IMG/VR virus record: IMGVR_UViG_3300009545_000018
Span: 62,001-126,000 of that record
DNA length: 64,000 nt
Strand: one strand, 5' to 3'
Shown here: positions 1 to 64,000 of the stretch, in pieces
How positions within the stretch are numbered: position 1 is the first letter of the stretch
How the letters are laid out: each line of letters opens with the position of its first letter
Notes under the pieces: model-generated
Seen by the model: only the letters and a program-made list of their open reading frames with translations
Databases searched by the model: none
What the model was told of the DNA's origin: nothing
Position numbers and translations under genes: made by a program

Positions 1-108
1 ATTCAGATTTAGATCATAACAAAGCAATAAGTATAATGGAAAAGAAAAGCAATGTTGTGGTAACTAACAGACGAATTATTATAGAGCACGACACACTTAG
101 AGTAGCTA

Positions 109-516
109 ATGTCAACTAATATTTATATTATCATAGCGACTATTCTTTGGGGAGTGGGAGCCATTTTTACTAAGGTAGGCGCTAACAATTTACATCCTTT
201 AATGTTAGCATTAGTGGCAGAATTGTTCTATATAATATTTGTACCTTTAGGTATTTGGTTTACTAAAACTCCAATTCAAATGAACACTACGGGATTTATT
301 TTTGGATTTATTTCGGCGGCATGTGTTGGGGCAGGGTCCTTAGCTTATTACTTTGCTTTGCAGAAGGGTGCTGCGGGCACCATTGCAGCAGCAACAAGTG
401 TATACCCTGTGTTAACTTTAATTATTTCCGTTGCAATTTTAAACGAAGAAATAAGTTTAAGAAAAATAATTGGCTGCCTTCTTGCTATTATTTCTGTTAT
501 TATTATTTCAAAATGA
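109..516 (+). CDS. EamA/DMT family small membrane transporter
   Basis: 135 aa, 4-5 hydrophobic helices, YPVLTLIISVAILNEEIS EamA-like motif. Confidence 0.75.
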   Translation: MSTNIYIIIATILWGVGAIFTKVGANNLHPLMLALVAELFYIIFVPLGIWFTKTPIQMNTTGFIFGFISAACVGAGSLAYYFALQKGAAGTIAAATSVYPVLTLIISVAILNEEISLRKIIGCLLAIISVIIISK

Positions 517-830
517 AATGTCCTATTTGTCAGAAATTATTATTAACTAATATTAATGAAAAATGGTGTGAACAAACCGTTTTTACTAATGATAGTGCAA
601 ATTTACATTATGTAGTTTTTAATATTAAAAATAATAATATGGCTTTATTTTTTAAATATAAAGATCATTCATATGAATTTGACTATTTTTCTTCATCTCA
701 AAAAACAAATATAACATATTATATGGGCAAAACTACTCATGATAGTGATTTTTATTTAGGGGAAATGAAAAATCTAGAAGAACTCTATAAGGCAACACTT
801 AAGTATTTAAAAAACAAAGCATTCTTATGA
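513..830 (+). CDS. small CPxC protein with KAF C-terminal tag
   Basis: ATG at 513 (MKCPICQ) overlaps upstream stop; ends KNKAFL; longer track ORF start judged spurious. Confidence 0.7.
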   Translation: MKCPICQKLLLTNINEKWCEQTVFTNDSANLHYVVFNIKNNNMALFFKYKDHSYEFDYFSSSQKTNITYYMGKTTHDSDFYLGEMKNLEELYKATLKYLKNKAFL

Positions 831-1144
831 TAATGAAATGTCCCTTTTGTAAAGAAGAACTACAATTAGGTATAGAAATATATTTTTGTAATAATGATAA
901 ATTTATTTATCATGATGTAAGTTTTAATACAATAACAAAAGATATACATTTAGCATTTTTATCAGAAAATAAAGAAATAGAATATGAATTTGAATATCTT
1001 TCAGATAAAAAACTTGTAAGTCTATTTGTGTACTCTAACAATCCAGTTACAAGTTTTCTATCTTTAAATTTCGGGGAAATAAATTCTTTGGATGAATTTT
1101 ATACTAAAACAAAATCTTACGTCAAAAATATAGCATTTCAATGA
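827..1144 (+). CDS. small CPxC protein with KAF-like tag
   Basis: MKCPFC...KNIAFQ. Confidence 0.7.
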   Translation: MIMKCPFCKEELQLGIEIYFCNNDKFIYHDVSFNTITKDIHLAFLSENKEIEYEFEYLSDKKLVSLFVYSNNPVTSFLSLNFGEINSLDEFYTKTKSYVKNIAFQ

Positions 1145-1863
1145 TTGAACAATTAAAAACATTATACAACACTTCTCCTCTTGCTTCTAACTGGATTAAA
1201 GAAAATGAACCTGATCCAAATCTTATTTATAACAGTGGAGTTGGGCATCAAGTTAAGCAAGGAATAGCATTATCTAACTTAGTTAGGTTTGATTTAGATG
1301 AGCCTAGGGTGGCAGCCACTCATAGAAGTAAATCTTGCATACTTCCAGTCTTAATGTTTAAGGTTTGGCATTATGATAATGGAGGTGCCTTTTGCTTTAT
1401 AAGAGATAATTTTCATGATGTCAAGCTATCAGTAGTATCTGAGTTTCCTATTGATATTAATTATAATTATATACATCATGAAATGTCTCAAGAAGAATAT
1501 GATGCTGAAAAGAAACGCTGTATTGATTATGATAATAAAGGAACTCCCAGATTAACTGAAGATGAGAAATCTGGAGATGGTTGGATAAATGGTTGGTCCG
1601 GCAATAAAATTATCAGGAAAGATAATAAGATTTGGAAAGCCTATAACGTTAATGAAGTGTATTGTGAAGGCATTAATAGATTAAATTTGCCCAATGAAGT
1701 CTTTCGACCTTATGAAGAAGGTTATGATATGTTTACAATTGCGGCAGGATCTTTTGCACATGTTGCTTATTTATTTGAACATCTTCAAAACGAAATACAA
1801 CATAAGGTTTATTTAAAATTAAAACAAATTAGGGATCAAAATGATAATCTCAAAAGTATGTGA
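1141..1863 (+). CDS. hypothetical phage protein
   Basis: 240 aa ORF, translationally coupled. Confidence 0.6.
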   Translation: MIEQLKTLYNTSPLASNWIKENEPDPNLIYNSGVGHQVKQGIALSNLVRFDLDEPRVAATHRSKSCILPVLMFKVWHYDNGGAFCFIRDNFHDVKLSVVSEFPIDINYNYIHHEMSQEEYDAEKKRCIDYDNKGTPRLTEDEKSGDGWINGWSGNKIIRKDNKIWKAYNVNEVYCEGINRLNLPNEVFRPYEEGYDMFTIAAGSFAHVAYLFEHLQNEIQHKVYLKLKQIRDQNDNLKSM

Positions 1864-2326
1864 GAAAATTTCCAAAAGTTTGCCAGGTATAACTATTCGT
1901 TTGCCAAACCCTAAAACAAAAATTAAACAAGATTATTTAAGTCGTTTCTATTTTTTCTTAGCTGATCGAGATTTTGGAAACATATTCTTACATCACTTTC
2001 ATAGTTCAGATTTAGATGTAGGTGAAGGTGGATTTGGATTATTACATAATCATCCATTTTCCTGGTCATTATCATTTGTATTAGTCAATGGTTATTGGGA
2101 AGAAAGATTAAATCCAGACCAAACAGTTTCACGAAGATTTGTTAAACCATTTTCTTTTAACTTCCTATCTCGTAAAGATTTCCATCGGGTAGACTTAGTT
2201 GATGGTAAAAAAGCTTGGACTATATTTTTTACTGGTTCCCGTTCTAGTCGTGGCAGTTGGGGATTTTATGATAGGATAACTAAACAATATAAAGACTTTA
2301 CCACTTCACCTAATGCAATTAAATAA
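1841..2326 (+). CDS. cupin-fold protein
   Basis: LHHFHSSD..LHNHPFSW..FHRV motifs. Confidence 0.55.
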   Translation: MIISKVCEKISKSLPGITIRLPNPKTKIKQDYLSRFYFFLADRDFGNIFLHHFHSSDLDVGEGGFGLLHNHPFSWSLSFVLVNGYWEERLNPDQTVSRRFVKPFSFNFLSRKDFHRVDLVDGKKAWTIFFTGSRSSRGSWGFYDRITKQYKDFTTSPNAIK

Positions 2327-2337
2327 GGAAATATAAT

Positions 2338-2712
2338 ATGTCTACATCAAATTATAAAAGCAGATTATTAAATCCATTCTATCTAGGAATTTATAAGGAT
2401 AGTCGTGAAGATTATCTTACATATGTTGTTTATTTAAACGTCGCAACTGAAGAGGAACAAAAAGAGTTTAATGAAATATTTCGTGCTAAAGTATTAGCAG
2501 CATGGAATAAGCATATTAAGGATTGCGATAAACAAAGAGAAGAACATCAATCTCATATTGAACTTCAAAAGAAAGAAATTATTAAGTTAAGGCAACTTGG
2601 TCGTTTAGATATGGCGAATAAGCGTGAAGAGTTTGTTCTTCTTTTAGAAAAAAAAGAATTTCCAGGTTATACAACCTGGAGCTATAGATCGTTTGATTTA
2701 GGTTGGGATTAA
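2338..2712 (+). CDS. hypothetical protein
   Basis: ORF with AAGGA SD. Confidence 0.55.
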   Translation: MSTSNYKSRLLNPFYLGIYKDSREDYLTYVVYLNVATEEEQKEFNEIFRAKVLAAWNKHIKDCDKQREEHQSHIELQKKEIIKLRQLGRLDMANKREEFVLLLEKKEFPGYTTWSYRSFDLGWD

Positions 2713-2728
2713 TATATTTGAAATATAA

Positions 2729-3028
2729 ATGAACTGCCCCTTTTGTAAAAAATCTCTTATAAAAGAACCTGGCGGATATTTTTGTAAAAAAAACAAGACG
2801 CATGAATTTTCTATAGGTAACGATCCGTCTTCTGTAAATGATGAACCATATTGGCTTTTATATATTCATGAAGATAAAATTCAGATAGGGAAATATCCAA
2901 AGGGTAATTATATTACTTTTAGAAATAGAGATGGCTTTGGTGGAGAAATAATTAATATTGATCCATTTTCAATAAAAGATTCCCACTCAATTATTAATAA
3001 ATATAAAAAGTTAAAAGCCTTTTTATAA
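2729..3028 (+). CDS. small CPxC protein with KAF tag
   Basis: MNCPFC...KLKAFL. Confidence 0.7.
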   Translation: MNCPFCKKSLIKEPGGYFCKKNKTHEFSIGNDPSSVNDEPYWLLYIHEDKIQIGKYPKGNYITFRNRDGFGGEIINIDPFSIKDSHSIINKYKKLKAFL

Positions 3029-3040
3029 TCGTAATTATAT

Positions 3041-3343
3041 ATGACATTTAATATATGCCCACTTTGTCAATCTAAACTACCAGATAAGGGTGTAAGTTAT
3101 TATACTTGTTATGATAATAATCATGTTTATATTTATACTGGTGGTAATAAATGTTGGTATTTTAAAGATTGTAGAAAAAACATTAGAGTAGGTAAAGATC
3201 TATATAATTATTATATAGTTTTTGATAAAGTATCTTTTGGTAAAAATAATATGATAACATTACAACCTTTTAATGTTCAAGATTCTATGGAAATAATTGA
3301 TAAATTTTATGTTAGATATCAAAAGCTGAAAGCGTTCACTTAA
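3041..3343 (+). CDS. small CPxC protein with KAF tag
   Basis: ICPLC...KLKAFT. Confidence 0.7.
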   Translation: MTFNICPLCQSKLPDKGVSYYTCYDNNHVYIYTGGNKCWYFKDCRKNIRVGKDLYNYYIVFDKVSFGKNNMITLQPFNVQDSMEIIDKFYVRYQKLKAFT

Positions 3344-3354
3344 TAAAGGAATTC

Positions 3355-4089
3355 ATGAATTTTAAATCACTACTATCTAATAAATGGTTTTTAGCCGCAA
3401 CATTTTTCTTAATTTATACTTGGCTAATAAACTGGAAGTTTACCATAGTATTAATGTGTTCTATTGGCTTCCATGAGTCTGGTCACTTATGGGCAGCTAA
3501 TAAAAAAGGTTTATCCACTGGTGGTTTTGTTTTTATTCCATTTTTGGGAGGCTTAGCTGCCATCACAGAAAATTATAAAACTTTTGCACAACAAGCCTAT
3601 ATTGCTATCATGGGTCCTATTTGGGGATTAACTTTAGCAACTATAACAATGTTATTAGGAATTAGTCTGTCTAATAGTTTTTTAACAATTACTGCTACTT
3701 GGATGGGAATTTTTAATTTATTTAACTTAATACCCGTAACCTTTTTAGATGGCGGACAAATATTAAAAACAATTGTACTTTCTCTTTCAAAGATTTATGG
3801 ATTTACAATAATAAACTATTTAACAATAGTGACTGCTGGAATATTCTTTTATTATATTCATTCCCCTTTAATTATCTTTGCCACTATTATTTCAGTTCTA
3901 CAAAATATAGTTGAAGCTAAACAATATTTAAAGTCTAAGTCTTCTTTACCTAGAGATCTAACTAATAACCAGATGATTAAAACTATAATAAGTTATGTGT
4001 CAACAATAATACTATTAGTTATTATTATATGTATTGGGTTTACATATACTCATATATTTACTGGTCATTATAGCTTTATTGTTAAATAG
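3355..4089 (+). CDS. M50 (site-2) family intramembrane zinc metalloprotease
   Basis: HESGH zincin motif, NLIPVTFLDGG motif, multiple TM helices. Confidence 0.85.
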   Translation: MNFKSLLSNKWFLAATFFLIYTWLINWKFTIVLMCSIGFHESGHLWAANKKGLSTGGFVFIPFLGGLAAITENYKTFAQQAYIAIMGPIWGLTLATITMLLGISLSNSFLTITATWMGIFNLFNLIPVTFLDGGQILKTIVLSLSKIYGFTIINYLTIVTAGIFFYYIHSPLIIFATIISVLQNIVEAKQYLKSKSSLPRDLTNNQMIKTIISYVSTIILLVIIICIGFTYTHIFTGHYSFIVK

Positions 4090-4286
4090 GTTTGAAGCTA
4101 TGAGTTAACTTATATATATGCTACTCCCCTATAGATCCCCTCAACAGATGTCGAGAAAAAGTTCGTTTAATTTTTAATAATTGATTATTTAAAGTTTAAA
4201 ATATCATACCCTCAACTTGTCTCGTAGCCGCAGATATAGTACGTAACAATAATATAAATTAGTTTATAATTAGTAATAAGGTAAAA

Positions 4287-5456
4287 ATGTCTATTGCAGA
4301 TCTCTTAAATAAAAAGGTTCGTCTCTTCGTATTTGCCACAGGAGCGGGGGCAGGAGCCCAGAAAACATTATGGGACATTCCTGGATGTTCAAGTTTTCTT
4401 GTAGGAGCTGGATTTACATATGATACTAAACTTACCTCTAAGATAATTGGATATACTCCAAAGCAATTTGCTAGTTTAGATACAGCCGCTGAATTAGCTA
4501 TGGCAGCTTATATGGAAGCATATGATCCCACTCTTAAAGATCATGATACAATTGGTATTGGTCTTTCAGCTTCTGTAGCATCAACTGTTGCACATAAGGG
4601 TGATCATAGAATACATTTAGTTGCAATTAGTAATAAAAAAGTTTATACTATTTCCTTTATTGTTAATAAAGGAACTGGTGAGCCTCAGAGAAAAAATGAT
4701 GGTGAGATTGCTGATCGTCTTATTATAGAAACTATAAAGGGCATTACTAATGTAAATGGATTAAGTGGTTTGGATTCATTTAAATATATGTATAGTGGTT
4801 CTTGTTATGTTTCTAACATAGTAAGTGATGAAAATTCTAGTATAGTTAAAGATTTATTATTACAACGTCCCTTCTTTAAATCTGATGGAACTAAATGTTC
4901 AACCAAAGATTTTTTTGGAGAGGTGACAGAATACCCAAATTATATTTTTTATCCTGGTAGTTTTAATCCGCTGCATCATGGACATTTAAATGCGGCGAAA
5001 CAATCATATAAGACAGCAGTTCATTTAAATGATAATGTTGAAGGTGTAATATTTACTACTTGTATTAATCCAAAACATAAAGCAGAACCAACAGTTCCAG
5101 AGTTACTACAGCGTATTAAACAGATGCGAGGACATAATTTTCTACTTACAATGGATGACCCACTCTTTATTGATAAAGCAAAGATGTTTCCAGGGTCTAT
5201 GATTACTATTGGAACTGATGTATTATTATCTTTGTTTGACCCTAAGTGGGGAGTTGATGCAGTAGAAATGCTAGAAATATTTAGGGAAAACAATGTTCGG
5301 TTTCTAGTGCAGGGGCGTTTAGTTGATGATAAATTTGTTTCTTTGCGAAATGTTCGAGATCAAAATAAATTAATGCAAGATAATAAATACTATAAATTAT
5401 TTGCGCATGTAGAAGGTAGGGTTGATATTTCTTCTACTGAACTTAGAAATAAATGA
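4287..5456 (+). CDS. CinA-like / NMN adenylyltransferase-like fusion
   Basis: C-terminal PGSFNPLHHGH (HIGH) and ISSTELR; N-terminal CinA-like region. Confidence 0.7.
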   Translation: MSIADLLNKKVRLFVFATGAGAGAQKTLWDIPGCSSFLVGAGFTYDTKLTSKIIGYTPKQFASLDTAAELAMAAYMEAYDPTLKDHDTIGIGLSASVASTVAHKGDHRIHLVAISNKKVYTISFIVNKGTGEPQRKNDGEIADRLIIETIKGITNVNGLSGLDSFKYMYSGSCYVSNIVSDENSSIVKDLLLQRPFFKSDGTKCSTKDFFGEVTEYPNYIFYPGSFNPLHHGHLNAAKQSYKTAVHLNDNVEGVIFTTCINPKHKAEPTVPELLQRIKQMRGHNFLLTMDDPLFIDKAKMFPGSMITIGTDVLLSLFDPKWGVDAVEMLEIFRENNVRFLVQGRLVDDKFVSLRNVRDQNKLMQDNKYYKLFAHVEGRVDISSTELRNK

Positions 5457-5791
5457 CAGATAATCCAGAAATAGATGAGTATGGAATTAAGCGATGGTTT
5501 AATGAAAATGGTGAGTTACATCGTTTAGATGGTCCTGCAGTAATTGGACATGGATATGAAAGTTGGTATGTTAATGGAAAAAGACATCGAGATAATGGTC
5601 CGGCAGTAAGCATTGTTTATGAAGATGGAGTTCTTTGCCAAGAATGGTATATAAATAATCTTCTACATAGATTAGATGGTCCCGCAATTATTGATGAATA
5701 TGGTCCGGCTTGGTATGTAAATGACAATAAAATTGAATGCTCCTCTCAAGAAGAATTTAAAAAGTTACTTAAATTGAAAGCCTTTTGGTAA
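5453..5791 (+). CDS. HRLDGPA-repeat protein with KAF tag
   Basis: three HRxDGPA-like repeats; ends KLKAFW. Confidence 0.75.
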   Translation: MTDNPEIDEYGIKRWFNENGELHRLDGPAVIGHGYESWYVNGKRHRDNGPAVSIVYEDGVLCQEWYINNLLHRLDGPAIIDEYGPAWYVNDNKIECSSQEEFKKLLKLKAFW

Positions 5792-6030
5792 TGAAAGATT
5801 GGAATGAAAAAGCCGCCAAGAAATGGCTCTACCTTGCGGCTATGGATATAATTTCTGATGGATTATATGCTGAAGGTGGAGAATTAATTTATTATTATAA
5901 ATTTAATAAGAAAACAATATCTAGAGAATATTTTATCTTTATTATTAAAGATGTTCTTAGTTGGGACCATGATATGATAGAAGATGCAATAGAAGAAGTA
6001 AGAAAGTTAGCTTTATCAGCCTTTATTTAA
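5785..6030 (+). CDS. hypothetical protein, AF-type C-terminus
   Basis: ends ALSAFI. Confidence 0.55.
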   Translation: MVMKDWNEKAAKKWLYLAAMDIISDGLYAEGGELIYYYKFNKKTISREYFIFIIKDVLSWDHDMIEDAIEEVRKLALSAFI

Positions 6031-6031
6031 T

Positions 6032-6217
6032 ATGGAAAAGCAATCAATATATCCTTGTCCTATTTGTCAACAACCAATGACAATTATTGGGCTTAATAAT
6101 AAAAATAAAAAGATTGCAAGTTGTGGGCACGTTTTTTCATTTAGAAAAACCAAATCAGCCAAGATGCTAGATCGTAAATACATTCAAACACCATTTGGGC
6201 TAGAATTACGAAAGTAA
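6032..6217 (+). CDS. small Zn-ribbon protein
   Basis: CPIC...CGH. Confidence 0.55.
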   Translation: MEKQSIYPCPICQQPMTIIGLNNKNKKIASCGHVFSFRKTKSAKMLDRKYIQTPFGLELRK

Positions 6218-6281
6218 TTTTTAAATTTGACAAACGCCAAATCATGGCAATCTTTCGGGCTCAACATACAGGGAATTAATT

Positions 6282-6608
6282 ATGAAGCATAGTAAAACAA
6301 TAAATTTGATTTTCATTAATGCATTAGCAGCATCTATTTTGGGTTGTAGTAGCTCTGAAGAAGTTAAGCACTGTGTTGATGAAAATGGTGTTGTAATTGA
6401 TGAGTCTAATTGTGATCAAGGCAACCCTCATTACAGCCCACATTTTCGTTGGTACTATGGTGGCGGATTATTTAATAGGGGTTCTAGAGTATCAGGTGGA
6501 GGATATCATCCTCTTTCTGGTCATAGTTATTCCAGCCCTTCTCATGGCTCATCTTCAATTACTCGTGGTGGATTTGGTAGCCTTGGTCATGTTAGTTCTG
6601 GTGGATAA
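6282..6608 (+). CDS. YgiB/DUF1190-like lipoprotein
   Basis: lipobox ILGC, Gly/Ser-rich tail ending RGGFG, directly upstream of GspS-family gene. Confidence 0.65.
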   Translation: MKHSKTINLIFINALAASILGCSSSEEVKHCVDENGVVIDESNCDQGNPHYSPHFRWYYGGGLFNRGSRVSGGGYHPLSGHSYSSPSHGSSSITRGGFGSLGHVSSGG

Positions 6609-6610
6609 TT

Positions 6611-7753
6611 ATGCAAAGAAAAAGTATTACAGCACGTTCTAATTGGGAAAAAACTGTTGAGTCACAGGGGTTTCTTTTTCATTCAGTAGAGGGACAACCA
6701 TATTGGGACGAGTCTCATTACTATGAGTTTACTTCGTCCGAAGTAGATGAATTAGAAAAAGCCACCAATAATTTGCATGAGTTATGTTTAAATGCAGTTC
6801 AGCACGTTATTGATAATAATTTATATTCTAAATTATTTATTCCACAACATGCCATACCATTAATTGAATCCTCTTGGAATAATGAGACTCCTGCTATTTA
6901 TGGTAGGTTTGATTTATCTTATGATGGTAAGTCTTCTCCGAAGATGTTGGAATATAATGCTGATACGCCTACTTCTCTATTAGAATCAGCAGTTATTCAA
7001 TGGTATTGGTTGAAAGATCAGTTTCCTTCTTGTGATCAATTTAATTCCATCCACGAAAGATTAGTAAGTAAGTGGAAAGAATTAGGAGATTATTTAAATC
7101 CTGGACCATTATATTTAACTGGACTTGATATGATTGAGGATTATATGAATCTTCAATATATGGCAGAGACCGCCAAGCAAGCAGGATTAGAAACTAAAGA
7201 CATTAATATTGTTGATGTTGGTTGGGATTCTAAAGATAAAAAGTTTGTTGATAATGAATTTTATTCAATCACTAATGTCTTTAAATTGTATCCTTGGGAA
7301 TGGTTATTGAATGAAGAGTTTGGTAAAAACATAGGCGAATGTTTTGATAAGACTTGTTGGATTGAACCCCCATGGAAAATGATTTTATCCAACAAAGGAA
7401 TTCTTCCTATCTTATGGCAACTAAATCCTAATCATCCTAATCTATTACCGGCATTTTTTGATGATAAAAGTGTCTTGTTGAATAAGAGTTTAGTTAAAAA
7501 GCCGTTTTATTCTAGAGAAGGTGCTAACATTTCCATTGAAGAAAATGGGAAAATCATATCCAGTTCTGATGGTGAGTATGGAGAAGAAGGATTTATTTAC
7601 CAGAAGTTTGCCCCATTACCTAACTTTGATGGCAATCACCCTATGATTGGATCATGGGTTATTGATGGAGTATCTGCCGGAATTGGTATTCGAGAAGATA
7701 ATAGTTTGATTACAGGCAACCTTAGTAGATTTGTGCCACATATATTTAAATAA
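6611..7753 (+). CDS. glutathionylspermidine synthase family ATP-grasp ligase (YgiC-like)
   Basis: YGRFDLSYDG, EYNADTPTSLLE, SREGANI, GIGIRED motifs. Confidence 0.92.
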   Translation: MQRKSITARSNWEKTVESQGFLFHSVEGQPYWDESHYYEFTSSEVDELEKATNNLHELCLNAVQHVIDNNLYSKLFIPQHAIPLIESSWNNETPAIYGRFDLSYDGKSSPKMLEYNADTPTSLLESAVIQWYWLKDQFPSCDQFNSIHERLVSKWKELGDYLNPGPLYLTGLDMIEDYMNLQYMAETAKQAGLETKDINIVDVGWDSKDKKFVDNEFYSITNVFKLYPWEWLLNEEFGKNIGECFDKTCWIEPPWKMILSNKGILPILWQLNPNHPNLLPAFFDDKSVLLNKSLVKKPFYSREGANISIEENGKIISSSDGEYGEEGFIYQKFAPLPNFDGNHPMIGSWVIDGVSAGIGIREDNSLITGNLSRFVPHIFK

Positions 7754-7771
7754 TTATAGAAAGAAAATAAT

Positions 7772-8215
7772 ATGAAAAAAGATTTAGTAAAATCAATAAA
7801 ATCCATTTTAAGTAACGGTCAGCCTATGAAACTTATTAATATTTATAATAAGATTGTTGATGAGGGTGATGTAACTTCGCCTAACACATATATGTCAACT
7901 TATCTTGCATTAAGAGAAAATATTCATCTATTTGAAAAAGTATCTAAAGGCTATTACAAAATTAGAGATGAAAAAGAAACTAAAGCTTTTTTGCAATTGA
8001 AAAAAGATCCTGAAGAAGCTTTAGATGAGATATACGATTTTGTTAGCAAAAATCCAAACAAAACACCAACAGCTATCCATCAAGCTATTAATAATAGTGG
8101 AACCTATATTAGTTATAAGTCGGTTTGTCATCATTTAAGAAAAAATTGCTTTACAAGCAAGCTAGATAAAGTAAAAATTAATAAATATACTAGTGTTTAT
8201 TCTACTGAAGAATAA
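7772..8215 (+). CDS. putative winged-helix DNA-binding protein
   Basis: two HARE/wHTH-like segments; weak. Confidence 0.4.
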   Translation: MKKDLVKSIKSILSNGQPMKLINIYNKIVDEGDVTSPNTYMSTYLALRENIHLFEKVSKGYYKIRDEKETKAFLQLKKDPEEALDEIYDFVSKNPNKTPTAIHQAINNSGTYISYKSVCHHLRKNCFTSKLDKVKINKYTSVYSTEE

Positions 8216-8216
8216 T

Positions 8217-9715
8217 ATGTCTTTAGATAAAGTTTATCGTATAAAGTCTGTAAGAGAATACAATAGTTACGGTAGTAGTAAAAAATTTAAATTTAAAATA
8301 CAAAGAAGAGTAAAATTTTTATTTATATCCATTTGGGTAGATGAGTTATCAGACACTTATGATACAATTCAAACAGCAGAAAATTATCTCAAATCTTATT
8401 TAGAAGATAAACATTTTATTAAATACTTTTGTATTATAAGTAATTTTTCTGTTTTTGATGGCGAGACTTTAGTTGAATTAGAAAAGAAAACTAAATTAAA
8501 GGCATTTCTATAATGTACAGAATAGTCTGGGATCCTGAATATCATTATATTATACAAAAAAGATTTTTATATTTCTTTTGGTATACAATACGATATGATG
8601 GTGCATTATGTATTTCTTATTCGAAAAGAGAGCATGCAGAAGAAGTTTTAGAAAAATATATTGATAAAAAGAACTTGCAAAAATCTGGAATAAATCCAGA
8701 TATAAAATATTATTTAAATAGTAATAATAAATTGTTATCTGGAGATACTATTAATGAAGTAAATAAAAAGAGTAAGTTAAAGGCATTTTTATAATGTATA
8801 GAATTAGTTATCATCGAGTATATAAATTTATAATAGAAAGAAGATTTTTATATTTTTTCTGGATTATAATACGAGATCAAGAAGGGAATTTTGGCTGGAA
8901 TTACCCTACAAAAGAAGAGGCAGAAAAGGATCTACAAAAGTATTTAGATTTTAAAGCTACTAAAACAGATACTAATGTAAGTTATTATATGTTTCACAAT
9001 AGTAAGTTGCTCTCTGGCACTTCAGTTAAGGAAGTAAAGAAAAAACGTAAATTAATAGGATTTTTGTGATAGCAACCAGTTCTTCTAAAGAAGTTTGTAT
9101 TTATAAAGCTTTTGAGTGTAAATCATTATTAGAGTTTATGTTTTGTCTTAAGGAAGAATTAGTTCGTGGAATAACTTTTATATCATGCCTTAGAAATCAA
9201 GTCTCATGTGACTCAGAATTAGATGCCATATTAAGTAATGATCATTTTTACCATGTTACAGAAGATGGGGTGGCATATTCAATATTAGATTATAATTATT
9301 ATAACGGTTTTCTTTATAAAGAAATTCGACTATTAAATACTGATAAATTCTATCAATTTATTAAGGATAATGCTGATCGAATCGATAAGCTATATAAAAT
9401 GAAAGCTTTTATATGAACACCAAAAATATAGTTGAAGCAAAGTCTATGATAGAGTGGTTGTGTTTAATTGCACATGAATTTATTAATAATAAAGATTTAA
9501 CGATAGATACAGGGCTTATTGATTTGTTATATCCTAAATATTATTATATAGAATCAAATGATAAGATCATAGCAATACCAAAAAAGCTTCATAATTGGAA
9601 GAGCATTAAAGATTTTGGGTTAGATATTTCCGATGCGGAATATGATTTAATTGCATTTATTGCTCGTAATTGTGAAAAGCTAGATAAGATTTATAAATTG
9701 AAAGCCTTCATTTAA
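8217..9715 (+). CDS. array of five small KAF-tag proteins (8217-8513, 8513-8794, 8794-9069, 9066-9416, 9413-9715)
   Basis: overlapping start/stop codons; C-termini KLKAFL, KLKAFL, KLIGFL, KMKAFI, KLKAFI; first three share IQ/ERRFLYFFW-like motif. Confidence 0.75.
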
Positions 9716-9785
9716 TAATTTATTTTTATAAAATGTCCCATCATTTGACGGCAGTAATTGGATAATTACAACATATTAATGTTTT

Positions 9786-9861
9786 GCCTTCGTAGCTTAA
9801 TGGATAAAGTGCGATTTTTCTAAATTCGAAGATATAGGTTCGAGTCCTATCGAAGGTACCA
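9786..9861 (+). tRNA. tRNA-Arg(TCT)
   Basis: full cloverleaf, loop TT-TCT-AA, TTCGAGT T-loop, ends ACCA. Confidence 0.9.
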
Positions 9862-9862
9862 A

Positions 9863-10087
9863 ATGAATTATGATGAAGCTTTTTTAAAGTTTAAAGAACA
9901 ATATTCATCTCATCCTCGTGTGATGAAAATCATGATGGAACAATTTGGAGGAGATGAATTTTGTGTACTTTATCATGACAAGCATGATACATCTTCACCC
10001 ATTTCAGTAACCTCGTATGAGGGGTTTCCAGACTACTTTCGATCCATTAGTCAGCAAATTGCTGAATATGAGATAGGATTATTATAA
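9863..10087 (+). CDS. hypothetical protein
   Basis: 74 aa ORF directly after tRNA. Confidence 0.5.
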   Translation: MNYDEAFLKFKEQYSSHPRVMKIMMEQFGGDEFCVLYHDKHDTSSPISVTSYEGFPDYFRSISQQIAEYEIGLL

Positions 10088-10217
10088 TGCCTTTTCACTT
10101 TTGTATTGATGAAGCTATGATGATAATGGCAATGATTCCTTTTATAGGAATTTATTTTAAAAAACTTCACCTTTGGTATCATACCAAAGTAAAACATCGC
10201 AGTCATGATGGTCCCAA

Positions 10218-11873
10218 ATGAATGATTATTACAACTTATTAAATACTTGTGCTAAGCCTGTTCCTGGATTAAAGACAAAAGCTATTGCTTTTTATGATGA
10301 TTATAATTATCCGGTTTATTCAGAAGATACTTTTAAACCAGTAACTCAAAAAGCTAAATCTATTATCAATGGTATTACTTTACTTGAAAAGATAGATTTA
10401 AACAAATATGTTTCTTTAAGAGAGAATGTTGGAACAAAAGTTATTTGTTCCAGACTCTTAGAGCTAATTCAAGATCCAACAGATATTTCTCATCTTCCAG
10501 CTAAGTTCTGGGACGTGCATTTTCCTATCTTTGCTAGACCTTGTCCTTTAAAGCCTCGTCATGGATTCATAGATAGCAGAGTTATTTCGACTAAATCAGA
10601 ATTAGAGAAATTACTTTCGGAAGTTAAATCAGTAGATCCAAAAGGCGAAATCATTTTAATGCCTTTTATTAAAGCTGATTATAATGCTATCTTGTGTAAT
10701 AGCGGATACTTATCAATTGGTCCTGGTCATGACGGAGCTACTGCCGGCAATAATTCAGTTTCTTTTCCGGTAGCTCCAGCTAAAATTACTCAAAAAGTAA
10801 AGTTTAAATCTGGTTTGTCTTCAAAATCAACCGTTTTTATTGAGGCTGTCTTTAAAAAGCGTCGTTCGGCAAAACGTTTTGATTATGAATATAGTGTTAA
10901 TAAATCATTTTTTATTACACAACTACGTGGTGGTCCACCAGTTAGTGCGATGAATGATTTTATTCCAGAAAGAATGGATGTTAAAAAAGTAGTTATTCCA
11001 CATAATAACTTATTAAAATGGGAGGCAGAAACTAAAAAATTCCCTAAAGGTACAGTTGTGTATGGTAAAGGTCATACTTTAGCTAGTCATGCAGCTATTC
11101 ACTGCGCCATTAATAAAATACCGTTTATTACTTCTTTTGAGCCTCATGTTGGTGACAGTATTGCTCCTACCGCAATTAGTAAAGTAAAGTTTAATAAACA
11201 ACAATTTTTACGTGGAGTTACAGCCGCTTTAGTTTCTAAAGTTAGTAAAAGAAAAATGCTGCACTTTGCAGCAGTGATACTCCATAATTGGAACTATCTT
11301 TCTACTTCAGAACATTCATCTTGGTTATTAGGCATAGCATCAGTTTATCTTTCGAAAATTTTATGTGCCTTATCATATGGTGAGTATCGGCATTGCCATG
11401 GAAAAACTTTAAAATTTAAGAAGATTAAATCTTCCCGAACTAGAGGATCTATTTACTCTACCGTTATGGATGAAAAATCTTTTAGTTATTACATTAGAAA
11501 TGCTTATAAAATTAAAAAAGAATTTCAATCCAAAGCCAAATTTCGTCGGGGCTATGGTGGTAAGTTATGGGCAAATGCAGTTAAGCAATCCATTAATATC
11601 TGGAATACCATTGCTCTTATTCAAGATTCTAAAAACCTTACAACATCAAAAATTAAAAGCCTAATTAGTTTAGTTAACAAATCTATTAATTTAGTTCATA
11701 ATAATGGTTGGTTATTTAATAAAATAAGTGACAAATCGACTATGACAAAAATATCTGAACAACCAGGTCTTTCAGCGCTGGAATTAGCAGATGTATTTTA
11801 TGAGCATTTACAAAAAGTAAATTCTACTAAAAAATTAAAACCTTTAACTAAAGTAAATCTTACAGAAAAATAA
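10218..11873 (+). CDS. PEP-utilising (phosphohistidine swivel domain) enzyme-like protein
   Basis: GHTLASHAAIH resembles the GGxTSHAAI phospho-His motif; N-terminal FARPCP..PRHGF region. Confidence 0.6.
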   Translation: MNDYYNLLNTCAKPVPGLKTKAIAFYDDYNYPVYSEDTFKPVTQKAKSIINGITLLEKIDLNKYVSLRENVGTKVICSRLLELIQDPTDISHLPAKFWDVHFPIFARPCPLKPRHGFIDSRVISTKSELEKLLSEVKSVDPKGEIILMPFIKADYNAILCNSGYLSIGPGHDGATAGNNSVSFPVAPAKITQKVKFKSGLSSKSTVFIEAVFKKRRSAKRFDYEYSVNKSFFITQLRGGPPVSAMNDFIPERMDVKKVVIPHNNLLKWEAETKKFPKGTVVYGKGHTLASHAAIHCAINKIPFITSFEPHVGDSIAPTAISKVKFNKQQFLRGVTAALVSKVSKRKMLHFAAVILHNWNYLSTSEHSSWLLGIASVYLSKILCALSYGEYRHCHGKTLKFKKIKSSRTRGSIYSTVMDEKSFSYYIRNAYKIKKEFQSKAKFRRGYGGKLWANAVKQSINIWNTIALIQDSKNLTTSKIKSLISLVNKSINLVHNNGWLFNKISDKSTMTKISEQPGLSALELADVFYEHLQKVNSTKKLKPLTKVNLTEK

Positions 11874-11874
11874 A

Positions 11875-12456
11875 ATGCTTAAATTTATGAAGACCTGCAA
11901 TCATCAACCGAAAAAGATTTTTTCGCATGATGGAGTCAATTATTATTCTTCAGATGAAGATAATGCTATTTCATTTGACGGAGATTTAGTTGTTAATTTA
12001 ACTCAATCGCCAGGGATTAGAACATTATCTGGTGCTTATGATATTCCCGCCTTATCTCCGCATTTGATACAACTACCTCCAGAAATAGTTCTTGGATGGA
12101 TAGATATGTCTCGACCTCCAGTTAAAAGCTCTTTTTGGACAGCTTTACATCTTTATTGTAAAAATAATAAGTATAAAGATGTATTGTTCCATTGTGAGCA
12201 TGGTCATGGTAGAACTGGAACCGCACTTTGTGCAATGCTAACGGCTCTTAAGCACACATCAATTAAAACTGCTATTGAGGAAGTCAGAGAGTCTCATTGT
12301 CAATTTGCAGTTGAAAGTGAAAAACAAATTGAGTATCTTTTATTATTAGATAATGAATTAAATGGTAGGCTTCTTCCAGAAGAGGAAGAAGATCTTGAGA
12401 AATTAGTGGATAGTTTATTGCCACCCAGATTAATTAATCGTTCACTAAAAGGATAG
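11875..12456 (+). CDS. dual-specificity/protein-tyrosine phosphatase
   Basis: HCEHGHGRTG = HCx5R signature. Confidence 0.85.
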   Translation: MLKFMKTCNHQPKKIFSHDGVNYYSSDEDNAISFDGDLVVNLTQSPGIRTLSGAYDIPALSPHLIQLPPEIVLGWIDMSRPPVKSSFWTALHLYCKNNKYKDVLFHCEHGHGRTGTALCAMLTALKHTSIKTAIEEVRESHCQFAVESEKQIEYLLLLDNELNGRLLPEEEEDLEKLVDSLLPPRLINRSLKG

Positions 12457-12459
12457 ATA

Positions 12460-13611
12460 ATGTTAACTTTAAATATTTCAGATACAGATGTTACAACAGG
12501 ATCGGTTCCAATTACTTGGTGTTTAGATAATGAAGACATCAAAAATATTATGGAATCATTTGATAATGATCCTATTGTTCTTATTGTAGTTGCTCCGCAA
12601 CAGAGATATTCGGCAAGAAAAGAAATAAGATATATTGTTCCATTAAAAGATTTAATGACTTATATTTCTTTTAAAAGACCTGGTCCTAATAAAATTTTCG
12701 CGGCAGTTCTTGATATGGATATTAAAACTGCTCGCGATGTATTCCTACGAAAATATGATAGGGAATATTTATCTCATGCCCTTAATTATGAGGGAACAAA
12801 GATACAACATTCTAAATTTAATGAAACATCACTAGATGTAAATGTGCCAGAGGAAGCCTTTGCTCCAGAACCACCACAATGGGAAAAAGATTGGGTCCTT
12901 TGGTTGGTTAGTGATAAAGGTTTAGATCAATGTGATTTTCGTAAAAGAAAGATTTTTGCATACACATTACAGCCAATCATCTTTGCTTTAAATTATTTAT
13001 TTAGAGCATTGTTGATCTTTATTTCTGCCTCGCTTTTGCTTGAAAGCTGTAGTCTTAAATTATTAACTAAACCATTACAAAATAATCTTTGTGATTCTTT
13101 TGATTTATTTTATGAACGCTGTTTAGCATTTGGTGAAACTAGGGAGTCTGGTTGGAAATTAACAAATCAACACTCTTGTACTTTTAAAAATTATACGTTG
13201 ACTTGTTGGTATAGTTTTACTAAATTTGGTGGATTACTATTTTTACCAGTATTATGGTTATGTGTTTTTGCACTTTATCATTTCTTTGGGGCGCATGTAA
13301 TTATTAGTCTTGGCATTTTTTGTGCCATTAATATATTTTTATTGATTTTAGTGGGAGCATTAGGTACCTTGGTAGGAAAAATTGCTTGGACATTTATTAA
13401 GCGTGATGTTAAAGAAAAGACCAAGAACACTGACAATGTTAGTAAAAACAAAACCTTTTTTAATAAAAAAGAAATTGAATATATTGCTTGTAATCCAGTT
13501 AACATGCAACCATCTTATGTGAAAGTAGAAGCCTTGCCTATTCAAAAGCGCTCAATTAAATTGCGCTATCAACAACTTAAGTCCAAAATTTGTCGTCCAT
13601 TTCCAGGATAA
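12460..13611 (+). CDS. hypothetical membrane protein
   Basis: 383 aa, 3 hydrophobic segments. Confidence 0.55.
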   Translation: MLTLNISDTDVTTGSVPITWCLDNEDIKNIMESFDNDPIVLIVVAPQQRYSARKEIRYIVPLKDLMTYISFKRPGPNKIFAAVLDMDIKTARDVFLRKYDREYLSHALNYEGTKIQHSKFNETSLDVNVPEEAFAPEPPQWEKDWVLWLVSDKGLDQCDFRKRKIFAYTLQPIIFALNYLFRALLIFISASLLLESCSLKLLTKPLQNNLCDSFDLFYERCLAFGETRESGWKLTNQHSCTFKNYTLTCWYSFTKFGGLLFLPVLWLCVFALYHFFGAHVIISLGIFCAINIFLLILVGALGTLVGKIAWTFIKRDVKEKTKNTDNVSKNKTFFNKKEIEYIACNPVNMQPSYVKVEALPIQKRSIKLRYQQLKSKICRPFPG

Positions 13612-13615
13612 TCTT

Positions 13616-13996
13616 ATGTTTGCTTTAGGACATATTCATTTTAAAAAATATACTTTGTATGTAACTTTGCCTGTAATCTCTGAAGTAAAAGAATATCAGC
13701 AAGGGGCTGATAATCAATCATATTATGAAGTGCTCTTATCAAAGAAGGAGTTACTTCAAGAAGGATCGACCATTCCAGTTACACAACTGTATAATTTTTA
13801 TGTTGATATTATGTCGGAACCTCTTTTAAGAAGTGTTATGGAGGTTGATGAAAAACTTCATCCAATAAAGGATTTTACTGATATGGTTCAATATCAAGCT
13901 TATTTGGATCGTAAAAGTAGTTCTCAACCTTTATACAAACTATCTCATAAGAATGTAACTATGTTAATAGGTATGCTAGAGGTATTAGACAAATAA
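13616..13996 (+). CDS. hypothetical protein
   Basis: ORF track. Confidence 0.5.
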   Translation: MFALGHIHFKKYTLYVTLPVISEVKEYQQGADNQSYYEVLLSKKELLQEGSTIPVTQLYNFYVDIMSEPLLRSVMEVDEKLHPIKDFTDMVQYQAYLDRKSSSQPLYKLSHKNVTMLIGMLEVLDK

Positions 13997-14112
13997 AATT
14001 ATAAATTATTTTAGGCGCCTCCCATCGTCTAACGGCAGTAATATTATAATATAGACTTTAAGATAAGCTTTATTAATCCCCTCCTTTTTCTAATAGAGCT
14101 TATCTTAATTAT

Positions 14113-14198
14113 GCTATTGTGGTGTAATGGCAGCCACGTATCGCTTAGAACGATATGTCCGTAAGGACGTAGGGGTTCAAGTCCCTTCAGTAGCACCA
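14113..14198 (+). tRNA. tRNA-Leu(TAG)
   Basis: type II cloverleaf, stem TATCG/CGATA, loop CT-TAG-AA, ACCA. Confidence 0.92.
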
Positions 14199-14205
14199 AT
14201 TTCAA

Positions 14206-14679
14206 ATGAAGTATTCAAAAGAATTACTATCTAAACTAGTTTCTGAATGTACTACTGTTGCAGAGCTAATGAGAAAGTTAGGACTCCAACAATCTGGAGG
14301 AACACATTCATTTTTAACTAAAAGAATAAAATCATTTAGTATTGACACATCTCATTTTGTTGGTTCTGCTTTTAATGCGGGACTAAATCATGTAGGCGGT
14401 CCAGAGAAACTATGTTCAACAGATGTTTTAGTCCTAGATAGGCTTAACGGTCAAAGAGAGAAATCTTTTAGATTAAAGAGAGCATTATTAGAATCTAACA
14501 TAAAAGAAGAGTGTGAACAATGTGGTGTGAGTACTATTTGGAATAATAAACCAATTACACTTCATATTGATCATAGAGATGGTAATGGTCTAAATAATTG
14601 TATAGAAAATTTAAGGTTCCTTTGTCCTAATTGTCATTCTCAAACGGACAATTATGGATCTAAAAATATTGGAAAATAA
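14206..14679 (+). CDS. HNH homing endonuclease
   Basis: CEQC...LHIDHRDG...N..ENLRFLCPNCH. Confidence 0.9.
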   Translation: MKYSKELLSKLVSECTTVAELMRKLGLQQSGGTHSFLTKRIKSFSIDTSHFVGSAFNAGLNHVGGPEKLCSTDVLVLDRLNGQREKSFRLKRALLESNIKEECEQCGVSTIWNNKPITLHIDHRDGNGLNNCIENLRFLCPNCHSQTDNYGSKNIGK

Positions 14680-16298
14680 TGTCAGAAGAATCCCTTATAG
14701 AAACCCGTCGCCAGAAGCATATTAAAGCTAATGGTGGAACTTACCCCATTGCTAATGATAGTAATTCAATTGATGATATCATTGGGCATAATTTAATTAT
14801 GCGGTTTAAACAACCAGAATCTGACATTAAAACAACTATCTGCTTCTCTGATTTAGAAGGAGAAGAACTCGTTAAGGTTCATGGCAGACTAACCAGTATC
14901 AGAAATACTGGCGGCATTACTTTTCTTAAAATTAAAGATAATACTGGTGCAATACAAATAATTGTTTCAAAAAAAGAATTATCTAATTATAAAGATTTAG
15001 CTAATTTAGATTTAGGCGACATTGTTGAAGTCGAAGGTAAAGTGGTTTTTTCTAAGACCAAAGAATTATCGGTTCTTATGTCTAGCTGGATCTTATTGTC
15101 TAAAGCTATTAGACCTTTACCAGAAAAATATCATGGCATTACAGATGTAGAATTAAAATATCGCAAGAGATATCTAGATTTAATTTGTTCGGATGAGTCA
15201 AGAGAGATCTTTAAATTAAGGTCACTTGTTATTTCTTCCATAAGAAATTTTTTAATTCAGGACGGTTTTATGGAAGTAGAGACTCCAACATTAAATATAG
15301 TTAATAGTGGGGCTAATGCCAAACCATTCCAGACACACCACAATTCTTTAGATATGGATCTTAATTTGAGAATTGCTCCGGAGCTTAATCTCAAGCGATT
15401 AATTGTGGGAGGATTTGATAAAGTATTTGAAATTGGTAAGAATTTTCGTAATGAAGGGCTGTCTACTAGACATAATCCAGAATTTACTATGCTTGAATTT
15501 TATGAGGCTTATAGTAATTTTGGTAATTTAATAGATAAAACAATGCGGCTTTTCAATTATATTGAGGGTGATTTAGAAACTTACTATCAAAGTAAACCAG
15601 AAGAAAAAGTATTATTTGATAAATGGAAAACTGCTCGCCCCTTTTCTTTTTCCTTTTGGAAAGAATTACCTATGTGGGATTTAGTACTTCATGCTTGTAA
15701 TAAAGCAGAAATATTAATTCATCACGGAATTCATCCTCTAGTAAAAGACAGCCCAACAGATGGTGCTCCTTTATTAGAAAGAATTAATTTAAATAATGAA
15801 AGATTATTAAAAATTGATTGGAAAGATTTGTTAGACAAATTAAATCTGGAAAAAGATAATGGTCAAATAATAGGATTATTATTTGAATATCTTGCTGAAC
15901 CATTTCTTACTGAAGATTATAGAACTGCTGATGGTACACATTCTTTGCCAGTCATTGTAACGCAATTCCCCACAGAGCTTTGTCCTTTAGCCAGAGCTTA
16001 TGATAAAGCCCCAACATTATGTGAGCGTTTTGAGCTTTACATAGATGGCAAAGAAATTGCTAATGCCTTTCAAGAACTTAATGATCCAGTAGAACAAAGA
16101 AAAAGGTTTGATGAACAGCTAGTAAGCAATCAAAGAGATGCTATGGATATCGACAATGATTACATTGAAGCTTTAGAATATGGCATGCCTCCAACTGTTG
16201 GTTTGGGTCTAGGAATAGATCGTTTGGTAATGTTATTAACTAATTCATCATCCATTAAAGATGTAATTTTATTTCCTACAATGAAGCCATTAAAGTAA
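14679..16298 (+). CDS. lysS: class II lysyl-tRNA synthetase
   Basis: OB fold, YRKRYLDLI, LRIAPEL.LKRL, FRNEGLSTRHNPEFT, GMPPTVGLGLGIDRL. Confidence 0.95.
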   Translation: MSEESLIETRRQKHIKANGGTYPIANDSNSIDDIIGHNLIMRFKQPESDIKTTICFSDLEGEELVKVHGRLTSIRNTGGITFLKIKDNTGAIQIIVSKKELSNYKDLANLDLGDIVEVEGKVVFSKTKELSVLMSSWILLSKAIRPLPEKYHGITDVELKYRKRYLDLICSDESREIFKLRSLVISSIRNFLIQDGFMEVETPTLNIVNSGANAKPFQTHHNSLDMDLNLRIAPELNLKRLIVGGFDKVFEIGKNFRNEGLSTRHNPEFTMLEFYEAYSNFGNLIDKTMRLFNYIEGDLETYYQSKPEEKVLFDKWKTARPFSFSFWKELPMWDLVLHACNKAEILIHHGIHPLVKDSPTDGAPLLERINLNNERLLKIDWKDLLDKLNLEKDNGQIIGLLFEYLAEPFLTEDYRTADGTHSLPVIVTQFPTELCPLARAYDKAPTLCERFELYIDGKEIANAFQELNDPVEQRKRFDEQLVSNQRDAMDIDNDYIEALEYGMPPTVGLGLGIDRLVMLLTNSSSIKDVILFPTMKPLK

Positions 16299-16305
16299 AA
16301 TAATT

Positions 16306-17364
16306 ATGACTGAAATTTTATTAGCAAAACCAAAATTATCTTCTGATTTTATTGATTCTTCCGTTGGCGAGCCTTACATTATTCGCAAGCATCTCTTTGA
16401 TATGTTTACATGGGACGAGGATGTTGGAGCTGTTGATCTATCATATCCTTTTCCTCAAGGATATGAGCCGTTAGTTAAGATGTTGGAAGATAAACATCAA
16501 GCTCCAGTTATTATAACAAATGGCGCAAAACAAGCCTTGGGTGGGGCTTTTTACTCTCTACAAAAAATGGGTAAAATTAGAATGGGAATGAGAAAGCCAT
16601 ATTGGGCACTCATTCCTCCACTAGCAGAAATGCATGGAATTGTTCCGACTTTTCCAAAACAAGATGTGGATTGTCACCCAAATTTAACAATAGCTAAATT
16701 TAAGGATGACTTTAATCCAAAAGATTTAGATAGTTATTTATGTATAAATCCTAACAATCCTGATGGTTGGGTATCAAATGATATAGAAAATTTGTATTTA
16801 TTATTTGAGAGTCACAAGATTCCATTCATATTTGATGGCGCTTATTATCATGATATGTATATGCAAGGCACATATCCTAAACATAAGCAACTTGGTGACG
16901 TTCAAATTTATACTTTTTCTAAGTCTTTAGGTTTATCTGGACTTAGATTAGGGTACGCTGTTTGTCATAATACAGAGTTTTATAAACACATGTCTGCTTA
17001 TATGGAAGCTATGACAGTTGGAGTATCAACTATATCTCAAAGATATCTTTATAATTTACTTCAATCTATGAATCAGGATCCGGAACTAGTTCGTTCTTTT
17101 GAAGAAAGATGTTTTCTTTCTTTGTTAGAAAACAAAAAAGAATGTTTAAATATTAATCCGGAAGTTTTGGAATTGCCAAGTAATTTTACAGATATTCCAG
17201 GAATGTTTGGATGGTGTAAAGTAGGACCTAAAGCTGATTTTAATAAAGCTAAAATTCATTTTGTTGGTGGTAAGTTATTTGGTGCTGAGGATATGATACG
17301 AATAAATTTAGCTTTTGAAAATCATGTAATCAAAGATATTGTAAATAGATTGAATTCATTATGA
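16306..17364 (+). CDS. PLP-dependent class I/II aminotransferase
   Basis: NPNNPDG, DGAY, TFSKSLGLSGLRLGY. Confidence 0.85.
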   Translation: MTEILLAKPKLSSDFIDSSVGEPYIIRKHLFDMFTWDEDVGAVDLSYPFPQGYEPLVKMLEDKHQAPVIITNGAKQALGGAFYSLQKMGKIRMGMRKPYWALIPPLAEMHGIVPTFPKQDVDCHPNLTIAKFKDDFNPKDLDSYLCINPNNPDGWVSNDIENLYLLFESHKIPFIFDGAYYHDMYMQGTYPKHKQLGDVQIYTFSKSLGLSGLRLGYAVCHNTEFYKHMSAYMEAMTVGVSTISQRYLYNLLQSMNQDPELVRSFEERCFLSLLENKKECLNINPEVLELPSNFTDIPGMFGWCKVGPKADFNKAKIHFVGGKLFGAEDMIRINLAFENHVIKDIVNRLNSL

Positions 17365-17699
17365 AATCATTTGTAGCTGTTATTACTTGTCTAACTTCAG
17401 AATATCATAAAGCTATTTCTCCATCTTTAATTACTTTAGGCTATGAAGTATCAGCCGGGGCAGCGTCTGGTAAAATATCTGTTGATAAATCGGCAATTTC
17501 AACTATAGGTTATTTATTAAAAATTGAAAGTAAAAATGCTAACCAGGTTCGTGATGATATTAAACAGATATGTGATAGTAATAAAGTGTACTATTATTCT
17601 TGTGTGGTATTTCAATTATCAGAATCTGCATGGTGTCTCGGAAACATAGAATGTGAAACAGATCCAACGAGAGTGTTACAATTAAAAGCATTATGGTAA
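17361..17699 (+). CDS. hypothetical protein with KAF-like tag
   Basis: ends QLKALW. Confidence 0.6.
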   Translation: MKSFVAVITCLTSEYHKAISPSLITLGYEVSAGAASGKISVDKSAISTIGYLLKIESKNANQVRDDIKQICDSNKVYYYSCVVFQLSESAWCLGNIECETDPTRVLQLKALW

Positions 17700-17700
17700 G

Positions 17701-17904
17701 ATGACTAAAATTCCTTATGATTTAATTGCTATTGAAGCAGATAAATTAATTACGGAAATGGTGGTGTCTCCTATGTATGAACATAATGTTTTTTATATAA
17801 AATATTTATTTTATCTTAATGCTTGCGGGTGGACTGATAAAGAATTTGATCGTGAAACTCTTCGAAGAATAGATTGTTCTTGGGAGGAAAGGTTTTTAAA
17901 TTAA
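17701..17904 (+). CDS. hypothetical protein
   Basis: 67 aa ORF. Confidence 0.5.
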   Translation: MTKIPYDLIAIEADKLITEMVVSPMYEHNVFYIKYLFYLNACGWTDKEFDRETLRRIDCSWEERFLN

Positions 17905-18278
17905 TGATTATTGTTATAATACTGTTGATGCTTTTTTGCCTAGCGGGTTTTCAAATATATCAAAGTAAACCTAAGCCAACTAAACCATTAGTTAAATTTA
18001 AAGTTGATGATATAAGTGTCACTTTATTTTTTGAAAAGGGACAAGAATTACATAAAAAATTTGAAGGTAGAGTATATAAAACATGTTATCCAACAGCGCA
18101 CCGTGTGTTTTATTATTACGAAACTGTTAAAGCAGAAGATACTATGTTGCGCTGGTTACAGAAAAATAAAGAAAGCGGATTTGTTGCCATTGATGATTCT
18201 ACTCTATTACCAGTAGAACAAATTACTAATATTAATATAGATAAATCTTCCAGAGAAATTGAGTTAGAAGCATTATGA
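17904..18278 (+). CDS. membrane-anchored hypothetical protein
   Basis: N-terminal TM helix from ATG 17904. Confidence 0.55.
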   Translation: MIIVIILLMLFCLAGFQIYQSKPKPTKPLVKFKVDDISVTLFFEKGQELHKKFEGRVYKTCYPTAHRVFYYYETVKAEDTMLRWLQKNKESGFVAIDDSTLLPVEQITNINIDKSSREIELEAL

Positions 18279-18339
18279 AAATTTTGTTTATTATTATAAT
18301 TCTTTCTGCATTTTATTTTATATTGATGAAATCAGGAAA

Positions 18340-18963
18340 ATGGAATCAATGAAACAAAAAATCAGAACCATTCCTAATCTAGCTGATACTTCTCCTGCAC
18401 ATCTTTCTGCTATAGAAAAAGGATTAGAACATTTTGGATCTTGGCAGTATAATGTAGAAGATAGATTTAAATCTTTGGCTCAAGAAGAAATTAAAGCAGA
18501 ATTAAGGCGCACAGCTTTTCCATATGCTGTATTATTTGAACACCTCATTGGAGATTTTAATTTAGGAACTGGTATTAGAAATGCTAATGCCTTTAATGCC
18601 AGAGAAGTATTTTATCTCGGAAATAAAAAATGGGATAAGCGAGGAGCTACTGGAGTATATAATTATACTGATATCACCTTTCTATCTACCATAGATGAAG
18701 TAATAGAGTTGCAATCTAAATATACTTTTATTGGAGTAGATAATGTTCCTGGAAGTATTCCGCTAAATGAAATAGAGTATCAACCAAACACTCTTTTTGT
18801 TTTTGGAGAAGAGGGGGTAGGTTTAACTCCTGCGATGCAATCTTTTTGTAAAAACATTGTTTACATTAAACAATACGGATCAGTAAGATCTTTGAATGTT
18901 GGAACTGCTAGTGGTATTATAATGCATGATTTTGTCACCAGATTCAAACCACACAATTTATAA
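18340..18963 (+). CDS. SpoU/TrmH family RNA 2'-O-methyltransferase
   Basis: NLGTGIRNA, FGEEGVGL, RSLNVGTASGI SPOUT motifs. Confidence 0.9.
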   Translation: MESMKQKIRTIPNLADTSPAHLSAIEKGLEHFGSWQYNVEDRFKSLAQEEIKAELRRTAFPYAVLFEHLIGDFNLGTGIRNANAFNAREVFYLGNKKWDKRGATGVYNYTDITFLSTIDEVIELQSKYTFIGVDNVPGSIPLNEIEYQPNTLFVFGEEGVGLTPAMQSFCKNIVYIKQYGSVRSLNVGTASGIIMHDFVTRFKPHNL

Positions 18964-19016
18964 TTTTAAAAATAGGCAGCCCTTGACAATTTATTTATAG
19001 AAATAATGTTATAGGT

Positions 19017-19310
19017 GGCAATTATGCCTAGTCTTTGCAATGCAGAATAACTGTCTGCTAGTGAGGTTTAAGCTCATGAAAACGGGAGTAGTTACCCGAA
19101 GAAGTAGCCGGCTCGGCTGTTCCAAAAGAACAATAGTTTGCTAACAAGGATAGCGATACAATTATCATAATAAGTCTTATGAAAGTCAAAACGAACTTTT
19201 GATATAAGTAAGAACTAAAAGGTATGTAGAAGCGGAACACTTAGATACATAGGAATAAGGTGTAACAGCTTTATTCCGCTGAAACAAGTTAAACCGTATC
19301 CGTAATTTTT
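19017..19310 (+). ncRNA. putative structured ncRNA, class unknown
   Basis: intergenic, follows TTGACA promoter, chain of hairpins (CGGG/CCCG, TGTTC/GAACA, CATAA/TTATG, TATGTA/TACATA, GGAATAA/TTATTCC); ends approximate. Confidence 0.45.
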
Positions 19311-19497
19311 AATATGTCCAAATTAATATATACAACAATACTTTCATTTATTACGCTATACTTACTCAATGCATTATGGCTCTTTGTGGTATACAAATGT
19401 AATATATTTCATTTAGATTTTGTATGGGGACCATTTGGTGCTCTAATTTTATTCCAATCTGTTATGATTGGAATTGGTCGTAGCATATAGGTTTAAT

Positions 19498-19917
19498 ATG
19501 AGACACGCTGCTGTTATGTTAATTATAAACAGAGAAGGTAAAATTTTAGCCGTTTCTCGCCGTTATGACTCATCTAAGTTCGGACTTCCAGGCGGCAAAC
19601 TTGAGGAAGGCGAATCTACCTCTGATGCTGCCCGAAGAGAAACCCTAGAGGAAACAGGAGTAAAAGTTACCGCCTGTGACTTAATTTATACTAGAGTTGA
19701 AAAGAAACATAATGATAGTGGGGAAGATTTCAATACACATTGTTTTTATGCTACTGAATTTGATGATTCAGGATTAGTAAAATCTTCAGAAGAAGGAACG
19801 GTAAAGTGGATGAGTTCTTCAGAATTAACTTCTATGGAACACGGGGCTTTTCCGGATTATAATTCTAAAACAATAGAATCGTTTAAATTAAAATACCCAG
19901 AGATTAAAATATCATAA
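19498..19917 (+). CDS. NUDIX hydrolase
   Basis: GGKLEEGESTSDAARRETLEETG Nudix box. Confidence 0.92.
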   Translation: MRHAAVMLIINREGKILAVSRRYDSSKFGLPGGKLEEGESTSDAARRETLEETGVKVTACDLIYTRVEKKHNDSGEDFNTHCFYATEFDDSGLVKSSEEGTVKWMSSSELTSMEHGAFPDYNSKTIESFKLKYPEIKIS

Positions 19918-19937
19918 TAAAGTTAGGAATAATTAAA

Positions 19938-20561
19938 ATGAAATTAAATAGTATTGTTTGTGCGTTTATGATTGCTACTTGCGCTATTACATCAACTGGT
20001 TGTGGTCTTTTAGATCAAGGTGTGCAAAAATATGACACTTTAGTAGATAAAGATGAAAAGTGTAACCAGGCTTGGTCAGACTATGAGGCACAATTACAAA
20101 GACGTTCTGATATGATTCCAAATTTAGTAGCTGTTGTAAAAGGTTCTGCTGCACATGAGCATAGTACTCTTAAAGATGTAATTGATGCTAGGGCTAGTGC
20201 CACTCAAGTTAAATTAAATGCTGATGATTTAACCGATCCAGCTAAGGTTGAAGCATTTAAAAATGCTCAAGCAGGTTTGACGGGCGCGTTAAGTAAGCTT
20301 ATGAGCATTCAAGAACAGTATCCAACACTTCAAGCTAATGCTCAATTCCATGATTTAATGATCCAAATGGAAGGAACAGAAAATCGCATTTTGACAGCAC
20401 GTCGAGATTATAATACATCAGTACAAAGTTTTAACTTAGAGTTACGACGTGTTAGTGGAAAAGTGGTTAATCCATTGACTGGCAGGGAATTTAAACCACG
20501 AGTTTATTTTTCTGCTGATGCTGATGCTAAGACCGCTCCCAAAGTTTCTTTTGATAAATAA
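19938..20561 (+). CDS. lemA: LemA family protein
   Basis: LQRRSDMIPNLV, YPTLQAN, ENRI..ARRDYN. Confidence 0.9.
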   Translation: MKLNSIVCAFMIATCAITSTGCGLLDQGVQKYDTLVDKDEKCNQAWSDYEAQLQRRSDMIPNLVAVVKGSAAHEHSTLKDVIDARASATQVKLNADDLTDPAKVEAFKNAQAGLTGALSKLMSIQEQYPTLQANAQFHDLMIQMEGTENRILTARRDYNTSVQSFNLELRRVSGKVVNPLTGREFKPRVYFSADADAKTAPKVSFDK

Positions 20562-20636
20562 TATCTAAAAATGATATACGTAATAATGTATTTTCTATTT
20601 ATGATATTTTGTTGTTGGCGAATGGAGTCCAGATAA

Positions 20637-20831
20637 ATGACATTTTTATTATTTGTACTAGCGGTAGTGGTATTGATATTAGCAATACGTTATGGTTTTG
20701 TTGGTATCCTATTAGATATATTCTTTGCCATTGTTACTGGCGGAAGCTCTTCTGGTAGTTCTGGTAAGAGTGGAGGAAGTGGATTTGGTGGAGGAGATTC
20801 TGGGGGATCTGGTGCCTCTAGTGATTTTTAA
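20637..20831 (+). CDS. short TM protein with TPM-type Gly-rich tail
   Basis: TM helix plus GFGGGDSGGSGASSDF. Confidence 0.65.
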   Translation: MTFLLFVLAVVVLILAIRYGFVGILLDIFFAIVTGGSSSGSSGKSGGSGFGGGDSGGSGASSDF

Positions 20832-20844
20832 TTGGAGATTTAAG

Positions 20845-21735
20845 ATGAAGAAAAGTATTTATACATTAATTGGTTTATTAGCATTATCAACTTTAGGTTG
20901 TTCAAGTGAAGAAATTCCAGCCGCTCATAAAGGCAGAATGTTTGAAAAGACGGGCGCGCTCGCCTTTTATAGTGGCGAGGTAGGTTTTACAGGACCTATT
21001 CTTGGTCCAGGAACGCATTATACTGGATTGTACAATGAACTTAAAATGGTAGAGTGTGCCCAAGGAACCAAAAAAGAAACGCTGCCATCCTTAACAAAGG
21101 ATGGAGTACAATTTAGCGTGGATGTCTATACAAGATTTTCTGCTAATTGTGACGATGATGCTGCATTAAAATCTATCTTAGATAAGTTTTCTCCTGGATG
21201 GACCGACGATGAAAAGCACCCAGAATGGAAACATGTAATCTTTGGTGTTCAATTATATGATCAACTAGCTCGCCCAGCTCTTGGTTCTTCTGTCAGAAAA
21301 TCAGTATCTCCTTATATTGCTAATGATATTAACAATAATCGAGAAAAGATATTTGATGAAACCACCAAATCATTCTTAGACGATATTAATAATCAAAAGC
21401 CCAAGATGATTAATATCTTAGAAATTAATCTTTCTAATTTAGATTTTCCTGATGAATTAGATAAGGCTAACGTAGCTCGGGCGGAACAAGCCGTTTTCAA
21501 AGATAAGGCTATTGCTGAACGTGAGAGAGTAACGGCTGAAATTGAAACTATGAAAATGAGAAAAGATTTAGCCACTAGTGAATCTAATAATGAAGCAGTT
21601 CGTATTGATGCCCTTGGTTCTGCCTATCGTCGCAACCCAGAATATGTTCAATTAGAATCTATTCGGGTAGCGGCTGAAAAAGGGAATTTAATTATAGCTC
21701 AACCAGGGACCGGGCTAATCATTCAACATAAGTAA
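20845..21735 (+). CDS. SPFH/prohibitin-like lipoprotein
   Basis: lipobox TLGC, LTKDGVQFSVDV, C-terminal coiled coil; start at ATG 20845. Confidence 0.75.
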   Translation: MKKSIYTLIGLLALSTLGCSSEEIPAAHKGRMFEKTGALAFYSGEVGFTGPILGPGTHYTGLYNELKMVECAQGTKKETLPSLTKDGVQFSVDVYTRFSANCDDDAALKSILDKFSPGWTDDEKHPEWKHVIFGVQLYDQLARPALGSSVRKSVSPYIANDINNNREKIFDETTKSFLDDINNQKPKMINILEINLSNLDFPDELDKANVARAEQAVFKDKAIAERERVTAEIETMKMRKDLATSESNNEAVRIDALGSAYRRNPEYVQLESIRVAAEKGNLIIAQPGTGLIIQHK

Positions 21736-21740
21736 AAAAT

Positions 21741-22049
21741 ATGAGATTTGTTTTAGAGTTTGCGGTTTTAATTGGTATTGTTACTTTAATTGTTTTCATA
21801 GTTAAAGTATCATATGCAGCATGGTCTAAAAGACGAGATATAATTGCCAAAAAAGAAGAAGCTATGTGGCAGGATCTTCGCCAGGCGTTAAGTAATAACT
21901 CTAAACAAAGATTAGAGGACTGTCTTATATTACATAATAAAAATATTCCAAAAGAAATAAAACCAATAATTCAATCTAGAATTGATGATTTAGCAATTAA
22001 AGAATCTGATGATAAGGCTTTAAAGATTATACATTTTACAGATAAATAG
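21741..22049 (+). CDS. membrane-anchored hypothetical protein
   Basis: N-terminal TM helix. Confidence 0.55.
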   Translation: MRFVLEFAVLIGIVTLIVFIVKVSYAAWSKRRDIIAKKEEAMWQDLRQALSNNSKQRLEDCLILHNKNIPKEIKPIIQSRIDDLAIKESDDKALKIIHFTDK

Positions 22050-22060
22050 GATTTAAATAA

Positions 22061-23188
22061 ATGAAAAAATATATTTCGTTATTGTTCGCCGTATTAATTA
22101 CGGCTTTTACGGCAAATGCTATGGCATTTGCCCCTCCACCTAAACCAGATAATGGTTGGTACATTGTTGATCAGGCAAATAAATTATCTGAAGATCAAAA
22201 ATCTAATCTCAATAAAAAGATTGATGGTATTAATAAAAATACTAAGAATGAATTTGCTGTTTTAATTATCACATCTATGGATGGAGATAATATTGAGGAT
22301 GTGGCTCAAAACACCTTTCGTAGTTGGGGTGTTGGTAAAGCCGGGTTAAATAACGGAGTATTACTTGCTATTTCAGTAGGTGAACGTAAGATGCGTTTAC
22401 AAACTGGCAAAGGGGTAGAGGGTGATTTACCAGATCTTAGAGCAAAAGATATCTTAGATCAAACTCTTAAACCACATTTAAAGAATGGTGATTTTTATGG
22501 AGGTATTGATGCGACTATTGATGCAACATCTTCTTTTCTAGAATCACGTGCCAACAAACAAGCTTCTCCGGCTCCAGATTCTCAAGAAAGCCCAGTATCA
22601 TCTACTACAGAAAATTCTAGTTCTGCTGGTGTTTTTCTCTTGATTTTATTTTTAGGTCTTGGAGGTGGTGGTTTATTTTTCTATTGGCTTATTCGTCGGG
22701 CAGAGCGTAAAGAAAAGGAAGCTAGTCTTCGTGATTGGCAAAAAGAGCAAGACATTTATAATAAATACGTTCAAAAACAACAAGATATTATTAATAAATA
22801 TGCTGCTGATGTTGCTAAAGCTAAAAGACAAAAATCTGCTGCGGCACCTAATATTAATCATTCCGCTGTTAATTCAGTTACTGCTGGTACAGTAGCTGTC
22901 GCTGTTGTTGGAACATCCGCCGTAGCAGCTTCTCATTTATCATCTGATGATGAGGTTAAAAAGCGCAAGAAGCGAGAAGCTGAACAAGCCCGTGAAGCTG
23001 AAGCTGCATCTAGAAAACGTCGAGATGAGGAAGAAGCAGCTGCTCGTAGACGCAGAGAAGAAAGTTCTTCATACTCTAGCTATGATTCTGGGAGTAGTAG
23101 CAGTTATGATTCTGGTAGTAGCTATGACTCTGGTGGTGGATTTGGTGGAGGAGACTCGGGTGGGTCCGGCGCCAGCAGTGATTGGTGA
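22061..23188 (+). CDS. TPM-domain (YgcG-like) membrane protein
   Basis: signal peptide, FRSWGVGKAGLNNGVLL, GKGVEGDLPD, TM, GGGFGGGDSGGSGASSDW tail. Confidence 0.88.
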   Translation: MKKYISLLFAVLITAFTANAMAFAPPPKPDNGWYIVDQANKLSEDQKSNLNKKIDGINKNTKNEFAVLIITSMDGDNIEDVAQNTFRSWGVGKAGLNNGVLLAISVGERKMRLQTGKGVEGDLPDLRAKDILDQTLKPHLKNGDFYGGIDATIDATSSFLESRANKQASPAPDSQESPVSSTTENSSSAGVFLLILFLGLGGGGLFFYWLIRRAERKEKEASLRDWQKEQDIYNKYVQKQQDIINKYAADVAKAKRQKSAAAPNINHSAVNSVTAGTVAVAVVGTSAVAASHLSSDDEVKKRKKREAEQAREAEAASRKRRDEEEAAARRRREESSSYSSYDSGSSSSYDSGSSYDSGGGFGGGDSGGSGASSDW

Positions 23189-23194
23189 AAATTT

Positions 23195-23398
23195 ATGGTA
23201 AAAGTAATTTCTAAAAAACCAGTTTCTTCTAAGAAGTGTATCTGTTCTAATTGTGGATATAAACTAGAGTATACTATAGAAGATGTTAAACGGCACGACT
23301 ATACAGATTATGCCGGTTATTCTGATACATATTACTATATAATTTGTCCACGTACAAATTGTAATAACAAGAATGAAGTAAAGCAATATATTGTTTAA
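23195..23398 (+). CDS. Zn-ribbon protein
   Basis: CSNC...CPRTNC. Confidence 0.6.
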   Translation: MVKVISKKPVSSKKCICSNCGYKLEYTIEDVKRHDYTDYAGYSDTYYYIICPRTNCNNKNEVKQYIV

Positions 23399-23410
23399 AA
23401 GATTAGGAAA

Positions 23411-23809
23411 TTGTTAATGGATAATAAAAGATTTTTAATACAATGTGCCGGTAGAAATGCATTTGATTTGGCTATGAAAGTAGCATTTATTACTGAATAT
23501 GATGACAATGATCCTAAAATGAAGGTCTCTCATTATTTTGAAGATCCAGAAAAAGGATTAGTCTTTCTTTGGTCTGAAGATAAATCGGTTAATTCTATTA
23601 AATTACCAGTTGATTTGAATTGGGAAGGTGCTGCTAATCTGGCGTGGCAGTGGTTACAAAATCAGCCAAATGAAAAATATCAAGAAGATCTTGATCATGC
23701 TGGAAGTAATAGTAAAGGATTTAGAGTTTATAATGAAGCTTGGGGACATATCAAGTCACATTATGCTGTTGTAGGAATAGTTCCTATTTGGGCTTGGCAC
23801 GGGAAGTAA
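23411..23809 (+). CDS. hypothetical protein
   Basis: ORF with AGGA SD. Confidence 0.55.
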   Translation: MLMDNKRFLIQCAGRNAFDLAMKVAFITEYDDNDPKMKVSHYFEDPEKGLVFLWSEDKSVNSIKLPVDLNWEGAANLAWQWLQNQPNEKYQEDLDHAGSNSKGFRVYNEAWGHIKSHYAVVGIVPIWAWHGK

Positions 23810-23811
23810 TA

Positions 23812-24084
23812 ATGGAAAACCCAGCAACGTGGAATCAATGTATTAGAATATTAAATAATAGTCTCAATTATGGAAATGATTCTATGTTAACGACAGATAA
23901 AGTTTTATCAATTTTAATTAATAATAATTTTCTTATACCTGAAGATAAAAATAATCAAAAAATTATTGATGCTATTGACAAGTCTATAGCAAGTCATCAA
24001 TATGCTATTGATAATCAATGTTGCGGGAATAGTATTGGAAACATAATTTATTTTAATTTGAAACCTTTAGGTGTTGTAGAATAA
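23812..24084 (+). CDS. hypothetical protein
   Basis: ATG 23812 just after upstream stop. Confidence 0.5.
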   Translation: MENPATWNQCIRILNNSLNYGNDSMLTTDKVLSILINNNFLIPEDKNNQKIIDAIDKSIASHQYAIDNQCCGNSIGNIIYFNLKPLGVVE

Positions 24085-24089
24085 CTAAT

Positions 24090-24206
24090 GTCGAGATGGC
24101 GAAAAGGTAAACGCGGAAGAATTATGGGTATAATACATAATTCATCTGGGAAACTGTAATTATACTACATAACCCTTGCAGGTTCAAGTCCTTGCTCTCG
24201 ACACCA
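24090..24206 (+). tRNA. atypical type-II tRNA-like RNA with extended anticodon arm
   Basis: GTCGAGA/TCTCGAC+ACCA, Leu-like D arm, TTCAAGT T-loop; 21-nt loop containing ATTATG/CATAAT. Confidence 0.7.
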
Positions 24207-24208
24207 TA

Positions 24209-24478
24209 ATGAATAAATATGATAATGAATATTGGTCAATAATTGAAGAGGCTCAACTTTATTTAAATATAGATGTTCTTAATTATGCTAAAAATAATAA
24301 ACATGGAGTTTTTTATCTTTATGAAAGTCCATGGACCGGAGAGCTAATAGCAAAATATGAAGATGATATATTTGAATTCCGATATTATAATGAATGGAAA
24401 TATCTCATTAAATATAATAATGAGTTAATTTTTGAACAAGAATTAATTAAAAGAATAAAACTTATTGCCTTTATTTAA
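24209..24478 (+). CDS. small protein with KAF-like tag
   Basis: ends KLIAFI. Confidence 0.65.
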   Translation: MNKYDNEYWSIIEEAQLYLNIDVLNYAKNNKHGVFYLYESPWTGELIAKYEDDIFEFRYYNEWKYLIKYNNELIFEQELIKRIKLIAFI

Positions 24479-24492
24479 AGTTTGTTGTTGAA

Positions 24493-24888
24493 ATGAAAGA
24501 TATTTGTAATATGCAAATTAAAATGTTTAAATCTAAAATTCATCGTGCTACCTTAACTGGAGCAAATCTCGAATATGAAGGATCAATTAAAATTGATTCT
24601 GATCTTTTAGATGCTGCTAATATACTTGAATATGAATCAGTTTATGTATGGAATATTAATAATGGTAATAGGTTAATGACATACACTTTACGAGGTGAAG
24701 CTGGTTCAGGCATTGTAGAATTAAATGGCAGTGCTGCCAGATTAGGTCATAAAGGTGATTTAATAATCATTACTACCTTTGCTGACATGACCCCCTTAGA
24801 AGCTAAAGAATTTAAACCTACTGTTGTTTTAGTAGATTCTTTTAATAAAGTTAAATCTATATCAGATAGATCAGGCGGATTAACATGA
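24493..24888 (+). CDS. panD: aspartate 1-decarboxylase
   Basis: KSKIHRATLTGANLEYEGSIKID (G-S self-cleavage site), LNGSAAR; start may be 24511. Confidence 0.93.
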   Translation: MKDICNMQIKMFKSKIHRATLTGANLEYEGSIKIDSDLLDAANILEYESVYVWNINNGNRLMTYTLRGEAGSGIVELNGSAARLGHKGDLIIITTFADMTPLEAKEFKPTVVLVDSFNKVKSISDRSGGLT

Positions 24889-25079
24889 GCAATAAAACAT
24901 CTAAGAAAAAGAAAGCTCCCAAGAAAATTAAAAGAATTGACGAAGATAATCCTGAACATTTTGAAGAGAAAATATCAGAACAAATTAAACAACAAGATAA
25001 AGTTCAAACTGAAATTATAATAAATAATGGAGTAGTGATAGTAAATCCCGTTTACAATCCACTTGATGAAAATAAATAA
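24885..25079 (+). CDS. hypothetical protein
   Basis: 64 aa ORF. Confidence 0.45.
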   Translation: MSNKTSKKKKAPKKIKRIDEDNPEHFEEKISEQIKQQDKVQTEIIINNGVVIVNPVYNPLDENK

Positions 25080-25087
25080 ATCATTAA

Positions 25088-25699
25088 ATGCAAACATTAA
25101 AACTTATTCAACTTAATAATTGTCTAATTAATTATAAATTAGGAAAAGAAATTGGTTGTGGGGCTGATGGACAACTATTTGAACTTGCAGACTTTAAAGA
25201 TAAAGTAATTAAGATATCAGTAATATTTGATTTAGATTTTATTGGTAAAGATGTATTAAATAATAAATATGATGCATTTTCTAAAAACCTAAGTTATTTA
25301 CAACAACACAATACTATTTTTGCAAAAGTCTTTGATTTTCAAAAGATTGGAATCTTTAAAAGATTATTCAATAACATAGATCAATATTATTTATTACATT
25401 ATTGTGTAATGGAAAAATGCTTTAAGCTTACTGAAGATGAGAAAAAAGTATTTCATACAATTATTTCTCATGAAGATCGTGGAATAACAAAAAAATTTTC
25501 AACAGAAAAAATTGAAGAAATATTATTTGGATTATCGCGGGGGCTTGACTTTGATTCTAAAAAGATTAAATTGTTTTATGAATCAGTGATGACATCACCC
25601 ATTAAACATTTAGATTTGCATCCCAGAAATATTATGAAAGATATTAATGGGAATTTTAGATTAATAGATTTTGACCGAATTCAATTGGAGATTACATGA
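25088..25699 (+). CDS. protein kinase-like fold protein
   Basis: IGCGADG loop, HLDLHPRNIM, LIDFD. Confidence 0.75.
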   Translation: MQTLKLIQLNNCLINYKLGKEIGCGADGQLFELADFKDKVIKISVIFDLDFIGKDVLNNKYDAFSKNLSYLQQHNTIFAKVFDFQKIGIFKRLFNNIDQYYLLHYCVMEKCFKLTEDEKKVFHTIISHEDRGITKKFSTEKIEEILFGLSRGLDFDSKKIKLFYESVMTSPIKHLDLHPRNIMKDINGNFRLIDFDRIQLEIT

Positions 25700-26304
25700 A
25701 AGTTAATATTACATATTTAAAAAAACTAGTTGATCAATTAGAGACAGAGTTAAAGACGTCTGAAATGGATACTGGCACCGCACTCTCTAAAGAGGCTCAA
25801 GAAGCGCTAGAACATGAAAAACTAATTGCTTTGAATAAGGCGGGTGGCGTTTGTATGGGCATTTATCAAGAAGCTATAATGTTAGTCTCTGATATTCATA
25901 AAGTAGTAGCATCATCTTTTGGTCCTCCAAAATCATCAAAGGATGATGTTGTAGAGACTTTGTTGGGCTCCTTTAATAAATCATTTAAAGTTAATGGCGA
26001 TAAAAATAATTAGGAGATTAAAATGTATTCAGCATCAAAAAATGATATAAAGACTTTTGCACAAAAAATAGAGATCTTGGCTAAAGAGGTTTCTTCTACC
26101 ATTGATAATGGTGGCGATGTATTAGCGGTGGCTAACAAATTAGTAAGTAATAGTAATACATTCGTTTTTGTTTTGGGTGAAGTGTATGCCGTAGACCAGT
26201 TAGCAAAAAATACGCCTACACCACAAACAAATAAAATTTCTACGGTTAAAAATTCTAACTATCATAATGTTAGAGACAGTTTGGGACGCTTTAAAAAAGC
26301 ATAA
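25696..26304 (+). CDS. two hypothetical proteins (25696-26013, 26023-26304)
   Basis: ORF track, GGAG SD. Confidence 0.5.
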
Positions 26305-26331
26305 TTTTATATTAAATATTGGAGTAAAATC

Positions 26332-26694
26332 ATGAGTAACAATGTAACAAGAGCTACAGAAAAGTTTGAGAGTATTGCTAAGGCTACAGAAGATGCCTTA
26401 AATAGTTGGAGCGGTGAAGGATGTTTACAGTTTCCAACCTTATTGGGAATGATGGCTGTAAAATTCAATTGGGATGAACAAGAGGTTCGTAAAAACGATC
26501 CATTGATTAGGTTTTTTATTAGAGAGCATGATGATTGGCACGTTACTCGTGGTGCTCATGGTGGTATCATGAGAATGTCCGAGAAACAGAAGAAAGAGCA
26601 AAGTCGAGTGGCTAAGAATGCCGCCAAAGAAGCAGCTCGCGTAGCTGTCGAAAATGCAACAAACATATCAACTACCTCTGAAACACAAGAGTGA
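26332..26694 (+). CDS. putative winged-helix protein, paralog of 63460-63747
   Basis: ATE..L..S...Q..L ... VTRGAHGGI. Confidence 0.55.
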   Translation: MSNNVTRATEKFESIAKATEDALNSWSGEGCLQFPTLLGMMAVKFNWDEQEVRKNDPLIRFFIREHDDWHVTRGAHGGIMRMSEKQKKEQSRVAKNAAKEAARVAVENATNISTTSETQE

Positions 26695-26700
26695 GTTGCC

Positions 26701-26738
26701 AAAAGGGACGTGAGAAAAAACTCACGTCCCTTTTATTT
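26701..26738 (+). terminator. intrinsic terminator
   Basis: AAAAGGGACGTGAG-AAAAAA-CTCACGTCCCTTTT. Confidence 0.88.
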
Positions 26739-26765
26739 ATCTGATATATGTAGTGTGAGGTATTT

Positions 26766-27317
26766 ATGAGTTCTTTATCTAAAATTTTAATTGTTAGTTT
26801 ACTGTTTTGTACGGCATCATGTACTTCTTGTTCTAAGAAAAATGTAACTGATCCACCAAAACCATTACCCACTTCTACTGAGACGGTAATAGTTCCTCCA
26901 GTACCCACTACACAATTAGTAGAATCATATCATGCAAGTGTAACTGTTCCATTACTCTTTCAAGACCAGCATAAAGATACTACTAATGATCCTAATTATA
27001 GGCTTTTTGCCAATATGAATGCTAATGAATTACTTTCATTAGATGCTGAGGCGTTTTCCTCTTCATATGAAGAATATGTATTAGAGGCTATAAGATTTAT
27101 AAAAGAAACTGGCGGCACCATACAATCAGCCAATTCTGTAACTCTTAATGGACAGAAAATGACATTGATAGAATCTTCTAGGGAAGGTATTGTGGCTTAT
27201 TTTTGGGTAACAACCAAAGATGGGTATGGTTATACTTTTACTTGTGGTGGAGAAGAAACATCTTCTACTATAGAAGATACCTGTGCGATGCTATCTACGA
27301 CTTTTCAAATTAAGTGA
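26766..27317 (+). CDS. putative lipoprotein
   Basis: signal peptide with Cys, Pro/Thr linker. Confidence 0.6.
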   Translation: MSSLSKILIVSLLFCTASCTSCSKKNVTDPPKPLPTSTETVIVPPVPTTQLVESYHASVTVPLLFQDQHKDTTNDPNYRLFANMNANELLSLDAEAFSSSYEEYVLEAIRFIKETGGTIQSANSVTLNGQKMTLIESSREGIVAYFWVTTKDGYGYTFTCGGEETSSTIEDTCAMLSTTFQIK

Positions 27318-27643
27318 AAACATGGAAAATAGAGATGGCAGTAGTTGCTATCATTCTTTTATTGGTTAATTTGTTAACTCATAAATTATTTACCATAGAA
27401 ATAATATCTGCTGTTGCTGTTTTGTTGACTTTCGGTTATGCCCAAATATCTAGTAGATTAAGTGAACATCAATCTATTATAGAACAGCCTACGATAGATT
27501 GCTATCGCAAACTTATCCTATATTATATAGGAAAAGAGGTTTGCTGGTTTGGATATTTTTTATTAACTAAATCTTACTCTGCTTTAGTTGGTGTATTAGT
27601 ATTTCTCTTATATCCGTTATGGAGGAAGTACTATAAATCATGA
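27314..27643 (+). CDS. membrane protein
   Basis: 3-4 TM helices. Confidence 0.6.
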   Translation: MKTWKIEMAVVAIILLLVNLLTHKLFTIEIISAVAVLLTFGYAQISSRLSEHQSIIEQPTIDCYRKLILYYIGKEVCWFGYFLLTKSYSALVGVLVFLLYPLWRKYYKS

Positions 27644-28065
27644 AAGTAAAATGTCCTATTTGTGCGACTTGGTTAACCAAAAAATCAAGACGTGATTATT
27701 GGAATTATGAAAAAATATACACTTCATTAATTTGCAATCATTGTGTTCAAAAACAAGGTTACTTCTTTAAAGTAGATTTGTGTGATAATAATGAAGAAGA
27801 TTTTTATTTATCAATGGCTATGTCTTTTGTGCATAAAAAATATTATTGTAATGGTAAAATCGTAAATTACAAAAACAATGATATAGATATTTGTTTTTAT
27901 GTATTCGGCATGCCACATGGTAATTTAAAAGATATTACATATGAGAAAAAATTTAACTTTAATGATCTCTGTGATAAAAACATAGATATTTTAGATTACA
28001 ATGAAGTATATTGGCTTTTTAAAAAAGAGGCTCGCAGGTGGTCTAAACTACAGGTATTTTCATAA
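27640..28065 (+). CDS. CPxC Zn-finger protein, KAF-like end
   Basis: CPIC...CNHC; ends KLQVFS. Confidence 0.55.
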   Translation: MKVKCPICATWLTKKSRRDYWNYEKIYTSLICNHCVQKQGYFFKVDLCDNNEEDFYLSMAMSFVHKKYYCNGKIVNYKNNDIDICFYVFGMPHGNLKDITYEKKFNFNDLCDKNIDILDYNEVYWLFKKEARRWSKLQVFS

Positions 28066-28943
28066 TGGATAAAATATTGTTAATAGATGGGATGAATCAA
28101 ATGTGGCGAGCTAATACTACCTTTGGTCCGCCAATCAAACATATTCAAATTGAAGATAAATGCGCTTGTAAGTCTCCTTGGAATGTTACAGATAACTTTT
28201 GTTATGGGGAAAAATATGGTGTAGTTTTTAATTTCTTTAGAAATCTTAGACCATTAATTGAATTATTTCAGCCCAATAAATGTTTCTTTGTTTTAGAGGG
28301 TCATCCTCAATTTAGATATGATTTATTTTCTGACTACAAAGCTAATAGAATTATCAAGACTGCTTCTGCAGTTAAACAGGAAATATTTGATAAATTTGAA
28401 ATTATTAAAACACTTATTCGTTATTTGCCAATAACAATAGTCAAATCAGATAATTATGAATGTGATGACGTCATTGCAACTCTGGCAGAAAATTTAAAAG
28501 ATGAAGATGTTACTATACTAAGTAATGATTCTGATTATATTCAATTATTGCAAAAAGGATATAAAAATCTTTGCATTTATAATCCAATAAAAAAAGTTGC
28601 TATGGAAGCTCCATCTTATCCTTACGTAGCTTGGAAAAGTTTAGCCGGTGATAAATCTGACAATATTCCCTCACTGTTAACACCCAAGAAAGTTATAAAA
28701 TGCATGGAAGATCCGACAGCTTTTCAGGCGTTCCTATCCAGCGAAGAGAATAGAGCAAATTTTAATATTAATCGTCAACTGATAGAGTTTAGGTCAGTAC
28801 CTGAAGAAGAAATTTCTTTTGTTGAAGGTATATCTAATTTTGATGCATTACGTAAAGAATTTATCAAAATGAAATTTGACACAATAACAAATGATAAAAG
28901 TTGGGAAAAGTATATTAATACATTTGATTGTATCAACTTATAG
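28065..28943 (+). CDS. 5'-3' exonuclease / T4 RNase H-like (FEN family)
   Basis: LLIDG, YKANR, YECDDVIATL, SNDSDY, LAGDKSDNIP. Confidence 0.92.
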   Translation: MDKILLIDGMNQMWRANTTFGPPIKHIQIEDKCACKSPWNVTDNFCYGEKYGVVFNFFRNLRPLIELFQPNKCFFVLEGHPQFRYDLFSDYKANRIIKTASAVKQEIFDKFEIIKTLIRYLPITIVKSDNYECDDVIATLAENLKDEDVTILSNDSDYIQLLQKGYKNLCIYNPIKKVAMEAPSYPYVAWKSLAGDKSDNIPSLLTPKKVIKCMEDPTAFQAFLSSEENRANFNINRQLIEFRSVPEEEISFVEGISNFDALRKEFIKMKFDTITNDKSWEKYINTFDCINL

Positions 28944-28951
28944 GAGTATAA

Positions 28952-29416
28952 ATGAAAATATTAAATATTAAATATATTCCGTTCGAGCCTGTTAAGCCTT
29001 CTCCGCCATTAGAGTATATTAAAAAATATAATCCTATTGATGTGGGTTATTATGAAAAAGAATTTACCATTGCAGATATTGAAAAGAAATTACCTCCCAA
29101 TATCATGTTGAGCGATGTAATTTTTGTTCTTGAATCTTCTTATGAAGATGATAGTACTACTATTACTACTACTTCTATTTTTTATCTTACTAAAATTAAA
29201 AATCCCAAATACGAATCGGAATTGAAAAAATATAATAAAGAAATTGAAATTTACAATAAAAAATATTCTAAATTTCAAGTAGAATTAAAAGAATATGAAG
29301 AACAACAAGCCGCGAAGCAGCTATTATTGGAAAGCCAGGCTTTACAAAGAGCAGAGAAAGAATTATTGGCAGCTCAGCGTAAAGTAGAAAAACTTAAGAA
29401 AAAATTAAAAGTATAA
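28952..29416 (+). CDS. coiled-coil hypothetical protein
   Basis: Lys/Glu-rich C-terminal helix. Confidence 0.5.
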   Translation: MKILNIKYIPFEPVKPSPPLEYIKKYNPIDVGYYEKEFTIADIEKKLPPNIMLSDVIFVLESSYEDDSTTITTTSIFYLTKIKNPKYESELKKYNKEIEIYNKKYSKFQVELKEYEEQQAAKQLLLESQALQRAEKELLAAQRKVEKLKKKLKV

Positions 29417-30010
29417 ATGAATATATTTATAATTGGATTACCACGATCAGGTCGCACTACAATTGCAAAAGAAATTTCTAAGAAATTAGGATATACTTAT
29501 GTATCAAGCACTGATTGGATTAAACAAACTTTTAGATTGCAAAATCCAGATGAACATGAGCAGTCTTATGTGGAAGAATATCAAAAATATGTTTTTGATA
29601 GATTAAAAGTAAATCCAGATCTTAATGTAAAAAATATTGTAGATACCATGGCTTGCCAGAAAGATAATAATTTTATTATTGATGGCATTAGTTCCCCCCG
29701 AGACTTTGTTAATTTATTTGACTACAATAAAGATATTGTAGTTATTTTGAATAGAGTTGATAACGAACATTATCATAAAGATTATGATGGTATCTTTATT
29801 TCAGCCGTTAAAGATTATTGTTTTTGGTTAGCTGCCGCCGAATTATTAGAAAAATCACATTGGCTTGAATATAATTTTAAAATAAAGGGAGAGCCTTTAG
29901 ATATTGTTAAACCTATGGGGGCAAAAAATTCTGTTTTCTTGGTCAAGAATATTAATCGAGTTATATCTCACTTAGAAGAACAAGTGAGGAATGTTGTTAA
30001 ATTATCCTAA
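29417..30010 (+). CDS. P-loop nucleotide kinase-like protein
   Basis: IIGLPRSGRTT Walker A at N-terminus, IIDG. Confidence 0.7.
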   Translation: MNIFIIGLPRSGRTTIAKEISKKLGYTYVSSTDWIKQTFRLQNPDEHEQSYVEEYQKYVFDRLKVNPDLNVKNIVDTMACQKDNNFIIDGISSPRDFVNLFDYNKDIVVILNRVDNEHYHKDYDGIFISAVKDYCFWLAAAELLEKSHWLEYNFKIKGEPLDIVKPMGAKNSVFLVKNINRVISHLEEQVRNVVKLS

Positions 30011-30758
30011 TGATTTTATAAATAAAATTATTTGTGGCGACTCAATTGAAATAATGAAACAGATGCCCAACGAATCTGTTGATTTAGTTATTACGTCACC
30101 ACCATATAATCTTAATATAAGAAAAACATATGCCAATACTGCAAAGAATTTCAAAGGCAAATGGAATAACTCTAAATTACAATTATCTGGTTATGATTCT
30201 CATTTAGATAATATGCCGGAAGATAAATATATTGAGTGGCAGCAAAATATTCTTAAAGAATGTTTCAGGTTAATTAAAGATGATGGTGCAATATTTTACA
30301 ATCACAAATGGAGAGTTCAAAAGGGACTTTATCAGCAAAGATTAGAAATTATACAAGGATTACCATTAAGGCAAATTATTATCTGGAAAAAAGCAGGTGG
30401 TATTAATTTTAATGAAGGTTATTATTTGCCAACATATGAAATTATTTATTTGATAACTAAGCCTAAATTTAAAATTGCTAATAAATCATATAAGTATGGT
30501 GATGTTTGGGAAATACCACAACAAAAAGGTAGTTGGCACCCAGCTCCATTTCCTTTAGAAATACCTAAACGATGTTTAGAGTCTACTAACGGAGATGTAA
30601 TTCTAGATCCTTTTATGGGGTCCGGAACTGTTGCTGAGGCTTGTATTAAAGCAAACAAGAACTATATAGGAATTGATATTTCTTCAGAATACTGTACAGA
30701 AACTGAGAAGCGACTTAGCTCAATCGTCCAACCCAGTAATGTGCAAATTATTAAGTAA
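29991..30758 (+). CDS. N4-C/N6-A DNA methyltransferase (beta class)
   Basis: TSPPYN, HPAPFP, DPFMGSGT. Confidence 0.92.
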   Translation: MLLNYPNDFINKIICGDSIEIMKQMPNESVDLVITSPPYNLNIRKTYANTAKNFKGKWNNSKLQLSGYDSHLDNMPEDKYIEWQQNILKECFRLIKDDGAIFYNHKWRVQKGLYQQRLEIIQGLPLRQIIIWKKAGGINFNEGYYLPTYEIIYLITKPKFKIANKSYKYGDVWEIPQQKGSWHPAPFPLEIPKRCLESTNGDVILDPFMGSGTVAEACIKANKNYIGIDISSEYCTETEKRLSSIVQPSNVQIIK

Positions 30759-30889
30759 TTCTTGAAAAATCTTATCAGCATACTCTTTTGAATCTTGAGT
30801 GGTTGATTGATTAGCTTTATCAATTGCATCTTGAGCCGTTTTGTTAAGTTTAGCTTCCTTAACAATTTTATTTATAATATTTTTCTTGT

Positions 30890-31642
30890 TCATAGTAATC
30901 CGCCTTGTAAGTGATTTATAATTTTTGAAGTTGTTTCAGTTAATGGTATAAAGAACTTAACTTGATTATATTTAGTATATAATTCATTACCATACTGTAT
31001 TAGTTTTTCTATTTCTTCTTTAGGGCTATCAGCATTTACAGATAATATTTCATTCTTAAAAATTAAAAATTTACTACTATGTTCAGCATATACCCTAACT
31101 TCATTTTGTTGTTCTGCATAATTATTCATAGCCTTATTTAATTCTTTGGTTGTCTTTGCTAAATATGCAGTATCATTATTTTGTTTAGCAACAGCCACAT
31201 TATTTATCAAATTTTCAAATAAGATATTTTTTTCGGACATTAATTTTCGTATAATTGATTTTTTTATTTCATGTTTTTGTGTAGCAATTCTGGTTTGCAA
31301 CTGTAAACATAGCCCTTCTAAGTTATTTGATTTTTTTATTTCTCTTAGTTTGGTTGCTATTTCCTTATTTTTATTTTGTCTTTCAATAAATTTTGGATGA
31401 TTTTCTAGCTCTAAATTTATCAGCTGTAATTCTTTTTCTAAATCTTGTTTTTTTGCCGGATCTATTTCGTTTTTTAAAAGTTGTAAAACTATTTTTTTAC
31501 GATTTAATAATTCAGATCCATCATAAAACTTTGATAAATATTTTCTTTGTCTTTCTTTTGCTTTAGAACGATATAAAGATCTTTTATTAGGATCCATCAT
31601 AATTTTTTTATATTGTTCTTTTCTTTTATCTATTTTGGGCAT
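30890..31642 (-). CDS. helical protein, duplicate of C-terminal half of 31646-33031
   Basis: shared YRxKAKERQxKYL, LQxRIATQK, YAxQQNEVxVYxEHS, YxQVKFF. Confidence 0.75.
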   Translation of the reverse strand: MPKIDKRKEQYKKIMMDPNKRSLYRSKAKERQRKYLSKFYDGSELLNRKKIVLQLLKNEIDPAKKQDLEKELQLINLELENHPKFIERQNKNKEIATKLREIKKSNNLEGLCLQLQTRIATQKHEIKKSIIRKLMSEKNILFENLINNVAVAKQNNDTAYLAKTTKELNKAMNNYAEQQNEVRVYAEHSSKFLIFKNEILSVNADSPKEEIEKLIQYGNELYTKYNQVKFFIPLTETTSKIINHLQGGLL

Positions 31643-31645
31643 AAA

Positions 31646-33031
31646 TTATAATTTGCTTTGCAAATAGCTAACGATTTGAGATGTTGTATCTACAACAGTT
31701 TTAAAAAATTTAACTTGTTGGTAATTCATACAAAGTTCTTTGCCATTATCAATTAGTGCTTGCACAGCAGGTTTAGCCTCTTCTGGTACGCCAGAATCTA
31801 ACCAACCTAATTTATTTAATTCTTTAACTTGATCTTTGTAAGCTTTGAATTTCAAACTATGTTCAACATATACTTTAACTTCATTTTGTTGATCGGCATA
31901 TGCACTCATTGCCTTATTTAATTCTTTTGTGGCAGCTGTTAATGCTACAGTATCATTTGCTTCTTTAGCTTTTTCAATAGCGTCTAATTGTGGCTTAAAC
32001 ATAGAATCTTTATTGGCTAATAATTTATCAGTTATACTTTGTTTTACTACAATTTTTTGAGTGGCTATTCTTTGTTGTAAATGAGTTAATAAACCATCTA
32101 AATTACCACTTTCTTTAACATTTCTAATCTTTGTAGCAACATCCTTATTCTTATCATGGCGTCTTAGAAAGTCTTTTTGTTTTTGTAGCTCTTGATCTAT
32201 TTCCAATAACTCTTGTTCTAGTTTGTGAGTCTTTTCAACACTAGTTTCATTTTTAAGCATTCTGATAATCAATTCTTTACGAGCTTGTAAATCAGTACCA
32301 GATTTAAATTTTTCTAAATATTTCGCTTGTCTTTCTTTAGCTTTAGTACGATAAATTCCTTTTTTAATAGGATCATCCATTATATCTCTGTATAATTTAC
32401 GACGAGATTCGATATAAGAACGATATTGTGGATGGTTAGGATTTAGTTTTTTTAAAGCCATTAGGTTTTCAAACCAGCGTTTTTTAGCTTCTAAATTTTG
32501 TCTAACTTTATCTCCAGTCCAAGTAATGTTTTTGTCGCCCTTATCAATGCCTTGTTGATTAAACTCTTTAGCTAATTGGGCAGCTTTCATATCAGAAATT
32601 TCAAAGTCTTCACCAGCAAAAGACTTTAATTTATTAGCGGCATCATCATATACTTGTACTACAAAGGTTAAGAAGTCGGCAGGATTAAAGTTTTCGTCCC
32701 ATCCTTGTTCTTCTGTTAGATTAAAGTATGGATTTTTAATGATTCTTTCTAATCTTTTTTCTAGAGTTGTTAAGAGTTCACCAGCATCTTCGAAGTTTTC
32801 TGGGTCTAAATGTTCTGAATCTGTCTTAAGAGTATTCATTAGCTCTTTATATCCAGACATGAATGTCTCAAATTGTTGAAACAGCTCTTCATCTCTAATA
32901 TCATAATCTTCAGATTTGGTTAAAATATCTGCAACTGAAGCTGCTATTTTAACCATATGATACTCAAAATGAGCATCAATGGAGAATTTTTCTATACGAT
33001 TGACAAGTTGTGCTAGTTTATCCATCTTCAC
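31646..33031 (-). CDS. large helical hypothetical protein
   Basis: 461 aa, AAGG SD on minus strand. Confidence 0.75.
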   Translation of the reverse strand: MKMDKLAQLVNRIEKFSIDAHFEYHMVKIAASVADILTKSEDYDIRDEELFQQFETFMSGYKELMNTLKTDSEHLDPENFEDAGELLTTLEKRLERIIKNPYFNLTEEQGWDENFNPADFLTFVVQVYDDAANKLKSFAGEDFEISDMKAAQLAKEFNQQGIDKGDKNITWTGDKVRQNLEAKKRWFENLMALKKLNPNHPQYRSYIESRRKLYRDIMDDPIKKGIYRTKAKERQAKYLEKFKSGTDLQARKELIIRMLKNETSVEKTHKLEQELLEIDQELQKQKDFLRRHDKNKDVATKIRNVKESGNLDGLLTHLQQRIATQKIVVKQSITDKLLANKDSMFKPQLDAIEKAKEANDTVALTAATKELNKAMSAYADQQNEVKVYVEHSLKFKAYKDQVKELNKLGWLDSGVPEEAKPAVQALIDNGKELCMNYQQVKFFKTVVDTTSQIVSYLQSKL

Positions 33032-33082
33032 CTTTAATTCAAAAGTATTCGATTTTATTACCTAAGATGATATATCATTTGT

Positions 33083-33991
33083 ATGAATAAAACAATAAAA
33101 TCTCCTTATTCTTTATTTGGAGGAAAATCTAAAGTATCTTCTATAATTTGGGAAAGATTAGGTGAAGTTTCTAATTATATTGAGCCATTTGCTGGAACTT
33201 TGGCGGTTTTATTAGGAAACCCTAATATTCCAAAAATAGAAACAGTTAATGATATAAATTGTTATATTGCTAATTTTTGGCGAGCTGTTGCTGCTGAACC
33301 GGATAAAGTAGCAAGTTTTGCAGATTACCCATTAACACAAACCGACTTGCATGCCCGCCATAGATGGTTAGTTTCCAGCACCAATGATAATTTTCGATTA
33401 AAAATGGATACAGATCCTGACTTTTATGATGTAAAAATTGCAGGATGGTGGTTATGGGGAATAGGCGCATCTATTGGAAATAATTGGTTAAATTCGAAGG
33501 GGTTAAATTCTATGCCTTTATTGTCTTCCGCAGGGGGAGGCATTCATGGATTAACCAATAATATTGATGACTGGATGCATCAATTACAAAAAAGAATGCG
33601 CCGAGTTCGGGTAGCATGTGGCGATTGGAAAAAAATACTTACTCCATCTATTAGCTTTAATAACAAAGGATTAACTGATAAAGATATAACTGGAATTTTG
33701 TTAGATCCGCCATATGATTTTACTTCAAGATCTAAAGTTTATGATAATGATGAAGATATTTTTCTTAATGTAGTTAAGTGGGCTGTTGAAAATGGTAGCA
33801 ACCCTAGATTAAGAATAGCTTTATGTGGTTATGATGGAGATTGGGGAATTCCAGATTCTTGGGAGAAATATAACTGGAAAGCCAATGGCGGGATGGCAAA
33901 CCTGGGAAATAAACAAGGCAAACAAAATGCTAATAAAGAAGTAATATGGTTTTCTCCTTTTTGTTTAAAGTCAGAAAATGAAATTATATAA
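33083..33991 (+). CDS. DNA adenine methyltransferase (D12/Dam-like)
   Basis: YSLFGGKS, YIEPFAG, DPPY. Confidence 0.88.
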   Translation: MNKTIKSPYSLFGGKSKVSSIIWERLGEVSNYIEPFAGTLAVLLGNPNIPKIETVNDINCYIANFWRAVAAEPDKVASFADYPLTQTDLHARHRWLVSSTNDNFRLKMDTDPDFYDVKIAGWWLWGIGASIGNNWLNSKGLNSMPLLSSAGGGIHGLTNNIDDWMHQLQKRMRRVRVACGDWKKILTPSISFNNKGLTDKDITGILLDPPYDFTSRSKVYDNDEDIFLNVVKWAVENGSNPRLRIALCGYDGDWGIPDSWEKYNWKANGGMANLGNKQGKQNANKEVIWFSPFCLKSENEII

Positions 33992-34932
33992 TAACTTAAA
34001 AAAACATCTTAATAAGTCTAATCTAGAATTAACTCAAGATATGGCATATTATATAGCTCTTGCCATTAAAGAGTATTTGCCTAGCTTTTACGAAAGAGCT
34101 AAGAAATCTGATTGTGATGATTTAAAGTTAGTAAAATATACTGATGCTTTAGATTTAACTGAAGAGGAAATTATAAAGATATTAAAGTATGCTGGTAAAA
34201 TTGGAAATTTAAAAGCTTTTATTTAAAGATTATGAAACTAAAACAAGGTTTTTCTAAAACAAAAATAACAAAAGACATGTATCCTATGTTATTATTTGCT
34301 ATTAAGCAAGTATTGCCAGAATTTTATAATGCATGTTACAGTAGAAGAATGAATGAAACGACTATAATTTTATTCGCCTTAAACGAAAGTATTGATGAAA
34401 TATCTTATTATAAAATAATTGATATCTGTGAAAAATATAAATCTATGCAGGCATTTTCATGACATCAATTAATAAAATTTTAGATTACAAGGCAATAGAT
34501 ATTGTAAAAAATTACCCAATTCTTATTTTAGTTATTAAAGAAATTTTTCCAGACATATATGACAGCAAGAAAATAGAAAATTGGTCTGACTTAACTATTA
34601 TCTCTTATATTTTAAATTTAAAAATAAATACAATTACAGTAGGCAAATTTCTTTTGTTATATGATAGGTATCAAAAATTTTATGTGTTTAGTTAAATGAA
34701 AATTAATACATTAATGTATAGTTGTGATTGGGAAGTTTTATTTCTAGCAATTAGTCAAGTGTATCCAGAAATGGTTATAGAGGCTAAAAAATATTTAGTT
34801 GGAAAATACGGACATTATATTTCAAATGAAACTATTATTGGCTATTGTGCAGTACAAATTGACTCTAGTTTAGATTCAAAATTAGTTGTTGATGTCTATA
34901 ATAGATTATTGAAGTTAAAAAGTTTTACTTAA
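33978..34932 (+). CDS. array of four small KAF-tag proteins (33978-34226, 34232-34462, 34459-34695, 34696-34932)
   Basis: ends NLKAFI, SMQAFS, KFYVFS, KLKSFT; share AIK(E/Q)xxP(E/D)xY-like motif. Confidence 0.7.
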
Positions 34933-34964
34933 CGGGCACTTATATCGATGAAGAAAGAAAAATT

Positions 34965-36155
34965 ATGCAAGTAATATATACTGGTGAAAAAATACCTAAG
35001 AAGATAACGAAATCAATATTTTTGGCTGGACCATCTGCTCGTCCTGGACAAGAAGATGAAGTAGCTCATTGGCGTCATGATGCTATTAAGATCTTAGAAG
35101 ATAAGGGGTTTGACGGAGTAATATTTAGTCCAGAAAATAGGGACGGTTCTTTTGGTAAGGATTTTGATTATGATGATCAAATAGATTGGGAAGATGAGTG
35201 TCTTAATATTGCTGATTGTATTTTGTTTTGGGTTCCACGAGATTTATCACTAGATTCTAATGGTAATTTGAAATTAGGAGGACTTACAACTAATGTGGAA
35301 TTTGGCGCATGGTGTAATTCTGGCAAAGTATTATTTGGTGCTCCCCCTAAAGCAGATAAAGTAAGATATTTACAACGTTATGCTGATACCTATAATTTAG
35401 GTAATTATGAAAATTTAACGGAACTATTACAGGCAGCTATAGATAAATTGGGAAATGGCGCTGAAAGAAATGAGGGGGAAAGATATGTTCCATTAATGAT
35501 TTGGAATACTCCATCTTTTCAATCTTGGTATACAGCGCAAACTAATGCTGGTAATGTCTTAGAGACTGCCAAATTATTATATTCTTTTCGACCCGGGTTT
35601 AAAGACTTTGTATTTCTCTGGATTCTTAAAGTTGAAGTTTATATTACATCAGAAAAAAGAAGCAAAACAAATGAATTTGTTCTCGCCAGAACAGATACAT
35701 CTTCTGTTGTTATGTGGTATCCAGAAGGTGAATCTATTGAGGAGAATTTAGTTGTCTTAATAAAAGAATTTAGATCTCCAGCATCTACGGAAGATGGTTT
35801 CATTTATGAAAATGCCGGCGGATCTTCTCATAATCCAAAAGAAGATGCTTTTGACACTGCTATTGAAGAAGTACACGAGGAGACAGGGCTTATGATTGAT
35901 AGTAAAAGATTAAAATCAATGCAATCTAGACAAGTCTGTGGAACATTATCTTCTCATAAAAATTATTTATATTCTTATCAATTAAATAAAGAAGAATTAG
36001 ATTGGCTAAAATCTCAAGATGGAATTGCTCATGGAGTAGAAGAAGATACGGAAAGATCTTTTGTTACTATTTCTAGTGTGGGAGAAATATTGCAAAGCAC
36101 TAATGTAGATTGGGCTAATTTGGGCGCTATATTATCAGTAATAGTTAAAAATTAA
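34965..36155 (+). CDS. nucleoside 2-deoxyribosyltransferase-like / NUDIX fusion
   Basis: IFLAGP, QIDWE, ILFWVPR, TNVEFG; C-terminal AGG..TAIEEVHEETG. Confidence 0.82.
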   Translation: MQVIYTGEKIPKKITKSIFLAGPSARPGQEDEVAHWRHDAIKILEDKGFDGVIFSPENRDGSFGKDFDYDDQIDWEDECLNIADCILFWVPRDLSLDSNGNLKLGGLTTNVEFGAWCNSGKVLFGAPPKADKVRYLQRYADTYNLGNYENLTELLQAAIDKLGNGAERNEGERYVPLMIWNTPSFQSWYTAQTNAGNVLETAKLLYSFRPGFKDFVFLWILKVEVYITSEKRSKTNEFVLARTDTSSVVMWYPEGESIEENLVVLIKEFRSPASTEDGFIYENAGGSSHNPKEDAFDTAIEEVHEETGLMIDSKRLKSMQSRQVCGTLSSHKNYLYSYQLNKEELDWLKSQDGIAHGVEEDTERSFVTISSVGEILQSTNVDWANLGAILSVIVKN

Positions 36156-36181
36156 ATCTATTAAAAATAACATATGTATTT

Positions 36182-36343
36182 ATGTTATTTGATAAAAGCA
36201 AACATGTTTTATTTAGATGTGAGTCTTGTGGAACAATTGTGTCTGTTGATTTTGAAGACGAAGATGATATTGAAAAGTTAGATGAAAATAAAATTGTATT
36301 AGAGTGCCCTTGTGGGGGAAGTTCCGAGATTTTAAGAAATTAA
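36182..36343 (+). CDS. small Zn-ribbon protein (below ORF-track cutoff)
   Basis: 53 aa, CESC...CPCG. Confidence 0.55.
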   Translation: MLFDKSKHVLFRCESCGTIVSVDFEDEDDIEKLDENKIVLECPCGGSSEILRN

Positions 36344-36433
36344 TTTTATAAATTATTAAGATATTGACAATATTGGCGAGCACCTTAAATTAGAGTGTGC
36401 CTAGATTATAAATTTACTATTACAGAAAATTAT

Positions 36434-36979
36434 ATGACTAATAACTCTTTCATAAATGAATTGTCTCAGTTGCGCCCTAATTCTACCTTTTTAGTCCTTA
36501 AAGGTTATCGAAATTCTTATTCTGAAGTTTCAGATTATAATATAGTTTTTAATGTTAATTATCAAAATGCATTGCAGAAAAGCATTAATTTTCTACAAAA
36601 TTATACGCCCCTTTCTTCTTTAGAAATTCAAGCAAAAGATGAATTAATTGCTAGTTATCAAAAATCTTTAACTAAAATGGAAACAATTCCATTTGAGGAA
36701 CTTGAAGATAATTATCTTCATTTTAAAGATGATAATGGAGATTATATTAAAGGGGTAAAGTATCATTTGAAATCTGATACTATTCATTTATATGGATTTG
36801 TGGTGCATAAAAAAATTATTATCCCAGGCAATTACCCCCAAGTTAATAAAAGGGAATTAACACTTGTTAAAGATAAATTATCTAAACTAACAATCGTATC
36901 AAAATTTAGACAATTTAAGATTGTACCAGAACAATTAGATTATATTAAAGTTAATAAATTAACAATATTTCCTGAATGA
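36434..36979 (+). CDS. hypothetical protein
   Basis: follows TTGACA promoter. Confidence 0.6.
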   Translation: MTNNSFINELSQLRPNSTFLVLKGYRNSYSEVSDYNIVFNVNYQNALQKSINFLQNYTPLSSLEIQAKDELIASYQKSLTKMETIPFEELEDNYLHFKDDNGDYIKGVKYHLKSDTIHLYGFVVHKKIIIPGNYPQVNKRELTLVKDKLSKLTIVSKFRQFKIVPEQLDYIKVNKLTIFPE

Positions 36980-37731
36980 GAACTATTAATAAATCTACAC
37001 TTGACTCTATTAAAATAAGGGTTGAAAAATTTCTTAATAAAAAAGATATTTTATTTTACGATTATGAAAATATGCGAGAAAATATTCTTTTTCTTATTAA
37101 AGAGAATGCTGTTCTTAAAGAAAAATTATTTGATTTAGAACAAGAATTGCCTGATGATAAACGTTGGGAAAACATTTTAGCTTCTAAATTAGAATTAGCA
37201 TTTTTAGAAAATGAAGCTAAAGAGTTCTTTGAAATAAATAATTCTATCAATAATCAAACATATACAATTATCATTCAGAAAAAGTTTGGGAAAACACCTA
37301 AACAACTTTTGAAATCTTCCGAGATTCGTCGTTTAAAAGCAATTAGAAAAATTGTAAGCTTACAAAAGCATATAATAGAATTACAAAAAACTTGCACCGA
37401 TTATAATAATCAAATTGGTGCTTTGACAAACATTGTAAGCAAACCTTTTCAAAATGATGAGTCTGTACGATTATCTCGACAAATTGTTGAGGCTGCGCTT
37501 CTTAAAGCACAACAATTAGCACATTCATTTAATACTCAGTTCATAAAATATGAAACTGTTAAATTACATAAATCATTTACAGCATCTTATTATGAAAGCT
37601 GGCGCCGTGCTTCTGACGCAGAAAGTCAAGTAGAAAAGTTGAAAAACGAAATTAGTAAAATAAAAAGAGTCATTTTGCAAAAGAAATATCCATTCTGTCG
37701 GATATATAAAGGAAGATTAAAGAAAAAATAA
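36976..37731 (+). CDS. coiled-coil hypothetical protein
   Basis: 251 aa. Confidence 0.55.
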   Translation: MRTINKSTLDSIKIRVEKFLNKKDILFYDYENMRENILFLIKENAVLKEKLFDLEQELPDDKRWENILASKLELAFLENEAKEFFEINNSINNQTYTIIIQKKFGKTPKQLLKSSEIRRLKAIRKIVSLQKHIIELQKTCTDYNNQIGALTNIVSKPFQNDESVRLSRQIVEAALLKAQQLAHSFNTQFIKYETVKLHKSFTASYYESWRRASDAESQVEKLKNEISKIKRVILQKKYPFCRIYKGRLKKK

Positions 37732-37823
37732 TTTTATTATTTGCAAAACCTTGACGGCAATATACAATGATTTAACTTGTTTGCCTCACAATTCGTTGAA
37801 TTTATTTCAAATATAAAAGGAGA

Positions 37824-39404
37824 TTGATTATGGTATCTAAAAATTTATTTAAGTCTACAGGTTCAGTTAAGAAAGCAATTAAACCAGTTAATGCTGTTAA
37901 TAATGCGGGCGGTGTGGCTTATACTATGGATGATAAGGCTGCCTTAGCGCAACTTGCCATGACTGGTTGTTTTAATGGAACTTATTATGTTGATGCTAAA
38001 GATCAACTTAATCAAGTTGTTGCTCTTGCTAATAAGCTTCCAGTAGAGTTCGTGGCAAAGTTAGCAGTATATGCTCGCCAAGAAGGTTTTATGAAGGATA
38101 TGCCTGCAGTATTAGCCGCAGTTGTTGCTAGCAAAGATACTGTTCTTTTATCCAAGATCTTTCCAAAGGTTATTGATAATCCAAAAATGGTTCGTAACTT
38201 TGTACAAGTTATTCGTTCTGGAGTAACAGGCAGAAAAAGTTTGGGAACCCGTCCTAAGAAATTAATTCAAAATTATTTGAATTCATTAACTGATGAGCAG
38301 TTGTTTAAGGCTGATGTAGGTAATAGCCCTTCATTACAAGATATTATTAAGTTAGCTCGTCCTAAGCCAGCTACTAAGAATCGCTCTGCTTTGTATGGTT
38401 ATTTGCTAGACAAGGAATATAATCCAGAAGACTTATGTTCCTTGGTTCAAGAGTTTGAATCTTTCAAAAAAGAAATGAGTTTGGATATTCCAAATGTTCC
38501 ATTTCAAATGTTAACAGCTTTGCCATTAACTGATAAGCATTGGAGCAAGATTGCTGAAAATGCAACCTGGAATCAAACCAGAATGAATTTAAATACTTTT
38601 GCTCGTCATAAGGTATTTGAAGATGCTACTACTTTAAACCTATTGGCTGAGAGATTAGCTGATTCTTCACAAATTGCAAAAGCAAAGGTATTCCCATATC
38701 AATTGTTTGCTGCATTTAAAAATGTAACTGCAGATGTTCCTAAGAAATTAACTAATGCTTTACAAAAAGCAGCGGATGCTTCGCTGGAAAATATTCCAGC
38801 TATTGAAGGTGAAGTTCACGTTTTAGTTGATGTATCAGGCAGCATGAGTAGCCCAGTCACTGGTAATCGTGGTTTTGTCACTAGTACTATGCGTTGTATT
38901 GATGTAGCAGCCTTAATGGCTTCTGCATTAATGCGCAAGAATGAAGATACTAAGGTATATCCATTTGATACTAGAGTTCATAATCATTCATTGAATCCAA
39001 TGGATTCAGTGATGACTAATGCGGCAACTCTTGCTGCATTTGGTGGTGGAGGAACTGATTGTGGTATGGCGTTAGAGAATTTAAATAAGCAGAAAGCCAA
39101 AGGCAATCTTGTTATTTATGTTTCTGATAATGAGTCTTGGGTAGATACTACTCCTAATTCCTATTATTCTCAAAGAGGTACTAAGGTAATGGAAGAGTGG
39201 AATAAATATAAAGCTCGTAATCCAAAAGCCAAATTGGTTTGTATTGATGTCACTCCTAATAAAACCACTCAAGCTCATAATAGAGAAGATATAATCAACA
39301 TTGCAGGATTTTCTGATCAAGTATTCGATGTTATTGCATTATTCCAAAAATTTGGCAATAATAAAGATCTTTGGGTTCAAACCATTGACTCAGTAGAAAT
39401 GTAA
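37824..39404 (+). CDS. rsr: Ro60 / TROVE-domain RNA-binding protein
   Basis: NNAGGVAY, LAQLAMTG.FNGTYY, YARQEGFMKDMP, MNLNTFARH, vWA DVSGSM, GGGGTDC, SDNESW. Confidence 0.93.
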   Translation: MIMVSKNLFKSTGSVKKAIKPVNAVNNAGGVAYTMDDKAALAQLAMTGCFNGTYYVDAKDQLNQVVALANKLPVEFVAKLAVYARQEGFMKDMPAVLAAVVASKDTVLLSKIFPKVIDNPKMVRNFVQVIRSGVTGRKSLGTRPKKLIQNYLNSLTDEQLFKADVGNSPSLQDIIKLARPKPATKNRSALYGYLLDKEYNPEDLCSLVQEFESFKKEMSLDIPNVPFQMLTALPLTDKHWSKIAENATWNQTRMNLNTFARHKVFEDATTLNLLAERLADSSQIAKAKVFPYQLFAAFKNVTADVPKKLTNALQKAADASLENIPAIEGEVHVLVDVSGSMSSPVTGNRGFVTSTMRCIDVAALMASALMRKNEDTKVYPFDTRVHNHSLNPMDSVMTNAATLAAFGGGGTDCGMALENLNKQKAKGNLVIYVSDNESWVDTTPNSYYSQRGTKVMEEWNKYKARNPKAKLVCIDVTPNKTTQAHNREDIINIAGFSDQVFDVIALFQKFGNNKDLWVQTIDSVEM

Positions 39405-39412
39405 GCAGGTAT

Positions 39413-39733
39413 ATGCAAATGAAAATTGTTGAGCATAGATTTGGAAAATATACAGCTCATGAGCCGCAAGAATGTTATTTTGCCGTAGTGGAACCAAATA
39501 TGGAAGATTATCCGCCCGTACTTATTTTTATTTCAGATAAAGAGACTTGGGATAAAAATAAATATACTGGGGATGTTAAGTTTGAAGACGGAATTCTTCC
39601 AGAAGAATTTGTGGAGTGGGTAGAGTCTGTTTATGAATCAAATTCTACGTCGCAAGAAATAAAAGAGGCTTTACTAAAAGTAGGCTTTACTTATTGTCAA
39701 GAGATGGAGTCTTGTATAGAAGAGTATAATTAA
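39413..39733 (+). CDS. acidic hypothetical protein, paralog of 41131-41436
   Basis: ECYF..EDYP..WDKN motif. Confidence 0.6.
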   Translation: MQMKIVEHRFGKYTAHEPQECYFAVVEPNMEDYPPVLIFISDKETWDKNKYTGDVKFEDGILPEEFVEWVESVYESNSTSQEIKEALLKVGFTYCQEMESCIEEYN

Positions 39734-39737
39734 ACTA

Positions 39738-40061
39738 ATGAAAACCATGTTGTTTGAAAAAACTATTAATTTAGTTAAAACTTTAAGAGAAACATTCACA
39801 ACTCGATGTTTACATAATCAAAAATTGCCCCTTTTTAGTTGGTTACATAGAAATTCTAGTAACTTTTCGAATGAAGAGTTTGAAGAGTTTTGGAAATTTT
39901 TAGTAATTTTATTTAAATATAAATATAAGGATATGAGCTTATTTTATGAAGCAGGAGAGTCTCCATTAGAAATGTTTGATTTTAGAGCAAACAAAGATCA
40001 AATCAATGACTTTATTTCTTTATTAGAAAATAAAATTAATAAATTGAAAGCTTTTATTTAA
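39738..40061 (+). CDS. small KAF-tag protein
   Basis: ends KLKAFI. Confidence 0.65.
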   Translation: MKTMLFEKTINLVKTLRETFTTRCLHNQKLPLFSWLHRNSSNFSNEEFEEFWKFLVILFKYKYKDMSLFYEAGESPLEMFDFRANKDQINDFISLLENKINKLKAFI

Positions 40062-40897
40062 TGATTAAAAGAAATGGTATTGAAATTAAGACTGCCCAAG
40101 CTCCAAATATAGTAGCAGCAAAAGATACTTTAAATATTCTTAAGAATAAAAATTATCTTGTTAAAGATAAGATCATAGATATTTCAGTGGCATTAGATAA
40201 TTCAATTAAAAATACTAAGTTATATTTGCCAGAAGATTGTTTTAATAGTAAAAATAATTTAATTAAACCTACTATAGAGGTAACAAATGAAACTACTACC
40301 TCTGCTGGGTTAAGATTATTAAATAGTGGTTTAGAAAATATTGTAGCTTTGAATTTTGCCTCAGCTAGAAATGTTGGGGGCGGATTTTTAGCGGGGGCAG
40401 TTGCCCAAGAAGAAGATTTGTGTCGGTGTTCTGGATTATATCTTTGTATTAAAAGCAAACCTATCTTTTATAATAAAAACATTTTATGTGATGATACTTT
40501 CTATACTAATCATATTATTTACTCACCCAATGTTCCTTTCTTTCGTAATGATAATCTAGATCTTTTAGAAGAGATATTCCACATTTCTATTATTTCTGCG
40601 CCCGCACCTAATGTTAGAGCTATGGAGAATGTTGATGAAGATAATTTAAGAAGCATATTAGAAATAAGGGCAGCTAGAATTTTACAGATTGCTATTGAAA
40701 ATAATCATGAAAATATTATCTTAGGAGCTTGGGGCTGTGGTGCTTTTGGTAATGATTCTAAAATGATAATTGAGGTTTTTCAAAAGGTATTAAATAGATA
40801 TCCTCATTTCAAACATGTTTGTTTTGCCGTCTTTGATAATAAAATAAATGCCCCTATTTTCAATGCATTTAAAGAAGCATTTGAAAATAATGAATGA
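40061..40897 (+). CDS. TIGR02452 / bacterial PARG-like ADP-ribose glycohydrolase
   Basis: LNFASARNVGGGF..GAVAQEEDLCRCS, LGAWGCGAFGND. Confidence 0.9.
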   Translation: MIKRNGIEIKTAQAPNIVAAKDTLNILKNKNYLVKDKIIDISVALDNSIKNTKLYLPEDCFNSKNNLIKPTIEVTNETTTSAGLRLLNSGLENIVALNFASARNVGGGFLAGAVAQEEDLCRCSGLYLCIKSKPIFYNKNILCDDTFYTNHIIYSPNVPFFRNDNLDLLEEIFHISIISAPAPNVRAMENVDEDNLRSILEIRAARILQIAIENNHENIILGAWGCGAFGNDSKMIIEVFQKVLNRYPHFKHVCFAVFDNKINAPIFNAFKEAFENNE

Positions 40898-41117
40898 TTT
40901 TAAAGTTGGAGATTTTGTTAAATTGGCACTTGTAGCTAAAGATGTTATGCCTTTAAATTATTCTCTGTATCAATTTAGTATTGGTAAAATTACTCATATA
41001 CAATATCATGTGATACAACAATGTAATTATATATCAGTGTGTTGGTCTAATGACACCAGAACTTATGTTTATATGGATAAACATTTAGTTAAAACAAATT
41101 TAAAAGCTTTCGTGTAA
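40890..41117 (+). CDS. small KAF-tag protein
   Basis: MNDFKVGD...NLKAFV. Confidence 0.65.
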   Translation: MNDFKVGDFVKLALVAKDVMPLNYSLYQFSIGKITHIQYHVIQQCNYISVCWSNDTRTYVYMDKHLVKTNLKAFV

Positions 41118-41130
41118 AGGAAATATTAAA

Positions 41131-41436
41131 ATGAAAATAGAAAATGATACAGAAATATATGTTCCAAATGAATGTTACTTTGGAATTGATGAAAGTGAAG
41201 ATTATCCAACGACCGTTCTTATTGTGAATAAAGATTATTGGGATAAAAATCAATGTACCAACGAATCTATTGGAGATCAATCGTTTGAATCAACTATTAT
41301 TCCAAATGATTTTTATAATGTTATGGAAGCCACTTGGGAAACCCAAATGCCTATGGAAAAAGCCAAACTAATTTTAGAGAAATCTGGTTTTACTTTTAAT
41401 AAATCATTATCTGAGTTTGTAGCAGATTATGTATGA
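41131..41436 (+). CDS. acidic hypothetical protein, paralog of 39413-39733
   Basis: ECYF..EDYP..WDKN motif. Confidence 0.6.
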   Translation: MKIENDTEIYVPNECYFGIDESEDYPTTVLIVNKDYWDKNQCTNESIGDQSFESTIIPNDFYNVMEATWETQMPMEKAKLILEKSGFTFNKSLSEFVADYV

Positions 41437-41720
41437 TACCACAAGAATTTCATAATAAAGCCATAGAAATACTTACAAAATGGAGGAAAACTCCTTGTAT
41501 GTATGCTTCTGATTATGAAGCTTGGATGACTATGGTTCTTGCAATTATGGAATTTGTTGATGTAAGAAATGAATCTCCTGGATTTTTTAAAAAACATATA
41601 GGTACTTATGGTAATTCATATCTAAATTTAGATAAGAAATTAGATGATGAATGGGCTCATAAAGTTATAGATGAAGCAATTAATATTATTAAAATAAATA
41701 AATTAAAAGCTTTTATTTAA
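41433..41720 (+). CDS. small KAF-tag protein
   Basis: ends KLKAFI. Confidence 0.65.
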   Translation: MIPQEFHNKAIEILTKWRKTPCMYASDYEAWMTMVLAIMEFVDVRNESPGFFKKHIGTYGNSYLNLDKKLDDEWAHKVIDEAINIIKINKLKAFI

Positions 41721-41780
41721 ATTTATTTTAAATAACTGAAGATATATTTTTTCTTGCACTTCATTGGCAAGAGGATATTT

Positions 41781-42470
41781 ATGACAAAAGAAAATTATAC
41801 ATTAGTAGGCGTAGTAATAGATCGTAGCGGGTCTATGAGTTCATTAGTTTCTGATACAATTGGTGGATTTAATTCCCTTTTAAAAGAACAAAAAAACGAG
41901 CCTGGACAAGCTTCTGTTAGTTTATGTTTATTTAGTACAGATTATAAACTTACTCATTATGATGATATTAATCAGGTTGAAGAATTAAATGAAATTTCTT
42001 ATAGACCAGGTGGTGGTACTGCACTATTAGATGCTTTGGGTACTACAATTGATGAGATTGGAGTTAGATTAGCTGCTAAAAATGAAGAAGATAGACCATC
42101 TAAAGTAATTATTATAGTGATTACTGATGGTCAGGAAAATTCATCTAGAAAATATTCTAAAAATAAAATTAAAGAAATGATTTCTCACCAAGAAGAAAAA
42201 TATAATTGGTCATTTACTTTTATTGGCGCCAATATGGATGCAGTTAGTGCTGGCGACTCTATTGGGTTTTCTGCCAATAATTCTTATAATTATTCCGCTT
42301 CCGCTGGTGGGACTCAAAAAGTATATGCTACCATGAATAATTCTTTAAAAAGAGCTAGAGTTATGGGAAGTGGCATGAAATCTAATGAATCCTTATTTAC
42401 TCCAGAAGAGGCGCAAAGCTTATTAGATTCTGATAAAAAGGTGAAAGATAATGCAGAAAATAAGTCATAA
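41781..42470 (+). CDS. vWA-domain protein
   Basis: IDRSGSM MIDAS, GGTALLDA, ITDGQENSS. Confidence 0.88.
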   Translation: MTKENYTLVGVVIDRSGSMSSLVSDTIGGFNSLLKEQKNEPGQASVSLCLFSTDYKLTHYDDINQVEELNEISYRPGGGTALLDALGTTIDEIGVRLAAKNEEDRPSKVIIIVITDGQENSSRKYSKNKIKEMISHQEEKYNWSFTFIGANMDAVSAGDSIGFSANNSYNYSASAGGTQKVYATMNNSLKRARVMGSGMKSNESLFTPEEAQSLLDSDKKVKDNAENKS

Positions 42471-42942
42471 AATATTAGTGCTATTTCTGTTGTGCTTTGG
42501 ATGTTCTTCTGTAACTTCTACTATAAAAGATCCTGTAACTACCAAACATTCTTTACAAGTAGATCGAATATTAAATAATCCAGAAGCACCACACCTGGCA
42601 GACCCTTCTTCAGAAGCAGAAAGAATTTGTATAAAACAAGGTGGCAGAATTATAGGTCTAAATCATAGTTCTTTTAATTGTCAATTAGATAATGAAACTA
42701 TTTTTTCTTATTATATAATACCCATTTCTTCAGATGAAAGTAAGATTGTTGGAATGCGAGTTTTCTTTCATCATGATAATGGTTCTTTATTACAACTTGC
42801 CACCCAAAAATTTGGACAACCTACTTTATGGAAAGATAATGTTGCTTCTTGGTATAATGAAAATAATGGAGTAGTTATGTCTATAGAATCTCATGATAAA
42901 ATCACTATTATCAGTTTTTATATTGCAGCGGCATTTATGTAA
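42451..42942 (+). CDS. putative lipoprotein
   Basis: signal peptide with lipobox-like CFGC. Confidence 0.55.
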   Translation: MQKISHKILVLFLLCFGCSSVTSTIKDPVTTKHSLQVDRILNNPEAPHLADPSSEAERICIKQGGRIIGLNHSSFNCQLDNETIFSYYIIPISSDESKIVGMRVFFHHDNGSLLQLATQKFGQPTLWKDNVASWYNENNGVVMSIESHDKITIISFYIAAAFM

Positions 42943-43139
42943 TGACAAGTGAAAAATGGGTCGCCGGAGAAAATAGTATTTTTTGGTTTCTGCCAGGAAC
43001 CGATCTGTTACATCGTATAGATGGTCCAGCTATAGAATATTCTCATGGTGTTAATTATTGGTACTATAATGGCATTCAAATTGACTGTCAATCTCAAGAA
43101 GAGTTCAATCGTAAAATTAAACTCTTAGCATTTTTATAG
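42942..43139 (+). CDS. HRIDGPA-repeat protein with KAF-like tag
   Basis: LHRIDGPA; ends KLLAFL. Confidence 0.7.
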   Translation: MTSEKWVAGENSIFWFLPGTDLLHRIDGPAIEYSHGVNYWYYNGIQIDCQSQEEFNRKIKLLAFL

Positions 43140-43147
43140 GGGTTTAT

Positions 43148-43867
43148 ATGGATCCAAAATGGAAAAATCCTGATTTATCATTAGGTGAGCGATGTGTAGC
43201 TTTTGCAGAAAATGAAATGAATAATGGAGTAAAAGAAGATAAACCTAATTCTTTTACTTCGCCCCGATTAAGAGAATACTTTGCCATTTGCACTCGTTTA
43301 GTTAATGGTAAAGAAGTTTCTATGAAAAGCTTTACTGCTGGTAATTGGTGTGCCGCTGGCGTCTCTTTTTGTTTACATGAAAGTCTATTACTTAATGAAA
43401 TGGCGCCTCATGGTTATCGTTTAGGTGTAGTTGAATTAGTAGCAGATATGCAACACAATAAAACTTATTTTACTATTGATGAGGTTCGCAAAGGACTATA
43501 TACTCTTAAAGTTGGCGATATTATTATTTTTGATAGAAGCAATCCTAATAAACCAGAAACTCAATGGTTTCGTCATGTTGGAAGAATTTATAGTGTAGAT
43601 GGTTTGGATTCTTTTAAATGTATCTCTGGTAATTCTGGGGGACAATGGAGAATTAGTTCTCATAATTTATCTCAAACTAATTTGTTAGGGTTTGGTTATT
43701 ATCCAGAAAAAGCGGCTCCTACAACAGTAAATCCAGTTCAACCAAGACAACCATTATCATTTGATAATGTTGATATTTTATCTCTTGCCCCCTTAGAAGA
43801 TTCTGGTAAATTTATTTCTCAAGGGTTTTTTGATAAATTTTTTAATTTGTTTGGAAATAAATCATGA
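43148..43867 (+). CDS. CHAP-like cysteine amidase / cell-wall hydrolase
   Basis: NWCAAGVS, GDIIIF, HVG, ISGN. Confidence 0.6.
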   Translation: MDPKWKNPDLSLGERCVAFAENEMNNGVKEDKPNSFTSPRLREYFAICTRLVNGKEVSMKSFTAGNWCAAGVSFCLHESLLLNEMAPHGYRLGVVELVADMQHNKTYFTIDEVRKGLYTLKVGDIIIFDRSNPNKPETQWFRHVGRIYSVDGLDSFKCISGNSGGQWRISSHNLSQTNLLGFGYYPEKAAPTTVNPVQPRQPLSFDNVDILSLAPLEDSGKFISQGFFDKFFNLFGNKS

Positions 43868-44160
43868 TTGATATTGAAGATATGGTTGAGCAATTGTATC
43901 AAGCTTCTTTAGATCAAACAAATGTTTCTAAAGAAAAAATGCGTTTAATATTAAATTTAGCATTACAAAAGCAATGTAATAATAATTTAGATATTATTTA
44001 TAAATATCTAAATCAATGGAGCGCAACTAAAGTATTAGGCTCTGAAGATAATGATCCGACCTCAAGATTAATTAAATTATTGTTCAGTTTAATCACTGAT
44101 GATATTAATGATGAAGTTAAAGAATATGGAAAGCTATCTGTTAATTATAATATAAAATAA
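43864..44160 (+). CDS. hypothetical protein
   Basis: ORF track. Confidence 0.5.
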   Translation: MIDIEDMVEQLYQASLDQTNVSKEKMRLILNLALQKQCNNNLDIIYKYLNQWSATKVLGSEDNDPTSRLIKLLFSLITDDINDEVKEYGKLSVNYNIK

Positions 44161-44167
44161 TATTGCG

Positions 44168-45170
44168 ATGGATCAAAAAGATTTAATAATACAAGAATTA
44201 CATAATATCATTTATAAATATGGCGTCAAAGCTTTAATGGAATTTGAGTCTAGGTTTCCGTGTGATCAATTAAGTTGTGTTAAAGTTCCATATAATCATA
44301 TTCCTAACAATTCAAAATTCATAGAGAGAAATTTTGGATATGGAATTTTTGTTTGGCAAGGAATTTCTTATAATGATGCATATTTATTTAGAATTCAATC
44401 ATATGAGAAATTTTGGATCGATTGGAATCAATTTAAACGTTATCTAGAATTATTAGCATTTACATGAAGACTAAAAAAGATATTGCAGATTTACTTCGAC
44501 CTATGCTTGAAAAATATGGAAGAGAATATCTTGTTAATTTTAACTTATTGATTAATAACGTTACTTGGGACGGCACTCTTAGTGAGTATGTTTCTATTCC
44601 TTTTAATAACATAAGTGAACACAGAGTTAATTGTAGTTCTTTTTTAGAGCTTAAACAACATATTAATAATTTAGAGATGAAAAGAACTTGGGGAAATTCG
44701 TGGACATATATTGAAGTTCCATCTGATTGTAATGATTTTTTTCATCTTAGAATTGATGGTGTTGAAAATTTTTACATTAAGTGGGAAAAATATCAAAGAT
44801 ACTTAAATTTGAAAGCTTTTATATAATGACAACAGAAGAAGATTTTAGAAAAAGTTTATCTTGTATTATTGAAAAATTTGGTCCAGAACATTTTAGTGTT
44901 ATTTTAACAATTGCACAAAATTCAAGCTTTTATTTTAAAAGTAAAAATATGTTATTAATACCATTTAAATCTAATTCTTCGTTTAAAAGAGTAAATGTTA
45001 AATATGAGGAGTGTGCCGCTGTTGTATGGAAAAATTATGCTAATCATAAATATTTTCCATTTCCTCCAGATTGTGATGATTGGTATTGTATGCTTGGTGA
45101 TTCTTTTGAAAGTATACTAACTCTGTATAATGTTGGTAGCAAAATGATAAAAATGAAAGCTTTTATATAA
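44168..45170 (+). CDS. array of three KAF-tag proteins (44168-44467, 44464-44826, 44826-45170)
   Basis: ends ELLAFT, NLKAFI, KMKAFI; mutually similar N-termini. Confidence 0.7.
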
Positions 45171-45664
45171 TGACAATTGGAATATTTGCTGGCAGTTTTG
45201 ATCCTATTACTTTAGGGCATTTAGATATTATAAATCGTAGTTTAACTTTTTTAGATAAATTAATAGTGTTAATAGCAGTTAACCCAAATAAGAAAACCAC
45301 TTTCTCTTTAAATAAAAGAAAATCTTTAATTATAGAGAGTCTTTTCGAAACATCAACGAGATCTGCAGATGTTATAGTGGATTCATATGATGGATTGGTT
45401 GTTAATTATGCTAAGTTACATGGAGCTTCAGTTTTGATTAGAGGTGTTCGTACCTCAACAGATTTTGAATATGAAACTAATTTAGCTAATGGTAATAGAT
45501 TATTAGCACCAGAGATTGAAACTGTCTTTATACCAACTCGTCCAGAATTATCTGTAGTATCTTCTTCCATGGCTAAAGAAATTAATAAATGGAATGGTGA
45601 TGTATCTAAATTAGTTACAGTTAAAGTTAAAAATGCTCTGAATGAAATTGTGAGTTTAAAATGA
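45170..45664 (+). CDS. coaD: phosphopantetheine adenylyltransferase
   Basis: AGSFDPITLGHLDII, IRGVR..DFEYE, VSSSMAKE. Confidence 0.93.
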   Translation: MTIGIFAGSFDPITLGHLDIINRSLTFLDKLIVLIAVNPNKKTTFSLNKRKSLIIESLFETSTRSADVIVDSYDGLVVNYAKLHGASVLIRGVRTSTDFEYETNLANGNRLLAPEIETVFIPTRPELSVVSSSMAKEINKWNGDVSKLVTVKVKNALNEIVSLK

Positions 45665-45912
45665 AAGTTAAAGAATTTAATAAAAGAGATAAAGCTATAG
45701 GTACTTTAGTACATACCACAGAGTATATTTATAGTGTTATTTACCCTTTCTTCCAACCAGGTTTTTGTGAAGGCGTAATTGATCTTATTAAAGATACTAA
45801 GTATGTACATATAATTGTTGATAATAATTTATCTAAAAATAAAATCGAAGCTATTGTTGAATCTGATTTTCAAGAAGAAAAAGAATATATTGTAATTGAA
45901 ACCGCCGATTAA
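45661..45912 (+). CDS. hypothetical protein
   Basis: ORF track. Confidence 0.5.
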   Translation: MKVKEFNKRDKAIGTLVHTTEYIYSVIYPFFQPGFCEGVIDLIKDTKYVHIIVDNNLSKNKIEAIVESDFQEEKEYIVIETAD

Positions 45913-45935
45913 TTTATTTTTTAAAATAACGGGCG

Positions 45936-45963
45936 TTGACAACAAGTAAGTCGGAGTTATAAT
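45936..45963 (+). promoter_or_regulatory. sigma70-like promoter
   Basis: TTGACA-N16-TATAAT. Confidence 0.75.
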
Positions 45964-45970
45964 ATGCCTT

Positions 45971-46159
45971 GTGCTAAGCAATGATGATTTATTGGGATTA
46001 GAGGAATCAGTAGCTATTAAGTTATTAAAAGATTCTAATAGTTCTTTTAGAATTACTAAGAGAGATAATCAGCATTATATTGTAACTCGAGACTTTAAAC
46101 CAGAAAGATTTAATTTAGAAATTAAAGATGCTTTAATTGTTAAAGTAACAAAAGGATAA
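45971..46159 (+). CDS. I78 peptidase-inhibitor-like small protein
   Basis: VTRDFKPERFNLEI resembles TMDYRxDRLNV motif. Confidence 0.5.
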   Translation: MLSNDDLLGLEESVAIKLLKDSNSSFRITKRDNQHYIVTRDFKPERFNLEIKDALIVKVTKG

Positions 46160-46212
46160 AAATCTAGGAATAACATGATATAAATAATACGTATTTGTTA
46201 TTTTAAGTTTAT

Positions 46213-46302
46213 GGGGAAGTAGCTCAGCCGGCCAGAGCGCTTTACTGTTTTATAAAACGAATAGTGAAGAGGTCGATGGTTCAAATCCATCCTTCCCCAC
46301 CA
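46213..46302 (+). tRNA. tRNA with 20-nt anticodon loop, identity uncertain
   Basis: GGGGAAG/CTTCCCC+ACCA, canonical D and T arms; anticodon arm extended to about 11 bp. Confidence 0.75.
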
Positions 46303-46374
46303 TGAATCAAATGCAGATAAGATTACATTTAACAGTTAATTAAAAAAGCATCTTATCAATAATTTGTTGATTCA
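46303..46374 (+). ncRNA. scaffold-family ncRNA copy A
   Basis: TGAATCAA/TTGATTCA, GATAAGAT/ATCTTATC, ATGC and TACATT motifs. Confidence 0.7.
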
Positions 46375-46380
46375 TTTAAT

Positions 46381-46464
46381 GCCGTAGTTGGACAGTGTGG
46401 TGAGTCCAAGACGCTGTAAACGTCCCGGTAAACTTTGTAGGTTCGATTCCTACCTGCGGCACCA
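46381..46464 (+). tRNA. tRNA-Tyr(GTA)
   Basis: loop CT-GTA-AA, long variable arm, ACCA. Confidence 0.9.
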
Positions 46465-46518
46465 AAAGATAAAGCAAAGTAATTTGCCTTGTTATTTGAC
46501 AACTTAATAGTTATGTAT

Positions 46519-46593
46519 TGGGTAGTAATGTCAACCTGGTAGACGCCTCCGTTTGGATCGGAGAAGTTGCGAGTTCAAATCCCGCCTACCCAA
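46519..46593 (+). tRNA. tRNA-Pro(TGG)
   Basis: CTCCG/CGGAG stem, TT-TGG-AT; no encoded CCA. Confidence 0.85.
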
Positions 46594-46653
46594 CAAATAT
46601 AAATGATTTCATATAGTTAGCAAAGCCAAAGTATTTGGTCAACAAAGTATGGT

Positions 46654-47622
46654 TTGAACTGTTATATATTCTGTATGATTGTCATACAGAAACGATCTTT
46701 TTCTTTAGAAGAGTTAAGAGAAATATTCAAAAGTTCATTGTCAAAGCAAGATGTTGCCATAAAGTTAGGTTTTACTTATAGTAATGGGAAAGTTTATAAA
46801 AAAATTGAGAAACTTTCTATTGAATATAATTTATCGACGGATCATTTTGATCCATTTTTAAGTCAAAGATTAAATACAAAATTTCCTAAAATAGAAAAAG
46901 AATGTCCTATATGCGGTAATTTATTTGAAACTAAACATGGACATCGTGATGAAAAAATTACTTGCTCAATATCATGCTCTAATACTTATTTTGCTCCTAG
47001 TAAACACACTGAATTATCAAATTTAAAAAGATCGTTAAAGCTTTTAAAAAATTCAAAAAATGAAACTGTCAATATAATAAAAGTTCGTAAAAAACGTAAA
47101 AAGAATTTTAAATTAAAAGCTGTTGTTTTATATATTAAGTCTTGTGAATTTTGTGATTATGATTTTGAAACTTATAATAAAAATAAAAGATTTTGCAATA
47201 TATCATGTCAAATCAAACATAATTGGGAAGATCCCAATTATCGTATTAATATTATAAATAAAGCTAATGAAAGAGTTACAAATGGAACCCATAATGGGTG
47301 GTCATCAAGATCAAAACTAAAACCTTCTTATGCTGAACAATATGTTATCAATCTTTTAGATGAGTTAAAAATAACAAATATTACTCGAGAATACAAAATT
47401 AACAAATGGTTTATTGATTTTGCTGATATAGATAGAAAATTAGCTTTAGAAATAGATGGTAAACAACATGAATTACCAGAACGTAAGGCTTCGGATCAAG
47501 TTAAAGATCAATATTTAAAAGATAATGGTTGGACCATTTTAAGAATAAAATGGAAAAAGATAACAGCAGAATTTAGAGAAGAATTAATAAAAGTTTTGCA
47601 AAATTTCACAAGGATCATATAA
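46654..47622 (+). CDS. homing endonuclease, Vsr/DUF559-like
   Basis: CPIC and CxxC Zn motifs, IDFAD..LALEIDGKQH..D..L..GWTILRIKW. Confidence 0.82.
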   Translation: MNCYIFCMIVIQKRSFSLEELREIFKSSLSKQDVAIKLGFTYSNGKVYKKIEKLSIEYNLSTDHFDPFLSQRLNTKFPKIEKECPICGNLFETKHGHRDEKITCSISCSNTYFAPSKHTELSNLKRSLKLLKNSKNETVNIIKVRKKRKKNFKLKAVVLYIKSCEFCDYDFETYNKNKRFCNISCQIKHNWEDPNYRINIINKANERVTNGTHNGWSSRSKLKPSYAEQYVINLLDELKITNITREYKINKWFIDFADIDRKLALEIDGKQHELPERKASDQVKDQYLKDNGWTILRIKWKKITAEFREELIKVLQNFTRII

Positions 47623-48026
47623 TGAATTTTAAAGATGCTCAAGACAAGTTTGATAATGAAATTAAATCAAAATCAACTATTGTAACACATAATAAAAATG
47701 CTGTAAATCAATATAGATGTTTCGACGCTGGTCTTGTCTTAAGAACGTTAAGACAACTATCTATTTCGAATCATATAGTTGATTTATATAATTTTTTTAC
47801 ATCACATCCATTTAAAATTAATAATACTTCAGATTTAGATAATTTAAGAAATAAAATTAAACTTGCAAACCAAGATTTGAGTAAATTTAGGGAGGTGGAG
47901 TTTAATTCTTATAAAGTAATAAATGAATCTTTGATTTTATCAATTGAAAAAGATATAGAATTTATTATTTCTTCTTTTAAAGAATTAGAAAAAGCTCTAC
48001 GTGATATACAAGATTCAGAAATTTAA
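47622..48026 (+). CDS. hypothetical protein
   Basis: ORF track. Confidence 0.5.
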   Translation: MNFKDAQDKFDNEIKSKSTIVTHNKNAVNQYRCFDAGLVLRTLRQLSISNHIVDLYNFFTSHPFKINNTSDLDNLRNKIKLANQDLSKFREVEFNSYKVINESLILSIEKDIEFIISSFKELEKALRDIQDSEI

Positions 48027-48053
48027 TATTACAACATTAAAGGAAAACACAAC

Positions 48054-48215
48054 ATGAACGAAATAACTGATTTAAAACCGTATTTAAAATATAACAATGG
48101 CGTGGTTACCGTCTTGAAGGTATTAGCCTTCCCATTAAACTGGGTAGCTGATGTATTCGAAAATTGGAGTCGCAAGCGCACACAAAAGAAATGTGAAAAG
48201 TGGCTATCTGAATAA
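48054..48215 (+). CDS. small hypothetical protein (53 aa)
   Basis: AAGGA SD, MNEITDLKPYL...WLSE. Confidence 0.5.
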   Translation: MNEITDLKPYLKYNNGVVTVLKVLAFPLNWVADVFENWSRKRTQKKCEKWLSE

Positions 48216-48319
48216 TTTTATACTACTAGAGTAGTATTCTTTTATCTATACTGGTTGAGTTACCCAGCTAAAATATAAACTTCCAGGCACGGTAGCCTGG
48301 TTAATCAAAACCGATTTAT

Positions 48320-48397
48320 AGGCTTCTAGCTTAACTTTTAGAGCAAGGGACATAAAGAGTCCCGTGGATCTTGGTGTAAATCCAAGGGAGCCTGCCA
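48320..48397 (+). tRNA. atypical tRNA-like RNA (loop AT-AAA-GA)
   Basis: AGGCTTC/GGAGCCT+GCCA, GGGAC/GTCCC, T-loop TGTAAAT, D-loop lacks GG. Confidence 0.65.
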
Positions 48398-48402
48398 TTT
48401 AT

Positions 48403-48484
48403 TGCGGGGTAGAGGAGTATGGTTATCTCACCAGCCTCATAAGCTGTGGTATACGTGGGTTCAAATCCCACCCTTCCGCAACCA
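48403..48484 (+). tRNA. tRNA-Met(CAT)
   Basis: CT-CAT-AA loop, TTCAAAT T-loop, ACCA; slightly irregular acceptor junction. Confidence 0.8.
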
Positions 48485-48552
48485 CTGGATGGTGGTTACC
48501 AAATCCGCAAAGGGGTATAGAAATATACTCGGAGGATTGAATCCACTATTAT

Positions 48553-48687
48553 GCAATTCTGGTATAATGGCATTACTGACTCTAAAAAGAGTATCACTTA
48601 CAAAGAAACCTGTGAGGCTACCAGGAAATTATTGTAAGAATAACGCCTTGCCTGGCGTAGATGTTGGTTCGATTCCAACGGATTGCA
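48553..48687 (+). ncRNA. tRNA-like RNA with multi-hairpin central insertion
   Basis: GCAATTC/GGATTGC, D arm, GTTGG-TTCGATT-CCAAC; about 80 nt of hairpins replace anticodon/variable arm. Confidence 0.6.
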
Positions 48688-48691
48688 TTAA

Positions 48692-48782
48692 GTGATGTTT
48701 GATAAGTAATCACGCCAGAAACATGATTTATCATGTTTGCCCTGATCAGCCTGGTAGTTAGGTGCAAATCCTAAGCATCACA
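48692..48782 (+). ncRNA. tRNA-like RNA with branched anticodon arm
   Basis: GTGATGT/GCATCAC, TTAGG-TGCAAAT-CCTAA, AAACATGA/TCATGTTT hairpin inside CCAG/CTGG. Confidence 0.55.
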
Positions 48783-48798
48783 ACAACTGAGTTTATAT

Positions 48799-49079
48799 GC
48801 CCGAATCCCTATATTGGTTAAGACATATAGACAATAGTCCGGTCTTAGGCTACCATTAAGGAGTAATCCTTTTAGAGACCACTGCTTCGGTGTGGGCAAA
48901 CCCGGCATTTAGGTGGAAAGCCTAATAAATTTTGCTTGATTAAATAGTTTCTTGCTACAAGATCAACGGTGTACAACGAATCTTGCTATTTAATTGGGAA
49001 GTCTTATAATTGTGGACTTGGTGAAACAGGTATAAGGCGAATTACGCTCGATATTGGATAAAACTAACATTGGGCGCCA
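48799..49079 (+). ncRNA. 281-nt structured RNA ending in GCCA
   Basis: GCCCGA/TTGGGC terminal stem plus GCCA; GTAA, cTTCGg, GCAA tetraloops. Confidence 0.55.
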
Positions 49080-49143
49080 TGAATCAAATCCGTATAGGAA
49101 TACATTCGGAAAAAATAAATCTTATACACTACTTGTTGATTCA
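49080..49143 (+). ncRNA. scaffold-family ncRNA copy B
   Basis: TGAATCAA/TTGATTCA, GTATAGGA/TCTTATAC, TACATT. Confidence 0.7.
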
Positions 49144-49148
49144 ATTAT

Positions 49149-49225
49149 TGTCGATTAGCTCATCGTTAGAGCGCCCGGCCGTAAGAGTCTGGAGGTACTA
49201 GGTTCAATTCCTAGATCGACAACCA
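49149..49225 (+). tRNA. tRNA with irregular anticodon arm (Thr-CGT-like, uncertain)
   Basis: TGTCGAT/ATCGACA+ACCA, good D and T arms; loop region CCGTAAGAGT. Confidence 0.65.
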
Positions 49226-49337
49226 TGTAACAAATGCCAGGGCAGCATTACATTTATTGGAATTAAATCCGATGAGGCTCGACTCCTCTTAAGGTCCGGT
49301 GACAGGCAAAACATGTTGCTCATTATTTGTTGTTACA
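49226..49337 (+). ncRNA. scaffold-family ncRNA copy C
   Basis: TGTAACAA/TTGTTACA, GGCAGCAT/ATGTTGCT, TACATT; cargo includes GAGG-CTCGACT-CCTC. Confidence 0.7.
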
Positions 49338-49465
49338 AATTTTTGACAGTATATCTAAACTGTATAGTGTGAGTTATGCGCAAGGGATAATTACCTAAGT
49401 AGCAACTATAGGTTTGCTAGTTAATCCTACACATGAATCAGAGTTAACCTGAAAACTAGCACAAT

Positions 49466-49539
49466 GCGAGTATGGCATAATGGTTGTGTCCCATGTTTCC
49501 AACTTGGTTATCTCAGTTCGATTCTGAGTACTCGCTCCA
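49466..49539 (+). tRNA. tRNA-Gly(TCC)
   Basis: GCGAGTA/TACTCGC, T73, TT-TCC-AA, CCA. Confidence 0.9.
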
Positions 49540-49591
49540 TGCCCACTAACTTAATTACATAAAAGTAAGGTTGTCGGGGCGCCAAATTTAC

Positions 49592-49666
49592 GTTCTGGTC
49601 GTCTAAATAATTAGGACATCTCCGCGAAAGGGGAAGATATTGGAGAATTACCAATCTGGAGCGCCA
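49592..49666 (+). ncRNA. non-canonical tRNA-like RNA
   Basis: GTTCTGG/CTGGAGC+GCCA, T-loop AGAATTA, anticodon loop GCGAAA. Confidence 0.6.
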
Positions 49667-49753
49667 TAAGTTAGTGGCTGGAAATCATTTAAGCGAGTTC
49701 AAATGCAATAACAGTCCGCCTAATTGCTCGTATATTAGGTAACTTAATTTTAT

Positions 49754-49830
49754 GCCCCTGTCGTCGTAAAAAGTCAGGACATCTCCAGTAATAGGAGAAG
49801 ATGTTGGAGAATTGCCAACTGGGGGTGCCA
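49754..49830 (+). ncRNA. non-canonical tRNA-like RNA, paralog of 49592-49666
   Basis: GCCCCTG/TGGGGGT+GCCA, TCTCC/GGAGA, T-loop AGAATTG. Confidence 0.6.
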
Positions 49831-50132
49831 AAGGCAAGTAAGGACCAGGAAGCCTTATGAGCTGCTGGTTTTTCATATAGGGAACTAGCCTGGTTAGTCC
49901 TATATGAGAACCAACCAATGTCTTTAAATAAAGAAATTTATATAAGGACACCATGATTAATTTGTGCAGCTGACTTATATTGGATTTCGCGATCTGATAT
50001 ATGAGTGCTGGAAAATACGGAAAGTTGGAAAACTGATGCACACCGTATAAGTTAACTAAATCACTAACTGTTATTATCTACGCGAATAGATAAAAACAAA
50101 GTAATTAGTTAATTATAATTAATCAAAAACTT

Positions 50133-50226
50133 TAGCAAATGCAGTAAGGATTACATTGGTTATAGTCAATCGAAAGATTGATGGTGGGTATCGATTCCCA
50201 CAGTATCTTTACAAAACTTGTTGCTA
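50133..50226 (+). ncRNA. scaffold-family ncRNA copy D
   Basis: TAGCAA/TTGCTA, GTAAGGAT/ATCTTTAC, TACATT; cargo GNRA hairpin plus GTGGG-TATCGATT-CCCAC. Confidence 0.7.
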
Positions 50227-50230
50227 TTAT

Positions 50231-50367
50231 TCCGAGGTACGTCTAATGGTAAGACACGCGGCTGTGGGAACTATAGGTTAATAATAAGTCCCGTTCGATT
50301 CGGGCAGTTCCAAGAATAACCGCGCGGTGGTAACACTTTGTAGGTTCGAGTCCTACCCTCGGAGCCA
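50231..50367 (+). tRNA. tRNA-Asn(GTT)-like gene with 51-nt insertion in the anticodon
   Basis: TCCGAGG/CCTCGGA+GCCA; CGCGG-CTGT[50266-50316]TAA-CCGCG. Confidence 0.75.
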
Positions 50368-50392
50368 TTATATTAAATAAAAGGAAAGTACT

Positions 50393-50554
50393 ATGCAAGT
50401 TCAAATACATCTTTACAATCAATCCAATCCTATTGTGTTGGAACATGTAACTAATGCTTATCAAAAAGGTGATTTTTATTGTGTTATGTTTGCTAGTAAA
50501 CTAGTTCAAAAGTTTCCAATTCAACATATATTTAGAATAATAGAAACTCCTTAA
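50393..50554 (+). CDS. small hypothetical protein (53 aa)
   Basis: AAGGA SD, MQVQIHLYNQSNPI... Confidence 0.55.
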   Translation: MQVQIHLYNQSNPIVLEHVTNAYQKGDFYCVMFASKLVQKFPIQHIFRIIETP

Positions 50555-50557
50555 TGT

Positions 50558-51330
50558 ATGATTTCAAAATTAACAATCAAATCTTATGGAGTGACAGTAA
50601 CTCTTCCCAGTGAAATTCTAATTTTAGAAGATTGTATCTGGGCTAAAACTGGTGAACATTTAGCTTTAGGAAAAGACAAAAATATTATGGGTAATGATTG
50701 TTTTATTGTCCTTAGAAAAAACGGAGTTGTTATTTCTGGACCTTCTCCTTTAATTCATTCGGTTGGAGCAAATAGTTTAATTTATCAAGAGTGTTCGGTA
50801 GAAAAATATTATAAAATGAAAGCATTTTTGTAATGATCAAATATGTTGATGATAACGGTAAAGAAAAAATTTTACCTGAAAAAATAGTTATACTAAAATG
50901 TCCTGATAGTTGGCTTATTGAGCCTGGAGATTATATAGAATTTATTCATACATATTATCTTCATATGAGGATCTCCAGCTTTGAAATCAAAGTTTTAAAA
51001 GGATATCATAAGAATAAAATATTTGATTTACTCTTTAGTCATTTATCTAAGATTGAATATGTAAGCATAGAAAAGTTTGAAAAACTAAAGGCGTTTGTTT
51101 AAATGGAAACCAAGTGGATTTTAGTAACACAACAAAACTCTGTTTACTATAATAAAATCTTAGAATTAAAAGAAGGTTGGACATCAACCATTTATAATGG
51201 GACTATTGTTTGGTTTATTGAGTCAGTAAATGGTCAAGTTAGACATTATCCGGATTGGTTTGAGTTAAACGATTTGCCAACACATACAGTAGTAACAAAG
51301 GATGCCCTTAATTTATTAGCCTTTTTATAA
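50558..51330 (+). CDS. array of three KAF-tag proteins (50558-50833, 50833-51102, 51103-51330)
   Basis: ends KMKAFL, KLKAFV, NLLAFL. Confidence 0.7.
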
Positions 51331-51336
51331 AAAACT

Positions 51337-51579
51337 TTAGATGAATGCCGCAATGGAATACATATACAACCGATAGCTGAATGTCGCAAGACATTCAATA
51401 TCTCCGATTTCATAAAAGAGATATGAACCAACCTAAAGGAATTCCTATAAGGATAAACTATGTGACTGACAAACTTGAAGCCAGTTAAAGCTCAAGTCCT
51501 CTATGGTATTATTAGGATAAGATATACTGTGCTATTGGATAAAATTAATCGCACTTTCTATTGCATTCTTGTCATCTAA
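51337..51579 (+). ncRNA. scaffold-family ncRNA copy G (large cargo)
   Basis: TTAGATGA/TCATCTAA, ATGCC, GCAATGGAA/TTCTATTGC, TACAT, CTTG. Confidence 0.62.
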
Positions 51580-51591
51580 TTAACTTTTCAT

Positions 51592-51720
51592 TTAAATGAA
51601 TGCCGATTCGGGAATACATTAAACACAAAGATACTGCAGCATGTGCCAGGCTAATCCACATGTACCTTAGGAGTACTCAGGGTAAAGTGTACCGACTTCT
51701 CAATCACCTTTGTCATTTAA
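51592..51720 (+). ncRNA. scaffold-family ncRNA copy H
   Basis: TTAAATGA/TCATTTAA, ATGCC, GATTCGGGAA/TTCTCAATC (imperfect), TACATT, TTTG. Confidence 0.62.
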
Positions 51721-51721
51721 C

Positions 51722-52962
51722 ATGAATTACTTAAAACACACATTAGATAACGGCACAGTATTAGAAATACCAGAAGAATTTATGGTATTAGATAATTTAC
51801 CATCAGAAGATCTACATTACAAAGTAGAATTAATTCTTGATTTTATTAGAGGCTGGGTATTTAAAATAACCCATATAAATGGTTTAGAACTAACTCAATA
51901 TAAAGAAGATCCAACATGGATTTGTTATTTTAGTCCAGAAAAGATTTTTAATAAAAAAATTATACCATGTTCACTTGAAAAATTTAACAATATGAAAGCA
52001 TTTTTATAATGTCAAAAGAAGAAAAACCATTATCACCTTATGAGATAAGAAGATTAGGTCATTGCAAAGAAACAGAGCAGTGTGTTGATGATCTATATTG
52101 TAATTGTCCTTGTTTACCTTGTTCTAAGCAAGATTGTTTTAGACCAGGATGTAAATGTGGTAGAACTCATCCATATAAAAATTAATGTACTTACATATCC
52201 ATGATAAAGATGTTCCATCTTCTATTTTAGTTTTAGAAGACTCAAAAACTCACACCATTGAAAAGAATTCTCATTTTGTTTTTAGAAAAATTAAGTATAA
52301 TGAATATTGTGTTGATTTTTTTAATGGTAAAGATAATCGTTATTCTTATGCAAGATATTCAGAAGATGATTTATATCGTATGTTTTTTGATGGCAAATTA
52401 AAATATAAAGAATTTTCTTTAGCCCAGTTTAATAAAATAAAAGCATTTTTATGAAATATTATATTATTGAGGATACAGTAGTTCCAAGTGAGTTCATTAT
52501 AATTCATGATACAGATTTATGTAGAATTTATAATATTTATCCAGAGTTTAATAGAAATATTTATACTCATAAGAATTTTTTTGATTATATAAGCTACGAT
52601 CTTGATTATAATTTTATTTCGATTGCTACCATGCCAGGCAGTCAATTACTAAGTTATATTGATAATAATAAGTTATTTCCAATAGAAAAGTTTAATAGTT
52701 TAAAGGCTTTCTTATGAAATATATTCAAACTGCTAAATATAATTATCCAGAAGAAATATTTGTAACACAAAGTTTCTTTAGACACGAGTGGACTAATAAA
52801 CACTTGGTATTAAAACAATATAATGAATATGTATTAAGTGTATTTTTAATAAATGGGGAAGAGCCCTCACATCCAATGGCTATTACCAATAATTTCATTC
52901 ATGAGGCTAATTTTTTAGAAATGTCTTTAGAAAGATATTTAAAGATTAAATCTTTCTTATAA
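51722..52962 (+). CDS. four KAF-tag proteins (51722-52009, 52185-52454, 52451-52717, 52714-52962) and a Cys-rich 58-aa ORF (52009-52185)
   Basis: ends NMKAFL, KIKAFL, SLKAFL, KIKSFL; overlapping start/stops. Confidence 0.7.
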
Positions 52963-52985
52963 TAACTTGATATATAGTAATTCAT

Positions 52986-53059
52986 GCCTTCATCGTTCAA
53001 TGGTAGGACGCTGGATTGTCACTTCAGTAACAGCGGATCGTAACCGCTTGGAGGCGCCA
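52986..53059 (+). tRNA. tRNA-Asp(GTC) with atypical T-loop
   Basis: GCCTTCA/TGGAGGC+GCCA, TT-GTC-AC, T-loop ATCGTAA. Confidence 0.85.
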
Positions 53060-53066
53060 TTATTAT

Positions 53067-53142
53067 CCGCTATGAGTCTCTTGGTTGAGCTGAAGGTTCT
53101 TATAAAGCTTTTGGACAAGTTCAAATCTTGTATGGCGGACCA
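53067..53142 (+). tRNA. degenerate tRNA-like element
   Basis: CCGCTAT/ATGGCGG+ACCA, ACAAG-TTCAAAT-CTTGT; weak D and anticodon arms. Confidence 0.5.
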
Positions 53143-53197
53143 TGAGGAATATTCCTCACTTTGCACATGGTATCCATGTGATAATTTAGGAGCACTC

Positions 53198-53476
53198 ATG
53201 TTAGATAATAGAGATGGTTATATTTGTCCCGATCAGCGTGTTGGATTTAATAATCATTCAGGTTTGAATTTTTCTGATATATCTTCAGAAGAATATCGAA
53301 TTTATGAATTTGAAAGCGGAAGATCAATCTTAATAAATAAACCATTAAGATTAAATGTCTCACCAAGTGGTGGACATAGGGTATTTGATGAAGATAAAGT
53401 ATCTCATTATATTCCTAAAGGTTGGATTCATCTTAAATGGAAAGCCAGAGAAGGTCAACCTAATTTTGTGAAATGA
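53198..53476 (+). CDS. hypothetical phage protein
   Basis: AGGAG SD before ATG 53198; DISSEEYRIYEF..SGGHRV..SHYIPKGW; the track's earlier start overlaps tRNAs. Confidence 0.7.
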   Translation: MLDNRDGYICPDQRVGFNNHSGLNFSDISSEEYRIYEFESGRSILINKPLRLNVSPSGGHRVFDEDKVSHYIPKGWIHLKWKAREGQPNFVK

Positions 53477-53516
53477 ATTTATCAAGCAATAATATTAAGT
53501 TATTATTGCTTTGACT

Positions 53517-53586
53517 ATGGACAAATTAGATAAGGATTACATTTTATTGGAAAAACAAACATCTTTGTCAACTACTTGTTGTCCAT
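53517..53586 (+). ncRNA. scaffold-family ncRNA copy E
   Basis: ATGGACAA/TTGTCCAT, GATAAGGAT/ATCTTTGTC, TACATT. Confidence 0.7.
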
Positions 53587-53589
53587 TAT

Positions 53590-53666
53590 GGTACATAGGC
53601 GAATCTAGTGAACGCAAAACCCTGAAGAGGTTTGGAGCCCAGAGCGTAACTTGGGATGTACCACCA
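53590..53666 (+). tRNA. tRNA-Phe(GAA) with atypical T-loop
   Basis: GGTACAT/ATGTACC+ACCA, AAACC-CTGAAGA-GGTTT, T-loop AGCGTAAC. Confidence 0.8.
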
Positions 53667-53782
53667 AGAAAGGTAGCGCCTTTCAGCCTGCTCACATGGA
53701 CGAAACTGTGACGTTCCCTCTTGGCTGTATAGCTCAAGTAGTAAAAGGGACAGCCGGTTCACCTGGTTGGAAACGGTGATAA

Positions 53783-53859
53783 AGTCATCTAGTTTAATGG
53801 TAAAACGCCATCACATTTATGTGCCGGCGGAGATCTGGGTTCGAGTCCCAGGATGATTT
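53783..53859 (+). tRNA. degenerate tRNA with expanded anticodon loop
   Basis: AGTCATC/GATGATT, canonical D and T arms, 13-nt loop, no CCA. Confidence 0.55.
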
Positions 53860-53862
53860 CTA

Positions 53863-54013
53863 TGAAAACAAATGCCCGTACAAGGATTACATTCATTATA
53901 GGAACGTGAAGAAAGTTCGATTCTTTCCGCAGCGACCAAACTAAAAACAATTGCTGCGTGGTGTATTGGTTAACACACGAAAAAAACATCTTTGTCAATT
54001 TTTGTTGTTTTCA
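53863..54013 (+). ncRNA. Y RNA-like ncRNA: scaffold copy F with circularly permuted tRNA domain
   Basis: TGAAAACAA/TTGTTTTCA, ACAAGGAT/ATCTTTGT; inside: T arm, CGCAGCG-ACCA, linker, TGCTGCG, D arm. Confidence 0.78.
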
Positions 54014-54033
54014 ATTATTTAAATAGGTGAAAC

Positions 54034-54366
54034 ATGAAATGTAAGATTCATCCAAAATATAAAGCCATATATCAGCCTAGGAAAACTAATAAGTTTCCAG
54101 ACGGTTGTATGGAATGTATTAAAATTTTTAACAAAAAACATAAAGTTTTTCTCTGTACAAGGAATCTTAGTAAAAATAATAATTTGCTTTTTAAAAAGGG
54201 TAAACATTATCAATTTATTTGTAAACAAAAAGTTATTAGTCATATGCCTTTTTCCAAATCACCGTATGATTATTTAATATATATTCGAAATGAAAGAGGG
54301 GATTACTCTTTTTTTAGTAAAGATAAAAATTTTCCTTATTTTTGGATAAAAGATTATTTCGAATAA
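54034..54366 (+). CDS. hypothetical protein
   Basis: AGG SD, MKCKIHP. Confidence 0.5.
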   Translation: MKCKIHPKYKAIYQPRKTNKFPDGCMECIKIFNKKHKVFLCTRNLSKNNNLLFKKGKHYQFICKQKVISHMPFSKSPYDYLIYIRNERGDYSFFSKDKNFPYFWIKDYFE

Positions 54367-54372
54367 CACTAT

Positions 54373-54449
54373 CGACCTCTAGCTCATTTGGTTAGAGCGA
54401 CCGCCTGATACGCGGTAGGTGCGGGGATCATAGCCCCGGGGGTCGACCA
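54373..54449 (+). tRNA. tRNA-Ile(GAT) with atypical T-loop
   Basis: ACCGC-CTGATAC-GCGGT, CGGGG-ATCATAG-CCCCG, ACCA. Confidence 0.87.
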
Positions 54450-54483
54450 TTAACAATATAATAATTTGAATTAGGAACTCTAT

Positions 54484-55011
54484 ATGTGGACAAAAGAAGA
54501 TCAAAAAAAATCAGACCAAGCGTTTAGAGAAAGACGAAGAGCGCGTACACATATTGAAACGCCAATCAGTAAAATTTGTTCTGGATGTTTAATAGATAAA
54601 CCAGCTAGTGAATTTACAAGAGACAAAATCTCTAAAGATGGTTTAAAATTTCATTGCAAAACTTGTACTAAAAAAGAAGGCGATGCTTAGAAAAACAAAA
54701 ATTGGTTTAAAAAATTGTTACATACCGCAAAATCAATTTCGAAAAAATATAATCTTTTATTTGATTTAGATGAAGATTTTATAATTGGTTTATTTAATAA
54801 ACAAGATAGAAAATGTTTTTATCTTGGAATAGATTTAGAACCAGCATTTAATAGAAGAAAATTAAATTCTCCATCATTAGATAGAATAGATTGCAATAAA
54901 GGATATACTAGGGATAATGTAGTTTTATGTTCACAATTTGCCAATTTAGGTCGGTGTGATGTTCCTTTTGAAGAATTTAAAAATTTTTGTAACAAATTAT
55001 TAAATAATTAA
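54484..55011 (+). pseudogene. HNH-type homing endonuclease interrupted by one in-frame TAG
   Basis: CSGC..CKTC domain in frame with SLDRID..GY..NV domain; TAG at 54688-54690. Confidence 0.7.
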
Positions 55012-55032
55012 TATATTGACACTATTGGAAGG

Positions 55033-55827
55033 ATGGTTACTATGAATACTAGTTATTTTCAAGTTTGTAAATGTCATTGTCATATTTCTAAGAATGTCAA
55101 GCACATTATGGCTTGTTGTTTTAATTGTAGCATTTGTGATAAGAATATTGTAAATGTTTATTTTACTTCGCACAAAAAAGCATGTGAAGAAGAAAAGAAG
55201 CAATTATTAGAAAAAATAACAAAAGAATTTAATGAAAGCACAAATAAGGATCATGGCGACAACAATTCATGAATTAAAAAATTGGTTCTTAAAGGGTAAG
55301 ACAAAGGGAGCTACACATATGATTATTGTTTGCTCTACTTTTGATTGGGAAGATTTTCCAATTTATGTTATGCCAAGCCAAGATGTCAAAAAAGAATTTG
55401 ATTTACAATCTAAAAAAGAGATGCAAAAGATAATGGAAGTTTATAATCTTAATAAAGATATTAGTGCTCAATTAAACCAATTTCGAACAATGGAGTTTTA
55501 ATGGACAATTTAATGTCAGACTTAAGACAGTCAGTAGCTTTATTTAAACACTCTTTATCTTCTTTTATTTTAAAGAAAGAGGTCTTTTCCATTGTTGATG
55601 GGTTGTCGTATCAACAATATTGTTTACAAGAAGCAATCTTTTATTTAGTTGAAATGGAAAGAGCCGCAAAAACCTTATTGCATTTATCATTGAATGATCA
55701 AAAACAAATTATGTTTTGGGCAATTCAAATGAGAGATGAAATGCAAAGAATCTTAAAAAATGATTTTCATACCATTTATGAGATGTTTTTGACCGATAAT
55801 GAGACGAGAGTAATTAATGCGTATTAA
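55033..55827 (+). CDS. three hypothetical proteins (55033-55272 Cys-rich, 55253-55501, 55501-55827)
   Basis: downstream of TTGACA-N16-TACTAT at 55016-55043; coupled ORFs. Confidence 0.5.
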
Positions 55828-56289
55828 GATAGAAAAAGCAAATAATAAAGCTAAATGTCGTGGACTTAAATGTAAAAAATTACCAGAATTTATCAATCGT
55901 AAAGGTAGAATAAGAAAAGACACTAGTTGCGCTGTTGTTAGTATAGCTAGTGCAGGTGGTGGAGCTACCGCCTTTTATTGTAGAGATTGTATTGATCAAA
56001 TTTATATGGATATGAAAATGGCTTTGGATCCAAAATTATGGATATTTAAATGAGAAATATTTTATATATTAAAGTGGAGCCTAATCCTGGTGGTAATGCT
56101 CCATGTTATTATAAAAATTGTAGTAATAATCCAGATTTAATAAATAAAGATGGTTCTATTAAAACAGGAACTTTAAGAGCTAGAATAGAAAATTCTTTCT
56201 ACTGTAAAGAATGTATTCCGAAAGTTTATAAGGATTTATGCTTTCAAATAAAGAGAGAATTAGATCCTAAGTTGTGGGCATTTAAATAA
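55817..56289 (+). CDS. two paralogous Zn-finger proteins (55817-56053, 56050-56289)
   Basis: FYCxxCI and C-termini LDPKLWIFK / LDPKLWAFK. Confidence 0.65.
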
Positions 56290-56290
56290 T

Positions 56291-56374
56291 GGGTTCGTCG
56301 CATAGTGGTATTGCACCTGGCTCTTAACCAGACGTAGAAATGCAACGTCGGTTCGATTCCGACCGGACCCACCA
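56291..56374 (+). tRNA. tRNA-Lys(CTT) with long variable arm
   Basis: CT-CTT-AA, 14-nt variable region, ACCA. Confidence 0.88.
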
Positions 56375-56387
56375 ACATATTAAATAT

Positions 56388-56461
56388 GGGCTTATAACTC
56401 AATGGTAGAGTAGCTGGCTTTTAACCAGTTAATCAGAGTTCGACTCTCTGTGAGCCCACCA
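56388..56461 (+). tRNA. tRNA-Lys(TTT)
   Basis: CT-TTT-AA, canonical, ACCA. Confidence 0.92.
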
Positions 56462-56484
56462 ATCCAATTAGGAGATTTATTAAT

Positions 56485-56907
56485 ATGATTGATTCATTAA
56501 AAGATTTAGAATTAGATAAAATTGATTTAAAAGCCGAAGATTATTTAGAAAAAATTAATTCTATTCTTCAAGAAAAACTTGGAGTAGGATTTAAAGAGAT
56601 CAAATCTCCTTTAATAGACTATGTTAAGTCTCATGCCGAAGAGTTATCATTATCATTTCCTAATATTGCGCCCCATGGTGACTATAGTAAAATGATTGAG
56701 GATAATGATGGTATGTCAAATTTTCTAAAGTCTTTAGAGAATTTAGATGATTGGAAAGTCTTATCAATAGATGAAGATACTAAATTTAATTTATTAAAGT
56801 TTTCTTTCGTATCTATAGCAGTAGATGATGGTGATTCCTTGGAAGGATTTACTTATCTATCTAAAGATGGTAAAATTAAACATTCTTTTGCTCAATATGT
56901 CGGATGA
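56485..56907 (+). CDS. acidic hypothetical protein
   Basis: AGGAG SD. Confidence 0.55.
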   Translation: MIDSLKDLELDKIDLKAEDYLEKINSILQEKLGVGFKEIKSPLIDYVKSHAEELSLSFPNIAPHGDYSKMIEDNDGMSNFLKSLENLDDWKVLSIDEDTKFNLLKFSFVSIAVDDGDSLEGFTYLSKDGKIKHSFAQYVG

Positions 56908-57209
56908 AAGACCTTACTGACGAAGAGATTGCAGAAGGTTGCGTCATGACAAGTGATGGGACAAAAAGATGGTATAATAAGGAAAACATATTGCATCGTT
57001 TAGATGGTCCTGCCATATTGTGTACCAATGGCAGTTATGCTTGGTATAAAGATGGTAAAAGACATCGTTTAGATGGTCCGGCTTATTATCTAAAAATCGC
57101 TTATAAATCATTAGAAATTATAAAAGAGTGGTATTTTGAAGGTAAAAAAATAGAATGTAGTTCTCAGGAAGAATTTGAAAAACTAATCAAACTAAAAGCA
57201 TTTTGGTAA
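56904..57209 (+). CDS. HRLDGPA-repeat protein with KAF tag
   Basis: two HRLDGPA repeats; ends KLKAFW. Confidence 0.75.
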   Translation: MKDLTDEEIAEGCVMTSDGTKRWYNKENILHRLDGPAILCTNGSYAWYKDGKRHRLDGPAYYLKIAYKSLEIIKEWYFEGKKIECSSQEEFEKLIKLKAFW

Positions 57210-57212
57210 AAC

Positions 57213-57770
57213 ATGGTAAATGATTTAAAAACAAAAATAATAAACTTATATGGCGGACCAGGCGTTGGTAAGAGTACTTCTGCAGCTTATCTTTATTTTT
57301 TATCTAAAATAAATAAACAAAATGCTGAATTAGTTCGAGAATATGCCAAGGATTGGGTATATCAGGACAGAAAGATTGGTCCCTACAATCAAATATATTT
57401 CTTGGGAAAACAAATTCATAAAGAGAGTTTACTATATGGAAAAGTAAATTATATAATTACTGACTCTCCCATTATGATGAGTGTATATTATGCTTATCTA
57501 TATTGCGAAAAGGACTTGGCTGATGGAGTTTGTTGTGCAGCTGAAGCTTTTTATGAGCAAGCCAGAAAAGATGGTCATCAACATATCCATGTTATGTTAA
57601 GTCGAGCACATCCTTATGATCCTAATGGTAGGTATCAATCTGAAAAAGAGGCGGTTCAAATTGATAATGGAGTTAGAAAACTTTTGTCAGATTTAGATAT
57701 TCCTTTTATAGAGTGCAAAAGTGACGAAAATGATTTATCTGAATTAATGATGCATTTACAAAAACTATGA
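57213..57770 (+). CDS. P-loop ATPase/kinase (AAA_28/NadR-like)
   Basis: GGPGVGKST, VREYAK, ITDSP. Confidence 0.8.
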   Translation: MVNDLKTKIINLYGGPGVGKSTSAAYLYFLSKINKQNAELVREYAKDWVYQDRKIGPYNQIYFLGKQIHKESLLYGKVNYIITDSPIMMSVYYAYLYCEKDLADGVCCAAEAFYEQARKDGHQHIHVMLSRAHPYDPNGRYQSEKEAVQIDNGVRKLLSDLDIPFIECKSDENDLSELMMHLQKL

Positions 57771-58135
57771 GAAAAAATTTTATATTAGAAACATTATTAG
57801 AGAGTGGGGAAGTAGTTTGGAAACCCCGCGGCAACTCTATGACTCCTAAAATTAATTCTGGAGATCAAGTTTTAATAAAATCTTCAAATCAATTAATACT
57901 ATTAGTTGGTGATATTGTGTATGTTAAGGTAAAGAGTAATTATTATTTGCATCTAATATCAGCAATTGATGGTGATAGATATCAAATTTCCAACAATCAT
58001 GGTTTTGTAAATGGGTGGGTTCATCGAAATAATATCTTTGGAATATGTATTAAGATAGAAGATAAAGTTCTCTTGAATGGTGAAGATTTAAAACTTAGAG
58101 AAGAAGCATTTACCTCTGAACAAAGTAAAGCTTGA
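57767..58135 (+). CDS. S24/S26 peptidase-like protein
   Basis: GNSMTPKINSGD motif; second catalytic position appears to be His. Confidence 0.65.
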   Translation: MRKNFILETLLESGEVVWKPRGNSMTPKINSGDQVLIKSSNQLILLVGDIVYVKVKSNYYLHLISAIDGDRYQISNNHGFVNGWVHRNNIFGICIKIEDKVLLNGEDLKLREEAFTSEQSKA

Positions 58136-58223
58136 TATAAGATTTAATGTTCAGTAGATCTTAAAAGTTAATTTAGAGTCCAAATCTAAATCTTCTCGAA
58201 TAAATTTAATGATATATAACTAT

Positions 58224-58297
58224 GGGGCTGTGATATAATGCGATTATGTTGCCCTTGCAAGGCAAAAAAATGGGTTGGATTCCCATCAGCTCCACCA
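58224..58297 (+). tRNA. tRNA-Ala(TGC)
   Basis: G3:T70 pair, CT-TGC-AA, ACCA; T-loop TTGGATT. Confidence 0.9.
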
Positions 58298-58326
58298 ATT
58301 TATTATAATAATTAATCCGTCATTTC

Positions 58327-58761
58327 ATGATATATGAATTGGTCATGAGACCATTATTAACAATAAACGCTTACGGTTCTGTAATTGACAATAGCAGAAA
58401 AAATTATGCTGGAAATTATACTGGAGCTATGGGACCTATAGGACCTACGGGTCCAACAGGTCCAACAGGTCCTATAGGGGGCGCTTTTATCTCAGCTTCT
58501 ATACCAGCTATTGCTACAAATTCAACATCCGGTGCCTCTCTTGTTTGGAATGGTTCTGGAGCTGGATGGATCTCCTCATATATTTCTGGAGCTACTGCCG
58601 CTTCAGGATACGGAAAGTCTCTAACTCACGTGAATCCTTCAACTTCTGTCTCAGTTGGACCCAAATATATTTCTATATTAGGTGGTTCTTTTTATAAAGA
58701 CCAACCAGATGATTATCCAAAATACCGAAATATAATAAGCGGAAGCTTTATCAATAAATAA
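58327..58761 (+). CDS. Ser/Gly-rich protein with short collagen-like (GPT)n repeat
   Basis: GPIGPTGPTGPTGPIG. Confidence 0.55.
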   Translation: MIYELVMRPLLTINAYGSVIDNSRKNYAGNYTGAMGPIGPTGPTGPTGPIGGAFISASIPAIATNSTSGASLVWNGSGAGWISSYISGATAASGYGKSLTHVNPSTSVSVGPKYISILGGSFYKDQPDDYPKYRNIISGSFINK

Positions 58762-58835
58762 TCTTTCTACCATAACTAATGGTAATAAAAGAGAATAACA
58801 TCATGCAACTTAATTAATCTTTTAAGGGAATAAGT

Positions 58836-59711
58836 GTGATGTCTAATAAAGCTATAGAATCAGAAGATCTTCCAGAATTAGAGTTGATTGAAATGGACAA
58901 GCATTCTGAAGAAAAAATAAAGAGAATAAACAAAGACATTTTGGGATTACAGACCGAAAGTGACTTAGTACTTTTTAAACATATTCCAGAAATAGTAAAT
59001 AAATTAGATTATTTATCAAATAATTTTAATATTCTTAGAGACGATCATACTGATACTAATAGATTAGTACGTAAGATGTATTATGATCAAATACCATCTT
59101 TACATTCTAAAATAGATAGTCTGAATGATAAGTTAGATCTTCTTTGTAGTAAAATAGATAAGTTAATAAACAAATGATAGTATATTTAATTATCTTGATA
59201 TTGGCAATAGCTACTTCGATTTGTGCAGCAATGTATTGGACTGTTAAAATTGAGTTAAAACATTTACAAGATAATTTTCAGATTAAACTATTAGCCAAAC
59301 ATATTAGTTTAACAAGAGAAATAGAATCCCTTACTAAGATTAGGGCTAAGGAATTAGATTTTACTGAACTAGATAAAATCATAGAAAATTTAAGAAGGCT
59401 CCACAATGGATAATGATCTATTAGAGCGCGCGCTCGACAAACAAGAACTTTTTGAAAAGTCTCTTTTAGAATTAAGAGATATTTCTTATGCTCTAAAACT
59501 AAGTGTAAACACTCAAGAATTAGAGAATAGATATTTAAAGCAATCTGTAGAAGAGCTTAAAAAGATTCTTGAAAAAGAAGCAGAAAAAAGAGAACAAGAA
59601 AAACAGGCAGCTAAATCATCAGCTACCACAGTTAAAACTGCATTAATTACTGGCATATTAGGTTTTATTACTGCTACAGTAGTTGCAATTATTTCTTTGT
59701 TCAAACATTAA
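58836..59711 (+). CDS. three coiled-coil/TM proteins (58836-59177, 59174-59413, 59406-59711)
   Basis: heptad patterns; N- or C-terminal TM helices. Confidence 0.55.
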
Positions 59712-59727
59712 TAACTATTAAGTTGTC

Positions 59728-60108
59728 ATGCCAACACAAAAAGAAATATTAAATTCTTTGCGTTGCCCAATTTGTCAATCACAAATTGATGGAGTATCTT
59801 ATTCAATAAGATTTTATTGTGCCCAAGATCAAAAACATTATAATGTTTGGATTAAAGATGGTAAATTAAAAAAAGAAACTATTAATCTTTATGATTTAAA
59901 AAAATTATTAAAGTATGAATTAACGCAGACTTATGAGACTAATGGTGTTAAAACGATAATTATATTAGAAAATATTGATGCAGAGGGTAGGGAAATTTTC
60001 TCATTTGAGGAAAATTCTTATACAGCTAATCTTGCTTTATTTGATTTTAGAAATTTTAATTATGATAAAGCTATAAATAAAATAAAAACATTTTTAGTAT
60101 TTGGATAA
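59728..60108 (+). CDS. CPxC protein with extended KAF-like end
   Basis: CPIC...KIKTFLVFG. Confidence 0.6.
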   Translation: MPTQKEILNSLRCPICQSQIDGVSYSIRFYCAQDQKHYNVWIKDGKLKKETINLYDLKKLLKYELTQTYETNGVKTIIILENIDAEGREIFSFEENSYTANLALFDFRNFNYDKAINKIKTFLVFG

Positions 60109-60129
60109 TTTGTCTCTTAGGAGAATGTC

Positions 60130-61026
60130 ATGTCAAAGAAAAATTTAGCCAGAACAGCCATAGAAGGTGGTAGGGTTAACACTTGGGAACGTCGCCATTC
60201 CCATAATCAAGAACGCAGATCAATTAGAGAGTTTTGTCAAAAAGTTTTGATTGATCCAGAACTAGCTGAAGAAATTGATATTGAAGAAAAAGATTTAATT
60301 TGTAAAGAATTTCATGATAAATTAAATCCAATGTTTCGTTGGCTTCGTTCTAAAGTAGGTCAACCTTGGTCAGAAGTTCGTTCAGAAATAACTAAGAAAT
60401 TTGATGCTCGCACTACTGCTGGGCGTCATATTTTATATGACCATTTGTTATCTTCTGTTAATGATACTCAAAGTGGTTTTGATCAATATGGAAACATTAT
60501 CGATCCTACTATTGAAGTTATTGGTAAGAGAAAAGAAATTAAATATTATTTTGGTCGTCCTTATAATGAATTTTATGTTAATCAAGAAGGTATTCTTTGC
60601 AAAGTTATTCGAGAAAAATATCCTTATGCATTTGTTACAGAAATTGAATATAAAGAAGCTGGTGATTGGTTAAATGGAAGAATGATTGTAGACAAGGGTG
60701 GCGTCTTATTTTGGTGCTGCCCGATGGATGGCATTTGGAAAGCTTCGTGGTTTGACCCTAATGGTACTGTTCCACAATCTTATAAATTATTCTTGGGTTA
60801 TTATTTATTTGATAATGGCTTACATAAAGCTCCCGGATTTATAGGCTTTGACTGGGAAGAGACTTCAAACTTTACTGGCAAAATTCATAGTGATTACTGG
60901 AATTTAATTGAAAACCCATTCTCTTTTAAACAAAGAGGCTCATTATCTGAAGATGAATTAAAATTCTTTAAATCACTAAAGAAAAAGTTGCAAAAAGATA
61001 TTTTAGACTATACTAAAGGCAGATGA
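60130..61026 (+). CDS. hypothetical phage protein
   Basis: 298 aa, AGGAG SD. Confidence 0.6.
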   Translation: MSKKNLARTAIEGGRVNTWERRHSHNQERRSIREFCQKVLIDPELAEEIDIEEKDLICKEFHDKLNPMFRWLRSKVGQPWSEVRSEITKKFDARTTAGRHILYDHLLSSVNDTQSGFDQYGNIIDPTIEVIGKRKEIKYYFGRPYNEFYVNQEGILCKVIREKYPYAFVTEIEYKEAGDWLNGRMIVDKGGVLFWCCPMDGIWKASWFDPNGTVPQSYKLFLGYYLFDNGLHKAPGFIGFDWEETSNFTGKIHSDYWNLIENPFSFKQRGSLSEDELKFFKSLKKKLQKDILDYTKGR

Positions 61027-61932
61027 TTATTTAGTTAAATGATATTTATTTCTTGTTTTTAATCTATTTCTAATGGCTGTGCCATGAACTCCAAGTTGTT
61101 TTGCTACTTGCTCTATATTTGATAATTTTATCATCTCAATTAATTTATCATCATTTGGCCAATTTATTTTAGTATTAATATTTAATTTTTTTAATTTTCG
61201 TTTATCAATTATAGGAGATTTTTCATAAAAATCAATAATATTATATGCTAATTGCTCTTTTCTTTTTAAGCTAAGTTGCGATTTATCATAATAAATTAAA
61301 GATAAAAATTTATAAGCATTTTTTCCAATAACATATAAGGAATAACACTTATTTTTTTGTATGATTGGCTTGTTATCAACAATATTTGGTTTTGATTGTT
61401 TTTTCTCAGTTATTCCGGCTTTTATATTAATTGATGCCAAATAATTTTGAATTTTATTCAAGAAAATTAAAGAAGATGAAGTTAAACTACAAACTCTTTT
61501 AATTGATGTTTTATTTTTATATATTCCTATAGATCCATCACCATCAATACATCCTCTTAAAAAATCTCGTATATATATTTCTGGAATATTTGGGAAATCA
61601 ATAATTAATGTTTTTCTAGGAAAACAGCCATGGCTAATTAACCATTGAGCAATTTCATTGCGTATTATTCTAATTCCATAATAATTTTCTTTAAATTTAT
61701 GTAATTTGAGATTTGTACCAATAATATCTTTAATAGAATTAAGCCAGTCTTGATCGCAAGAACTTATTTGACAAGCAAATGTGTTTTTATTGTTTTTATA
61801 AACACACCCATCAGTATAAAACACTCCTAATAAATAATAGGAAATTTCATTTTCATTGTAAAATATGTTGTAATTATAATTATATTTTATACTCATAACA
61901 TGAGATATATCACCACTAACTATTTTTATCAC
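61027..61932 (-). CDS. LAGLIDADG homing endonuclease (double motif)
   Basis: YLLGVFYTDGCV and FLRGCIDGDGSI, C-terminal HTH; start may be 61896. Confidence 0.88.
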   Translation of the reverse strand: MIKIVSGDISHVMSIKYNYNYNIFYNENEISYYLLGVFYTDGCVYKNNKNTFACQISSCDQDWLNSIKDIIGTNLKLHKFKENYYGIRIIRNEIAQWLISHGCFPRKTLIIDFPNIPEIYIRDFLRGCIDGDGSIGIYKNKTSIKRVCSLTSSSLIFLNKIQNYLASINIKAGITEKKQSKPNIVDNKPIIQKNKCYSLYVIGKNAYKFLSLIYYDKSQLSLKRKEQLAYNIIDFYEKSPIIDKRKLKKLNINTKINWPNDDKLIEMIKLSNIEQVAKQLGVHGTAIRNRLKTRNKYHLTK

Positions 61933-61940
61933 ATTTTTAT

Positions 61941-62477
61941 ATGTCTTATGAGGATAATTTTATAGTTTATGGACCATATTTATCTAAGGATACTGGACGT
62001 AAAATAGTTATTGTAAAATCTAAAAAAGATGGTACAAAAAGAACGATGACTTATCCACGATGGTTACTTGAAGTTCATATGGAAAAACCATTAGATTCTG
62101 ATTTAACTGTGGATCATTGGGACTCAAATCATACTAATGATTCTATTGATAATTTTAAGTTATTTCCAAGATCTGAACATTCATCTAATGATACCAGACG
62201 TGTTAAATTAGTTAAATTCAAATGTAAATGGTGTGACAAAGATTTTGAAAGAAGTCCCCGTCTTATTAGAGATAAATCTAAAAAAGATAAAGCCGGACCC
62301 TTTTGTTCTAGACCTTGTGCTGGCAAATATAGCAGAAAAGTACAGCTCAAATTAATTGATCCAATGGAAGCTCAGCCCATGATAGAAAGCGAATATTATA
62401 AGAAAAAATATGCGTCAGCCATCAATGATATGGTTGATATTTATATTGATTTTTGCTGTGATGTTTGGGAAGAATAA
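61941..62477 (+). CDS. HNH homing endonuclease
   Basis: TVDHWDSNHTNDSIDN, CKWC..FCS..C. Confidence 0.8.
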   Translation: MSYEDNFIVYGPYLSKDTGRKIVIVKSKKDGTKRTMTYPRWLLEVHMEKPLDSDLTVDHWDSNHTNDSIDNFKLFPRSEHSSNDTRRVKLVKFKCKWCDKDFERSPRLIRDKSKKDKAGPFCSRPCAGKYSRKVQLKLIDPMEAQPMIESEYYKKKYASAINDMVDIYIDFCCDVWEE

Positions 62478-62529
62478 ATTAAAATATTTGCAGTCTTGAC
62501 TTTTATTATTTACATTTTATATTGATGAC

Positions 62530-63039
62530 ATGGAAAAATACAATTATACTATTAGAGATAATTATTTATTATTTTGGCACAGTCACTTTTCAAATTGGTA
62601 TCCAGCAAATTTTATAATTGACATTGCTGATGTGGGTACCATGAGATTTAATTGTGCCGAACAATATATGATGTATATGAAGGCAAAAACTTTTGATGAT
62701 AAATCTATAATGTCCAGTATTATTAATACAAATGATCCAAAAGAACAAAAAAGACTTGGTAGAGACGTTAAAAATTTTAATCCGATAGTTTGGGACAAAC
62801 TAAAAGAACCAGTAGTATATTATGCATGTTTGGCTAAGTATTCGCAGAATGAAGACCTTAAAAAGGACATTCTTGATACTAAAGATTTAATCTTAGTAGA
62901 AGCATCACCTTATGATAAAATTTGGGGAATTGGCATGGCAGAGAGTGATCCTGATGCTACTAATGAAAGTAAGTGGAAGGGTCAAAATTTATTAGGCAAA
63001 GCTTTAATGAAAGTAAGAAATACTTTGAGGTCTAAATGA
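62530..63039 (+). CDS. NADAR (YbiA/DUF1768) family hydrolase
   Basis: FSNWY, AEQYMMYMKA, KRLGR, LVEASPYDKIWGIG, GQNLLGKALM. Confidence 0.93.
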   Translation: MEKYNYTIRDNYLLFWHSHFSNWYPANFIIDIADVGTMRFNCAEQYMMYMKAKTFDDKSIMSSIINTNDPKEQKRLGRDVKNFNPIVWDKLKEPVVYYACLAKYSQNEDLKKDILDTKDLILVEASPYDKIWGIGMAESDPDATNESKWKGQNLLGKALMKVRNTLRSK

Positions 63040-63356
63040 AAAAAGATAATTTAAATAATTTTTTTAAAGGTTGGACGATTGGGAATATAACCCCAACACT
63101 TATCAAAACTAATGAATTTGAATTTGCTATAAAAAAATATAAAGCTGGAGATTTTGAAAATTTACATCATCATAAAATTGCCCAAGAAATTACATATATT
63201 ATTTCTGGTGAAGTTGAAATGAATGGTGAAAAATTTGTCGCTGATGATATTATAATTATTGACCCCAATGAAAGCACCGATTTCAAATGCTTATCAGATT
63301 CTATTACTGCAGTAATTAAATATCCCGGCGCCAATAACGATAAATATATAGATTAA
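63036..63356 (+). CDS. cupin-domain protein
   Basis: HHHKIAQEITYIISG. Confidence 0.75.
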   Translation: MKKDNLNNFFKGWTIGNITPTLIKTNEFEFAIKKYKAGDFENLHHHKIAQEITYIISGEVEMNGEKFVADDIIIIDPNESTDFKCLSDSITAVIKYPGANNDKYID

Positions 63357-63459
63357 AGAATTAACTTTAATTTTTTAAAATTTTGTATTGTTGACAAAAT
63401 TTTTTTAGTGGCTAAACTAGTTGCGGTAAAAAGACTAAAATGTCTAAAAATTATTTTAA

Positions 63460-63747
63460 TTGGAGTCAATTATGAATCAAGAAGTTACATCATTAATCAA
63501 AAATATTGAAATTGTATTTAGTGCTACTGAAACCAACTTACAAGCTATGAGTGTTGGTGAACGTATTCAAATGAAAGATTTAACAGCTGCCGTGGGGCTA
63601 GCTGTTGCAAAAGATCCTAAAGATATTTTGCCTTTCGTAAGCTATTTTGTCCATAACACCTCCTTAGCTTATGTTAGCCGAGGTAAAAATGGCGGAATCA
63701 TTCGTGGAGCCAAGTCAGTAAAGAACGAATCAACTCAAACAGTTTAA
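63460..63747 (+). CDS. putative winged-helix protein, paralog of 26332-26694
   Basis: ATETNL..S..Q..L ... VSRGKNGGII; preceded by TTGACA-N16-TAAACT. Confidence 0.55.
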   Translation: MESIMNQEVTSLIKNIEIVFSATETNLQAMSVGERIQMKDLTAAVGLAVAKDPKDILPFVSYFVHNTSLAYVSRGKNGGIIRGAKSVKNESTQTV

Positions 63748-63771
63748 TTTAACTTTATAAATTATTACTTG

Positions 63772-63800
63772 AGGCTGGACTTGTTCCAGCCTTTTTATTT
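63772..63800 (+). terminator. intrinsic terminator
   Basis: AGGCTGGA-CTTGT-TCCAGCCT-TTTT. Confidence 0.85.
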
Positions 63801-63827
63801 AGAGTTTTGAAAAAAGGTTAGAAAATT

Positions 63828-64000
63828 ATGAAAGAACACAATTATTTATTTACAAAATATATTCTACCAAACTTAGGAAAAAAACAAGATGATGTTTTTT
63901 CCATACTAGAAAGGGGGCACCCAGGTTTATTAGTTTATTTTTTAAATAATCCATCTATTATTATAGATGAAACGGAGCACTTTCCCGTGTATGTTCCTAC
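63828..64000 (+). CDS. partial ORF running off window
   Basis: ATG 63828, open to end. Confidence 0.45.
   Translation, partial: MKEHNYLFTKYILPNLGKKQDDVFSILERGHPGLLVYFLNNPSIIIDETEHFPVYVP

What the first reader, a model, noticed from the sequence alone, without database searches (positions are those of the whole stretch)
53863..54013. Circularly permuted tRNA inside the scaffold: Y RNA (YrlA-like) architecture that keeps CCA
Seen: the T arm (GAAAG-TTCGATT-CTTTC, 53911-53927) and acceptor 3' strand CGCAGCG+ACCA (53928-53938) come before the acceptor 5' strand TGCTGCG (53952-53958) and D arm (GTGT/ACAC). The anticodon arm is replaced by the long scaffold stem formed by the RNA ends. Established: bacterial YrlA Y RNAs mimic tRNA with D, T and loop-closed acceptor arms attached to the Ro60-binding stem; permuted tRNA and tmRNA genes are also known. 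Inference: a phage Y RNA. The retained ACCA might allow RNase P/3' processing into a two-piece, aminoacylatable, anticodon-less tRNA mimic.
Basis: partly seen in the sequence, partly recalled or inferred. Interest (0 to 1): 0.9.

Follow-up and report, generated by a model that had tools for sequence, protein, structure and literature searches.

The report
Phage Y RNA mimicking a permuted tRNA
This 151-base stretch is a gene for a Y RNA of the known YrlA type, a small RNA folded like a rearranged tRNA that partners the Ro60 protein this giant phage also encodes. It is a new example of a known family, not a new kind of RNA.

Summary
Positions 53863-54013 (+) fold into a long stem made by the two RNA ends. 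The stem carries a T arm, a 7-bp loop-closed acceptor stem followed by ACCA, and a D arm, in circularly permuted tRNA order.

The same phage contig (IMG/VR, 448 kb) encodes a full-length Ro60/Rsr orthologue at 37824-39404. A covariance model built only from relatives in other Ro60-encoding phage contigs finds this element as the best hit in the window (70.6 bits, E about 1e-14). All five helices covary across the 67 model matches. Sibling elements are matched by Rfam YrlA (RF02553) at E about 1e-8. Rfam's own model does not detect the window copy.

The window holds six more copies of the Ro60-binding scaffold, with short (YrlB-like) or other apical modules, interleaved with tRNA genes.

The encoded NCCA recurs in five homologues, including a mycobacteriophage. 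Their acceptor loops run from 8 to 97 nt and are otherwise unrelated. That fits RNase P opening and a free CCA end, as already shown for Mycobacterium smegmatis YrlA. Aminoacylation is unsupported.

Verdict: a real feature and a new member of a known kind. Interest is moderate.

The parts
53863..54013 (+). Whole YrlA-like Y RNA gene (element F)
   Evidence: Leave-window-out model R2: 53865-54011, 70.6 bits, E 1.7e-14, model positions 1-136. Fold.
53863..53871 (+). Basal stem (stem 1), 5' strand UGAAAACAA. It ends in CAA, the variant of the CGA of the YrlA CGAAUGC motif.
   Evidence: Pairs with 54005-54013 (9 bp). The helix covaries across the family (helix 1).
53872..53879 (+). 5' side of the internal loop, AUGC + CCGU. 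AUGC is the conserved motif shared with the Rfam YrlA/YrlB consensus.
   Evidence: Conserved in all seven window copies and in relatives.
53880..53887 (+). Stem 2, 5' strand ACAAGGAU
   Evidence: Pairs with 53988-53995. Covaries across the family (helix 2).
53888..53904 (+). Conserved UACAU motif followed by a variable (V) region
   Evidence: UAC(A) is conserved in relatives and in the Rfam YrlA consensus.
53905..53907 (+). Junction helix, 5' strand CGU. It corresponds to the top of the anticodon stem.
   Evidence: Pairs with ACG 53977-53979. It matches the 3-bp helix in the Rfam YrlA structure line. ARAGORN uses it as the anticodon stem on the re-permuted sequence.
53911..53927 (+). T arm, GAAAG UUCGAUU CUUUC
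   Evidence: Helix 3 covaries.
53928..53934 (+). Acceptor stem, 3' strand
   Evidence: 7/7 pairs with 53952-53958. Helix 4 covaries at all 7 pairs.
53935..53938 (+). Encoded discriminator + CCA (ACCA)
   Evidence: NCCA sits at the same position in L004, L003, L010 (twice) and mycobacteriophage L027.
53939..53951 (+). Remainder of the acceptor loop. U at -1 lies before the predicted RNase P site 53951/53952.
   Evidence: Loop length and sequence are not conserved among homologues (8-97 nt).
53952..53958 (+). Acceptor stem, 5' strand
53961..53976 (+). D arm, GUGU AUUGGUUA ACAC, preceded by U8 G9 (53959-53960)
   Evidence: U8 and A14 are each present in 24 of 26 family members.
53977..53979 (+). 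Junction helix, 3' strand ACG
   Evidence: See 53905-53907.
53988..53995 (+). Stem 2, 3' strand AUCUUUGU
53996..54004 (+). 3' side of the internal loop, ending in the conserved UUG
   Evidence: YUUGU(C/U)G is conserved in the family and in the Rfam YrlA/YrlB consensus.
54005..54013 (+). Basal stem, 3' strand
37824..39404 (+). Ro60/Rsr orthologue (526 aa, TROVE + vWA), the presumed protein partner
   Evidence: Pfam PF25045 1.4e-15 and PF05731 7e-8. PDB matches: phage phiLo Ro60 9KOP 2e-14 and D. radiodurans Rsr 2NVO 5e-12 over residues 25-507.
53783..53860 (+). tRNA-Met(CAU) gene ending 2 nt before the Y RNA. Probably the same transcript.
   Evidence: No promoter-like or convincing terminator-like site lies between them.
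46303..46376 (+). Scaffold copy A, short apical loop (YrlB-like)
49080..49146 (+). Scaffold copy B, short apical loop (YrlB-like)
49226..49337 (+). Scaffold copy C, with a module containing a T-arm-like hairpin
   Evidence: 37.1 bits.
50132..50227 (+). Scaffold copy D, with a GAAA-capped hairpin and a T-arm-like hairpin
   Evidence: 37.2 bits.
51593..51719 (+). Scaffold copy G, with a 62-nt apical insert
   Evidence: 30.3 bits. Fold.
53518..53586 (+). Scaffold copy E, short apical loop (YrlB-like)

Best explanation
Positions 53863-54013 are the gene for a YrlA-class Y RNA of an uncultivated phage of about 448 kb that encodes its own Ro60.

Shown by sequence comparison:
- The RNA ends pair into a two-helix stem. 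Its internal loop carries the family motifs: 5' C(A/G)AAUGC, and 3' YUUGU(U/C)G.
- The distal end folds as a circularly permuted tRNA body: junction helix, T arm, 7-bp acceptor hairpin, D arm.

Inferred from what is established for Y RNAs:
- The stem is the Ro60-binding module.
- The tRNA-like module is the effector-binding or protective module.
- The RNA tethers or gates the phage Ro60. It may couple Ro60 to a host 3'-5' exonuclease such as PNPase, as in D. radiodurans and Thermus phage phiLo.

Inferred from gene layout:
- The RNA is made as part of the tRNA-array transcript. tRNA-processing nucleases release it.

Inferred, at about even odds:
- The module has a 7-bp acceptor stem, an encoded ACCA and U at -1. 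RNase P therefore probably cuts between 53951 and 53952. The 13-nt tail would then be trimmed back to A53938.
- The result would be a two-piece RNA with a free CCA end, held together by about 27 bp, as documented for M. smegmatis YrlA.
For: - A full-length Ro60 orthologue lies on the same strand.
- The same scaffold and module occur in other Ro60-encoding phage loci. They lie 21 nt after the Ro60 stop in L013 and about 700 nt after it in L025. They lie just upstream of Ro60 in a mycobacteriophage.
- Model R2 was built from 10 relatives and no window sequence. It ranks this element first in the window at 70.6 bits, E 1.7e-14.
- Covariation on the model-fitted alignment: 95.6% of cells paired against 63.5% in shuffles and 38-56% in slid controls. 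27 of 29 pairs change on both sides.
- RNAalifold on a plain MAFFT alignment recovers four helices. 22 of its 24 pairs show compensatory change. Stem 2 covariation is listed.
- Rfam YrlA RF02553 matches siblings L010 8687-8820 (44.8 bits, E 1.3e-8, full length) and 8304-8439. Its consensus carries CGAAUGC, CUAC and CUUGUCG.
- tRNA-like positions are kept: U8, A14, G18G19, the UUCGA T loop and G53-C61. The 15:48 pair switches between A:U and G:C across the family.
- For the CCA and RNase P step: NCCA occurs in 6 homologues with unrelated loops of 8-97 nt, and 5 of the 6 have U at -1. The M. smegmatis precedent is.
- For co-transcription: the scaffold copies abut tRNA ends. No promoter-like or terminator-like site intervenes. 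D. radiodurans Yrn2-tRNA-Yrn1 is a polycistronic precedent.
Against: - The Rfam YrlA and YrlB models give no hit on any window copy, even at E<=10.
- The literal GNCGAAN0-1G motif is absent from this copy, which reads AACAAAUG.
- The element lies 14.5 kb from Ro60, outside the 4-kb criterion of Chen et al. 2014.
- The predicted fold is not unusually stable (z = -1.78).
- The 15:48 pair is U:A here, not the usual R:Y.
- There are no expression, binding, cleavage or modification data for this phage.
- The six NCCA members are homologous, so they are not six independent observations.
- Two members with the same GUGU D stem lack CCA (L018, L028).
Confidence: 0.85

Rival explanations
1. The halves are remnants of two adjacent tRNA genes, or a tandem tRNA pair misread: the 3' part of one tRNA followed by the 5' part of the next. 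There would be no function as a unit.
For: - The phage has many tRNA genes, and several encode CCA.
- Chen et al. warn that tandem tRNAs mimic YrlA in model searches.
- In viral contigs the pattern T-loop...NCCA...UGGUGUA is mostly produced by tandem tRNAs.
Against: - There is no D or anticodon arm upstream of the T arm. There is no anticodon or T arm downstream of the D arm.
- The two acceptor strands pair 7/7 with each other. Among 121 pattern matches in viral contigs only 4 reach 6/7 or better.
- The unit sits inside the conserved YrlA scaffold. It is conserved with compensatory changes in other phages.
Confidence: 0.03
2. A structured spacer, or tRNA-like punctuation. On this view the element exists only to direct RNase P/Z processing of the tRNA-array transcript and to free the downstream mRNA (ORF 54034-54366). 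It would have no Ro60 partnership.
For: - It lies 2 nt after tRNA-Met and 20 nt before an ORF start.
- Scaffold copies generally abut tRNAs.
- RNase P-recognised tRNA-like structures that define RNA ends are known (introduction).
Against: - Punctuation needs only the tRNA-like part. It does not explain the conserved stem motifs shared with Rfam YrlA/YrlB.
- It does not explain the restriction of hits to Ro60-encoding loci, or adjacency to Ro60 in L013, L025 and L027.
- It does not explain the short scaffold copies that have no tRNA-like part.
Confidence: 0.07
3. A true permuted tRNA gene, as in Cyanidioschyzon merolae. It would be matured through a circular intermediate into a decoding tRNA.
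For: - The 3' half, NCCA, an intervening sequence and the 5' half are in the order seen in permuted tRNA genes.
- ARAGORN accepts the re-permuted sequence as a cloverleaf.
- The YrlA literature raises the possibility for some YrlAs.
Against: - No anticodon stem-loop exists. The position is occupied by a 3-bp helix and the 65-nt Y RNA scaffold.
- No bulge-helix-bulge motif or splicing endonuclease is evident.
- The scaffold is conserved as a stem with its own motifs, not as a removable leader/trailer.
Confidence: 0.02
4. A two-piece (permuted) tmRNA-like gene.
For: - The acceptor 3' strand plus CCA precedes the acceptor 5' strand, as in permuted ssrA.
- There is a weak tmRNA_permuted hit on a sibling (14.6 bits, E 1.3).
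Against: - The element is only 151 nt, with no tag reading frame and no pseudoknots.
- ARAGORN and Rfam find no tmRNA here.
- A D arm is present, which tmRNA lacks.
Confidence: 0.01

Closest known systems
YrlA (Y RNA-like A; Rfam RF02553; S. Typhimurium YrlA crystal structure 6CU1; Chen et al. 2014, Wang et al. 2018)
   Same: - The order of parts is the same: 5' stem strand, V region, T arm, loop-closed acceptor stem, D arm, 3' stem strand.
- The stem motifs are the same: AUGC, UAC and YUUGUYG.
- The partner Ro60 is encoded in the same genome.
- The family is already described as resembling a circularly permuted tRNA.
   Different: - The Rfam model does not detect this copy.
- The CGAA core reads CAAA, with a compensating U on the 3' strand.
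- The D stem is GUGU/ACAC rather than the near-invariant GCUC/GAGC.
- The acceptor stem has 7 bp (6 in Salmonella) and is followed by an encoded ACCA.
- The gene lies 14.5 kb from Ro60, inside a tRNA array.
Mycobacterium smegmatis YrlA, and the YrlA of cluster C mycobacteriophages (e.g. ScoobyDoobyDoo, L027 4082-4138)
   Same: - The acceptor stem has 7 bp.
- The mycobacteriophage copy has the same UG-GUGU...GCAC D arm and an encoded ACCA followed by a short loop.
- M. smegmatis YrlA is cut by RNase P, nibbled and CCA-tailed, giving a two-piece Ro60-bound RNA.
   Different: - The hosts and base composition are very different (about 60-65% GC against 31%).
- In M. smegmatis part of the CCA is added after transcription, whereas here it is fully encoded.
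- The actinobacterial scaffold lacks the AUGC/UAC motifs.
YrlB (Rfam RF02565) and other short Y RNAs
   Same: Window copies A, B and E share the GAAUGC...GGAUUAC...UUUGUCG hairpin layout of the YrlB consensus.
   Different: This applies to the neighbouring copies, not to the finding itself. None reaches E<=10 with the Rfam model.
Thermus phage phiLo Yrl1/Yrl2 with phiRo60 (PMC12135203)
   Same: - Phage-encoded Ro60 with phage-encoded Y RNA-like RNAs carrying the CGAA motif.
- Binding has been demonstrated, and a Ro60-Yrl-host PNPase complex forms.
- The window Ro60 matches phiRo60 (9KOP) at 2e-14.
   Different: The phiLo Yrls are described as stem-bulge-stem RNAs. The term 'tRNA-like' does not occur in that paper.
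Circularly permuted tRNA genes (Cyanidioschyzon merolae; Soma et al. 2007, as cited)
   Same: The 3' half with CCA precedes the 5' half. The acceptor stem is closed by an intervening sequence, and the ends pair.
   Different: There is no anticodon loop to restore, no evidence of circularisation, and the paired ends are a conserved protein-binding stem.

Membership tests
YrlA-class Y RNA | A Ro60/Rsr (TROVE) orthologue is encoded in the same genome | tested here: met
   Window 37824-39404, 526 aa. Pfam Ro60 vWA 1.4e-15 and TROVE 7e-8. Matches to solved Ro60/Rsr structures.
YrlA-class Y RNA | Gene within 4 kb of Ro60 and on the same strand (reporting criterion of Chen et al. 2014) | tested here: not met
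   The strand is the same, but the element is 14,459 nt downstream of the Ro60 stop. The nearest scaffold copy (A) is 6.9 kb away. Homologues in L013, L025 and L027 do meet the criterion. This is a search criterion, not a structural definition.
YrlA-class Y RNA | 5' and 3' ends pair into a long stem interrupted by an internal loop | tested here: met
   9-bp and 8-bp helices. Both covary across the family (helices 1 and 2).
YrlA-class Y RNA | GNCGAAN0-1G motif near the 5' end (proposed Ro60 contact) | tested here: inconclusive
   This copy reads AACAAAUG, so the literal motif is not met. Relatives read GCCGAAUG or ACCGAAUG. The G of CGA pairs with the C of UUGUCG and covaries to A:U (pair 6-338: GC 41, AU 15).
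YrlA-class Y RNA | T arm with a tRNA-like loop (U54 U55 C56 R57 A58, G53-C61) | tested here: met
   GAAAG UUCGAUU CUUUC at 53911-53927.
YrlA-class Y RNA | Loop-closed stem in the acceptor position, between the T and D arms | tested here: met
   7 bp, 17-nt loop. All 7 pairs covary in the family (helix 4).
YrlA-class Y RNA | D arm with U8, A14, G18G19 | tested here: met
   UG + GUGU AUUGGUUA ACAC. The stem sequence differs from the GCUC/GAGC typical of most YrlAs.
YrlA-class Y RNA | tRNA tertiary pairs possible, e.g. the Levitt 15:48 pair as A:U or G:C | tested here: inconclusive
   Across the family: A:U in 13 and G:C in 4 of 26. This copy has U15:A48.
YrlA-class Y RNA | Match to the curated covariance model Rfam RF02553 | tested here: not met
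   No hit at E<=10 on 53100-54400. Positive controls: mycobacteriophage 28.8 bits; siblings L010 44.8 and 43.4 bits. All are below the gathering score of 69.
YrlA-class Y RNA | Homology to confirmed family members by a model that excludes the candidate | tested here: met
   R2, whose seed includes the RF02553-matched L010 elements, gives 70.6 bits, E 1.7e-14, full length.
YrlA-class Y RNA | Bound by Ro60; pseudouridine 55 and dihydrouridine made by TruB/DusA | not testable with these tools
   Needs RNA from infected or expressing cells.
Permuted tRNA gene (decoding tRNA after circularisation) | An anticodon stem-loop is restored when the ends are joined | tested here: not met
   Joining the ends gives a 3-bp helix plus a 65-nt scaffold, with no 7-nt anticodon loop.
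Two-piece tmRNA | Tag reading frame and pseudoknots | tested here: not met
   151 nt only. No tmRNA call by ARAGORN or Rfam.

The most novel reading that the evidence does not exclude
The NCCA-encoding YrlA subclass comprises this element and its homologues in four other phage loci: three metagenomic contigs and a mycobacteriophage. On this reading it is obligatorily opened by RNase P and then aminoacylated. That would give an anticodon-less, Ro60-tethered charged tRNA mimic, which the phage would use in translation control or ribosome-linked RNA surveillance. The evidence excludes neither cleavage nor charging. It also shows no conserved synthetase identity elements in the acceptor stems.
Probability: 0.08. 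Interest if true: 0.8.

Novelty: new member of a known kind. Interest (0 to 1): 0.4.

Why it matters
- Ro60-Y RNA modules extend into uncultivated giant phages. There they are multiplied (seven scaffold copies in 8 kb here, and up to a dozen model hits in related loci) and woven into tRNA arrays.
- None of this is annotated. The curated Rfam models miss the AT-rich copies entirely, so phage Y RNAs are probably much under-counted.
- The comparative data add one modest new point. A subclass keeps an encoded NCCA next to a 7-bp acceptor stem while the rest of the loop drifts from 8 to 97 nt. This argues that the RNase P-opened, CCA-ended form seen once in M. smegmatis is a selected feature in several phage lineages, not a peculiarity of one bacterium.
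- It also offers cloned-gene test material (Ro60 plus seven RNAs) for asking what the different apical modules recruit.

Tried and rejected
- Rfam at gathering and at E<=10 gave nothing for any window copy. A control showed the family is in the library but narrow.
- blastn of the region against GenBank phages found no match.
- MAFFT on the six paralogues misaligned the inserts and was unusable.
- Model R1, built from the short copies, found the scaffold in relatives. It scored F at only 12.7 bits because of the 93-nt module.
- Four-sequence and 14-sequence MAFFT alignments misaligned stem 2. This was solved with a 10-sequence seed and a column-derived structure.
- An exact-pattern scan for the scaffold in viral contigs returned only the window's own contig.
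- A scan for T-loop...NCCA...UGGUGUA returned mostly tandem tRNAs, so it could not measure how common the NCCA subclass is. It was kept only as an empirical null.
- Two reviews on bacterial Y RNAs were not held in the library.
- Promoter and terminator scans were uninformative.
- Thermodynamic z-scores of F and of the other copies are weak.
- Tandem-tRNA, permuted-tRNA, tmRNA and pure-punctuation readings were considered and rejected. See the rival explanations.

Full report
**1. What is there**

- T arm: GAAAG/UUCGAUU/CUUUC at 53911-53927.
- Acceptor 3' strand: CGCAGCG at 53928-53934, followed by ACCA at 53935-53938.
- A 13-nt A-rich remainder of the loop follows.
- Acceptor 5' strand: UGCUGCG at 53952-53958, giving seven pairs, one of them U-G.
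- UG follows, then a D arm GUGU/AUUGGUUA/ACAC at 53961-53976.
- The two ends pair as 53863-53871 with 54005-54013 (9 bp) and 53880-53887 with 53988-53995 (8 bp). An asymmetric internal loop separates the two helices.
- A 3-bp helix (CGU 53905-07 with ACG 53977-79) closes the tRNA-like part.

The RNAfold centroid reproduces these helices. Stability is not exceptional (-32.2 kcal/mol, z = -1.78). ARAGORN and Rfam call no tRNA here, but both call a tRNA-Met gene ending 2 nt upstream.

When the halves are joined in tRNA order (53952-54013 + 53863-53938), ARAGORN in intron mode draws a cloverleaf. It treats the scaffold as a 65-nt insert where the anticodon loop should be.

A strict pattern for the module occurs once in the window. 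Dinucleotide shuffles gave a mean of 0.02 hits, with 6 of 300 shuffles scoring at least one.

**2. Context**

The window is positions 62001-126000 of IMG/VR contig 3300009545_000018 (447,763 bp; 30.8% GC). It is a tRNA-rich stretch of a very large phage genome, with 16 tRNAs by ARAGORN.

At 37824-39404, on the same strand, it encodes a 526-aa protein with Ro60 vWA and TROVE domains. The protein aligns over nearly its whole length with D. radiodurans Rsr (2NVO). It aligns over residues 29-437 with Thermus phage phiLo Ro60 (9KOP), and its C-terminal half aligns with a chain named RNA-binding protein RO60.

The stem that frames the finding is repeated. Seven copies lie on the + strand between 46.3 and 54.0 kb.
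- A: 46303-46376
- B: 49080-49146
- C: 49226-49337
- D: 50132-50227
- G: 51593-51719
- E: 53518-53586
- F: the finding itself

All share CAAAUGC...stem...UACAUU at the 5' side and stem...YUUGUUG at the 3' side. The helices between them differ by compensatory changes. A, B and E have short apical loops. C, D and G carry other inserts, and C and D each include a T-arm-like hairpin. Only F has the full T/acceptor/D module. Several copies abut tRNA ends directly.

**3. Relatives**

Twenty-three other IMG/VR loci encode Ro60 proteins 43-68% identical to the window's. The best match among isolated phages is Myxococcus phage Mx1 at 49.9%.

A scan for T arm + complementary 7-nt strands + D arm found the same architecture inside the same scaffold in many of these loci: L003, L004, L007, L008, L010, L011, L013, L014, L018, L025 and Mx1. 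There the 5' motif reads (G/A)CCGAAUGC and the 3' motif reads CUUGUCG. In L013 the element starts 21 nt after the Ro60 stop. In L025 it lies about 700 nt after it.

A covariance model (R2) was built from ten of these relatives, with no window sequence and with the structure taken from column pairing. It ranks F first in the window at 70.6 bits, E 1.7e-14, aligned end to end.

Across 27 sources R2 finds 67 elements, in 18 sources. On that model-fitted alignment:
- 95.6% of cells pair, against 63.5% in shuffles and 38-56% when partners are slid.
- 27 of 29 pairs change on both sides.
- All five helices are supported.

An alignment not fitted to any model (MAFFT + RNAalifold) independently recovers stem 1, the T arm, the acceptor and the D arm. 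22 of its 24 pairs are compensated.

**4. Identity with YrlA**

Chen et al. 2014 define YrlA by three features: a 5' GNCGAAN0-1G motif, a stem made by the ends, and, in order, V, T, acceptor-like (loop-closed) and D stem-loops. The tRNA tertiary pairs include a covarying 15:48 pair. They found YrlA near Ro60 in 254 bacteria and 22 phages. Wang et al. [quoted passage not shown]

Rfam holds the family as RF02553.
- On a mycobacteriophage control it scores 28.8 bits.
- On two siblings of F in L010 it scores 44.8 and 43.4 bits (E about 1e-8, full length).
- Its consensus shows the same CGAAUGC, CUAC and CUUGUCG motifs.
- The YrlB consensus (RF02565) matches the layout of the short copies.

All these scores are below Rfam's gathering thresholds. 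No window copy is detected even at E<=10. The link from Rfam to F is therefore transitive, through R2.

In the window copies the G of CGAA is A. The paired C on the 3' strand is U, and this pair covaries across the family (GC 41, AU 15).

U8 and A14 are each present in 24 of 26 full-length members. The 15:48 pair is A:U in 13 and G:C in 4. F has U:A.

**5. The CCA**

Among full-length members, NCCA directly follows a 7-bp acceptor 3' strand in six elements:
- F (ACCA)
- its closest orthologue, L004 18130-18352 (ACCA)
- L003 9114 (GCCA)
- L010 8687 and L010 8836 (GCCA)
- Mycobacterium phage ScoobyDoobyDoo, L027 4082 (ACCA)

All six share a GUGU D stem. The rest of the loop is unrelated in sequence and measures 8, 8, 8, 17, 19 and 97 nt. 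Five of the six have U at -1, which from general knowledge is the nucleotide bacterial RNase P prefers. By my count of the loops listed, that compares with 6 of 18 in members without CCA, so the enrichment is weak.

None of the members with other D stems has CCA there. Two GUGU members lack it.

Because the six are homologous, this is retention rather than six independent events. Retention through such loop turnover, and from 31% to about 60% GC genomes, points to selection on NCCA.

The simplest reading is the one already demonstrated for M. smegmatis YrlA, which also has a 7-bp acceptor stem. RNase P cuts it in vivo and in vitro, the 3' fragment is nibbled, and it ends in CCA.

The acceptor stems of the six share no G3-U70 or other common identity element, as read from the strands listed. 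Nothing therefore points to a particular synthetase.

**6. Rivals**

- **Tandem tRNAs.** Chen et al. name this as the false-positive trap. It is excluded because neither half has the rest of a tRNA next to it. In addition the two acceptor strands are mutually complementary. Among 121 T-loop...NCCA...UGGUGUA matches in viral contigs, nearly all tandem tRNAs, only four reach 6/7.
- **A decoding permuted tRNA.** This is excluded by the lack of any anticodon loop.
- **tmRNA.** This is excluded by size and content.
- **A pure processing signal.** This cannot be excluded experimentally. It does not explain the conserved stem motifs, the short copies or the association with Ro60.

**7. Mechanism, with status**

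- Shown: the fold, its conservation and its family.
- Inferred from the family: the stem binds the phage Ro60. The tRNA-like module recruits or protects. The RNP modulates RNA decay or quality control, plausibly through host PNPase, as shown for phiLo Ro60-Yrl.
- Inferred from layout: the RNA is co-transcribed with tRNAs and released by tRNA-processing enzymes. No promoter-like or terminator-like site intervenes, and D. radiodurans provides a precedent.
- Inferred at about even odds: RNase P opens the RNA at 53951/53952, and the tail is trimmed to A53938.
- Unsupported: aminoacylation.

**8. Verdict**

This is a new, divergent member of the YrlA family in an uncultivated giant phage. Two points go slightly beyond the literature read here.
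- The expansion of Y RNA paralogues inside tRNA arrays.
- The conserved, fully encoded NCCA subclass.

Neither point is a new principle. Interest 0.4.

Noticed in passing
window 37824-39404 (+): Full-length Ro60/Rsr orthologue (TROVE + vWA). Relatives 43-68% identical occur in 23 other very large IMG/VR phage contigs, and one 49.9% identical in Myxococcus phage Mx1.
   Followed up: yes
window 46303-46376, 49080-49146, 49226-49337, 50132-50227, 51593-51719, 53518-53586 (+): Six further copies of the Y RNA scaffold, with short (YrlB-like) or different apical modules. C and D each carry a lone T-arm-like hairpin. Several copies abut tRNA 3' or 5' ends.
   Followed up: partly
window 46213-46302, 48552-48688, 50231-50367 (+): Three tRNA genes with 13-, 44- and 51-nt insertions at the anticodon loop, recognised as such only by ARAGORN in intron mode. 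The second was missed by the standard ARAGORN and Rfam gathering scans. Rfam found the third only in the permissive scan (39.3 bits). The nature of the inserts is unknown.
   Followed up: partly
window 48480-49080, 49540-50130, 53587-53782 (+): GC-richer non-coding blocks between tRNA genes. One has an internal 47-nt repeat (49629-49675 / 49793-49839). No Rfam family matched. The fold of 53587-53782 is not unusually stable (z = -0.12). Unexplained.
   Followed up: partly
L004 18207-18296: The closest orthologue of the finding carries a 97-nt insertion in the acceptor loop, directly after a conserved ACCA. The content of the insertion was not analysed.
   Followed up: no
L026 255-380 and 607-710 (Myxococcus phage Mx1, OR576727.2, about 45169-45294 and 45521-45624): Unannotated YrlA-like RNAs (103.7 and 46 bits with R2) in an isolated phage, 11.7 kb upstream of its TROVE gene and inside its tRNA array. 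The second overlaps an annotated 40-aa hypothetical CDS (locus 610-732).
   Followed up: partly
L027 4082-4143 and 4233-4303; L028 2293-2380 and 3360-3498; L029 7193-7272; L030 735-791: GenBank records of Mycobacterium, Streptomyces and Gordonia phages with 'Ro-like RNA binding protein' genes contain YrlA-like modules that are not annotated. In all four records the Ro gene sits beside or near tRNA genes.
   Followed up: partly
window 14679-16298, 6611-7753, 40061-40897, 46654-47622, 61027-61932: Other notable genes in the window:
- a class II aminoacyl-tRNA synthetase (Asp/Lys/Asn type)
- glutathionylspermidine synthase
- microbial-type poly(ADP-ribose) glycohydrolase
- a DUF559/restriction-endonuclease-like gene between tRNAs
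- a LAGLIDADG homing endonuclease on the minus strand
   Followed up: no
window 50784-52722: A series of small ORFs whose ends and starts share a repeated motif of about 35-55 nt (...AAAGCATTTTTATAATG..., families D1-D7). This suggests a tandem family of small paralogous genes.
   Followed up: no
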